A stretch of DNA of 64,000 bases. Source: Dictyostelium discoideum (lineage: Eukaryota). Shown one piece after another: positions 1 through 64,000 of the stretch. The notes under the pieces were generated by a model. That model saw nothing but the letters and a program-made list of their open reading frames with translations, was not told where the DNA came from and made no database searches. A program made the position numbers and the translations under genes. Within the stretch, counting starts at the first letter, position 1; each line of letters starts with the position of its first letter. The stretch covers positions 3,552,001 to 3,616,000 of the forward strand of contig CM000153.2 of assembly GCA_000004695.1 (NCBI GenBank), in the 5' to 3' direction.

Positions 1-992
1 AAAAGATATAAAAATTTATTAAATCCATCTGAACTCAAACCTTCAGTTCATGCATTATTAAAATCACTTGATCCAATTTATAAGGTTACTCCAGAGGATT
101 TAAAATCTTTACCAATTTCAAATATTGATACTAGTAATGCTGTTATAATTGAAAAAGCATCAGAAATTGAAAATGGTGTTAAACTTTTATTAAATGGTAA
201 ATCTGTCGATCAAATAACTTTGGATGATGGTATTGTTTTAGGTTTTGATCTTGAATGGTCAGCTTTAGAAAGATATACAACTAAAACTAAAAAAGAAACA
301 AAAACTGCCCTCATTACATTAACAAATGGATGGTATGTATAATAATTAAAATTTTATATTATAATAAATAAACAATACTAATATTTTTAAAAATAATAAT
401 GATAATAAAAAATAATAGTGAAACTGTTTTATTTAGAGTGTGTCATACAGGTTTAGATGAAAATAGTGAATTAGGAAAATTATTAAAGAGTGGAGTTATT
501 ACAAAGACAGGTTTTGGTGCTGGTAAAGATGCAAATAAAATTTGTAAAGATTTTGGTTTTGAAGTATGTATTTTTATTATTTATTGGAGAAAAAAAAAAA
601 AAAAAAGATTATAATATATTAATGTATTATTATTTCCTCAAATGAAAATTTATAATTTTATTGAAATTGAAATTGGAATTTTTTTTTTTTTTTTTTATAA
701 TTAGGTAGATGGAATTTTTGATTTAAAATATACACCAAAGATTCTTGCATTATTCAAAAATAGAGCTGTTGAATATGTTACAGCTGGTTTATTTGGAGTA
801 AATATTAAAAGAAATTCAACTTTAATTTTATCAGCTTGGGGAACTTCACACCAATTAAAACCAAGACAAATTCATTCATCTGCATTATATACTATTTACA
901 GTCTAAAAACTTATTTCATGTTACCATCTTTAAAAGTTGATACAACTTTTATCGAAAAAGATACATTCATTCCATTTGCAAAACTTTATTAA
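1..992 (+). CDS. 3'-5' exonuclease (DnaQ-like, WRN-exo/EXD-type) domain protein, C-terminal part; 5' end lies outside the window. Exons about 1-332, 419-563 and 705-992, stop TAA 990-992.
   Basis: Frame 1 reads ...LDDGIVLGFDLEWSALERYTTKTKKETKTALITLTNG from base 1, containing the Exo I motif GFDxEW followed by a hydrophobic ALIxL segment as in WRN-exo/EXD2. A gtatgt donor at 333 and aatag acceptor at 417-418 split a codon (TG|T) and continue ETVLFRVCHTGLDENSELGKLLKSGVITKTGFGAGKDANKICKDFGFE. A gtatgt donor at 564 and ttag acceptor at 703-704 then give VDGIFDLKYTPKILALFKNRAVEYVTAGLFGVNIKRNSTLILSAWGTSHQLKPRQIHSSALYTIYSL...FAKLY*. ORF-track entry 399..614 is exon 2 read into intron 2. Confidence 0.55.
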
Positions 993-1332
993 AAAAAATA
1001 AAATAAAATAAAATTAAAAAATAAAAAATAAAAAATAAAAATAAATACAAATAAAAAGAGAAATAATTATAATTATTTTTTTTTTTTGAAAGTGTGTTGT
1101 ATTAAAAAAAAAAAAAAAAAAAAAAAGTAGTAGTGGGGTATTATTCATTTCAATTACTTTTTATTAAAAAATCAAACAATGAATAAGAAATTCAATTTTA
1201 TTTTTATTTTTATTTATTTTTATTTTTTTATTTTTATACACATTTATTTTTATTATTAAAAATCTAACGTATTAATTTATATATTTAAAAAAAAAAAAAA
1301 ACATATTTAATAATAAGATATTAAAAAAAATA

Positions 1333-2032
1333 ATGAAATTTATTATAATTTTAATTTTTATATATTTTATTAATAATATTAATGGATCTGTAATTAGGTT
1401 ATTAACATTTAATAATGATCAATGTGGTGGTGAACCATATAATATTATAACTAAAAATATATGTTCTTCTAAAGGTTGTTTTAAAATATCACCAGATAAA
1501 AAAATAATTTATGGTATGAGTTTAACATCAAATGAAAGAATAGTTTCAGGAAATAATATTGGAGAATGTATTAAATTTGATAATTCATCATCGCTAATTG
1601 AATATCAAGAAACCAATAATTTATATTCATTTGAAGGTTATTGTAATGAAATTATCACAGATTCATCAACAACTACAAATAATAATAATAATGAAAATAT
1701 TGAAGATTACAGTTGATTCATTAAAAGGTGAATATTGTGGATTTAATTCATCATCAAGCCAAGATTCAAATTATTTCTATTTTAAGAAATCATGTAATTT
1801 AGAAAATGGTATTATTACTCTATCAAATTGTAAATCATGTTTATCTGGTGACAAAAATTGTAAAATTATTCAAACAATTCAAACAAAAACTCAAACAACT
1901 TGCACATCAATTATATCATCTAAAAAATATACTTATCATAATATTTTTGATAATAATTCAAATATTTTAAATAATAATTTTAATTTTTTAACATTTTTAT
2001 TATTGTTAGTAATAATTTCTTTAATTATTTAA
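1333..2032 (+). CDS. Small secreted cysteine-containing protein with hydrophobic C-terminus (GPI-anchor-like; possibly ponticulin-like). Two ORF-track ORFs (1333..1716 and 1598..2032) joined either by a putative 76-nt intron (about 1637-1712, gttatt...acag) or by a frameshift.
   Basis: N-terminal signal peptide MKFIIILIFIYFINNINGS, then conserved Cys spacing (CGGEPY...C..KGC...C). The second frame continues VDSLKGEYCGF...CNLENGIITLSNCKSCLSGDKNCK...TCTSI and ends in a hydrophobic tail LTFLLLLVIISLII. Splicing 1636|1713 joins the two frames in phase (G|TT = Val). Confidence 0.45.
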
Positions 2033-2120
2033 TACTTTTAAAATAAAAAATAAAAATAATTCTAAAAACATTTAATTTTTTTTTTTTTTATTATTATTTA
2101 TTTATTTTTTTTTTTTTAAT

Positions 2121-2260
2121 TTACAACTCTAATTATACTAACAACGGGTTGATTAAGTACTTTTCTAATTGGACCACTTGCTGAAAAGAAAGAGAAAAAC
2201 ATTGAACAAATGAAAACTATTATAATTAATTGCCATGGTAAAGTCATTGGAATTGGTAAC
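2121..2260 (-). pseudogene. Truncated duplicate of the 3'-terminal coding segment of the FtsX-like permease gene at 2545-6120 (a gene-end fragment with no upstream exon).
   Basis: About 95% nucleotide identity to 2550-2690. On the minus strand it would encode ...GPIRKVLNQPVVSI..VV.* but the similarity stops abruptly at 2260. Confidence 0.5.
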
Positions 2261-2335
2261 AAATTAAAATTTTTCTTTTTATGGGATTTTTGGGTTTAAT
2301 AAAAAATTAAATTAATAAAAAAAAAATTAAAACTA

Positions 2336-2450
2336 AAACTCAAACGATTTGTGCATCAACTATATCATCTAAAAATATACTTATCATAATATTTTTGATA
2401 ATAATTCAAATAATTTAAATAATAATTTTAATTATTTAACATTTTAACAA
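2336..2450 (+). pseudogene. Duplicated 3' fragment of the secreted-protein gene 1333-2032, frameshifted and without a start.
   Basis: Matches 1885-2010 (codons ...TKTQTTCTSIISSKKYTYHNIFDNNSN...) with a single-base deletion in the aaaaaatat run. Confidence 0.45.
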
Positions 2451-2544
2451 ATAAAAATTTTAAATTTTAAAAATAATTATTCTAATATTTTAATTTAAAT
2501 TATTATTATTATTATTTTTTTATTTATTTATTTATTTTATTTTT

Positions 2545-4771
2545 TTAAGTTACAACTCTCATTATACTAACAACGGGTTGATTAAGTACTTTTCTAATTG
2601 GTCCAAAAGCTGAAAAGAAAGAGAAAAACATTGAACAAATGAAAACTATTATAATTAATTGCCAAGGTAAAGTCATTGGAATTGGTAACATTGTAAATAA
2701 TTGTCTTTGAAGGATCATTGTGAAACCAACAGTTGAACCAATAAACATACCCAACATTGAGGAAGCCATAACCAATACGAAAGCTTCATAGACGTAAATT
2801 CTAATCATCCAAGATTTTGGTATTCCCAATGCACATAAAACACCAATTTCTTTAGTTTGTTCTAAAATATTTGAATATACAGAAGACATTAAAGAGAAGA
2901 AAGAGATGGTCATTGCTAAAACTGTAGTAAAACTGAAAAAGTATTGAATGATCACAGAGGCCGTTGCAAAAGGTTTAATCTTTTCATAGTAATCCAACAT
3001 ATCGAAATCCTCTCTAAGATTACCAATTAAAAAGCTATTTAAACGATTCTTTATTGATTCTACAGCATCTTTATCATCAGTATTCAATTTCAAAATCACT
3101 TGATTCATTGGAATTTCACGTACTGATGAGAAGATACTACTTGCATACGAGAGATAAGTTGGAAATGATACGATTGAATCTTGATTTGTAACTGATGGGA
3201 ATTTAGAGAATTTAAAAGATGGTGCGCTATCTAACATTGCCGATGGTTTAACTAAGTGTCTAGTGGAATTAACTGATGAAGCTTCACCAGATTTAATATT
3301 TAATTGTAATAGGAATGATTGATCAATTGAAGCACCAATAACATCGGTATACAATGAACCAATGATTATCTTTTGACCACTAGTAAATGAATAGATTTGC
3401 TCGGAAAGATATTGAATATCATTCAAACTATAATCAGGATCAGGAGCGATTGAGCTTGCCTTTAAGAATCCAGGTAAAGTAGTAGCGAATAAGTTTGGAG
3501 AAATCGCATACATATTGGTGCCATCACTATAGATATGACCAATGTTTGTAATTTGAGATTGTTGATATTGTTTAGTCATAATTGAGAAAGATGAAGACTC
3601 CCAAGCGTAATCTTCAATCTCTGGTTGATATTGTGAGAGGAATTGATCGATTAACAAAGTTGACTCTGGTTGAAAGAATGGTTCACTACTTTTCACACTT
3701 AGATAACTACCATAGCTTTGTTGAACTTGATAATTCATTGATGCCTGTTGCATAGAGTATGAAACATTGACAAAGATAATGAATGCCAATGAAACTGCAT
3801 ACATGATAGCGGTCTTTCTATTTCTAAGTTTATGAGCTATTAAATTCTTTATAACCAATGATTTGATAGCACGTTTCTCCCAAAAGAAGAATAGATTAAC
3901 TACAGCCCTCTCTAGAATCTGTTCAACATTTAATGCTAAACTAACCAACCCCAATAACATTGCAATCAACAACATGAAGAACATATTTAAAAGTAGTGTC
4001 AAATTGAATGAAAGCAACGACAATGGGAACACATAATAAATTCCAAAGCCAAACACAGACAACAATGAGCCAATCAATGCAACCGATGATGAGAAACTGT
4101 TATCTTCACTACGTTCAATTGAGATTTGTACAGCGGCAGTCTTTGAATGTTTCACATCTAAAGAGTCATGTAAATTCTTACCCAATGCATTACGAATTGG
4201 AAAGATTGCCGACGCTATTGGAATTATAATACCCAATGCCGATGCTAACAATATGGCTTCACCTGTTAATTTTGGTGGAATTGGTACGCCAGTAATTGAT
4301 TTGAAAATAGCAGAAACAATGAATCCAAATACTTGAGCAATTAATAAACCTAAACCCCAAGATGGTACACTATAGGAGAATGCTTTGAATAGCATCAATT
4401 GAATAATACCATTTCTTGTTGTACCAATCATTCTCATTACACCCATTTCAAAGGTTCTAGTCTCTACATCAATCATCAACAATGAATAAATCAATAGAAT
4501 CGATAAAAACAATAGAATGAATATGATTACATTCAAAATCAAACCTAAAAATAATGCTACATATCTATTCTTTGAAAGTTCACTCATCACTGGTAATTCT
4601 GATGAAAGTTCATTAAATCCAACTTTATATAAAATTTTATTTGAAAAATCTACAATCTTTTCTAAAATTACATCTTGATTTGAATTAATATATGGTGTTA
4701 ATCTTGATGGTGGTAAATTTATAATAACTTGTTTTGAATAATCATAAAAATTAATTTTTGAAATATAACTT

Positions 4772-4810
<39 letters not shown>

Positions 4811-5996
4811 AAAAATTAATATATATATATATAATTTTTCCCCGATTTTTTTTTAAAAAAAAAAAAAAACAATATTAAATAAACTTACTTTTTTGAATTA
4901 TAATTCATTTCTGGATCAAATTGTGTAATTAAAAATGGTAAAAATGTTGAATATTCAATGATTATGGAAGAACTTTGATCGGATGGGAACTTACCTTCAG
5001 AAGAAGAGAAAGTATCAGCAACAGTTGCTGTTGCATAAATTACGGGTATGGTTGAAGAGGTGATATTGGCATGAGTCCAAATTGATGATAGAAATGATCT
5101 AGTTGGAATACGAATGAATATTGTATCACCCTTTGAAATTGATAATTTATTTGCTAAATTCTCTTGAACGTAAACTGTACCCTGTGGTGGAGCATCCAAT
5201 TTCCAATCACGACCTAATCCCATCCTCTTTTCACGTGCAGTATCAATCACAAACATCGATGCTTTACTTGCTACTGAATTACTACAAACTGATTCGAAAC
5301 AGTATGGTTCACATTGATTTGGCTCATCATGATATTTCCAAAGATTATCATTTGGATTTGTGTTACCGTTTGGACACGACTTTGCACTAACCACACTAAC
5401 AGTCCCATCGACTCTTGGTGAATGGTAACTATCATCTACTTCTTCTAATTCATATTGATTATTATTATTATTATCATCAAAATAACTTCCATTTGGTTCT
5501 TTATATGTACCAGCTAATAACTCTGATAACATTGTATAATTTAATTGATCTGATAATGTCCATGAACCAGGTGTCAACACCATATCCATTTCACCAACAC
5601 TTGCTTCTGACAAACTTAGGAATACCACTGGTGTGTTGGTGATGATGGAAACACATAGTGACACTATAAACACTACCAAGAAGCATGCGGAAAATCCTAA
5701 CAAATAGGATAACTTATTACGTAGATTGATTCTTAATGTATGTGAAAAGAAATGTTTCCAATGGTAGAGTAATGTTCTAAACCAATTCACTATCTTCACT
5801 TTTACTGTATCACCATTTATTGCATTTGATATACCCTTGAATTTACCATAAGGTTTACTTGATATTTTCTTCTTAATTTTACCATTGTCATCATAATTAT
5901 CTTTATTTTTTAAAAATGTTTGTTCTTCTGAATTTTCTATAAATTCATCAAAACTATCGCTACTACTACTACTACCATTACTTTTATTTATTTTTA

Positions 5997-6036
<40 letters not shown>

Positions 6037-6120
6037 ATCTCTTGATTTTATAAAATCATCATCTTCTTCATCATCATTATTATTTATAGATTGATATTTA
6101 TTATTCCTTTTATTTGTCAT
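2545..6120 (-). CDS. MacB/FtsX-type permease-like polytopic membrane protein with two FtsX (DUF214) modules and no ABC ATPase domain; about 1100 aa. This is a divergent member of the tandem family, called here the second-half ABC-transporter permease-like protein. Exons about 6120-4889 and 4768-2545, with an intron about 4888-4769 (gtaagt...ag) that splits a codon (AA|G).
   Basis: The ORF-track pieces 4885..6120 and 2545..4590 are on the same strand. The upstream piece ends at a GTAAGT donor and the downstream exon actually starts at 4768 (KYISKINFYDYSKQVIINLPPSRL...VMSELSK...). The first module reads RNKLSYLLGFSACFLVVFIVSLCVSIITN followed by a large extracytoplasmic domain and then LLIYSLLMIDVETRTFEMGVMRMIGTTRNGIIQLMLFKAFSYSVPSWGLGLLIAQVFGFIVSAIF, a classical FtsX TM2-4 signature. 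The second module ends EQTKEIGVLCALGIPKSWMIRIYVYEAFVLVMASSMLGMFIGSTVGF...GPIRKVLNQPVVSIMRVVT*. Confidence 0.7.
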
Positions 6121-6717
6121 TATTTTTTGGTTTCTATTTTTTTGTTTCTTTTTTTAATAGTAATATATATACATATATAAAACTATTTTTTATTGTTTAT
6201 TTTAATCTTTTTTTATTTTTTTTAGGATTTTTGAAAAAATTTAAAAAAAAAAAAAAAAAAATTTAAAGATTATGTCAGTGAAATTTTGGTGGTGTTATTT
6301 GTATTTAATTAAAAAATTTGTGTGGTATAAATTCTGGAAAAAAAAAAAAAAAAATTAAAATAAAATTTAAAAAAATAATAATAAAAAAAAAAAAAAAAAC
6401 TAATAATATAAATGGGGTATATTAATAATTGTAACACTTTCAGATATGTAAAAAGTAATAACACTGAAAAAAAAAAAAAAAAAAAAAAAAATTAGGAAAA
6501 ATAAATTGAAAACTTAAAAAAAAAAAATAAAAAATAAAAAAATAAAAAAATAAAAAAAAATCTTTTAATTTTTTTAATTGTAACCATGATCCAATAATCT
6601 CTAAATTTTTTTTTTTTTTTTTTTTTTTTTGGTATCGTTTTCTAATTATTTGTTTTAGATGACCACCTGTCATTTCCTTCAGATTGCAATCAATAATTAA
6701 AATCAGATTATTAAAAA

Positions 6718-6786
6718 AAAAAAAATAAATAATATAAAATAAAATAAAATAAAATAAAATAAAATAAAATAAAATAAAATAAAATA
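6718..6786. repeat. (AAAAT)n microsatellite, about 13 units.
   Basis: aaaataaaataaaataaaat... read directly. Confidence 0.9.
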
Positions 6787-7538
6787 AAAACATCAAAAAA
6801 TAAAACTGAAAATAATTAAAATATTTTTTATATTTTTTTTTTTTTTTTTTTTATAAAATTGATAAACAATTTAATTAACAAACAATTTTTTTTTTTTTTA
6901 TTCACTTACAATTTTATTTTTGCACACCACTTTTTCTTTTTATTTTGGCCTAAAATTATAAAAAAAATATCTTTTTTAAAAAAGATTTTTACATTTTTTT
7001 TTTTATTTTTTTTTTCTTTTTTTTCTTTTTATTTTTTTATTTTTAATTTTTTTTTTTTCAATTCATTTCATTTCCATTATTTCTTTAAACTTATTTTTTT
7101 TTTAATATAACCCTTTTTATTAAATATTTGTAAACAATGAATCAATTAGGTATGTTTTAAGACTTTTATTTTTTTATTTATTTTTATTTTTATTTTTTTT
7201 TATTATCATTATTTTCTTTAAAATATTACTAACCATAAATTTATTTCTATAGGATCCGGACCAACAAAACAAGGAGTTGCAACAAATACAGGTTCAACTG
7301 GAACTACTAAAAATAATAGCAACCTTAGTGGAAAAGGTTGGGTTCTTTAGGTTTTTTGATGATCTTTTCTTTATTGTGAAATTACTTACCATCATCAATT
7401 TTTGTTGATTGATCAAAAAAAAAAAAAAAAAAAAAAAAAGTATGCAAATTACTTTTATAAATATATTTTTAGAATATTTCAAGTTTTCTAATCAAAACAT
7501 AGTTTTTTTTTTTTTGTATTTTAGAATTAATGTATAGA

Positions 7539-7593
<55 letters not shown>

Positions 7594-7920
7594 CCAATAA
7601 ATAACAGAACATTTCTAATTCATTATTGAAAAAAATATAAAAAAAGTAATCAAATGAATATAATATAAGGTATAATTTTAATATTAGTTTTAATCTTAAA
7701 TTTTTTTTTTTTCCAATTAATATTCACAATCAAATTTATATTTAAAAAATAAAAACAGTAAATTTGGAAACAAATCAAAAGAAATAAATTTGTTTTTTGT
7801 TTTTTTTTTAAATAGTTTTATTTTAAATAATAAAAATAATAAAATAAAAAAAAAGTAATAATTAAATCTTTCAGTTCTTTTATTTTACTTTTTATTTTAC
7901 TTTTTTTTTTTTAAAAAAAA

Positions 7921-10900
7921 TTAATCTTTTAAAACTGTTATGATTGATTGTTTTAATAAATGTCTAATTGGAGAAATTACAGAAATGATTGAGACAATTA
8001 AAGATGAAATAAAGAGTATAGGAATTAATTCCCATTGAATTGAAAATGGTATAATTTGTTGATCCATCATTGATTGTTTTAATAGAATAATATAGCTAAT
8101 GAAAAGACCAATAATAATACCAATTATACAACTACCAAATGAAAGTGTAAAAGCTTCGATAATATAGATTTTATAGATTTTAAAATTTGATAAACCAATT
8201 GATCTTAGAATACCAATTTCTTTTGATTGATTTTTAATACTTGTAAACATTGATGAAATTAATGAAAATGATGATATTATTATAGAGATTACTGTTGCGA
8301 AATCAAACAATAATGAATTTAATTTATCTGAACTGTTTGATGAATCTTTATATCTAATTATATATGGACTTTCAGAGTTTTTATTAAATAAACAATTTTT
8401 TGAAATTTTATATTGTAAAGAATCGATTTTATCGTCATCTAATGATTTTGGTTTAATTAAAATTAAATTAACTGGTATATTCCTAACTGAATCAATATTA
8501 CCACCTGATAATCCGACATATGCTGGAAAAGAAGTAATTACACTTTGAGTAAGATCTTCATCCGGAATTTCAGATACACTAAATGTACCTGCAGTTTTTA
8601 AATATGCTAATGGTTTCACTATATTTCTACCCATCCAGTTGAATGTTACATTATGTTTTTGACTTCGACCTGATGAATAATCTATTCTTCTATAGTTATT
8701 AATTTCAATATAATTTGATAATATAAATTCATCTGGTCCACCTTTTTCATCAAGATACATTAATTTCTTTTGAGATTGAGTTAATATTAATTTATTCATT
8801 GAATCTTTGCTATATAAAATCGTTGATAAATCAGTCATATCACCATTTTGATTAAAATCAACATCTTTATCAGTTTTTAAATTTTTTGAAACTGATGAAA
8901 CTTGAAAATAATCTTCCATTATTTCACTGAAATAAGTTGGGCCAACTGCATGTAATGATGATTTTAATGTTACACTTCTAGCAAAATCAGAAACATATGA
9001 TTTCTTATCATCGGGTTGAGAAAATTCACTAAATTTCATTGATCTTAATGAATAACTATCTAATTCATCATTATTTTCATCATCTAATATACGATCTAAA
9101 CATAGAGTTATATTTGATAAATCTTCTCTGGTGATAAAGGAACCAGTTTCAATCTTTAAAAGTGAACCAAACGATTGTTTCTCATTAGCATTTGCAGTTT
9201 CAACTTGAATTAAATATAAACAATTAATTATAATTATTAAAGATACTGAAACACCAAACATAAACATTGTACTTTTATTCTTTTTCTTGTGAGAAATTAA
9301 ATTTTTATATAAAATTATTCTGATTATATTTTTTGCAAAAGGATCTATTAAAGTAATAATGTAAACTAATGTTTTTGAAATGATTAAATGGAAATTCATC
9401 ATTAAGAAAATTGCTGATATTAAAACTAAAATTAACAATCCAAATAATAATGCTAATAATGAACTAAAATTACCAGATAATAATAATTTTGGTAATAAAA
9501 TACAACCAACTATACCTAAAGCGCTTAATGACAAACCAATCCATGATAAATACTTTCTATATTCTGAATCAGTTGAATCTTTATCAATTGTTGTAATTTG
9601 ATGTGATGATGATATATTTGATCTACTAGTATCCAATTGCTCACCTAATGAAAAACTTAATGCTTTTCTAATTGGTAATATCAATGATACCATTGGTATT
9701 AGAAAACCAAGTAAAATTGAATAAACAATTGAATCTACTGTTAAATAATTTGAAATTTCATCTGAATTTGTAAAACGTTTTAATTGATCTATAATTATAA
9801 ATAAAAAGATTTGAGAAATTATTAAACCTAATATAATTGATGGGACTGTGAATATTATTGTTTTTGAAACTATTAGCTCGATGATGAAACTAAATTTAGC
9901 ACCTAACATTCTAAATACACCGTTATTAAATGTCATTGAATCCACATCAATCATTAATGTTGTATAAATTAAAAGAATTGATAATAAAAGGAATACAAAA
10001 ACTATTAAATTTAATAATTGACCTAAATTACTTGAAACTTCGTTACTCTTGTATAATTCAGTCATTATTGGTGTTGAAATATCAACTCTACCAACACCAA
10101 TTTTGTAAACTAATTTCGAGGCAACTTTATTTACTCTTTGTAAAGTTTTATCTAAATCTGTACCATAATACATTGGCAATCTGGGGGATGGAAATTTCAT
10201 AACTATATTTTCAACATATTCTTTTATATTTTTATTTTTCATTAAATCTACATTCCATGTTGGATTTACTTGTTCAACCATTGAATCATAGAATGAGTCA
10301 ATATCTATTAAAACTGATGGTATTATCTCACCCAATTCGAAACCTAGTTCAAATGGATTCTCTGTATTATTGAAAAATCCATTAACTTTTAATTTTGTTA
10401 TTATATATGGTGATTTTTCAATTTGAGTTGTTGAAATCATTGAATCTGTTAATAATGTTGATAATAATCTAACTGCTGGTACTATTATAAAAATTTCATC
10501 ACCAACATTTGCATGGATTGATTGAGCAAGTGATTCTATAATTAAACATGTTCCTTTTGGTTGTGATCCATAACCAAATGTTGATTTTATACCCATATCA
10601 TTCTCTTTTTTAAAATCTAGTAATTGGAAACCCATAAATACATGATTTCCTTCACCACTACATCTATTAATAAAACAAGTGCTCTCTGTGCAATTTAAAC
10701 CACTCCCATTTGAAAAGTATCTTGATTCAATATTATCTTGTACAACTTTTTCACAATAACTTACTGGATATCCATATGTATCTATAAAATTAAATCTTGG
10801 TGAATTATTTTTAAAAAAACTATTTTTATTACTAATACCACTACCACTATATAATCCATGGGTATTCTTTTCATCAGCTCCAACTCTATTATCATCTTTT

Positions 10901-11643
10901 ATTTCTCTAGTTGTATCATTTAAAATTTGATCAAATAATGTATAATTTAATCTTATAGTAAAACCTTTTTCTAAATCTATTGAAAGTTGTTGTTTTCCTG
11001 ATATTATTAAATCTATATGATTAGCATCAGAATCTGCTTTACTTAAAAATATTAATGATATATTTGATAATACTGATAAACCAGTTGCAACTAAAATTAC
11101 TACTAAAAAACATGATATAAAACCAATACTATAATTCAATTTACTCCTTTTAATACCATTTATTGAATATTTAATTATTGAAAACCATTCTCCAATAGTT
11201 GTATTAAATCCAATATTTGTTAAATTTATTTGAATCTTTTTTAAAATAAATCCAAAATATTTTAAAAATTCTAAACTTCCAAAAATTAATATTATAAAAA
11301 ATTCCAAAAAAACAAAAATTCCTTCAATTATTATTTTAAGTTTATTGAAAAAATAATTCTCTTTTTTAATATTATTATTATTATTATTATTTATATTATC
11401 ATCATAATAATAAATATTGTCACCTTGACAATCATTTTCAAGTGATCCTTTTAAAATTGATAATTCAATTGGGTCACATTCACCAACACTCTCTCTCCAT
11501 TTATTATAAAATTTTTTATTAATTAAAATTGGATCATTCTCATTCCTATTATTTATAGAACTCTTTAAAATTGAACTATTTTCATTGATGATACTATAAT
11601 CACCATCATCATTATCATTCCCACTTGATTCATAATTATACAT
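7921..11643 (-). CDS. MacB/FtsX-type double-permease-like membrane protein, paralog A; 1240 aa, apparently a single exon.
   Basis: A full-length ORF. The first module, GIKRSKLNYSIGFISCFLVVILVATGLSVLSNISLIFLSKADSDANHIDLI, follows the MacB TM1 pattern (R.K..L..LGI.IGVA.V....G......S.I.S.G.N.I.I). It is followed by a ~400 aa Cys-containing extracytoplasmic domain and the FtsX core LLIYTTLMIDVDSMTFNNGVFRMLGAKFSFIIELIVSKTIIFTVPSIILGLIISQIF. The second module has a TM, a large domain and NQSKEIGILRSIGLSNFKIYKIYIIEAFTLSFGSCIIGIIIGLFISY. Confidence 0.8.
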   Translation of the reverse strand: MYNYESSGNDNDDGDYSIINENSSILKSSINNRNENDPILINKKFYNKWRESVGECDPIELSILKGSLENDCQGDNIYYYDDNINNNNNNNIKKENYFFNKLKIIIEGIFVFLEFFIILIFGSLEFLKYFGFILKKIQINLTNIGFNTTIGEWFSIIKYSINGIKRSKLNYSIGFISCFLVVILVATGLSVLSNISLIFLSKADSDANHIDLIISGKQQLSIDLEKGFTIRLNYTLFDQILNDTTREIKDDNRVGADEKNTHGLYSGSGISNKNSFFKNNSPRFNFIDTYGYPVSYCEKVVQDNIESRYFSNGSGLNCTESTCFINRCSGEGNHVFMGFQLLDFKKENDMGIKSTFGYGSQPKGTCLIIESLAQSIHANVGDEIFIIVPAVRLLSTLLTDSMISTTQIEKSPYIITKLKVNGFFNNTENPFELGFELGEIIPSVLIDIDSFYDSMVEQVNPTWNVDLMKNKNIKEYVENIVMKFPSPRLPMYYGTDLDKTLQRVNKVASKLVYKIGVGRVDISTPIMTELYKSNEVSSNLGQLLNLIVFVFLLLSILLIYTTLMIDVDSMTFNNGVFRMLGAKFSFIIELIVSKTIIFTVPSIILGLIISQIFLFIIIDQLKRFTNSDEISNYLTVDSIVYSILLGFLIPMVSLILPIRKALSFSLGEQLDTSRSNISSSHQITTIDKDSTDSEYRKYLSWIGLSLSALGIVGCILLPKLLLSGNFSSLLALLFGLLILVLISAIFLMMNFHLIISKTLVYIITLIDPFAKNIIRIILYKNLISHKKKNKSTMFMFGVSVSLIIIINCLYLIQVETANANEKQSFGSLLKIETGSFITREDLSNITLCLDRILDDENNDELDSYSLRSMKFSEFSQPDDKKSYVSDFARSVTLKSSLHAVGPTYFSEIMEDYFQVSSVSKNLKTDKDVDFNQNGDMTDLSTILYSKDSMNKLILTQSQKKLMYLDEKGGPDEFILSNYIEINNYRRIDYSSGRSQKHNVTFNWMGRNIVKPLAYLKTAGTFSVSEIPDEDLTQSVITSFPAYVGLSGGNIDSVRNIPVNLILIKPKSLDDDKIDSLQYKISKNCLFNKNSESPYIIRYKDSSNSSDKLNSLLFDFATVISIIISSFSLISSMFTSIKNQSKEIGILRSIGLSNFKIYKIYIIEAFTLSFGSCIIGIIIGLFISYIILLKQSMMDQQIIPFSIQWELIPILFISSLIVSIISVISPIRHLLKQSIITVLKD

Positions 11644-11651
11644 TTATCTGT

Positions 11652-11685
<34 letters not shown>

Positions 11686-11709
11686 GAAAATGGTTAGCAC
11701 TTCTTTCCG

Positions 11710-11743
<34 letters not shown>

Positions 11744-12506
11744 ACTGATTATTTTTTGACTTTTTTTTAAATTCTTTTATTTTTAATTCCCTAATTTTTT
11801 TTTTTTCTTTTATTTTTTTTTTTTCTATTTTTTTTTTTTTACTTTCTGATTATATTTTTTTTTTACTTTTTTTTTTTTTTACTTTCCGATTATTTTTTTT
11901 TTTTAAAAAAAAAAATAATTTATTGGTCTTTCAATTTTTTTTAAAAAGTAAAGAAAAAAAAAAAAAAAATAAGTGTAAAATTTAAAGTTTTACAAATGAT
12001 TGCAAATGTGTCTAGAAAATAAAAAAAAGAAAAAAAAAAAAAAAACGAAAATTAGTTTTGAAATAATCTTGTTTTTTAGGGATTTTCTTGAAAACACAAA
12101 AAACTATTAATCCCGAACCTTTAAAATTTTGAAAAATTAATTATTTTTTTTTTTTTTACTTTTATAATTATTGCTCCATTTTAAATCGATATTTTTATAT
12201 TTTTAGAAAAAAAAAAAAAAAATAAAAATAAAAGAATTAATAATGTAAAGAAAAAGCCAATTATAGATCAAGAGATTTGAGGGGAATGTTTTTTTTTTTT
12301 ATTATAATCATTTTTTTTATAAATTTCCTATTTTCTTGAAAAAAAAAAACTGCAAGGCACTGTAAAGAAAATTTTTTGGTCTGAGGAATAGTGTTTTATT
12401 TTTTTAATTTGGATTTTAATTAAAAAAAAATAAAAATAAAAATAAAAAAAATAATAAAAGCCTGGAAGAATTTGGACAATCACTTTGTGGTTCCAGAAAA
12501 AACTAT

Positions 12507-12567
12507 ATCATAAATTATAAAAAAAACCTCAGAAGATACAAGGAAATTCTTTGAAGATCCAATCACT

Positions 12568-12608
<41 letters not shown>

Positions 12609-12728
12609 ATAATTATCCATAAAATACAATAAAACAAATAAAATATTTTTATTCTTAATTTTTTGAAAATCTTCAAGGAATTTCCTTGTATCTTCTCAGA
12701 GGTTCTTTTTATAATTTATAATATAGTT
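12507..12728. repeat. Inverted repeat with ~55-bp arms (about 12507-12563 and 12672-12728) separated by a ~105-bp A-rich spacer, lying 25-240 bp 3' of the stop codon of permease paralog B.
   Basis: Left arm tatcataaattataaaaaaaacctcagaagatacaaggaaattctttgaagat. Reverse complement of right arm ataaattataaaaagaacctctgagaagatacaaggaaattccttgaagat. There are 3-4 mismatches over about 50 bp. Confidence 0.75.
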
Positions 12729-12750
12729 TTTTTTTTTTTTTTTAAAGAAA

Positions 12751-15700
12751 TTAATCTTTTAAAACTGTAATAATTGGTTGTTTTAATAAATGTCTAATTG
12801 GAGAAAATACAGAAATGATTGAGACAATTAAAGATGAAATGAAGAGTATAGGAATTAATTCCCATTGAATTGAAAATGGTATAATTTGTTGATTCATAAC
12901 TGATTGTTCCAATAGAATTGTATAGCTAATGAAAAGACCAATAATAATACCAATTATACAACTACCAAATGAAAGTGTAAAAGCTTCGATAATATAGATT
13001 TTATAGATTTTAAAATTTGATAAACCAATTGATCTTAGAATACCAATTTCTTTTGATTGATTTTTAATACTTGTAAACATTGATGAAATTAATGAAAATG
13101 ATGATATAATCATTGAGAGTACAGTTGCAAAATCAAAGAATAATGAATTTAATTTATCTGAACTATTTGATGAATCTTTATATCTAATTATATATGGACT
13201 TTCAGAGTTTTTATTAAATAAACAAGTTTCTGAAATTTTATATTGTAATGAATCAATTAAATCGTCATCTAATGATTTTGGTTTTAATAAAATTACGCTA
13301 ACTGGTATATTCCTAACTGAATCAATATTACCACCTGATAATCCGACATATGCTGGAAAAGAAGTAATTACACTTTGAGTAAGATCTTCATCCGGAATTT
13401 CAGATACACTAAATGTACCTGCAGTTTTTAAATATGCTAATGGTTTCATTACATTTCGACCAATCCAATTGAAGGTTACATTTTGTTGTTGATTTTTACC
13501 AGATGGATCAATTTTTGTATAATTATTAATTTCAATATAATTTGATAAAAGAAATTCATCTGGACCACCTTTTTCATCAAGATACATTAATTTCTTTTGA
13601 GATTGAGTTAATATTAATTTATTCATTGAATCTTTACTATATAAAATCGTTGATAAATCAGTCATATCACCATTTTGATTAAAATCAACATCTTTATCAG
13701 TTTTTAAATTTTTTGAAACTGATGAAACTTGAAAATAATCTTCCATTAATTCACTGAAATAAGTTGGACCAACTGCCCATAGTGATGATTTTAAAGTTTT
13801 AGTTTTAGCAAGATCAGAAACAATTGATTTCTTATCAGGTTGAGAAAATTCACTAAATTCCATTGACCTTAATGAATAACTATCCAAACCATTATTTTCA
13901 TCATCGATTATTCGATCTAAACATTGAGTTATATTTGATAAATCTTCCCTTTTTATAAAGGTACTGGTTTCAATCTTTAAAAGTGAACCAAAGTATTGTT
14001 TATTTGAAGCATTTGAAATTTCAACTTGAACTAAAAATAAACAATTAATTATAATTATTAAAGATACTGAAACACCAAACATAAACATTGTACTTTTATT
14101 CTTTTTCTTGTGAGAAATTAAATTTTTATATAAAATTATTCTAATAATATTTTTTGCAAAAGGATCTATTAAAGTAATAAGGTAAACTAATGTTTTTGAA
14201 ATGATTAAATGGAAATTCATCATTAAGAAAATTGCTGATATTAAAACTAAAATTAACAATCCAAATAATAATGCTAATAATGAACTAAAATTACCAGATA
14301 ATAATAATTTTGGTAATAAAAAACAACCAACTATACCTAAGGCGCTTAATGATAAACCAATCAATGATACAAACTTTCTATATTCTGAATCAGTTGAATC
14401 TTTATCAATTGTTGTAATTTGATGTGATGATGATATATTTGATCTACTAGTATCCAATTGCTCACCTAATGAAAAACTTAATGCTTTTCTAATTGGTAAT
14501 ATCAATGATACCATTGGTATTAGAAAACCAAGTAAAATTGAATAAACAATTGAATCTACTGTTAAATAATTTGAAATTTCATCTGAATTTGTAAAACGTT
14601 TTAATTGATCTATAATTATAAATAAAAAGATTTGAGAAATTATTAAACCTAATATAATTGATGGGACTGTGAATATTATTGTTTTTGAAACTATTAGCTC
14701 GATGATGAAACTAAATTTAGCACCTAACATTCTAAATACACCGTTATTAAATGTCATTGAATCCACATCAATCATTAATGTTGTATAAATTAAAAGAATT
14801 GATAATAAAAGGAATACAAAAACTATTAAATTTAATAATTGACCTAAATTACTTGAAACTTCGTTACTCTTGTATAATTCAGTCATTACTGGTGTTGAAA
14901 TATCAACTCTACCAACACCAATTTTGTAAATTAATTTTGAAGTAAATTCACTAACTCTTTGTAAAGTTTTATCTAAATCTGTACCATAATACATTGATAA
15001 TCTTGGTGATGGAAATTTCATAACTATATATTCGACATATTCTTTAATATTTCTATTTTTCATTAAATCTACATTCCATGATGGATTTACTTGTTCAACC
15101 ATTGAATCATAGAATGAGTCAATATCTATTAATATCGATGGTATTGTTTCACCCAATTCGAAACCTAGTTCATATGGATTCTCTGTATTATTGAAAAATC
15201 CATTAACTTTTAATTTTGTTATTATATATGGTGATTTTTCAATTTGAGTTGTTGAAATCATTGAATCTGTTAATAATGTTGATAATAATTCCACTGCTGG
15301 TACTATTATAAAAATTTCATCACCAATCTTTAATTCTGTTGCTTTAGCCAATAATTCTACCATTAAACATGTACCCTTTGGTTGTGATCCATAACCAAAT
15401 GTTGATTTTATACCCATATCATTCTCTTTTTTAAAATCTAGTAATTGGAAACCCATATATACATGTTCTCCATCACCACCGCATCTATTAATAAAACAAG
15501 TACTCTCTGTGCAATTTAAATCACTACCATTTGAAAAGTACCTTGCTTCAATATTATTTTCAACAATGTTTTCACAATAATTTACGGGATATCCATATGT
15601 ATCTATCATATGAAATCTTGGTGAATTATTTTTAAAATTTTTTTTTTTACTTCCACCACTACTTGAACTCTGGATTATAGTTTCACTAGCTCCAGCACTA

Positions 15701-16383
15701 TTTTCACCTTTTATTTCTATATTCTCTATTTTTTCAAAATTTAAAATTGCATTATTTAAAATTTTATCAAATAATGTATAATTTAATCTTATAGTAAAAC
15801 CTTTATCTAAATCTATTGACTGATGTTGTTTTCCTGATATTATTAAATCTATATGATTAGCATCAGAATCTGCTTTACTTAAAAATATTAATGATATATT
15901 TGATAATACTGATAAACCAGTTGCAACTAAAATTACTACTAAAAAACATGATATAAAACCAATACTATAATTTAATTTACTCCTTTTAATACCATTTATT
16001 GAATATTTAATTATTGAAAACCATTCTTCAATAATTGTATTAAATCCAATATTTTTTAAATTTATTTTAATTTTTTTTAAAATTAATCCAAAAAATTTAA
16101 ATTCTTTTTTTAAAAATTCCAAAGCTCCAATAATTATTGAGGTTAATAATTTAAAAAAATATAAAATTCCTTTGATTATTATTTTAAATTTATTATTTTT
16201 TTTAAAATGATAATCGTTACTGTCACAATCTTCATCAAATGATGTTAAAATTGCATAATTTTTAGTGATGGAATTATCGTCATCATCTCCATCCTCATCT
16301 TCATTACAGTTGTCATTTTCACTTGGTCCATAAAAATTATGCATTTCTATTCTTTTTTTTATTTTAAAATTATTGGTTAGCAT
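12751..16383 (-). CDS. MacB/FtsX-type double-permease-like membrane protein, paralog B; 1210 aa. Its N-terminal ~90 residues are unrelated to those of A and C.
   Basis: Very high identity to 7921-11643 and 17277-21032 across most of its length, with identical stretches such as KSPYIITKLKVNGFFNNTENP and LLIYTTLMIDVDSMTFNNGVFRMLGAKFSF. The N-terminus MLTNNFKIKKRIEMHNFYGPSEND... is different, and the first M could be preceded by a missed 5' exon. Confidence 0.8.
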   Translation of the reverse strand: MLTNNFKIKKRIEMHNFYGPSENDNCNEDEDGDDDDNSITKNYAILTSFDEDCDSNDYHFKKNNKFKIIIKGILYFFKLLTSIIIGALEFLKKEFKFFGLILKKIKINLKNIGFNTIIEEWFSIIKYSINGIKRSKLNYSIGFISCFLVVILVATGLSVLSNISLIFLSKADSDANHIDLIISGKQHQSIDLDKGFTIRLNYTLFDKILNNAILNFEKIENIEIKGENSAGASETIIQSSSSGGSKKKNFKNNSPRFHMIDTYGYPVNYCENIVENNIEARYFSNGSDLNCTESTCFINRCGGDGEHVYMGFQLLDFKKENDMGIKSTFGYGSQPKGTCLMVELLAKATELKIGDEIFIIVPAVELLSTLLTDSMISTTQIEKSPYIITKLKVNGFFNNTENPYELGFELGETIPSILIDIDSFYDSMVEQVNPSWNVDLMKNRNIKEYVEYIVMKFPSPRLSMYYGTDLDKTLQRVSEFTSKLIYKIGVGRVDISTPVMTELYKSNEVSSNLGQLLNLIVFVFLLLSILLIYTTLMIDVDSMTFNNGVFRMLGAKFSFIIELIVSKTIIFTVPSIILGLIISQIFLFIIIDQLKRFTNSDEISNYLTVDSIVYSILLGFLIPMVSLILPIRKALSFSLGEQLDTSRSNISSSHQITTIDKDSTDSEYRKFVSLIGLSLSALGIVGCFLLPKLLLSGNFSSLLALLFGLLILVLISAIFLMMNFHLIISKTLVYLITLIDPFAKNIIRIILYKNLISHKKKNKSTMFMFGVSVSLIIIINCLFLVQVEISNASNKQYFGSLLKIETSTFIKREDLSNITQCLDRIIDDENNGLDSYSLRSMEFSEFSQPDKKSIVSDLAKTKTLKSSLWAVGPTYFSELMEDYFQVSSVSKNLKTDKDVDFNQNGDMTDLSTILYSKDSMNKLILTQSQKKLMYLDEKGGPDEFLLSNYIEINNYTKIDPSGKNQQQNVTFNWIGRNVMKPLAYLKTAGTFSVSEIPDEDLTQSVITSFPAYVGLSGGNIDSVRNIPVSVILLKPKSLDDDLIDSLQYKISETCLFNKNSESPYIIRYKDSSNSSDKLNSLFFDFATVLSMIISSFSLISSMFTSIKNQSKEIGILRSIGLSNFKIYKIYIIEAFTLSFGSCIIGIIIGLFISYTILLEQSVMNQQIIPFSIQWELIPILFISSLIVSIISVFSPIRHLLKQPIITVLKD

Positions 16384-16794
16384 TTTTTTTTTTTTCTTAT
16401 CTAAAACTTAGATGTTATTTTTATTTTTATTTTTATTTTTATTTTGAAAGAAAATAATAATTTATAAAGTCTTTTCTTTTTTTTTTTATAATTAAAAAAA
16501 GAAAATAAATACAGCTTAAATTTTCATTTTATGTTGCTGACATTGCTTCATTGTAAACCTATCTTCATTTTCAAAAAAAGAAAAGGTGGCACTTCAAATA
16601 TTTTATTTTATTATAAAGAAAAAGATAAAAAACTATTGTCTGTCTGGCTTTTTTTAAGAACTAAGAAAAGTTTTTTGAAAATTTGGTTGATCTAGCCTTT
16701 TTTTTTTTTGTTATTTTTTGGTTTTTATGATAACGATCGAGAAAAAAAAAGTTGTTTATTTTCTAAAAAAAAAAAAAAAAACCAGGTGAGTCAC

Positions 16795-16895
16795 AAGAAA
16801 ATTATGTTTGTGTGAAGGGAGTCCCTAAGAAAATAAAAGTTAAAAAAAAGAGGCGACAAACCCACCAGCGCGGCACAAAATTACTTTTCACTTTA
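16795..16895. repeat. Copy 1 of a ~90-bp dispersed repeat of unknown family (GC-richer than its surroundings).
   Basis: ...gggagtccctaagaaaataaaag..aagaggcgacaaacccaccagcgcggcacaaaattacttttcac... aligns with 57957-58075 (...ggggagtcacatggaaaataaaa..aagaggcaacaaacccaacgctgcataaaatttcttttcac...). Confidence 0.55.
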
Positions 16896-17135
16896 GTTTT
16901 TTTGAAATTTGCATTTTTTTTTGATAAAGATTCAGAAAAAAAAAAATGTTTTTAAAAAAAAAAATGAAATGAAAATAAAAAAAATATATAAAAGCCTGGT
17001 AGAATTTGTATAATCAATAAAAGAAGTTCAGTTACATATAATGAAAAAATTATTTTTAAAACTTTTTACTTTTATTTTTAATTTTATTATTATTTTGATT
17101 TTAAAAAAAAAAAATTATTATCTGATTGTCTTAGG

Positions 17136-17171
<36 letters not shown>

Positions 17172-17276
17172 ATCACCCTTGTTATGATTGATTTCGATTC
17201 GATTCGATTTGATTTAATTTGATATGATTTATTATTATATTATTACTATTTTTATTATTTTTATTTTAAAATAAAA

Positions 17277-20200
17277 TTAATCTTTTAAAACTGTAATAAT
17301 TGGTTTCTTTAATAAATGTCTAATTGGGGAAACTACAGAAATGATTGAGACAATTAAAGATGAAATGAAGAGTATAGGAATTAATTCCCATTGAATTGAA
17401 AATGGTATAATTTGTTGATTCATAACTGATTGTTCTAATAGAATTGTATAGCTAATGAAAAGACCAATAATAATACCAATTATACAACTACCAAATGAAA
17501 GTGTAAAAGCTTCAAAAATATAGATTTTATAGATTTTAAAATTTGATAGACCAATTGATCTTAGAATACCAATTTCTTTTGATTGATTTTTAATATTTGT
17601 AAACATTGATGAAATTAATGAAAATGATGATATAATCATTGAGAGTACTGTTGCAAAATCAAAGAATAATGAATTTAATTTATCTGAACTGTTTGATGAA
17701 TCTTTATATCTAATTATATAAGGACCTGTTGATTTTAGATTAGATAAACATTTTTGACTAATTTTTAATCTTAATGAATCAATTAAATCATAATCTAATG
17801 ATTTTGGTTTAATTAAAATTACACTAACTGGTATATTCCTAACCGAGTCGATATTACCACCTGATAACCCAACATATGCTGGAAATGAGGCTATTACACT
17901 TTGAGTTGCACCTTTATCTGGAATCTCAGATACACTAAATGTACCTGCAGTTTTTAAATATGCTAATGGTTTCATTAAATAACGACCCATCCAATTTAAT
18001 GTTACATTTTGTTGTTGATTTTTGCCAGATGGATCAATTTTTGTATAATTATTAATTTCAATATAATTTGATAATAAATATTCATCACTACCACCTTCTT
18101 GATCAAGATACAATAATTTCTTTTGAGATTGAGTTAATATTAATTTATTCATTGAATCTTTACTATATAAAATCGTTGATAAATCAGTCATATCACCATT
18201 TTGATTAAAATCAACATCTTTATCAGTTTTTAAATTTTCTGAAACTGATGAAACTTGAAAATAATCTTCCATTAATTCACTGAAATAAGTTGGACCAACT
18301 GCAAATAATGATGATTTTAAAATTCTAGTTCTACCAAGATCAGAAACCGTTGATTTCTTATTATCAGGTTGAGAAAACTCACTAAACTCCATTGATCTTA
18401 ATGAATAACTATCTAAACCATTATTATCATCCATTAAACCATCTAAACATTGGGTAATATGTGATAAATCTTCTCTAAGTAAAAATGTTTCTGTTTCAAT
18501 CTTTAAAAGTGAACCATAGTATTGTTTTCTAGAAGCATTTGCAGTTTCAACTTGAACTAAATATAAACAACTAATTGTAATAATTAAAGATACAGAAATA
18601 CCAAACATAAACATTGTACCTTTATTCTTTTTCTTGTGAGAAATTAAATTTTTATATAAAATTCTTCTAATAATATATTTTGCACCAGGATCGATTAAAG
18701 TAATAAGGTAAACTAATGTTTTTGAAATGATTAAATGGAAATTCATCATTAAGAAAATTGCTGATATTAAAACTAAAATTAACAATCCAAATAATAATGC
18801 TAATAATGAACTGACATCACCGGATAATAATAATTTTGGTAATAAAAAACATACCACTATACCAAAAGCACTAATTGATAAACCAATCAATGATACAGAC
18901 TTTTTAAATTCTGCATCTTTTGAACCTTTATCAATTGTTGTAATTTGATGTGATGATATTTTTGATCTACTAGTATCCAATTGTTGATTTAATGAAAAAC
19001 TTAATGCTTTTCTAATTGGTAATATCAATGATACCATTGGTATTAGAAAACCAAACAAAATTGAAAATAGAATTGAATTTACTGTTAAATACTTTGAAAT
19101 ATCTGCTGAATTTGATATACTCTTTAATTGATCTACGACTATAACTAAAAAGATTTGTGAAATTATTAAACCTAATATAATTGATGGTATTGTGAAAATT
19201 ATTGTTTTTGAAACTATTAGCTCGATGATGAAACTAAATTTAGCACCTAACATTCTAAATACACCGTTATTAAATGTCATTGAATCCACATCAATCATTA
19301 ATGTTGTATAAATTAAAAGAATTGATAATAAAAGGAATACAAAAACTATAATATTTAATAATTGACCTAAATTATTTGAAACATCTTTGCTCTTGTATAA
19401 TTCAGTCATTACTGGTGTTGAAATATCAACTCTACCAACACCAATTTTGTAAATTAATTTTGAGCAATAATCACCCACACGTTGTAAAGTTTTATCTAAA
19501 TCTGTACCATAATACATTGATAATCTTGGTGATGGAAATTTCATAACTATATATTCGACATATTCTTTTAAATTTCTATTTTTCATTAAATCTACATTCC
19601 ATGTTGGATTTACTTGTTCAACCATTGAATCATAGAATGAGTCAATATCAATTAATATAGATGGTATTGTTTCACCCAATTCAAAACCTAATTCATAACC
19701 TAATTCGTATGGATTCTCTGTATTATTGAAAAATCCATTAACTTTTAATTTTGTTATTATATATGGTGATTTTTCAATTTGAGTTGTTGAAATCATTGAA
19801 TCTGTTAATAAAGTTGATAATAATTTAACTGCTGGTACTTTTAAAAAAATTTCATCACCAATCTTTAATTCTATTCTTTTAGCCAATGATTCTATCATTA
19901 AACATGTACCCTTTGGTTGTGATCCATAACCAAATGTTGATTTTATACCCATATCATTCTCTTTTTTAAAATCTAGTAATTGGAAACCCATATATACATG
20001 TTCTCCATCACCACCACATCTATTAATAAAACAAGTACTCTCTGTGCAATTTAAATCACTACCATTTGAAAAGTACCTTGCTTCAATATTATTTTCAACA
20101 ATGTTTTCACAATAATTTACGGGATATCCAAATGCATCTATCATATGAAATCTTGGTGAATTATAATCAAAATTATTAAAACCACTACTATCACCACCAA

Positions 20201-20685
20201 TAAATAAACTATTGAAACTATTAGCTTCATTCAATTCTATTAATTTTTCAAAATTTAAAGTTGCATCATTTAAAAGTTGATCAATTAATGTATAATTTAA
20301 TCTGACATCAATAATTTCACCTAAATCTATTGATTGTTGTTTGCCTGATATTATTAAATCAATACCATAGGCATCAGAATCTGCTTTACTTAAAAATATT
20401 AATGATATATTTGATAATACTGATAAACCAGTTGCAACTAAAATTACTACTAAAAAACATGATATAAAACCAATACTATAATTCAATTTACTCCTTTTAA
20501 TACCATTTATTGAATATTTAATTATTGAAAACCATTCTTCAGTAATTTTAAAAAATCCAATATTTCTTAAAATTAATTTAATCTTTTTTAAAATTATTTT
20601 AATCCTTTTTAAAATTGATTTAAAAAATTCTAAAATTATTATTATTATTTTTATTATTATTATTTTAAATTTTTTTATATATAAA

Positions 20686-20716
<31 letters not shown>

Positions 20717-21032
20717 CATCTTCATCATTATTATTATTATTATTATCATTTGATGATTTTTTAAAATCTGATAATTCAACTTGACTATATTCACCAACAC
20801 TATCTCTCCAATTATTATAATATTTTTTGTCACTAATTAAAATTGTATCATTTTCATTATTTTCACTCCTTTTCATTGCACTTGTTAATATTGAATTATT
20901 ATTGTTGAGGTTGTTTTTATCCTCATCGTCATCATCGTCGTTATTATTATTGTTATTGTTTTCTTCATAATTATTTACACTATCTTCATTATCGTTAGCA
21001 CTTATTCCAAAATAATTATCATTTTGAACCAT
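17277..21032 (-). CDS. MacB/FtsX-type double-permease-like membrane protein, paralog C; 1251 aa.
   Basis: A full-length ORF with the same architecture and high identity to A and B. The N-terminal acidic, Asn-rich cytosolic region shares KKYYNNWRDSVGE with paralog A (KKFYNKWRESVGE). Confidence 0.8.
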
Positions 21033-21038
21033 TCCTAT

Positions 21039-21078
<40 letters not shown>

Positions 21079-22095
21079 CAAGGTTATTATTTATTTTTTT
21101 TACAACAAGGTTATTTTTTTATTTTTATTTTTTATTTTATTAAAATTTTTTTAATATTTCTTACCTATCTTTTTAATATTTTTTTTTTTTTTTTTTTACA
21201 ACAAGGTAATTTTTTTTTTTTTTTTTTTTTTTTTTTTCAAATAAATTAAAATTTAAAATGATTATTAGAATATTATTTTAAAAAAAGATATATAAAAAAA
21301 AAAAAAATTTAAAAATAAATTTCAATAAAAAATATCAAAAAAAAAAAAAAATAGAATAATTTTAAATAATTGAAAGAAAATGTGTGAAGGGGTTTTTTTT
21401 CTTTTTAATTAAATAAAAAGTTAAAAAGAAAAAAAATAAATATTAGAAAAAAAAAAAAAAAACGGTGATTGTGAGGTTTTACAAAAAAAAGCAAAACGAA
21501 AATTAAATTAAAAAAATAAAAAAAAAAATTAAAGTCGAAATTTATTTTCACATAACCTTATTTCCAGGGTTCTTTGAGAACAAATTAAAAAAAACAAATC
21601 GGCTTGTAACCCCGTAATACACTCGCACTGTTTCGGTCTAAAAATGTCAAAAAAAAAAAAAAAAAAAAAAAAATTAAAAAAATATTAAAAAAAAAAAATA
21701 TTGAAAAAAAAAATTTGTTTTGAACTTTTACACCAATTGCGTCATTTTAAATCGATTTCCAGTTATAATTTTTTTTTTTTTTAATCTTTGGAATTGTTTA
21801 TCATAAGTAATAAAAAAAAATTATGAAGAATAAATAAAAGAAAAAAGAAAAAAATTTCTAATTCATTTTTTTTTTTTTTTTTTTTATTTATTTTTAATAT
21901 GGAGCACCAAAAACGATATAAAATATAAAAAAAAGTGAATTTAACCATTCCTTTTTTTTTTTTTTAATTTTCAAAGAAATTATTTAAGATTATAATTTTT
22001 TTTTTTTTTATTTTAAATTCACAACAACTAACAAACCTTTTTTTTTCGGGGATACAATTTTTTTTTTTTTATTTACAAATTTGGTTGTTGAATTC

Positions 22096-22611
22096 CTATA
22101 AGTTATTATTACTATTAAATCCTTTTTTCTTTAAAATTAATTGTGGTGAATTTAAAATATCGATAACTTTTTGTTTGATGTTATTCATTGATTCGCTATC
22201 AATTGAGGTATTACTATTACTATTATCTATTTCATTAACACTTTTTTCAGGTGAAAATAATAATTCTGTTAATGATAAACCATTATTACCATTTTGTTGT
22301 TGTTGTTGTTGTTGTTCTGTTTCACTATTATTATCTTTGTTGTTTATTAATGTTGGTACTGAAGTTACATTAATTGCATCAATATCTAAACAATGTTGAA
22401 GGAATTCTTCCATTGACATTTTTCTTATTGAATTTGGTAAATTTAATAACTCTGATTGTAAATTCTTTTTCAATAATTCACTTAACATCTTTGATTCATT
22501 TCTTAAACTTTCAATATGTGTTTCAACTAAATTTAATTTAAAACAAAAAAAAATAAAAATAAAAAAAAAAATTAATTTATTTATTTATCAACACATTAAC
22601 AAATATTAAAG

Positions 22612-22648
<37 letters not shown>

Positions 22649-22724
22649 GATTATTATTTTTACCCTCTTTATCAAAGTGTTCCAAACCAAATTTTAATAT
22701 TTCATATGATTCATTATTTGACAT
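22096..22724 (-). CDS. Borealin-like protein, a candidate chromosomal passenger complex subunit (Nbl1/Borealin N-terminal domain); about 172 aa. Exons about 22724-22661 and 22526-22096, with a gtaaaa...tttag intron about 22660-22527.
   Basis: The ORF-track entry 22096..22488 is extended upstream in frame to the acceptor at 22527-22528. A 64-nt first exon, ATG TCA AAT AAT GAA TCA TAT GAA ATA TTA AAA TTT GGT TTG GAA CAC TTT GAT AAA GAG G|gtaaaa, joins in phase (G|TT). The product MSNNESYEILKFGLEHFDKEVETHIESLRNESKMLSELLKKNLQSELLNLPNSIRKMSMEEFLQ... aligns with human Borealin [51 protein letters not shown]. Confidence 0.6.
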
Positions 22725-22954
22725 TCTGTTTTAAATATTACACTGTGCAATGTTTTGTAATTATTTTTTTAACATTTTTAATTAACTTTGAAAAAAAAAA
22801 AAATAAAAAATAAAAAATGAAAAAAAAAAAATGAGAAAAAAAAAAAAAAAAAAAAATGAAAAAAAAGGAGGGAAATTTGCTAAGTTACTTTTTTTTTATA
22901 TTTTTATTTTTGTTAATTTAATAAGAAATGATTTTTTTTTTTTTTTTTTTGTAA

Positions 22955-22962
22955 TCCCACAA
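22955..22962 (+). promoter_or_regulatory. DUSE-like box (tCCCACAA) about 77 nt upstream of the candidate Class I RNA.
   Basis: gtaaTCCCACAAaacaa matches the Dictyostelium upstream sequence element consensus [A/T]CCCA[C/T]AA recalled from the ncRNA literature. Confidence 0.4.
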
Positions 22963-23038
22963 AACAATTTTAATTAAAAGAAAGTTAATTTAAAATTTTT
23001 TTTATTGATATATTAAAATGTGATAAATCACAATAAAA

Positions 23039-23091
23039 GTTGACCTCACAGCAATTAACTAGTTTTAAAGAAACCCCCTTGTCAACTGTAC
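23039..23091 (+). ncRNA. Candidate Class I non-coding RNA, about 50 nt.
   Basis: GTTGAC-CTCACAGCAA-ttaactagttttaaagaaaccccctt-GTCAAC-tgtac followed by a T15 run. The 5' GTTGAC and 3' GTCAAC are perfectly complementary, forming a terminal stem. Immediately 3' of the 5' stem arm, CCTCACAGCAA differs at one position from the conserved Class I 11-nt motif CCTTACAGCAA. The length lies within the 42-65 nt range. The locus is intergenic and GC-elevated. Confidence 0.45.
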
Positions 23092-23374
23092 TTTTTTTTT
23101 TTTTTTTTAATAAATAAAATTAAGAATCCTGGAAATCCAAAAAAAAAAAAAAAAAGAAAAAAAAATAATAATAATAAGCAAAAAAAACAAATAAAATAAT
23201 ATTTTTAAATTTAATTATAAATTTTATTAAAATGTTTGATTTTTAAGGTTGTAAATTTATAAACCCATTGGTGTAATTTGATAATCAAATTGTTTTTTTT
23301 TGATGATCAAACAAAACTATATCTAAAAGTACTTGGTAAATTATTAATTTGTTAATTGTTTGATGGTATTTTGT

Positions 23375-23629
23375 TTAAGAGATGGTTTTTTGTTCTTCAG
23401 TGGGTTGTTCATGTTTTGAAATTATATGAGTGTTTAATCTTTGTTTTGATGATAAAATTTTTCCACAATCTAAACAATTAAAGCCAGTTTCCACCTGTTT
23501 TGAATGTTCTAAACCACATGCTTCTTTACAAAGAATATGTTTTGTATTTAAATGTTTATCCAAATCTCTATTATTTTTACACCTTTTTCTGCAACTTGTA
23601 TGTCCACAAATATATTCTTTTTTTACCAT
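23375..23629 (-). CDS. Small C2H2-type zinc-finger protein, 84 aa, single exon.
   Basis: MVKKEYICGHTSCRKRCKNNRDLDKHLNTKHILCKEACGLEHSKQVETGFNCLDCGKILSSKQRLNTHIISKH contains two C-x2-4-C...H-x3-5-H units. Confidence 0.45.
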   Translation of the reverse strand: MVKKEYICGHTSCRKRCKNNRDLDKHLNTKHILCKEACGLEHSKQVETGFNCLDCGKILSSKQRLNTHIISKHEQPTEEQKTIS

Positions 23630-23824
23630 TTTATTAATAAAATAAATTAATAATATATTGAGGGGTTAAATCTGAAAAAAAAAAATTTGAAAAATTAGTT
23701 CAACACTTTCCACCCCCAAAAAAACTAAATTTTCTTTATTCCCTTTTAAAAAAAATATATGTTTTTCGAAATTGTTTATTTTTGATAATCAAAAATTTAA
23801 AATAAAATCTAAAAAAAACCATTT

Positions 23825-23859
<35 letters not shown>

Positions 23860-24200
23860 AGGTATTAAAAAAAAAAAAAAAAAAATATTTGATTTAATTT
23901 TTTTTTTTTTTTTTTTTTTTATACAATTTTATTTATTTAAATAATATAGATTTAGTATAGATATATATAGAACCTAAAAATTCACAATTTTGGATTTATT
24001 TTTATGATAAAAATCAATTCTTTTTTTTTTTTTTTTTTTTTTGATAAATCTTTAAATAAACTATCATTTTTTTTAAGATTTTGTGTTGAGATATTTTTTT
24101 TTTGAAAATTTTGAGTTGCTTTTTCTATTTTTTTTATTATAATTTAAATAAAAAAAAATAAAAAAAAATTAGATATTTAATAATTTTTTTGTTTAACAAA

Positions 24201-24243
<43 letters not shown>

Positions 24244-24295
24244 GGTAAAAAATGTCGTTGATATTTTTTTTTTTTTTTTTTTTTTTAAAAAAAAA

Positions 24296-25069
24296 ATGAT
24301 TAAAATATCTTTTACGTTAATACCATTATTTTTATTGTTATTACTATTTTTAAATGATTGTATTGGTTTATATATTTATATGAAACCATTTACAAATAAT
24401 AAATGTAGTGGTGAATCAGAAGGAATTGGATATATTTTTAATCAAAATGAAGATTCATGTATTATTTTATCAAACTCTACAAACCCAATAAATTCTAGTT
24501 TAGAAATCAATGTATTTGGAGAGATTGGATCATTTCAAATTTTTAATTCTTTAAATTGTAAAATCGATTCAAATGATCCAAAACCAATTTCATTTGCATT
24601 TAAAAATAATCAATGTGTTAATTTACCAACAATGTTTAATTATAATTTTAATTCAACAACAACAATAACAACAGAATCACCAATGAATTCATTTAATACT
24701 GATAATGTTAATCAATATTTTCAAATGAACTTAATTTCGTCTCTGAATGAAATTAATCAAATAATTGATCAAGTATATGGTGTAAAGAAATTTCAATATC
24801 AATTATCAAATCAATGTTCAAATTCAAACTTTCAATTAATTCAATTTTTTACAAATAATTTTAATATAACTACTGAAATTAATAATAATAATAATAATAG
24901 TAATAATACTACAATAACCTCAAGCATATTTTGTAATTCCCAAAAAGAACCAACTATTCAGCAATGTCGAAATGGTGCTGACAACCAATGTATATTTGAA
25001 TCTTTATTTTTGCCTTGTTCTGAAATAATTGAAAATGATATTAGTTACAATTTAGTACAAACTTGTTAA
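24296..25069 (+). CDS. Secreted Cys-containing Asn/Thr-rich protein of about 257 aa, with weak resemblance to the 1333-2032 product.
   Basis: The ORF-track entry 24242..25069 begins in a translated poly-T tract. The plausible start is the M of MIKISFTLIPLFLLLLLFLNDCIG (signal peptide). Its motif NNKCSGESEGIGYIFNQNEDSCIIL resembles NNDQCGGEPYNIITKNICSSKGC of the 1333 gene. Confidence 0.45.
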   Translation: MIKISFTLIPLFLLLLLFLNDCIGLYIYMKPFTNNKCSGESEGIGYIFNQNEDSCIILSNSTNPINSSLEINVFGEIGSFQIFNSLNCKIDSNDPKPISFAFKNNQCVNLPTMFNYNFNSTTTITTESPMNSFNTDNVNQYFQMNLISSLNEINQIIDQVYGVKKFQYQLSNQCSNSNFQLIQFFTNNFNITTEINNNNNNSNNTTITSSIFCNSQKEPTIQQCRNGADNQCIFESLFLPCSEIIENDISYNLVQTC

Positions 25070-25439
25070 AAAAAAATTAAAAATAAAAAATTAAATCTTC
25101 ATTTTTCCCTTTTTTAATTTTATTTTTAAAATCCCCACTTTTTTTTTTTTTTTTTTTTTGGAAAAAGATTAAAAGTCAAAAAAAAAAAAAGGAAACAATG
25201 TGTCCAAATAAAAAAATAAATTAATAAAAAATAAAATAAAAATAAAAAAATAAAAATTTGAAAAATAAAAATAAAAATAAAAAAGTTAAAAAAAAAAAAA
25301 AAAAAAAAAAAAATCAAAAAAAAAAAAAAAAAAAATCTAAGCCACCAGTCTACATAAAAAAAAAAAAAAGAAAAGAATAAAGTAATAAAAATAAAAAGTA
25401 ATAAAAGATAGGTTTATATAAATATATGGTTCTATAGAA

Positions 25440-29748
<4,309 letters not shown>

Positions 29749-30120
29749 AAATCTTAGAAAAAAAAAAAATAAAAAAAAATAAACAAAAATATTTAAAATT
29801 AAAAAATAAAAAAAAGTGATCACTTTTTTTTATTTTACTTTATTTTTATTTTTTTTTAGATTTTTTTTTTTTTTTCAATTTTTTTTTTTTTTTTTTTTTT
29901 TTTATTGATAAAGTAAGCGAGTAAAAAAAAAGAAAAAACGAAAATTTTTTCAATTTTTTTTAATTTTTTTTATTTTTTTTTTATTTTTTATTTTTTTTTT
30001 TTTTTGGAAACGAAAAAAAAACTTTTTTTTCTTATTTTTTTTTATTTTTTTTTTTTTTTTTTCATACAAATTATTTATATCATTATTTGTTTCAAATAAA
30101 TTTTAAAAGGAAAAAAAGAA

Positions 30121-31854
30121 ATGGCAACACATATTTTATTCGAAACAGCAACTGGTTTCAATATTTTCCAATTATCTGGTATGGAATCAATTGCAGAATT
30201 TACCGATCAAGTTCAAAAATCAATGCAAGATTTCAGTAAATTCAGTAAAGTTTGTAAAATGGTTGGTTCACTTCCATTTACATCAGCAGAAAATGCCTTA
30301 GAAAATATCAATTCAATCTCTGAAGGTATTTTAACTGAAAGTCTTCATGACTTTTTAAAACAAACTTTCTCAAAGAAAACTGAAGGTGTTGTTTTAGGTG
30401 TTTGTGATAATAAATTATCCGCATCAATTGGTGATGAATTAAAAATTTCATGTTTATCAAATTCACATACTTCTGTAAGTTTTTATTATTAAAAATAAAA
30501 TATTAAATATATTAAATTTAAAAAAAAAAAAATAATTAACATAAAGTATTATTATTATTATTATTATTATTATATAATTTAATAGGAAATTATTAGATGT
30601 ATTAGAAATCATATTTCTGAATTTACAAAATTAAAATCAGCAGATTTATTGAAAGCACAATTAGGTCTTGGTCATAGTTATTCAAGATCCAAAGTAAAGT
30701 TTAATGTACACAAAGTTGATAATATGATTATTCAATCAATTTGTTTATTGGAACAATTGGATAAAGATTTAAATACCTTTTTCATGAGATTAAGAGAATG
30801 GTACTCATGGCATTTCCCAGAATTATTAAAGATTATTGAGAGTCAAGTACACTTTGCAAAATTAGCAAAATTAATTCAAAATAAAAAGAATCTCACAGAG
30901 GAATCATTGGATGAAATTAAAGAGATCCTCGAAGACAATGAATCATTGGCAAAGGATGTCCTCAGTGCTGCCAAAGCATCAATGGGTGGTGATATCAGTC
31001 AAATCGATTTAGTTACCGTCATGCATTTTGCTGATCGTGTCATCTCCTTGGATGAATATCGTACCAATCTCACTCAATACTTGGCAAAGAAGATGCAAGA
31101 TATCGCTCCAAATCTTAGTGCACTCGTTGGTGATCGTATCGGTGCTAAATTGATCTCACGTGCTGGTTCTCTCACTTCTTTGGCTAAATACCCAGCTTCA
31201 ACCGTTCAAATTCTTGGTGCTGAGAAAGCTCTCTTCCGTGCCATGAAAGTTCGTGGTAAAACTCCAAAATATGGTATCATTTTCAATGCCTCTGCCGTCT
31301 CTTCTGAAACTAAAAACAAAGGTAGAATCGCTCGTTGTCTCTCCAATAAAATTTCAATTGCCACTCGTATCGATTGTTTCTCTGATAATCCAACCGCTAA
31401 ATTCGGTGTTGCCCTCAAACAACAAGTTGCCGATAGAATTAAATTTTTCAATAATGGTGTCGCTCCAAAGAGAAATTTAGATGTCATGAAAGAAGTTATC
31501 GAGGAAGTTGAAAAAGATTTCGCTGAGGAAGAAGTCAAACCAGTCGTTAAAGAATCATCAAGCAAAAAGAGAAAAGAATCTGAACCAACCGAAGAGAAAT
31601 CCTCAAAGAAATCAAAGAAAGAAGAAAAATCCTCAAAGAAATCAAAATCTGATGATGTTGAAATGAAAGAAGAGCCAGTCAAAGAAGAAAAGAAATCATC
31701 AAAGAAATCTTCATCAAAGAAAGAAGAAGAACCAGTTAAAGAAGAAAAGAAATCATCATCAAAGAAAGAAGATAAAAAAGAAAAGAAAGAATCAAAGAAA
31801 GATGAAAAAGAAGAAAAAAAATCTTCAAAAAAAGATAAAAAAGAAAAGAAATAA
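30121..31854 (+). CDS. nop56: Nucleolar protein Nop56, the box C/D snoRNP core protein. Exons 30121-30474 and 30586-31854 with a gtaagt...aatag intron.
   Basis: MATHILFETATGFNIFQL...SLPFTSAENALENINSISEGILTESLHDFL...VVLGVCDNKLSASIGDEL then, after the intron, [58 protein letters not shown]...YPASTVQILGAEKALFRAMKVRGKTPKYGIIFNASAV...KNKGRIARCLSNKISIATRIDCF. This is near-identical in pattern to human NOP56 ([60 protein letters not shown]). The lysine-rich KKE/D tail is typical. Confidence 0.92.
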
Positions 31855-31934
31855 AATAAATCAAATCATTAGTAATAATAATAATAATTCTCTTTGTCTT
31901 AACTCCTTCCATCCTATTTCCTTTTTTTGTTACA

Positions 31935-31973
<39 letters not shown>

Positions 31974-32331
31974 AAAGAAAATATAAAAAAAAAAAAAATA
32001 AAAAATAATATTAAAAAAAAATAAGTTGTACATGTGTTTTTCTTTTTATTTATTTAAACTTTGATTGCTTAATCAAAGATATAATTTTCCAAAAAAAAAA
32101 AAAAAATCCAATTTTTTATTTAATTTTATTCCTTTAATTTTTATTTATTATTTGTTTTACTATTTTTTTTTTTTTTTTGATCCCAATATTTGATATTTTT
32201 TTTTTTTTATTATTATATTCCAAGTTATTTATTTTTTTGTTTAATGTACAGTAAACTTAAGTCACATATTATCGATAATATCACACCATAAAAAAAAAAA
32301 AAAAAAAAAAAAAAACTAATATTGATTTTCC

Positions 32332-33281
<950 letters not shown>

Positions 33282-33314
33282 TATTATTTATTTTATATAT
33301 ATATATTATTATAA

Positions 33315-33352
<38 letters not shown>

Positions 33353-34012
33353 CTTTCTTCTTTATTTAAATTATACTTGATTATTTAATTTTAGTATTTA
33401 ATGATTATTAACGAAACCAACTTGTTTTTTTTTTTTTTTTGACGTTTTATATATTTATTTTTAGTATATGTGGTGTGTGAGTGTGTTTATGAAATTAATT
33501 TATATTTTTTTTTTTTTTGAAGAAATTTTAATTAAATTTTTTTATTTTTTTTTTATTTTTTTCTGAATTTTTTTATTTTTTATTTTTTTGAATTTAATTC
33601 TTTTAATTTATTGAAACATATGAAAATACAGGATATTTATATTTCCCTTTCCCAAAAAAGATTGAAATAAACAAATAAATAAAAACAACTAAGCAATTTT
33701 TTTTTTTTTAAAATAATATAAAAAATAAAAAATAAAAAATATTAAAAAAGTTTTTTAATTATTTTTATTTTTTAATTTTTTTTTTTTTTTTTTTTTTTTG
33801 TATAATTAAATCCAAAAAAAACTAAATAAAATTAGATTTACCATTATAAATTTTTATTTTTTATTTTTTTTTATTTTTTTTTATTTTTTTATTTTTTTTT
33901 AGACACAAGCCAAAATAACCTGAGTTTTAATATATTTTTTTTTTTTTTTTTTTTTTTTTTGATCAACTTTTTGTACAACCTATTTATACGCTTCTTCTCC
34001 CATTATTATATT

Positions 34013-36128
<2,116 letters not shown>

Positions 36129-36412
36129 TTTATGCTGTTCTATATATAAGGGATGATTTGGAATCTAAAGAAAAAAAAAAAAAAAATGAAAAAATTTAAT
36201 TTTTTAAAAAAAAAAAAAAAAAATTTCGCAAAAACTTAAAAAATTTAAAAAAAAAAAAAATGAACTTTTAAAACAAATAATTAAACTTTTTTTTTCTCAC
36301 TTATTTATTATTATTATTTTTTTTATTATTAATTTTTTTCTCACTTATTTATTATTATTATTTTTTTTTTTTTGGTTTTTGTTAAAAAAAAATGGGAAAT
36401 TTCCTATATTTT

Positions 36413-36455
<43 letters not shown>

Positions 36456-38064
36456 TCGATAATTTCTTATACTTGGTCTTTAATTGAATGTCAACTTATC
36501 AATTGTTGAATTAATTTTTTTTTATTTTTTTTTTATTTTTTTAATTTTTTTTATCATATCTTTTAATTATTAAATATTGTAAAATTATTAGAAAATGTCT
36601 AAACAAAAAAAAAAAAAATCTACCATCTTATTTTTACAATTTTAAAAATGAGGCAATTTTTTAAAATAATAATTTATTTTATCTATAATAACCTTTGATT
36701 TTTTGGTTTTGAACATTTTTTGTTATTTTTTTTATTTATTTTATTATATGATATATTATTTTTATTTCATTTATTTTTTTTAATTTATATAGCTTTTACC
36801 TAAAAACTTATTGAGCCTAAATAATTATTAAAGATAAAAAAAAATATTTATACAAAATATTTCATACTAAATTTTTTTTTTAATTTAATAATTTTAATTT
36901 TCTAATTTTTTTTATTTTTTTAAATTTTAATAATCCACATAAAGAATAGTTTTTATAAAAATAAAAATAAAATAAATAAATTAATTAAAAAAAACTTTCC
37001 AAACAACAAAAAAATCAGAGGCTTATTTATTTAGTAAATAAATAAATCAATTTAAAAATATTATAATAAAAAAAATTCTTATTTTTTTTTTTTTTTTTTT
37101 TTATATTTTTATTTTTATTTTTATTTTTGTTTTAGTTTTTTATTTTTAATAGATCTCTTGTAATAGATATAATGATTGTTATTTATTAATAAATATGCTT
37201 ATGATTAAAAATAATATAAAAATAGAAAAATAAAAAATAACTTCATTTACACTTTTATCTTTGCATTATTCCGTGTTAATTTTTTTTTATTTTTAGTTTG
37301 TTTTTTTTTATTTTTATTTTGATTCTTTTGGAACCGAATTATTCAAATTTAAAAATAAAAAAAAAAAAAAAAAAAAATAATAAAAAAAATCTTTTTCTCC
37401 TTTACGAAAATAATATCCAATTTTTGATATTTTTTGGTCGAAAAGGCACGAAATAAAAAATAACAAAAAAATTAAATTTTTCACTATCTTTTTTTAAAAA
37501 TAACCAGCTGGTTATGAGGATAGATTCAATGCGTTGTTTTGTAAAATATCAGTCCATTGAGGTTTTTTTTTTTTTTTTTCTTTATGCAATAAGTTTTTTT
37601 TTTTACTTTTTATTTTTCAAATAATACAAAAATAACAGTTTGCTGATTTTGAGGAATTTTTCCACCTTAACCATTTTGTTTGTGAATTAATTTTTATTTT
37701 TTATTTTTTTATTTTTTTTTTTTGTTGATGGTATTAAAATCAAAAACATAATTTTTTTTTTTCTTTTATTTTTTATTTTTTATATTTTTATTTAAAATTT
37801 TATTTTATTTTTAAAAAAATTCTTTTTATAGTTTTTTGTCTAACACACCCATTAACTAATCAACTTTTTTTTTTTATTTTTTTTAGCCTTATTTTTCTTT
37901 CCTTCTTTTTTTTTTTTTTTTTTTTTTTTTTTCACTGTAAATAACTTGTAAATAATATTGTATAAAATAATTAATTTAAAATAAAATAAAAAAAAAAAAA
38001 AAATAAAATAAAATAAAATTAAAAAAAAAGAAAATAAAATTAAAAAAAAAAGAAAGAAAGAGAA

Positions 38065-39549
38065 ATGGGTTATTCTTATGTTAAATATGATTCATTTACA
38101 ACATCTAACCCAGTAAATAAAGCGGTATTGGGATTATCTATTATAAGATTATTTATATTTTTTGTAATTTTCATATTAAATTTAAATCAAACGATTAAAG
38201 AAATTTTAATAGCAAAGAGAAAAAAAAAATTTATTTATAATGCACGTTTATTAACATATATTTCAATTACAATTTATCCATTTAGTAAGTAAATGAATAA
38301 TAATAATCTCAAAATTATTTTTATTATTAATATTTTTATTTTTTATAAAAAAATAATTAATAACATTGTTTTTATCAAATTAAAATTTTTTTAGCAAGAC
38401 TTGGAATGATTGGTGCATTTTTTTATGATAAGAACATTGATAACGGATCAATTACTGTGGCTATTAGTATTTGGGGAACTCTATTTCAGTACACAGAATG
38501 GGTAGGTTTTAAAGTTTTTTATTTTTATTTTTTTATTTTTTTTTAAAAAATAATATTAATTAACAAAAAAAATAAAATTAAATAATAATAATAAAATTAA
38601 TAAAAATAGGTTTTTATTGCTGGTTATTGGCTTAGTTTATTATATACCTTTTTTTTAAGTAAGGACATGGTGTTAGTAAATACAAAAAAAGCATGGCTAG
38701 TTTCTTATGGTATATTTGTAATTTTAGTTTTTTGGACAATTATTCAAACAGTTTTTAATTTTTATTATGTAGATTATATGGTAAATAATTTATTTTAAAA
38801 TTAATAATAATAATTATAGTTTTTTTTTTTTTTTTTTTTTTTTTTTCTTCTAACCATAATTTGTTTTTGTTTAAAAAAAAAAAAAAAAAAAAAAGAATGC
38901 AACATATGGTCCAGGTCAAATTGTTATTGTTTGTGGAATTGGTGGATTTTATTTTATAAATGGTGTTCTATTATTTAAATCAATGAAAAAATATGATCAA
39001 TCAGGAAATACTCAATTAGGAGAAAGATATAATAGAATTGTTAAAATGGTAGTTATATTATTAATTTTAGTAGTTAGCGTATTTTTAGTATACATAGTAC
39101 AATTTCCGATATTAGGATCAGAAGACCATCAAACATCAAATTATGCATTTTATTTAGTAAGTTGTTTATTAGAATTTATGCAATTACCAGTGGTTATGTA
39201 CTCTTTAGGTGGAGATTCTTTTAAACCTTATTTTAAATTCTTTAAATATGATGAAACTCTTAGCTCTAAAGGATATACAACAAGCGGTGGTGGTGCAGGT
39301 GGTGCAGGTTCTTCAGCTAATAAAAGTTGTGGTGAAATATCATTGGATGTCAATGATTCGTCGATGGTATCTAGAAATACAGAAACTACAATGACAGCAT
39401 CCACATTTAATAACACCTCAGCCTATTCACTAACATCTTCAAACATTACAAATAATACATCAACTTCAACATTTAATAATATTTCATCATCAACATTAAA
39501 CTCTTCAGCTGTTAATTTATCATTGTCCACAGAGTTAAATAAATATTAA
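38065..39549 (+). CDS. Seven-transmembrane (GPCR-like) membrane protein with a Ser/Thr/Asn-rich C-terminal tail, paralog 1. Exons about 38065-38285, 38395-38481, 38619-38779 and 38896-39549.
   Basis: MGYSYVKYDSFTTSNPVNKAVLGLSIIRLFIFFVIFILNLNQTIKEILIAKRKKKFIYNARLLTYISITIYPF|(T)RLGMIGAFFYDKNIDNGSITVAISIWGTLFQYTEW|VFIAGYWLSLLYTFFLSKDMVLVNTKKAWLVSYGIFVILVFWTIIQTVFNFYYVDYM|NATYGPGQIVIVCGIGGFYFINGVLLF...YAFYLVSCLLEFMQLPVVMYSLGGDSFKPYF... Seven hydrophobic helices. Donors are gtaagt, gtaggt and gtaaat; acceptors are tttag, aatag and aaag. Confidence 0.6.
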
Positions 39550-39604
39550 AAAAAAAAAAAAAGGGATAACAAATTTAAATTAAAAATAGATTTATTTTAA
39601 TATT

Positions 39605-40490
39605 TTAAACAGAATTTTCACTAGAATCTAAATTTGAACAACTAATATTTGGAGATTCACTGACATTACTAACATTTGATGAAGAAATATTTGAGATCAC
39701 ACTTGAATCTATTGATTTTTGAGTTTGAATGTTTTTTAATTTAATATTGTTATTATTATCATGTGCATCAGAGCTATAGTTACTATCAACAGTTGATGAA
39801 GATACACCACTATAATATTCACTCTTTGGATCTTCTGGTAATTTTTGATTATATAAAATTATATATCTTTTAAATGAATCACCACCCAATGAATACATTA
39901 CAATTGGTAATTGAGTAAATTCAATAAGTGAAGCTATTAAATAAAAAATATAATTTCCAGTTTCTTTTCCATTCCATTTTAAAATTAGTACTTGAACAAC
40001 AAACATAAATAATGCACCAAAAACTAATAATAAAAGTGCAAAAGATAAAAAAATAATTCTTTTATAACCTTTTTGAAAACTTTTAACTTTTCCTTTCTTT
40101 TTCATTTCTCTAATTAATAAAACACCATTAACAAAATAAAAAATACCAATACTAACAATTAAAATAACTTGTCCAACACCATATGTTCTATCCTAAATTT
40201 TTAAAATTTTTTAAATATTGTTTAAAATTTTTTAGTATAGATAATTATTTTTTTTTATTTTTTATGGTACAAAAAACTTACCATTAGTGGGAGATTGTAA
40301 AAATTAAAAACTGTTTGAACAATTGTCCAAATAATTAAAATAATTACAATTGACCAAGATGCAATCCAAACAATTTTAGTATTAGTTTTTACATAATCTT
40401 TGGTTAAAAAGAAAGTATATAAAAGACTCATCCAATAACAAGCAATAAAAACCTATATTTAATTTAAAAATAAAAAATAAATTTTATTAG

Positions 40491-40533
<43 letters not shown>

Positions 40534-40680
40534 CTTACCCATTCAAAATATTGAAACATAGTTGCCCAGATACTCATAACTGCCATAACTGAACCTCTAT
40601 AAATACTTTTATCATATCCCAAAAATTCACCAATCATTGCAGTTTTGACTAATTATTAAAAATTAAAAAAGAGTTTAATT

Positions 40681-40716
<36 letters not shown>

Positions 40717-40945
40717 CATACGTACTTAATGGGTAAATAGTAATACAGATATAAGTAACCAAACGTGCATTTGTAAAATAAACATTTCTTTTTCTTGCTG
40801 CAATGAATTCTCTAATTGATTGATTTAAGTTTAATAAAAAAAATAAAAAGAATATCAACATTCTAATAATGGACAAACCAAGGATTGCCTTATTAACAGG
40901 ATCAGACGTAGTAAATTCGTCCAAAACTTCATTCTTAAACACCAT
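39605..40945 (-). CDS. Seven-transmembrane (GPCR-like) membrane protein, paralog 2. Minus-strand exons about 40945-40726, 40658-40559, 40452-40282 and 40199-39605.
   Basis: MVFKNEVLDEFTTSDPVNKAILGLSIIRMLIFFLFFLLNLNQSIREFIAARKRNVYFTNARLVTYICITIYPL|(I)KTAMIGEFLGYDKSIYRGSVMAVMSIWATMFQYFEW|VFIACYWMSLLYTFFLTKDYVKTNTKIVWIASWSIVIILIIWTIVQTVFNFYNLPLM|DRTYGVGQVILIVSIGIFYFVNGVLLIREMKKKGKVK...YIFYLIASLIEFTQLPIVMYSLGGDSFKRYI... It has the same intron positions as paralog 1. Confidence 0.6.
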
Positions 40946-41583
40946 TCCTTTATTTTTACAAATTAAAAAATTTTAGAAATTTATCTCTTTTTTTCTATTT
41001 CTCTTTACTTTTTAGTGAGGTAGTTTTTGAAAATAAGTAAGACTGGAAGAATTTTTTTTGATACCCAACAAAATATAAAAAGACTTAAGGATTAAAAAAT
41101 TTATTCTAATAACCATTGTCATTGAAAGCCATATATTAATAAATTTTCAATTAAAAAAAAATGTGGAAATCTAAGATGGTTTGCTGAATAAAAAATTATG
41201 GCTTGTGGTTGGCCAATTTTTTTTTTTTTTTTATTTTTTTAATAATATCTCGGACGAATTTTGTTTTTTTTTTTTAGGACTAAATGTTAAATTAAAAAAT
41301 TGCACCAAAATGCATTCAAAAATAGATTTCGTTGTTCTTTTTTTTCTTTGGAAACTAAATTATTAGTATTAAAAAGAAAAAAAAAATAAAAAATTAATAG
41401 AAAGTCAACTTTTGCAATAACAAATCCAATTTATTTAATAATTTTTTTTTTTTTTTAAAACTTTCGCAGTTTGGTGAATGATATTTTTTATGAAAAAAAA
41501 AAAAATTATCTGCAAAGACATTGATTGTTTTTTTTTATATATTTTTTTTTTTTTTTTTCTTAACAAATATATTATTATTTTTA

Positions 41584-43429
41584 TTATAAATTTATAAGAG
41601 TGAAATAAAATAATGGTAATATTAAATTATCTATTTGAGTAGTGGATGCTTCCATTAAAGAGCAAGAGGTTGAAGTGACAATTATTTTTAAAATTGAAGA
41701 GATTGTCAAGGAGGAACCACTTGCAGAACAAAACCAATAAAGCAATAAAGAGGCAATAATAGTAAAAATGGAACCAGCTACAGTGCCTTCAATTGATTTT
41801 TGTGAACCAAACCATTTATTTCTACCATATTTTACACCGAAATAAGAAGCCATTGTATCACCAATACCAATTGTTAATATACCAGAGAATGGTGATAAGA
41901 AATGATAAGAATTTGATTGGATGCCACTACTACCAAGATGAATTAAATCCATAAAGAAAGTTAAAAACAAAGGTATTGAACAGCCTAGTAATAGATAAAT
42001 ATGGGTAGTTGTAATTAGTCCAGAATCACGGTCATCCAAGAATCTGTCCATGTAATGTCTAATTGGTAATGCTAATGGTGGTGCAAGTGAGTATTTTAAT
42101 AGTTCCAATAATATTAAAGCACTAATGGAAACTGAATAGCTTAAGACCATGAATTTATACATATCATCGTCACCTTCCAATAGTAGTGGTGGAGTAAACA
42201 TCACTATTGCCAGTATATGAAAATACTTTCTAGAGATAATCATTGGTATACTAGAATGAATGGTTGGTTGATATGAAAATATAGTGAATACCAATAATAC
42301 CATCCATAATCCAATTGTATACTTTATTCTATCACTTGATCCAATATATTCAAATACCCAAATAAATGGATTCTCACCATTCAATTGATATGATAATACT
42401 GGATAAATAATACCAACTATTATAAAAATTACTAAAAAATAAAATAAACTACTCTTTATTATTATATTCTTTATTAAATTATTATTATTATTATTATTAT
42501 TATAATCTGTCATTAATTTTCTTAAACTTTTTGCAACATTAAATAAACTATTTAAAAAAACAATAAATAATGAACCAACTATTAAACTATAAAAACAATA
42601 TAATATATTTATTCTAGAAAATTTATTAATACTATTATCATTATTATTATTATTATTATTGTTATTAATAAATAAATTATAAAAATATCTAATTGATTCT
42701 GATAATAGTATAGTAATAATTTGAGAAATAATTGAAGCTTCTCCTATTGTAAAACTATTTGGTAATTTATAGAGTAATTGTTTTGTTATTACTAAAAATA
42801 TAAAACTTAATAAAAATAAAAATAATGTTAACTTTAAATTATTAAAATTAATTTCATTGTCAAAGAATATTGTAAAAGAGATTATTAAAGTGATTAAAAA
42901 TATTATTATGAAATTTGTATATTCTTTTTTTGTTAAAGAAGGTTGGTGTGATGATGATGACGAAGGCTTCCATATTTTTGAATTTCTATATGTATTTATA
43001 TGATTAAATAAAAATAGTGGTGATATTATTGATAATGAAATTTGATATAATGATATTATTGTGAAATAGTTATTATTATTATTATTATTATTGTTATTTA
43101 ATGTTAATAAAATAACTAATAATATATTAGGTATTAATGATATTCCTAAACCTAATCCCCAATCTGATTGTTGTCTTTCTACTAATAATTTATTATCATC
43201 ATTATTATTTTTATGAGATCTTGAATGTAAATTTTTAGATGTAAAATTAAATTTAATAAAAAATTGATAACAAATGTTGATGGTGGTAGATAAAATTAAG
43301 AAACTATTTTTATAAAAATTTTCAATCAAGCTAATTTCATTGTTTTTATTAATGGTATTATATAATAATATTATTGATACTAATACTTGAAAAATGAATT
43401 CAAGTTTGCTATTATTATTATTATTTTTA

Positions 43430-43465
<36 letters not shown>

Positions 43466-43491
43466 GGGTTTCCTTTGACCTCAGAGAACAT
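41584..43491 (-). CDS. Dolichol kinase (SEC59/DOLK-like polytopic CTP-dependent kinase), 635 aa, apparently a single exon.
   Basis: A multi-pass hydrophobic protein whose C-terminus, ...GILTIGIGDTMASYFGVKYGRNKWFGSQKSIEGTVAGSIFTIIASLLLYWF, carries the dolichol kinase catalytic motif GDTMASxxGxxYGRxxW...KSxEGTxA. Poly-Asn insertions are typical of Dictyostelium. Confidence 0.65.
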
Positions 43492-43502
43492 TTTTAGTTA
43501 GC

Positions 43503-43541
<39 letters not shown>

Positions 43542-43688
43542 CTTTTTTTTATTTTTTGCGAATTTCAGTGAAAAAAAAAAAAAAAGATTGGTAATACAAA
43601 AAACCTAGCTTACGGTCTAAAAGGAAAGTGTAGGAATTAAACATAAAAAAAATAGGTAATACAAACAAAATAACATTTTTATTTTTTT

Positions 43689-43720
<32 letters not shown>

Positions 43721-44206
43721 AGAAATAATATCTTTTTTTTTATATGAAAACACATGGTTAGGATTAATATTTTTTATTTTTTTATTTTTGTTTTTTTTTT
43801 TTTTTTTTGTCCAATAAATAAAAATGGTTTAAAATTTTTTTTTTTTTTAAACAAAAAGATAAGATTTTTTGATGTGATTTCATATTTGGATTTTTTTTTT
43901 TTCCCTCAAAAAGAATGGTGTTGGACAATTTTAAATGATTTCTATTTGACAGTTTTTGTTTTTTCTTTATTATACATAAAAAAAAAAAAAAAAAAAACTT
44001 ATTTTAAAAATCTAATCTCTGATAATATTTATTTAGGTTTTTGGGATAATTTATTTTGACTCCTTTTTATTTTTAAATATGATGAATAAAATTTTTTTTT
44101 TTTTTTGTTATGTCTTTTCTTTAATATTACATTATAAAAAAAAAAAAAAAAAAAAAAAAATAAAAGAAAGTAAAATAAAATAAATAATTATAAAATTTTT
44201 GATAAA

Positions 44207-44870
44207 ATGGGATATAAAGCAATAAAATTAGATGAATTTACATCAAATGAAACAATAAATAAAGCCATATTAGGATTATCAATAATTAGGTTATTTATTT
44301 TTTTAATATTTTTTATTTTATCTCTAAACCAAACTTTAAAAGAAATTAAAATTGAAAAAGAGAAATCAAAAAAATTTTATTTAAAAAATGCTAGAATTTA
44401 TTCATATGTCACAATTACATTATTTTCTTTAAGTAATATATTTTTTTTTTTATTTAATTATTTTTAAAACTATTTATTTATTTATTTTATATTTTTTTTT
44501 TATTTTTTTATTTTTTTTAAAATTAATTTTGGGAAATAAAAAAGTGAGAATGGCAATGATTGGAGTCTTTTTTTATGATAAATCAATTTATAATGGTTCA
44601 GTATGGTCAGCTATGAGTATTTGGGGTACGTTATTTCAATACTTACTTTGGGTATCAATTGCAGGATATTGGATGTCATTATTATATTCTTTTTTTTTAA
44701 GTAAGAATGTTGTAGCTAAAAATATAAATGCTGCTTGGAATGCTACATATTTAATTGGATTAGTTTTAATAATTTGGACTATTTCACAAACTATTTGTAA
44801 TTTTTATTATGTTAAATTAATGGTAAATTTTATTATAAATTAATAAACTAAAATTAATTAATTTATTAAA

Positions 44871-44901
<31 letters not shown>

Positions 44902-45379
44902 AATTTAGAATTTAATTTATGGTCCTGTTCAAGTTGTAATTATTAGTGGTATTGGTACATTTTATATAATAAATGGTTTTATATTAGTAAGAGGTATGAA
45001 AAGTCATGAAATGAATGGTAGTAAAATTGAAAAGTTAAAAGAACAATATAAAAGGGTTATTAGATTATGTATTTTATTATTTTTATTTGTTATTTTGGCA
45101 CTTGTATTATATTTAATACAATATCAAATTTTAAAACTTGAAGACTATGATAAAGAGAATTATATATTTTATATGTTTGTTTGTTTTTTAGAATTCTCTC
45201 AACTATTAATTATTATGTATTCTTTGGGTGGTGATAGTTTTAAAAATTATTTTATATTATATTCATTCAGTCCAATTCAAACAAAAAATGTAAATTATGG
45301 AATTAGTTCAAATATCTCTACAGCATCATCAACATCTTCTTCTTCAAAAAATGAAATTGAATTAAAAGTAAATGATTAA
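44207..45379 (+). CDS. Seven-transmembrane (GPCR-like) membrane protein, paralog 3. Exons about 44207-44436, 44554-44822 and 44909-45379, one intron fewer than paralogs 1 and 2.
   Basis: MGYKAIKLDEFTSNETINKAILGLSIIRLFIFLIFFILSLNQTLKEIKIEKEKSKKFYLKNARIYSYVTITLFSL|(M)RMAMIGVFFYDKSIYNGSVWSAMSIWGTLFQYLLWVSIAGYWMSLLYSFFLSKNVVAKNINAAWNATYLIGLVLIIWTISQTICNFYYVKLM|NLIYGPVQVVIISGIGTFYIINGFILVRGMKSHE...YIFYMFVCFLEFSQLLIIMYSLGGDSFKNYF... The junction W|VFIAGYW, which is split by an intron in the other two paralogs, is continuous here. Confidence 0.6.
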
Positions 45380-45714
45380 AAAAAAAAAAAAAAAAAACAG
45401 TGTTTTAATAGTATTATCTTTTTTTAAGGTTATAAATTTTTTATTTATTTATCTTTTAATTGCCTATCAATTTTAACATAATAAAAAAAAAAAAAAAATA
45501 TATATACATAAAAAAATATAAAAAAGTAATTTTAAAATAACACTTTTTGTCAAAAATAAAATTAACATAATGCACTGTTGAGGTTGAAAATAAAAAATGA
45601 AATTAAAAAAACATTTTTTATTTTTTTATTTTTTTTATTTTTATTTTTTATTTTTTTTTTAATTTTTTTTTTTTTTTTTTTTTTTTTCATTAAACACCCA
45701 CCAACCTGATTGCC

Positions 45715-45897
45715 ATGATTAAAAATTTATTGTTTTCAAAAAATAATAAAAATACATTATTATTTTTATCATCGCCATTGTCATTAAAAAATAAATCTAT
45801 AACACCAATAATTTATAAAAATTATTTTTCAACAAAATTTATAAGCTATAAAAATGAATCACCAAAGTTAAAACCATTCTTTCCTAAAAATAATCAA

Positions 45898-45959
<62 letters not shown>

Positions 45960-48552
45960 TAATAACATTAATATAAATAATAATAATGATAGTAATAATA
46001 ATAACTCAAACCTTGAAAGTCCTTATTTTTTTTCAAAAAATGTTGATTTTACTTCCGAAATACCTGATTTTCTATCAAAAAAGTAAGTAAATTATTATTA
46101 TTATTTTTTTTTTAAAAAAAATATATATATATCTAAATATTTTTATTTTTATTATTATTATTATTATTATTAATATTATTATAGAGCTGTTAAAATAGTA
46201 ACAAATATTTTAAATTGTTCAGATATTGAATATATAAAAGAAGATATATGGTCATTACATTTATTAAAAATAAAACATTATTTAAGAATGCATTCAGTAT
46301 TTCAAAGATTATTTGAAAATATTGAAAATTCAACGAAAATGTTTGCGACAGATGAATCAAAAAAGAAAGAAGAGCTTCTTGAAGAAATAATGGATTATTT
46401 ATTTAGTAAAGATGAATTTAAAAATGATTTAGTCAATTGTTATTTTTATTCAATTGTAAATTATGATCTTGCTGGAAAGAATAAAATGGTGATTAAAATC
46501 TTTGAAAAAGTAATGAAAAAACAAAATTACAAAAAAAAGGATTTTATTACAAATGAAACCATAAAAGTTTTATTAGAATTTCGTCGTATTGATTTAGCTA
46601 TAAAAGTTTATAGATCTCGTTTTACTGAATTCGATATTGGTATAAACATGGATACCGTACTAGTATTCACAAATTATTTCGAAAAAAAACTAAAATATAA
46701 ATGGGCAAAAGTTTGGGGAAACCAAGATAGAGTAAAATATGAAGAGACCTATAATAAGAGATTAAATAAAAAAACAATTCGACCAATTAGAACTGACGCT
46801 TACCCAAGATTAGAAACGATCTATAAAGAGATTTATAGTTTCATTAATAATGAACTACCATCAACTATACCATGTGAACAACCGAATCCATTAAAAGGAC
46901 CAGACACTGATAGATATAGTGAAGAATATAAACAAGCTCAAAAAGAATTGAATATTAGTCTATTAAGAATTGATGCATTTGGTATTGTTAAAGTATTAGA
47001 CAGTTACTTTTTTAAATATGATCAGATTCCACACTTCAATACATTATTTATTTCATTTCAAGTCGTTAGTGACCATTATGGTGTTTATTGGATTGAACAA
47101 TTTAGAAATATGCCAAAATATATTTTTGATATTGTAAATTTTGGTAATGATGATAATCCACAATACCAACAAAAAAAAGAAAAACGACAACTAGAACGAC
47201 AACAACTAGAAGAACAACAACAACAAGAACAACAAGAACAACAAGAACAACAAGAACAACAAGAACCAAATGAACAAAATAATGAACAACAAATTCAAGA
47301 AAAAGAAAAAGAAAAAGAACAAGAAAAAGAAGAATTTTTAAATAATGAATTGGTACCAAATGAAAATGAATTGTTAGAAATTTTTAAAAAATTATTATCT
47401 CAACCAAAATTTGAATATCCAATTAGATTATTTAAAATGGTATCAGATTTGAAAATAGAGGTGAAATTTACAGATATGATAATTCATCAATTCTTGGGTT
47501 ATTTGAGATTTTATTATAATCAAATTAATCAACCAAGTTTAATTGAAGATTTATTTGAAAATCTTCAATATTATTCAACTACAGTTGGATATAATAATTT
47601 ATTATTAAATCATTTATTTGAAAATTTGAGAGCCATTGAAACCTCTGAAGAATATGAATCAACTTTGGATAGTTTATTAGATTTTTATTATAAAATTCCA
47701 AGAAAGGATTATGCTACCTTTGATATAATCTTGAGAATAGTTAATTTTAAAAATAGCATCTCACCTCATAGAACAAGTGCAGCCAAATTATACGGTAAAT
47801 TATTAATCAATGCTTCACTCTCGAATCAAACTGTTTTATTAAATAATAGAATCGTAAATTATCTAGTCGATTTCGTGCACGGAAACTTTGTTGAAGCTTT
47901 TATTGCTCAAGATCCAAACGTATGGAGAGATCTAGATACAGATATTGTCATTAAATATTTTAATCGTCTTCGTAGAACTGGTAAATTACAAAAAGTCTTG
48001 GAAAAGTTTAAGGAAAGAGAAATTTATTGCCCCTTTGTTGATCCAGAGTTATTCAATCTCATCTCTCATGCAAATAGAAATATTAAAGATCCTATAGTTT
48101 CAAATCTCTTATATATTCATTCTAAAAAGAATGCTGCCTTCTTTAAAAATAAACCTCAAGAAACAGTTCAACATAATGAAAAACATGATGATACAGTCCA
48201 ACAAGAAGAAGAAAAAGAAGATGATACAATTCAACATAAACAAACACATGATGATACAGTTCAACATAAAGAAAAAGATGATGATAAAGTTCAAGATGTT
48301 GATGATGATGATGTCATATTTGAATATGAAGATGATGATGCAATTCAATATGAAGAAGAAAAAGAAGAAGGTGATGATGCACTTCAATATGAAGAATATG
48401 AAACAAATCAATATAAAGGTGAAATTTTCTTTGAAAATCCTCTCGATCAATATCTTTATCAAAAAAATAGAGAACCATTTACACCTTCACAAATTGAAAC
48501 TTTAGAAAAAATTTTATCAATTAAAGATTATAACCCAGGTTCAAAACTTTAA
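45715..48552 (+). CDS. Hypothetical protein of about 840 aa with an N-terminal mitochondrial-presequence-like region, an internal (QQE)n/EKE low-complexity block and an acidic C-terminal repeat. Exons about 45715-46082 and 46185-48552.
   Basis: ORFs 45715..46086 and 46288..48552 are joined by an intron with a GTAAGT donor at 46083 and an atag acceptor at 46181-46184, in phase 2 (AA|A). The junction gives ...DFLSKK AVKIVTNILNCSDIEYIKEDIWSLHLLKIKHYLRMHSVFQRLF... Confidence 0.5.
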
Positions 48553-48763
48553 ATAAATAAATAATAAATAAATAAAATAAAATAAAATAAAATAAAATAA
48601 AATAAAATAAATAAATTATAATAATAAAATACCAAAAAAAAAAATAATATTTATTTTATAATTAATTTTATTTTGGTTTTTTTTTTTATTTTATTTTTAA
48701 TCATGGATGGATCTAATGATTTTAGTTTTATTTAAATTATTTTTTTTTTTTTTATTTATTTAT

Positions 48764-50423
48764 TTATTGGCAATAGTATTTAAGTAAAGGTTTATCAAGT
48801 GGTAAAAATTTATAGTCATGGGCTGTCATTAAAAGTTTAAGACTTTCTGGTGCCATATCATGTGTAAATGGATTGATTGTTTCACCTATTACGATATGGT
48901 TGATTGAATTTGGAAAAAGATCTTTGGATAATGGAAATTTATAAACAAGAAGTTCAAAAAACTCTAGTTCACTTGGGATTGATTCTTTAGTAAGTTTTTG
49001 GTCAATATCCTCTATTTTTAAATGACTCAATGATTCAGGATATTTAAATTTTGGATCCAGTTTCACTTTTATTAGAGATAATGAAAATATTGATTTTGGT
49101 AATTGATCATTTCCAATAACTTGAGAAACATTGCAAAGTACCAATTTATGAATACCATCAGTTGGGAAAAAGCTTGAATCAAATGGAAAATCTAAATTTT
49201 TTAAAGTTAACTCTCTGATTGAGCAATTTGATTTTGGCAAGGAAGTTTTATTAAAAATATGAGATTTGATACCATTAACAGTTAAACATCTAACATTACA
49301 AAATATATCTGGAGTAAGTTTATGGTTATAACCTCTTTCAAAATATAAATGTTGAACACTGATAGATGGCATTATATCTTTAGTAACAGCAAAATCTACC
49401 TGGCCAAAAACCATTTCCCGCACTTGTAAACCATATGAAAAGGGTGAAATTTTATGAGAGTATCCATTAAAAAACCTAACCTTTTCACCAAAGAAAATAT
49501 CTGGTACTGGATGGACAATATTACCAATTCCAACCGATCTTTCATAGTTATCAATCATCCAAGCATTCAATTTATGTTTGTACCCCCATCCAATATTTAC
49601 ACGATAATCTGTTGGTAAATCTTTAAATAGTTCTTTTGTAATTGGTTTGGAAATGTTTAGAATATTTATATCATGCTTTAGAGTACAAAATCCAAGTGGT
49701 GGAAACAATTTACTAATAACATTGAATTTGTAACCCTCACAAAAATAAATGCCTTTTGGGGAAATTGGTGGGTAAATTTTAAAAGGAGGTCTTAAACTAT
49801 TTTCATCCAAGGTGAATTTTGTTTTTATTATTAACAAAGAATCCAAATTGTCTATTATACTTTCATTTGTAATTTGATGAGAATAATTACCATCAAACAA
49901 TAAAGTTTTTATTGTGCCTTTTTCTAATAATTCTTTATTCAAAGGATAACCCATATCACCACCAACACCCAATTGATAAACGAAAGGTTGAACTATTTCC
50001 TTTGTAACTTGATTTTTATAGCCATTGAAACCCATAAATTTAATAGTATTTGGTATACTTTCACTGGTTAGTGCATAGGTAATATTAAAAAATATAGCAC
50101 CAATAACTGAACTTGGAATCATTTCTTTTTTAATATAATGTGCATAACCATCCAAAAAATAAATAAATTTAACATTTTTGTGAAAATTTATTTCATTCAA
50201 ATTTGGACTTTCACTTGATAATGCAACTCTTTCAAATGATTGTGGAACAACACCACCTTTTGTTAAATAAATAAAATCATCTTTTTCTATTAATTTTTAA
50301 AAAAATTAATATTATTAATATTTAAATCAATTTTTTTCCAAAAAATAAAAATTTAAAAACAAATCAATACAAACCTAAAAACAATTTTTCAGGAATAAAA
50401 AAATTATTATTAATCAAACTCAT
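48764..50423 (-). CDS. FNIP-repeat protein of the Dictyostelium FNIP repeat family. Minus-strand exons about 50423-50375 and 50286-48764.
   Basis: Repeated ~22-aa units with the F(N/D)GY..(H/N)Q(I/V/L) signature (KFMGFNGYKNQV, LLFDGNYSHQI, IYFCEGYKFNV, VRFFNGYSHKI, LYFERGYNHKL). The ORF-track M at 50200 is internal. The ORF continues upstream to the acceptor at 50287-50288 (...EKDDFIYLTKGGVVPQSFERVALSSESPNLNEINFH). A 49-nt first exon, ATGAGTTTGATTAATAATAATTTTTTTATTCCTGAAAAATTGTTTTTAG|gtttgt, joins in phase 1. Confidence 0.7.
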
Positions 50424-50865
50424 TTTTGAAATTATTATTCAAATAAAATGGATTTAAATTAAAAAATTAATAACAAATAATATTTAATAAAAATTAATAA
50501 TAATAATAATAATAATAATAAAAATAATAATAAAAATAATAAAAAAAAAATAAAAAAAAAAAAAAAAATTAAATAATTATAAATCAAAATTTAATAATAT
50601 AATTATTAATGGGCAATATAGATGATCATATACTAAATGGTGAGCAATTTATGATGATAATGAATAACAGTTTCCCAATGAGTAAAAATTTTAACGAGAT
50701 TTGGGGTGGATAATTTTTGTGATGTGGGCCAATAATTAATCAAATAATTTCTCATAAAATTATTAAAAATTATTCCAAATTTATTTAATAAATTTTTACC
50801 ACACCACTTTTGTATTTTTTTTTTTGTTGAATAGAAAAAAAAAAAAAAACAAATTAATAATACTT

Positions 50866-51000
50866 TTTTTTTTTTTTATGTATCGAAATATATAAATACC
50901 AAAAAAAAAAACAGTCACCACATGTGTAATTTTTTTTTTTTTTTTTTTTTTTATGTATCGAAATATATAAATACCAAAATAAAAAAACAGTCACCACATG
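50866..51000. repeat. Two-copy tandem duplication of a ~68-bp unit (T-run atgtatcgaaatatataaataccaaaa(n)acagtcaccacatgt) in the intergenic region between divergent genes.
   Basis: 50866-50930 is nearly identical to 50935-51000. Confidence 0.8.
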
Positions 51001-51408
51001 TTGTTGTTGGGCAATTATTTTATTGATATTCAAATATTGAATTAAAAATTTATTATTGCAAATAGTTTTTTTCATCTTGATAACAGATTTGGAAACTACA
51101 AACACTCGAGTTCTTTTTTCAAATTGGGGAGAAAAGAGTAAAAAAATAAAAATAAAAAAAAAATAAAAATTAAATTAAATTTGGTGAAAGTTGTTTGTAC
51201 AATCGATTGTATATTGAGATGTAAAAGCACATTTGAATAAAAAAAAAAAATAAAAAAAATAAATAAAATTAATTATTTTAATTGTTTTTATTATATGCTT
51301 CTTATATTTTTTTTTGAGTATAAAAGAGTTTTCTTTTTTTTTATTTTTTTTTTATTTTATTTTTATTTATAGAATCAATAATAATAATAAATAAGTAAAA
51401 ATAAAAAA

Positions 51409-52797
51409 ATGAAATTAATAAATCTTGTAATTTATTTTTTTCTTTTTGGAATAGTATATTCTCAACCACCACAACCACACTATGGTGTATTTGAATTATC
51501 AGCATTACGTGGTGGAGAAAATAAACTTCTGTATAGGGGTGCCAATCTAAAAGCTTTTTCTCAAACACCAGCTAGACCAGGAGTGATTGTTACTTTTTTC
51601 AGATACAATGGAGGTATTGACATTTACTATTCCCATAGGATACAAATTGTTGCAAATCTTGAAGAGTCAGCGCGTGTAATGACCCAAACTCCAAATAATA
51701 TGGCTACTAGTGGTAGAATTGTTTCATATGCTTATCAAGAGATATCTACCCAGGTTTTCAATGGACTAAATGTTGGCAATTTGAATGCTCTAATCAATGG
51801 ACCCAATTTAGTAACACCAGCTGGGCCATTTATTCCACATGGAAGGTTGATTAATGTCCTTGCACTTTTGGCGAGATGGATTAGATTAAATTTTTCAACA
51901 AATATACAAATCATTGAATTCATTGATGATCATCCAAGTTTTCCAAAACCTTCTGAAAGCTATGATAGCAATGGTGGTGGCTCTGGAGTTTCCAATGATT
52001 TAGAACTTGCTTTTTACCAAAAGAATCCAAATGGTAACTATTATCTTGAGGAAAGAAAACATATTAATGAAGAATCTGACAATCCTGCAGGATTATTGGG
52101 ATTAGTTAGTGAAGGTATTAAAGAGGCTGCCAACGGTGTTAAAGTCACTGGTGTAAATATTTGGAATAAAGCCAAAAGTATTTTCAGCCATGGTAAAGAA
52201 GCTGCCAGTAGTAAAACAAGTGCTGCCGTTGTAAAAGTTGAAAATGAAGGTAAAGCAGTTGTCAAAGCTGGTGAATCCGTTGTAAGTACTGTGAAAAATG
52301 ATGGTAAGGCAGTTGTCAATGCTGGCGAATCTGTTGTAACCTCTGTGAAAAATGAAGGTAAGGCAGTTGTCAATGCTGGTGAATCCGTTGTAACCTCTGT
52401 AAAAAATAATGGTAAGGCAGTTGTCAATGCTGGTGAATCCGTTGTAACCTCTGTGAAAAATGAAGGTAAGGCAGTTGTCAATGCTGGTGGATCTGTTGTA
52501 ACCTCTGTAAAAAATAATGGTAAGGCAGTTGTCAATGCTGGTGAAACTGTTGTTCAAACTGTGAAAAAAGAAGCCTCAGTCATTGTGAAAACTGGTGAAA
52601 CTGTTATTGATTCCACAAGAAAAGGAGGCGCTGCATTTGTTTCTGAAGGTGGTGCTGCAATTGCTGATATTGAAAAAAATGGTGCACAATTTGCAAGAGG
52701 TGTTGTAGAAATGGGTGAAGCAGCTGGTGATGTTGTTGAAGAAATGGCTGAAGTCTCAGCTGGTAGGTTAATAGTTGAAGTTCTTGAAATTGTATAA
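51409..52797 (+). CDS. Secreted protein of 462 aa. It has a signal peptide, an N-terminal ~190-aa globular domain of unknown function and a C-terminal array of about seven 20-aa tandem repeats (GKAVVNAGESVVTSVKNEGK).
   Basis: MKLINLVIYFFLFGIVYSQ signal. The repeats are encoded by a 60-bp minisatellite and are synuclein/LEA-like amphipathic Lys/Val/Gly-rich units. Confidence 0.65.
   Translation: MKLINLVIYFFLFGIVYSQPPQPHYGVFELSALRGGENKLLYRGANLKAFSQTPARPGVIVTFFRYNGGIDIYYSHRIQIVANLEESARVMTQTPNNMATSGRIVSYAYQEISTQVFNGLNVGNLNALINGPNLVTPAGPFIPHGRLINVLALLARWIRLNFSTNIQIIEFIDDHPSFPKPSESYDSNGGGSGVSNDLELAFYQKNPNGNYYLEERKHINEESDNPAGLLGLVSEGIKEAANGVKVTGVNIWNKAKSIFSHGKEAASSKTSAAVVKVENEGKAVVKAGESVVSTVKNDGKAVVNAGESVVTSVKNEGKAVVNAGESVVTSVKNNGKAVVNAGESVVTSVKNEGKAVVNAGGSVVTSVKNNGKAVVNAGETVVQTVKKEASVIVKTGETVIDSTRKGGAAFVSEGGAAIADIEKNGAQFARGVVEMGEAAGDVVEEMAEVSAGRLIVEVLEIV
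52225..52560. repeat. 60-bp coding minisatellite, about 5.5 near-identical units.
   Basis: gaaggtaaggcagttgtcaatgctggtgaatccgttgtaacctctgtgaaaaat repeated, with synonymous or near-synonymous changes (gaatcc/gaatct, aatgaa/aataat). Confidence 0.85.
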
Positions 52798-53126
52798 ATT
52801 TTTATTTATAAAAAAAAAAAAAAAAAAAAAAAAAAGTGTAAATAATAAAACTATATAAAAATTAAAAACCATTTTTTATAATTATAGTTTGATTTAATTA
52901 AATCAACTTGGTGGTTTAAGTATATTATAAAAATAGAAAAATTAAAATTATTTTTTTTTTTTTCCAAATCTTTTCATTTTCATTTTTTTTTTTTTTCATT
53001 TTTTTTTTTTTTTTTTTTTTTTTCAATTTTTATTTTATAATTAATTTCACCCACCAAACACTTCAACATATAATTATATATATATATAATATTTATTTAT
53101 AATTGTATATATATATAATAATAATA

Positions 53127-54231
53127 ATGATTAAATCAAGTGATCCATTAATTCCACCATTTAGATTTGCAATAGTTGAAGAAGGGTTATTAAGGGGATC
53201 ATATCCAACAGATAGAAATTTTCGATTTTTAAAGAGACTAAAGTTAAAGACGATTGTATCATTAACACCAAAGCCACCAACTAAATCATTTTATACATTT
53301 TGTGAAAGATATAATACCACCACGAAACATTTTACAGTTAGCAAATTTAAAGATGATGTGACATTATCAGCAGCACAAGTAGCACAATTATTGGAAATGA
53401 TGATCGAACCTAACAATTTACCAATGTATATTCATTGTTTAGATGGTGCAAATGTAACAGGTACAATATTTATGTGTTTAAGAAAACTTCAAAACTGGAA
53501 TCTTTCATCAATATTTCAAGAATTCACAAGATTCACTAGAGGTGGTACAATCGCATCTTCGGAGGCTGAATTTGTTGAAACTTTCAAGGCTGAAATCGAT
53601 GTTTGTCCACATATTCCACCTTGGTTATGGCAAGGTATTAGAATGGTTAAACATCCAACTTTAAAATTAAGATTAGTAGGTGGTGATCAACAACCTGCAC
53701 TTTTAGCTTTAAATAATAATTCCTCCTCTTCAACAACAAATCCCAATGCAACATCTACTATAACTAATCCTTCATCAATAAGTACATCATCTTTGCCAAG
53801 TTCTTCAACGAATACCCCAAATAGATCAACTGTTGATGATACTGGTAATTTATTACAAAAACTAATAGAATTAAATTTAAATAATCAAAATAGTAATGAA
53901 AGTGGTATGCAGCTTGAAAATAACGATGATAATAATAATAGTGATAATAATAATTATAATAATAATAGTAATAATAATAATAGTAATAATAATAATAGTA
54001 ATAATAATAGTGATACAATCGATTATAAAAATTTAAATAAACCATTAAAAATTAGTTCAGAAGAAAGCGAAAAAGAAAAGAATACAAATGAGTCATTCTC
54101 TTCAACAATATATACGGTATCATCAACTACAATAATTAATAATAACGATAATAATAAAAATATTGATAATAATGATGGTAATAATAGTAATGATAATGAT
54201 AATGATAATAGTAATAATAATAATAATAATG

Positions 54232-54324
<93 letters not shown>

Positions 54325-54965
54325 GTATCAATAATAATGATAGCAACGAACCAAATGATAATAATAATAATAATAACAATAATAATAATAACGATAATAA
54401 TAACGATAATAATAGTAACACAACACCTTTAATTTCATCAATAACCTCAACAAGTATTTTGAACGTCTCATCTACAACTGTACAACCAATATCACAACCA
54501 CAACCAATATCACAACCACCACAAACACAACCAATATCACAACCACAACCACAACCCCAACCCCAACCACAACAATCAAGTACGCCAAATATATCAAGTA
54601 TTTTAACACAAAGTCCAAAAGTAACATCATCACCTTTAAATTCAAGTATTATATTACCAAGTGGCAGTGGTAGTGGTGGTAGTAGTAGTAGTGGAAGTAG
54701 TATTAGTAAAGATAAAAAGAAAAAAGATGATATTAAACTTCAATTTGATTCTGGTAAATTTTTAACACAAAAGGAATCTAGATCCATTGAAGCCTTATCA
54801 CTTGAAAGAACTGTAAAAAATGTAACACCATCCAACTCCAATACTTCCACAACAACAACAACTACCACTACAACAACTACTACTTTTACTTCACAATCAC
54901 AAAATCAATCACCAAAAAATTCACACAGAGCAATCTCTTCATCACAAAATCCAAATTTAAATTAA
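53127..54965 (+). CDS. Tyrosine-phosphatase-like protein of the Y_phosphatase2 (Siw14/OCA, PFA-DSP) family. The invariant CX5R arginine appears to be missing (predicted pseudophosphatase). It has a long Asn/Ser/Gln-rich C-terminal extension.
   Basis: MIKSSDPLIPPFRFAIVEEGLLRGSYPTDRNFRFLKRLKLKTIVSLTP matches the family N-terminal signature PPxNF..V...LYRS..P...NF.FL..L.LKTI..L. The active-site region IHCLDGANVTGT has Cys and Gly but Val at the Arg position. The ORF-track start at 53103 lies in an upstream AT run. Confidence 0.6.
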
Positions 54966-55267
54966 AAAAAAAAAAAAATAAAATAAAATAAAATAATAAA
55001 AAAAAAATAAAAATAATAGTAAAAGAAAAGAGAGTAATAATAGTAATTAATATCTATAGATATTTTTCTTTTTCTTTTTTTTTTTTTATCTGATTTAATT
55101 TCTTTGAATTTTATATTTTTTTAATTAATTTTTGTGTGGTTTTTGAAAAGATATTTTTTTTTTTTTTTATTTTTTTTTTTATTTTTTTTTTTTTCCAATT
55201 TTCAACCATAAAAAAACAGTGTGCCCCTTTCTCAATAAACACACAAACACATAAAAATAAAAATAAA

Positions 55268-56449
55268 ATGGATATTGATAATGAAAAATCAAATAAAACT
55301 TATAAATTATATAAACAAGTATTTAATAATAAATTTTTATCAAATTCAATTTATAGAAATGTTTATAAATTTAATCAACAAATTACAGATTGTTATTCAC
55401 ATGGAAGATCATTGTTTAAATATTGTGTAAACTATCAAGAAGCAACACTTGATTGGATAATTTCAAATAAAAAATATTCATTATTATTTGATAAAATTAA
55501 ATCAAATCATTGTTTTAATAAAACTGAATTATCATTTGACCATTTAATAATAGTGATTAAACAAATAATGAATCTTGAAAATGATTGTAGTGCTAATAAT
55601 AATAATAATAATAATAATAGTGGTGAAAATGATAAAGAAAATAAAGAAACTAATTTAGAATTATTAAAACAATTTTTTAAAATTAATTCAAATAATTTAT
55701 TTAATATTAAATTAAATCATCCAAATTTAACATATTATAGAGATATTAATTTAATAGAATTTGCAATACATACACAATGTATTGAATTTTTAAAATTAGT
55801 TTATTATTATTCAAAAGATAATAAAATAATTTTTAAAAATAATGGTGGTGATAATGATGATGATGATTATTTAGATTTATCATTAAAAATTGGAAATTTA
55901 GAAATAATTAAATTTATTCATAAAGAAATGGGGATAACATGTTTTAAGGATAAATTAAAGGCATTACATTTTTCATTAATGTCTGAAAATAGAAATAAAG
56001 TAGTTGAATATCTATTAGATGAAATTAAATATCAACCACCAACACTTTATTCAGGTATTTTTGATAAATTCTTTGAAAACCTAATTCAACTTGAATTTAA
56101 ATTATTTAAAAGATTATATCAACTTGGTTCACCAATTTTATATCATAGTTATGCTATACCATATCTAATCAATGAAAAATTCAATGATACTTTAAATGAT
56201 TCAAAAATTAATTTTAAAAATAAATTACTTGATTTCATTCAATGTTCAATTTTCGTTTGTAGTTTAGGTTATTTTAATGATAAATTTAATAAAAATATTG
56301 ATTATAATTCATTATTATTAAAAATTGAAAAAATATTAAATTCAAATAATTTAGAAACTACATCATCTTCTTCATCATCATCATCCAGTACTATATTTTC
56401 AAAATTTAAAAATATATTTATTGATTCAACAAATAATAATAATAATAAA

Positions 56450-56480
<31 letters not shown>

Positions 56481-57916
56481 AAATTGATTATTTTATTGAA
56501 AAAGAAATAAAAAGAATATTTATTTTTGAATTTTTAGTACCATTAGATTTTATAAAAAGGGATGTACTTTGTATGAAGGTTATTGATTTTGCAAGAGAAT
56601 ATGGTGAATATAATTTGTTAACAAGTTCATTAGATAAATTTAAAAATCAAACTTCAATAGTTGATATATGTACTTCAATTTTAAAGATTGCAAATTTTAA
56701 TTCTGATTCAAAATTAATAAATTTTCTTGAAAATAATTATTTCAATCATAAAGAATTAGTATCATTTTTAAAAATTAATGACAAAGTTGATGAAGATACA
56801 TCATTAGTTTATTATATAAGTAATATTAATAATTATTATAATTTTGATAATAATAATAATAATAATACAAACATTAATAATAATAATAATAATAAATTTG
56901 AAAATTTATTTGATACAAAAAAAATTAAAATTCAAGATCAAATTCAATATTTATCAATAATTTTAAAAAATTCAATAAATTCTTTAATACCAAATAGAGT
57001 ATTATTACAACATATTTTATTAAATAATGAAATTGGAATTGTTTTTGAAAATATTGAACAAATAATGAATGTAATAAGTGGATATAATTCAAAAATATGG
57101 AATGAATTTTCAGAAATTTCAAAAAAGAATTTAAAGAGTGATAATTTTGAAATAGTAACCCCACCACTTGATAGGCTATTTAGTGCAGTTTTATTTGTTG
57201 GGAATAAAGAATTGTTTAAATTCATTTTTAGGAAATATAAAGATTATTTTAAATGGGATTCTCAAATTATTGGTATAAAAGTAGTAAGAAGTAATGATTT
57301 AGATTTCATTCAATTCCTATTTGATAATGATATTGGTAATTTAAAATTTTCAATTAATTTTTGTACAAATAGGGTATCGATTAAATATATGACTGAAACA
57401 TTGGGTCTATATTTTAGTGAGGATTTATTGGTTTCAATTTGTGAGAATCAAAATATTAATAATTGGAATTCAAATTATATTTTCAATTATATTTTAAATT
57501 TTAAAATTAATAATTTAAATCATTATCAATATGTCGTTATTCCTCAAACTATGAAAAATTATAAATATTGTAAATCAATTGAAATTAATATATGCAATGG
57601 TAGTTTATTATCAGAGAGAGTTAAAATAATTAATAATTCTACTCATTTCAATAGAGATACTATGGAAAAATGGTTTTTTGAAAATACTAGAAATATTGCA
57701 AAAATTATTGCACTTGGTAATTATTATCATTTAGTTGATTTACTCAATGAAATTGAACAATATTCAAACTCTTTTGTAGGTTGTAACCCAAAGTATATTT
57801 TTAAAAGATCTTATAATATTGCTCATGTAGGAATTGAATATAACCCAAAAATAAAAAATATTATAAAATCAATTTTAGAATCTTTAAATCAAATTTCTAA
57901 CATTCAATCCTGGTAA
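55268..57916 (+). CDS. Hypothetical Asn-rich protein of about 880 aa with possibly degenerate ankyrin-like helical repeats.
   Basis: A long uninterrupted ORF. MDIDNEKSNKTYKLYKQVF... is preceded by the aaaATG context. The ORF-track start at 55136 lies in a poly-T tract. Confidence 0.5.
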
Positions 57917-57956
57917 AATAATAATAATAATAAAAAAAAAAAAAAATCAATAAAAC

Positions 57957-58075
57957 CTAAGGGGAGTCACATGGAAAATAAAAAAATAAAATTAAAAAAA
58001 AAAAAAAGAGGCAACAAACCCAACGCTGCATAAAATTTCTTTTCACCACTTTAATGCTGAAATTTTTACATCCAA
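57957..58075. repeat. Copy 2 of the same ~90-bp dispersed repeat.
   Basis: See copy 1. The shared core is aagaggcRacaaacccaMc..gcNgcaYaaaattYcttttcac. Confidence 0.55.
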
Positions 58076-58115
58076 CCTTAATAAAACCAATAATATATAA
58101 AATGACCGCATTCTG

Positions 58116-58164
<49 letters not shown>

Positions 58165-58988
58165 ATAAAAGAGGATAGAATTTTTAAATAATTATTATTT
58201 ATTAATTAATTTATTTATTTAATTTTGTTAATCAATAAAATTGATTTTTTTTTTTATCTTTTATCTGATTAAAGTTAAAAAAATAATAATTTAAAAATTT
58301 AAATCTATCCTCTTTTATCATTTTACTGATTATAGGAAAATAATTTTATTTAAAAAAAAAAAATAATAGAATATTAAAAAAAAAAAAAAAATTATTATTT
58401 TTTTTGTCCCAGTATAATTTTTCATATGACAAATTGATTTCTTTTAAACTTTTTTTTTTTTTTCAAATAAAAGATTCGAACATGAAAATATTAAAATTAA
58501 TTTAAATTTAATTTTTATTTTTTTTTTTTTTTAATTTTTTTTTTTTTTTTTTTTTTTTTTTCATTTTATTTTAAAAGTTATAAATTAATTTATTAATTAA
58601 TAAAAAAAAAAAAAAAAAAAAAAAAAAAAGAAAAAGTAGCAATTGTATTGTATAGGCGTGTTACTTTAAATTTTATTTATTTATTTTATAATATTTTATT
58701 TTATTTTCCAACCCACACGTAAACCCACCCACCCTTCATATTTTTTTTAATTTTTTCTTTTATTTTTTCTTTGTTTTTTTTTTTTTTTTTTTGTTTTTTT
58801 TATTTTTATTGTTAATTTAATATTTATTTATAATATATTTATCTATTTATTTATTTTTTTTTTTTTAAAAAAAAAAAAAAACCACACACATATACATCAA
58901 ATAAACTATATAGGTTTAAACTTTTTATTTATTTGTATAATAATAAAATCATAATAATCATAATAATAATTAATATAATATATCAATA

Positions 58989-59146
58989 ATGACAGAGTTT
59001 GAAGCAATTGTCCATAAAGCTACAAACTCTAAAATTACAGCGCCAAAAAGAAAACATGTCAGATGTAAATATATATATTTATATATATATTTTTTTTTCT
59101 CAAAAATTTTGGTATAATCATTAAATAAAATTTACTAATAATAATA

Positions 59147-59178
<32 letters not shown>

Positions 59179-59728
59179 TAGCAATTGTTTTAGAATGTTA
59201 TAATGAAAATAGTGCAAGAACATTTTATATGGAATTATATAGAAGACCATTAGATACTAGTGATGTTGTTTGTTGGAAATCATTGATTACAATTCATAAG
59301 GTTGTACAAGAGGGACCAAAGAATGTATTAAGTGATACAATTAGTAGAGTTGGATGGTTTGAGAATTTGAGAGATCATTGGGCACGTTTTGATAATAGAG
59401 GATTTGGTAGATTGGTAGCAGACTATTGTACATTAATCATTGATAAAATACGTTTTCATCAAGCACATCCAGAATTTGATGGTGGATTATCCTTGGAGAA
59501 CTATAGCAAGAATCATAGACCCGAGTCAATTGAAGTTGACAAAGGTTTACAAACTGTAAATCGTTTAATGGATTTAACTGATGCTGTCTTTAGAATGCAT
59601 AATTCAATCGTATCAGCAACACCTTATAATGATTGTAAAACTTCTGCTTTCATTCCATTAGTTTTAGAATCTTATGCTATCTATATTTTAGTTGTACATT
59701 TTTTAACAAATTTAATTGATAGTAATGT

Positions 59729-59770
<42 letters not shown>

Positions 59771-62073
59771 ATGGTTATTAATATTTAAAATTTTAAATTT
59801 TAACAGAGGTTGATAATAAAGAAGTTATGGATTTTTCAATTAAAAGATTTTATGGTCAATATCAAACATTGAGAAACTTTTTTTTAAATGCAAGTGCAAT
59901 TACAAGTGTATCTAGTGTTATTGCAGTACCAAATTTACCACCAGATCCTCCAAAGTTTATTAGAAAAGTTAGAGAGGCACCAAAGGCCAAACCACAGGCA
60001 ATTCCACCACCAGTTGTAAAGGAACCACCAACACCACCACCTGAACAAATTCCAGTTCCAGTACCAACACCTGTATTCATTCGTCAAACGGTACCAGTGG
60101 TTTATGGCGCACCTTATGGTATGCAACAACAACAACAAGATAATAGTATGTGGGGTCAGTTTGGTTCCAATCAACCATTTGATCCAAATTTACAATTACA
60201 ACAACAACAAGCTGCATTATTACAACAACAACAGCTACAACAACAACAACTTTTACAACAACAACAGCTACAGCAACAGCTACAACAACAACAATTATTA
60301 CAACAACAACAAGCTGCTGCTTTGGCTGCCGCTCAGCAACAACAGCAACAACAGCAATCACCACCTCAAATTTCACCTCAATCATCAGCTCAATGGGTAA
60401 CATTTGGTGATGATGCACCAACAAGACAACGTTCAACTAGTACACCACCAGCTTTGGAAAAGAAAGAAGCATCAGTTGATAAACCAGCTTCACCACCAAA
60501 ATCAACAACAGCCAGTTCCAATACTGATAGTCAAGGAAAAACTAGAGTTATCACTAAAATCATTACAAAGACTGTCAACAATACACAAGAGATCAATGCT
60601 CTCAAAGCAAGAATTGAGGAATTGGAAAGATTACTTCAAGAGGAACAAGATAAAAATAAAGCACTCACATTGAAATTATCGGAACGTGAAGCTATGATTC
60701 AAGAGGTAACATCAGCAAGAAAGAGATTACAAGATATGAGTTCAACCAATGATAATTACACTGCCGAAGTGGTTAAACAAAATGAACAATTACGTGAACA
60801 ACTCATTGCCATCAGAGATTGGACTGAACGTACAAGACTTCAAAGATTAGAGAAAGAGTTTGGTTTGGCTGCTGGTTCAATTCAACAATATCTCTCACAA
60901 TTGGATAATCCAAACAATATGGGTAATCAAGAGGCAACTCATCAATTGGTTATCGAGGATTTGGTTAATCATTTACAACAAGCTCAACGTTTATCCGATC
61001 TTTGTAATCAAGAGGGTGATGATTTAGAAATGGATATTTTCTCTGCGGTCAATACAGTTTCAAACTCTTTGAAGAGTTTATTCTTTGATGCCAAGGGTTC
61101 ATCAAGATTAATTTTAGATCCAGAGTCACAAAGTAAATTTATGGATGCCGCAAGAAAAATTGGTGCTCTCACTCAAAATCTTTTCGAATCAATTCGACTC
61201 CAAGGTGGTCAATGTAATGATGATGAAGATCGTAAGAGATTGGCAAACAATTTTGCTTCCCTTAAAACTGGTATCAATAATTTGGATGCATTGGCTCAAC
61301 AAGCTGACGCTGAAAGAATTGAAGCCGAGAAGAAATATTTAGAGAATGGTTTTGATTTGGATGATGTTGCTGAACGTGAACTATTGGCTGCCGCTAAAAC
61401 CATTGAAGATGCTGCAAACTCATTATTGGCCGCAAAATCAAAGAGAGCTCCAAAGAAGGAGGGTGATTCACCAGATGTTGCTGAGGCAATCCTTGAGGCT
61501 GCTATGGCAATCACTGGTGCTACTTCCACATTGGTTGGTGCCGCCACTTTAGCACAAAGAGAACGTGTCGAAAAGGGTAGAACAAGTGATGGTGGTCCAC
61601 TCTATAGAAAGGATCCAACTTGGGCTGAAGGTTTAATCTCTGCTGCAAAATCTGTTGCCCAAGCCACTAAAGCTTTGGTAGATAATGCCAACAAGACAGC
61701 ATCTGGTCAAGAGATCCCAGGTGGTACAGAAGAAGCTCTCATTGCAACTTCGATGGCTGTAACTGCTGCAACTTCTCAATTGGTCTCTGCTTGTAAATCT
61801 AAATCTGATATCAATAGTCCTTCTCAACATAAACTTTCAAATGCTGCCAAATCCGTATCCAATGCAACCAATCTTTTAGTGGCTGCAGCCAAAGCTGTCG
61901 CTGCTAAAGTCGCCTCTGAAGAGGATATCGATTTCGATAAACTCACTGTCACTGGTTATAAAGTTAAAGAAATGGAACAACAAATGGCAATTCTCAGATT
62001 AGAAAAAGAATTAGAAGTCGCTAGAAAAGGTTTAAGTGTTATTAGAAAGAAACAATATGACGAAAATCAATAA
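58989..62073 (+). CDS. hipA: Hip1/Hip1R/Sla2 homolog with an N-terminal ANTH domain, central coiled coil and polyQ, and a C-terminal talin-like I/LWEQ (THATCH) domain. Exons about 58989-59064, 59182-~59730 and ~59808-62073.
   Basis: Exon 1, MTEFEAIVHKATNSKITAPKRKHVR|gtaaat. Exon 2, after aaatag, is (S)IVLECYNENSARTFYMELYRRPLDTSDVVCWKSLITIHKVVQEGPKNVLSDTISRVGWFENLRDHWARF... It is collinear with human HIP1R APVKEKHARRIILGTHHEKGAFTFW...SWKFCHVLHKVLRDGHPNVLHDCQRYRSNIREIGDLWGHL. Exon 3 is ...FSIKRFYGQYQTLRNFF (compare HEQFHSLRNFF)... The C-terminus YRKDPTWAEGLISAAKSVAQATKALVDNANK matches HIP1R YAKNSRWTEGLISASKAVGWGATQLVEAADK. The exact exon 2/3 junction is ambiguous, either GATA|gtaatg...acag|AG or GAT AGT AAT|gtattt...cagag|. 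Confidence 0.85.
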
Positions 62074-63363
62074 AAAAAAAAAATAAATAAATAAAAAATA
62101 AAACCAAAAACAAATTTTAGTAAATAAAAATAATAAAATAATTTAAAATTTTAATTTATTAATAAAAATTATAATAATTTTATGTTTAGGAAATAAATAT
62201 ATATAATTTTTTTTTTTTTCTAATTCTCTAAACCTTTAATTTTCTAATTTTCTAAATCTCTTAGAAAAAGATCTTCCAAGAAAATTTCATTAAATTTAAA
62301 AATGATTTACAATGGGTTTATATTTCATCATCCAATAGGAACCCGACAACTCTTGAACTATTATTTAATATTAATTAGTGATATAATGTATCAGATTCTT
62401 TGTTTAATTTTATTCCTACAAGGTTAGAAACTTGTTTATAATTCAAAACATTCCTAATAAATAATCTTGAAAAATTGAATTATTTTGTTATTGGCTTTTT
62501 TTTTTCTGCTTGTTTTTAAAAAAAATAAATTTTAAAGGGTTTTAATTTTTTTTTAATAATTTAAGTGATATTATTTTTTGGACAATAAATCTATTTATAG
62601 CCTTGATGGTAACTTTTTTAAACCGATTTTTGTCGAAAAAAAAAAAAAAAATAAAAAAAAAAAAAAATAATATTTGTTGATACAATATTAAAAAAAAAAA
62701 AAAAATAGATATTTATTGAATATTTTTTTATTTATTAAAATTTAACTATTTTCAACATCTTAGATCGAGATTTCTCCGGAAAGTAAATGGTGAATTAATT
62801 GAAATTTTTATTTTTTTTATTTTTTTTCCTTGAAAAATTATAAATAATAATAAAAATTTATTATTTAAAGTTTTTTTTTTTCTAAAAATATTAGACCAAA
62901 AATATTAGACCAAAACAAAGTCCATATAAAATAAAATAAAATAAAATAAAAAAGGTAACATGTTTAAAATTCACTGAACATCTCAAAAAATTATAAAAAA
63001 AAAAAAATTTTAATAGTAAAAAAAAAAAAAAAAAAATTAAAAAAAAATTAATTTTTTTTTTTTATTTTTCATTTTTTTATTTTTTTATTTTTTTATTTTT
63101 TTTGTTTTATTGTTTATATAAAAAAAAGAAAACAAGAGACAGAAAATTCTTTTTATTTTCATTAGTTTCTTTAAATTTTATTGGTTTTTTTTTTTTTTGT
63201 AATAATAATAATATTTTAAAAACAAAACAAAACAAAATAAAAAAAAAAAAAAAAAAAAAAGAATAAAAAAAACAAAAACACACACAAACCGATTTTTATT
63301 TATTTATTTTTTTTAAATGCACACTTTTTTTTTATTATAATATTTAATAGTAATAAACTAAAA

Positions 63364-64000
63364 ATGCAACAACAACAAAATCAAGAGGAGGAAGATTTTT
63401 GTAGGGTGTGTAGAAATGGTTCAACACCTGATAATCCATTATCATATCCATGCAAATGTAGTGGTTCCATCAAATACATTCACCAAAATTGTTTATTAGA
63501 GTGGATTCAACATTCAAAAAGTTCTTCATGTGAGCTATGTGGCCATCCCTTTAGATTTACTCCAAGTAATTTGATTATATACCTTTTTTTTTTTTTTGTT
63601 TAAAATATATATAACTAATAAACTTTATTTCTTTTTTTATTTTTTTTATTTTATTTTATATTTTTATTTAGTTTATTCACCAAATGCACCAGAATTTATA
63701 CCATCCCATGAATTATTTTATGAAGCATTAATTAGGTTTAAGTGGTATATTAAAAAGATATCAAGAATATTATATATTGTATTCTGTTGGTTATTTATTG
63801 TACCAACAGTAACATGTTGGATTTTTAATTTCTTTTTTGGTCAAAAATGGTTGGTACCTTTGGGAAGAGTGGTAATGGAGAATAGTGGATTCGGTAGTAG
63901 TCATCACACAGCAGTCACACTATTTTATGACTTTTTCATTGGCACAACTTTATTCTTTTGGATCATTTTAGCATCAATTGCCAGTTATATGATCATCGAT
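63364..64000 (+). CDS. RING-CH (RINGv) E3 ubiquitin ligase of the Doa10/TEB4/MARCH6 type, N-terminal part; the gene continues past the window end. Exons about 63364-63565 and 63672 to beyond 64000.
   Basis: CRVCRNGSTPDNPLSYPCKCSGSIKYIHQNCLLEWIQHSKSSSCELCGHPFRFTP|(I)YSPNAPEFIPSHELFYEALIRFKWYIKKISRILYIVFCWLFIVPTVTCWIFNFFFGQKW. Compare MARCH6 [66 protein letters not shown]. The gtaatt donor at 63566 and tatttag acceptor at 63665-63671 are in phase 1. Confidence 0.75.

Follow-up and report, generated by a model that had tools for sequence, protein, structure and literature searches.

The closest described counterparts of the gene considered here are the passengers of the bacterial autotransporters AIDA-I, Ag43 and TibA, in which tandem imperfect repeats of ~19 residues with two glycine-containing turns (8+11) make up a right-handed β-helix rod that is extracellular after a signal peptide. 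A C-terminal outer-membrane β-barrel translocator is described as one of the modules of this family (PMC6668479). The Dictyostelium discoideum gene DDB_G0285697 likewise encodes tandem repeats with two glycine-containing turns (7+11), for which these passengers are the only significant-looking sequence matches, and its product is predicted to form the same kind of rod outside the cell.

DDB_G0285697 is also known from work on the transcription factor Mef2A. At the finger stage no other transcript depends as strongly on Mef2A (451-fold; 2256 versus 5 reads, counted at 16 h), a dependence confirmed by qRT-PCR, and the promoter of DDB_G0285697 is marked as bearing a Mef2-related site (PMC3640940). 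The same study places the gene alongside the tgr genes, among membrane proteins with a possible role in adhesion or signalling (PMC3640940). It is not among the entries listed in supplementary tables that include those of a cell-type RNA-seq paper and a life-cycle proteome paper. Within the window analysed here (the whole stretch of DNA, 64,000 nucleotides at 22% GC), a MEF2-consensus-like site, TTATTTATAG, matches the pattern YTAWWWWTAR at 51363..51372 on the + strand, 37 nt upstream of the ATG; this pattern recurs 147 times in the AT-rich window, so the site is weak evidence and uninformative alone. Overall, DDB_G0285697 is a lineage-specific, probably secreted and probably β-helical developmental protein, with both structure and function predicted.

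Organisation of the gene and its repeat array

The gene is a complete, single-exon coding sequence at 51409..52797 on the + strand, as are all features below. The open reading frame is uninterrupted, encodes 462 aa plus a stop, and matches with 100% identity and coverage the NCBI protein DDB_G0285697, annotated as a “hypothetical protein” of D. discoideum AX4. Its GC3 of 18.6% reflects native, host-typical codon usage. The protein contains no cysteine, and its C-terminal half is also devoid of proline.

Residues 1-18 (MKLINLVIYFFLFGIVYS; 51409..51462) are predicted to be a signal peptide from their hydrophobicity, the small residues at −3/−1 and conservation, with the putative cleavage site between MKLINLVIYFFLFGIVYS and the following Q. 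This signal-peptide-like N-terminus is kept in 6/6 orthologues once one misannotated start is fixed, and the top three Kyte-Doolittle 19-residue windows begin at residues 1-3 (maximum 1.52). A hydrophobicity scan of the whole protein found no second hydrophobic segment and no transmembrane or GPI-like hydrophobic C-terminal end. The earlier note had called the protein secreted, and the conserved predicted signal peptide, with no further hydrophobic segment, indicates that this is probably so.

The N-terminal domain (residues 24-175; 51478..51933) is an orphan. When 1.84 billion protein representatives were searched exhaustively with an HMM of the domain, no relatives turned up outside its own family; the lone extra match, a repeat protein, was spurious, as a 24-residue low-complexity motif was matched seven times. 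Neither Pfam nor NCBIfam, scanned with the protein and with all six orthologues, gave a match to the domain, nor did a profile search of the PDB. The structure prediction and profile check that the earlier note had proposed thus matched no known fold: AlphaFold returned a pLDDT of 30 for the domain alone, two AlphaFold runs both failed to place the N-terminal half, and the first description of the domain as one that could not be placed stands. Residues 176-218 (HPSFPKPSESYDSNGGGSGVSNDLELAFYQKNPNGNYYLEERK; 51934..52062) are the most conserved stretch of the N-terminal half, with runs of invariant alignment columns. This stretch gives a weak ungapped alignment to the EGF-A domain of the LDL receptor with every Cys replaced (E 0.035-0.55), and its reversed control gave no match. 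The EGF-A match is borderline and no other EGF domain matched residues 181-218; an EGF-like or calcium-binding EGF domain was rejected there, as six Cys are needed. A linker and conserved lead-in follow (residues 219-262; 52063..52194), containing the invariant NGVK.TGVNIWNKAK.IF in the alignment and a short helix at residues 251-258 predicted by AlphaFold at low confidence.

The C-terminal half is a genuine tandem repeat, as had been claimed, although its unit had been misread. Tandem Repeats Finder (TRF) gives a period of 54 bp (score 500, 90% matches, no indels), and the unit is 18 aa long (GKAVVNAGESVVTSVKNE) rather than 20 aa from 60 bp, a length obtained because the GK of the following unit was counted in. 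The substructure is similarly 7+11, with NxGxxVV twice per unit, instead of 11+9. From TRF, the unit table and the identity matrix, six near-identical units (residues 281-388; 52249..52572) share 80-96% nucleotide identity. Degenerate units flank them in register on both sides: a first unit at residues 263-280 (KEAASSKTSAAVVKVENE; 52195..52248), with 33-43% nucleotide identity to the core units, and three units at residues 389-442 (ASVIVKTGETVIDSTRKG, GAAFVSEGGAAIADIEKN and GAQFARGVVEMGEAAGDV; 52573..52734). The array therefore holds six near-identical units and a further three or four degenerate units, and the seven repeats originally counted are reached only by including the seventh unit, which has 52-61% identity to the core and is itself followed by further degenerate units at residues 407-442. 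An acidic C-terminal tail (residues 443-462, VEEMAEVSAGRLIVEVLEIV; 52735..52794) closes the protein, with a conserved AGR...E and helices that AlphaFold predicts at low confidence.

Within the core, the units pair into a 108-bp two-unit super-repeat, with 96% identity between the units at 52303 and 52411 and likewise between those at 52357 and 52465. This super-repeat accounts for the N/E alternation between units, which was correctly noticed. The accompanying statement that units differ mostly at synonymous or conservative positions is true in part, with 29 synonymous versus 48 non-synonymous codon differences between core-unit pairs. Valine makes up 21% of the 18-residue unit region.

Candidate folds of the C-terminal half

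The best joint explanation, tentative but quite possibly correct, is that the C-terminal half is a right-handed β-helix and that the protein is a Mef2A-driven, secreted, adhesive or scaffold rod. Mef2A-dependent transcription would turn the gene on in multicellular development, with expression high at the 16-h finger stage, and the cleaved N-terminal signal peptide would lead the product into the secretory pathway. The mature protein (~46.7 kDa) would consist of an orphan globular head (residues ~24-175), the conserved 40-residue motif and the repeat rod, in which each 18-residue unit would form one rung of a parallel β-helix of ~nine rungs (residues ~270-430), ~4 nm long, with Gly/Asn turns (N-x-G) at two fixed positions per rung. 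By analogy with AIDA-I, Ag43 and TibA, it may be an extracellular scaffold, rigid and either self-associating or matrix-binding, to which the fast-evolving head would lend specificity. Rod length would shift by unequal recombination in 54- or 108-bp steps, with units homogenised within lineages.

Structure prediction and profile searches both point to this fold. AlphaFold, drawing on a six-sequence alignment, predicts two strands per unit (4 and 6-7 residues) over residues ~270-400 with block-mean pLDDT of 54-84; the first strand falls at residues 274-277 in the degenerate first unit and the last extends to residue 429. The top Foldseek matches are all β-solenoids, and passengers of the AIDA-I, Ag43 and TibA type are the best structural matches to the model. 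Searched against the PDB, the family profile matches Ag43 (3.3e-6), Ag43b and an AidA-I family adhesin, and TibA (0.0033) and Ag43 (0.0071) still rank first when the profile is compacted to exclude the identical units. In NCBIfam, the AIDA-I family is matched at 3e-6 and Ag43 at 3e-6 to 1e-4. The degenerate units at residues 389-442 lie closest to the AIDA/TibA motif GG[SA]A..[TD].[VI]..N.G.Q.[VF]. Reversed, unit-permuted and shuffled versions of the repeats never matched the AIDA-I, Ag43 or TibA families. These HMM scores are low, ~25 bits where the family cut-offs are 1200, and periodic scrambled controls gave unrelated matches as good as 9.5e-5. The register is also imperfect, since, unless a gap is shifted, the HMM alignment sets Lys16 against the conserved I/V that faces inward in the AIDA rung. 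AlphaFold favours β-solenoids for near-perfect repeats, and the two lines of evidence are not independent, as both may merely read the spacing of the glycines. A left-handed β-helix, with its hexapeptide [LIV]-G-x4 pattern recurring three times in an 18-residue turn, was rejected, with no Pfam hexapeptide-repeat match and with neither the 60° nor the 120° harmonic among the leading peaks.

The array may instead be a long conditional amphipathic α-helix in which 18 residues make exactly five turns (7+11), an unlikely reading but one that deserves serious weight. Such a helix would be disordered in water and fold on contact with a lipid, a membrane or an air-water interface, like α-synuclein, perilipin-4, group-3 LEA proteins and apolipoproteins, and the array might then coat membranes or spores, or protect them. 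The hydrophobic moment of the C-terminal half peaks at 99-100° in 6/6 orthologues (0.28-0.34 versus a shuffled maximum of 0.14-0.19), and reaches 0.41 for residues 277-442 versus 0.158±0.017 for shuffles (z ~7-15 across tests). Its phase stays within ~30° over ~160 residues, through non-identical units, the degenerate units at 389-442, and 7-aa and 4-aa indels, although slippage between the two sub-motifs can account for those indels. A helical wheel shows a contiguous V/G face edged by Lys and Glu, and the adjacent hydrophobic pairs of the unit (V4V5, V11V12) and its adjacent polar pair (positions 13 and 14, with Asp/Glu at either) suit an amphipathic helix more simply than the strict in/out alternation of strands. 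The composition is near that of α-synuclein 1-95 (V+I+T 31% in both, Gly 13% versus 15%, Leu 0% versus 2%), mean helix propensity is similar, and the absence of Pro and Cys from the C-terminal half fits as well.

The periodicity itself, however, does not separate the two folds, because in the solved β-helix of TibA (residues 76-180) the Eisenberg spectrum is highest at 95° (0.356 versus 0.216±0.028). By this control, the 100° moment and the 7+11 substructure are not strong evidence for an α-helix. AlphaFold gave strands rather than helices, the N-G, D-G and A-G turn motifs are conserved, and one unit carries Gly8→Asp and one a Glu at position 1, both in the middle of what would be the hydrophobic face. 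The likeness to synuclein, LEA and apolipoprotein repeats that the earlier note had seen thus holds for the ~100° amphipathic periodicity, which is real, but extends neither to sequence similarity nor to family membership. The synuclein family, with 11-residue KTKEGV-type repeats, was rejected on the period of 18, an hhalign probability of 0.16% against human α-synuclein, and no synuclein chain in the PDB profile searches. Group-3 LEA proteins and exchangeable apolipoproteins (11- or 22-residue repeats) were likewise set aside, as the unit is 18 residues and Val-rich, and Pfam and PDB profile searches matched no apolipoprotein, LEA or perilipin; at E ≤ 10, Pfam returned five unrelated weak families only. 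A literature search on 18-residue amphipathic repeats yielded nothing helpful. If the helix were true, a secreted protein of synuclein-like composition would also be unusual.

Evolution of the gene and its origin

DDB_G0285697 is a taxonomically restricted, fast-evolving gene. Its orthologues number only five, each at a syntenic locus and each from the D. discoideum clade, and the synteny of the locus is kept in six genomes. The array measures 147 aa in AX4, 75 aa in D. citrinum and 68 aa in D. firmibasis, so that the copy-number check suggested with the first description did find variation between species. AX4 and D. citrinum differ by exactly four units, D. firmibasis is ~four units shorter than AX4, and the changes between species are mostly of whole units; in one orthologue, a unit of 14 residues lies in the middle of the array. 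Core units share 92-93% identity within a genome versus 86-88% between AX4 or P0002 and P0003, where every core-type unit carries E→Q plus a fixed D, and positional orthology is absent. On these unit comparisons the array is homogenised within lineages, and the concerted evolution proposed in the earlier note holds.

Selection on the gene was estimated by the Nei-Gojobori method, so that the dN/dS values are rough in a genome this AT-rich. The gene has a dN/dS of 0.33-0.82 versus ≤0.02 for the adjacent phosphatase gene, and the N-domain is near 1 inside the discoideum complex. It is distinctly unlikely that the gene is simply a young, weakly constrained orphan with disordered or low-complexity repeats of no defined fold or role, in which the likeness to a β-helix or helix is a by-product of a Val/Gly/Lys/Glu-rich minisatellite. 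The narrow clade, the N-domain dN/dS near 1, the failure of AlphaFold on the N-terminal half, the fast turnover of units and the labile array length would all fit this view. Against it, purifying selection is evident from a dN/dS of 0.18-0.26 for the pair D. citrinum and D. firmibasis and from the values of 0.15-0.33 that the conserved motif shows when distant pairs are compared; the reading frame, the signal peptide and synteny have all survived in six genomes at dS up to 0.9, expression is high and tightly regulated, and even diverged units retain their Gly and hydrophobic positions.

A bolder and rather speculative version of the β-helix is that a social amoeba has a secreted AIDA/Ag43-like protein, arisen de novo or from an eroded bacterial fragment, that serves homophilic ‘Velcro’ cohesion or partner discrimination in the multicellular stage, its rod length and head diverging fast between sibling lineages. 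A literature search on Dictyostelium β-helix adhesins found nothing linking the two. If true, bacterial auto-aggregation adhesins would have a eukaryotic counterpart, controlled by a MEF2-type transcription factor. That the gene or its N-domain was gained horizontally, for instance from bacterial prey, and encodes a module derived from an adhesin or resembling a toxin, a possibility that the earlier note had raised for the N-domain, is very improbable and fails as an account, since the codon usage is native and therefore nothing favours transfer or a toxin: its one support is the weak likeness of the repeats to bacterial passengers, the locus is syntenic in six genomes, the N-domain search above found no bacterial or other relative, the C-terminal half has no match in 5.8 billion proteins at E ≤ 10 in word-indexed searches (which, run also with a compact C-half profile, found no new relatives), Pfam and NCBIfam show no toxin family, and the array is ancestrally short.

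Comparison with known systems

Among Dictyostelium proteins, the gene shares its developmental expression with other Mef2A-dependent genes. It is unrelated in sequence to the Tgr (IPT/TIG) proteins and to the Cys-rich spore-coat or Ecm proteins, differing from them in its lack of Cys and of a transmembrane segment. Curli CsgA, FapC and the ice-binding β-solenoids, extracellular repeat proteins that serve as matrix or surface material, differ in repeat length and motif, and gave no sequence match. With α-synuclein, perilipin-4 and group-3 LEA proteins it shares a Val/Gly/Ala/Lys/Glu/Thr-rich, Leu- and Pro-poor composition and a periodicity near 100°, but these proteins are cytosolic and have 11- or 33-residue units, whereas DDB_G0285697 has a signal peptide.

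The AIDA-I/Ag43/TibA passengers differ from DDB_G0285697 in having a 19-residue unit rather than one of 18, and most turns here carry a single rather than a double Gly. The present host is a eukaryote, the rod is joined to an unrelated orphan head, and there is neither an autochaperone nor a C-terminal β-barrel translocator, with no barrel match in Pfam or NCBIfam and only ~20-35 residues after the array. Membership of the type Va autotransporters was rejected, as the host is Dictyostelium and not a Gram-negative bacterium, with synteny across six amoebae and the GC3 given above. If the β-helix holds, the protein would be a rare eukaryotic adhesin-type rod grown from a young, still-expanding minisatellite joined to a relative-less domain, and a clean case of the birth and lengthening of a lineage-specific structural protein, whose near-total dependence on one developmental transcription factor would offer a testable handle on the role of Mef2A at the multicellular stage. 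Homology to AIDA-I, Ag43 and TibA is not established; the likeness to them appears to be one of repeat pattern and predicted shape.

Gene, orthologues and neighbourhood

The open reading frame at window 51409..52797 (+) shares 100% identity over all 462 residues with the NCBI entry [quoted passage not shown], and the coordinates first proposed for it, 51409-52797, match the CDS and stop codon exactly. Its overall G+C of 37% exceeds the 22% of the window because of Gly, Ala and Val codons, rather than through a foreign origin; GC3 is 18.6%. The protein contains no cysteines, and no prolines in its C-terminal 227 residues. All six orthologues, AX4 included, begin with a signal-peptide-like MK-hydrophobic(14-15)-small-x-small sequence once the start of P0004, the orthologue from D. 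cf. discoideum, is corrected; its NCBI model starts 16 codons late, and an in-frame upstream ATG in its locus (L004, 2953-3000) gives back the signal peptide MKLIYLIIYFFLFG. The best Kyte-Doolittle 19-residue window of DDB_G0285697 (1.52) lies at the N-terminus and a scan of the whole protein found no second hydrophobic segment; the label "putative membrane protein" in the literature rests solely on the signal peptide.

A collection of 5.8 billion proteins yielded only five relatives, all from close relatives of AX4: two more D. discoideum-complex lineages, one "D. discoideum" assembly, D. citrinum and D. firmibasis. These are positional orthologues, with the gene lying upstream of a Y_phosphatase2-type gene at all five loci and also preceded by an FNIP-repeat gene at four; at the fifth, the orthologue locus L003, what stands upstream is a short gene model without a Pfam match. 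In the window, the FNIP-repeat protein and the phosphatase, which carries long Asn/Thr/Gln homopolymer tracts, lie at 48764-50200 (-) and 53127-54965 (+), and this order of FNIP, target and phosphatase genes is kept in other Dictyostelium genomes. Locus L003 comes from an assembly labelled "Dictyostelium discoideum" (GCA_054859355.1), with a dS of ~0.10 to AX4 even in the conserved phosphatase gene. Such a distance between assemblies is far above that expected within a species, and L003 is therefore probably from a cryptic sibling lineage. Further along, the window has a single G+C-rich stretch (39.5% at 60-62 kb), where two ORFs lie within 59229-62073 (+). By reading of the sequence they encode putative ANTH-like sequence at the N-terminus and talin-like I/LWEQ sequence at the C-terminus, probably a Sla2/HIP1-type gene split by a short intron.

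The phosphatase neighbour also provides a yardstick for the rate of evolution, using simple Nei-Gojobori estimates that are rough in a genome of such strong base bias. Its core is almost invariant and its dN/dS at most 0.02; measured against discoideum-complex genomes its dS is 0.08-0.13, rising to 0.34-0.42 against D. citrinum and D. firmibasis. For DDB_G0285697, dS is comparable to about twofold above that of the phosphatase, but dN/dS is much higher: overall it is 0.33-0.82 when orthologues are set against AX4, with 0.76-1.16 for the N-terminal domain inside the discoideum complex, and the pair D. citrinum and D. firmibasis gives 0.18-0.26. The gene is under constraint yet changes 20-40 times faster than its neighbour, which accounts for the failure to detect more remote relatives.

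Anatomy and evolution of the repeat array

Tandem Repeats Finder places the array of the C-terminal half at 52241-52553, with a period of 54 bp, 5.8 copies, 90% matches, 0 indels and a score of 500. The earlier note had described a unit of 20 aa and 60 bp; the real period is 18 aa and 54 bp, the two extra residues being the GK of the following unit. Setting the protein in an 18-residue register gives six near-identical units at residues 281-388 (consensus GKAVVNAGESVVTSVKNE, 80-96% nucleotide identity), followed by a seventh at 52-61% identity, with degenerate but recognisable units before the core at 263-280 and after it at 407-442. The proposed 11+9 substructure gives way to one of 7 and 11, the distances at which the motif N-x-G-x-x-V-V returns. 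The alternation of N and E is present and, with alternate units 96% identical, arises from a 108-bp two-unit super-repeat. Differences between units had been thought mostly synonymous or conservative, which holds only in part: over all pairs of core units, 29 codon differences are synonymous and are outnumbered by 48 non-synonymous ones. On the opposite strand, two long ORFs of 164 and 151 aa (52041-52557 (-)) cross the array; both are themselves repetitive and look like repeat by-products with no sign of being genes.

Repeat number is not fixed between lineages. Measured between two conserved anchors, the array spans 147 aa in AX4 and two sister lineages, about 161 aa in P0004, where another unit type has been amplified (…KKEASIIVKTGETAVDT…), 75 aa in D. 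citrinum, exactly four units fewer than in AX4, and 68 aa in D. firmibasis. The array lengthens and shortens mostly by whole units. Core units are 92-93% identical in DNA inside one genome versus 86-88% when AX4 or the orthologue P0002 is compared with P0003; units at the same position are no more alike than those at different positions (0.875 versus 0.880), and all core-type units of P0003 carry GAA->CAA (E->Q) and a fixed GAT. Because of these three features, the units appear to have been homogenised or repeatedly re-amplified within lineages, which bears out the concerted evolution suggested earlier.

Predicted fold of the array

In the AlphaFold model, each unit between residues 274 and 429 carries two strands, at block-mean pLDDT 54-84. 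Searched against the PDB, the profile of the family matches Ag43, Ag43b and an adhesin of the AidA-I family (3.3e-6 to 8.4e-5), and a compact profile with identical units taken out has TibA (0.0033) and Ag43 (0.0071) as its top matches. An NCBIfam scan matches AIDA-I and Ag43 (3e-6 to 1e-4). When the repeat region was reversed, permuted by unit or shuffled, it gave no AIDA-I or Ag43 match; one periodic control matched an unrelated family at 9.5e-5, which shows that repeats inflate significance. Conserved N-G, D-G and A-G turn motifs also favour a right-handed beta-helix like that of autotransporter passengers, as do the change of Gly8 to Asp in one unit and of position 1 to Glu in another. We hold this model, functional inference included, as a tentative one with chances somewhat short of even.

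It is also conceivable, though unlikely, that the array is an amphipathic alpha-helix. Eighteen residues make exactly five helical turns. In every one of the six orthologues, the two with short, diverged arrays among them, the hydrophobic moment of the C-terminal half has its peak at 99-100°, reaching 0.28-0.34 versus shuffled maxima of 0.14-0.19, with a near constant hydrophobic phase over ~160 residues that 7- and 4-residue indels preserve. Residues 1-95 of alpha-synuclein, a positive control, peak at 98° and almost equal the repeat region in composition, and the hydrophobic residues V4V5 and V11V12 and the polar residues at positions 13 and 14 are adjacent pairs. However, residues 76-180 of TibA, a solved beta-helix of 19-mers (8+11), give an Eisenberg peak at 95° (0.356 versus 0.216±0.028); since AIDA-type rungs share it, periodicity near 100° does not discriminate between the two folds. 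Searches of Pfam and the PDB matched the protein to none of the synuclein, apolipoprotein, LEA and perilipin families, and hhalign gives alpha-synuclein a probability of 0.16%; the likeness to synuclein, LEA or apolipoprotein repeats noted earlier is not borne out in sequence. That the array is an unstructured, weakly constrained expansion seems improbable.

N-terminal half, expression and comparison with known families

The N-terminal half (residues ~24-175 and a conserved stretch) could not be placed by far stronger methods either, which bears out the earlier note. Scans of all six orthologues gave no credible Pfam or NCBIfam match, a HMMER profile of the six domains run against 1.84 billion representatives found its own family and no credible outside relative, and the best PDB match had an E of 0.035. 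One non-family match, a repeat protein hitting a 24-residue Gly/Ser motif seven times, was judged spurious. The idea of a horizontally acquired or toxin-like domain has no support, and by these searches the domain is a true orphan. All that two AlphaFold runs have in common here is a beta-hairpin at ~58-81 and helices at 114-130 and 148-161. Residues 181-218 (window 51949-52062), the most conserved stretch of this half, align ungapped to the EGF-A of the LDL receptor, with other residues at all six cysteine positions. The match is borderline (E 0.035-0.05 by profile, 0.55 by single sequence), the LDL receptor was the sole receptor matched and a reversed control had no match; the likeness may be chance or a cysteine-less relic.

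In the literature searched, the sole paper naming DDB_G0285697 is a study of Mef2A, a MEF2-type transcription factor of Dictyostelium, in which RNA-seq of 16-h finger-stage structures counted 2256 reads for the wild type against 5 for the mef2A null (PMC3640940). These counts show a gene transcribed under developmental regulation and at moderate abundance, its transcript being Mef2A-dependent and development-specific. A MEF2-consensus site lies 37 nt upstream of the ATG; we place no weight on it because the pattern is found 147 times across the AT-rich window. This count of YTAWWWWTAR exceeds the 105±11 of dinucleotide-preserving shuffles (0/100 reach 147), an excess that probably stems from AT-rich simple repeats and a 4.8-kb triplication, not regulation. 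The latter, a recent segmental triplication, occupies window 7899-20557 as three tandem copies of 4.5-4.8 kb, 78-100% identical and spaced about 4821-4836 and 4511-4535 bp start to start, presumably carrying paralogous genes.

The product is modular, with a signal peptide that is presumably cleaved, and the protein would be secreted. At the beta-helix rise of 4.8 Å per rung, the array would make a right-handed beta-helix ~4 nm long, with about nine rungs. By analogy with self-associating autotransporters, whose modules and "Velcro-like handshake" are summarised in PMC6668479, this rod may be a rigid scaffold that self-associates or binds matrix, and the fast-evolving head would give specificity.

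DDB_G0285697 was already known as a hypothetical protein with one appearance as a transcript marker. New here are the correct repeat anatomy, the lineage-specific expansion, homogenisation and fast protein evolution, the demonstration of an orphan N-terminal domain and the prediction of an AIDA/Ag43-like beta-helix. These touch no long-standing question, and are relevant to Dictyostelium developmental biologists and students of repeat-protein birth. On prediction, the protein would be a secreted tandem-repeat beta-solenoid protein. A defining feature tested for each of the synuclein, LEA, apolipoprotein, hexapeptide-repeat and EGF families was lacking. Unlike the AIDA-I, Ag43 and TibA autotransporters, DDB_G0285697 lacks a beta-barrel translocator; it scores far under their family cut-offs and is a gene of a eukaryote, in whose native codon usage it is written. 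Its relation to self-associating autotransporters is a predicted likeness in looks, possibly in working, rather than membership.
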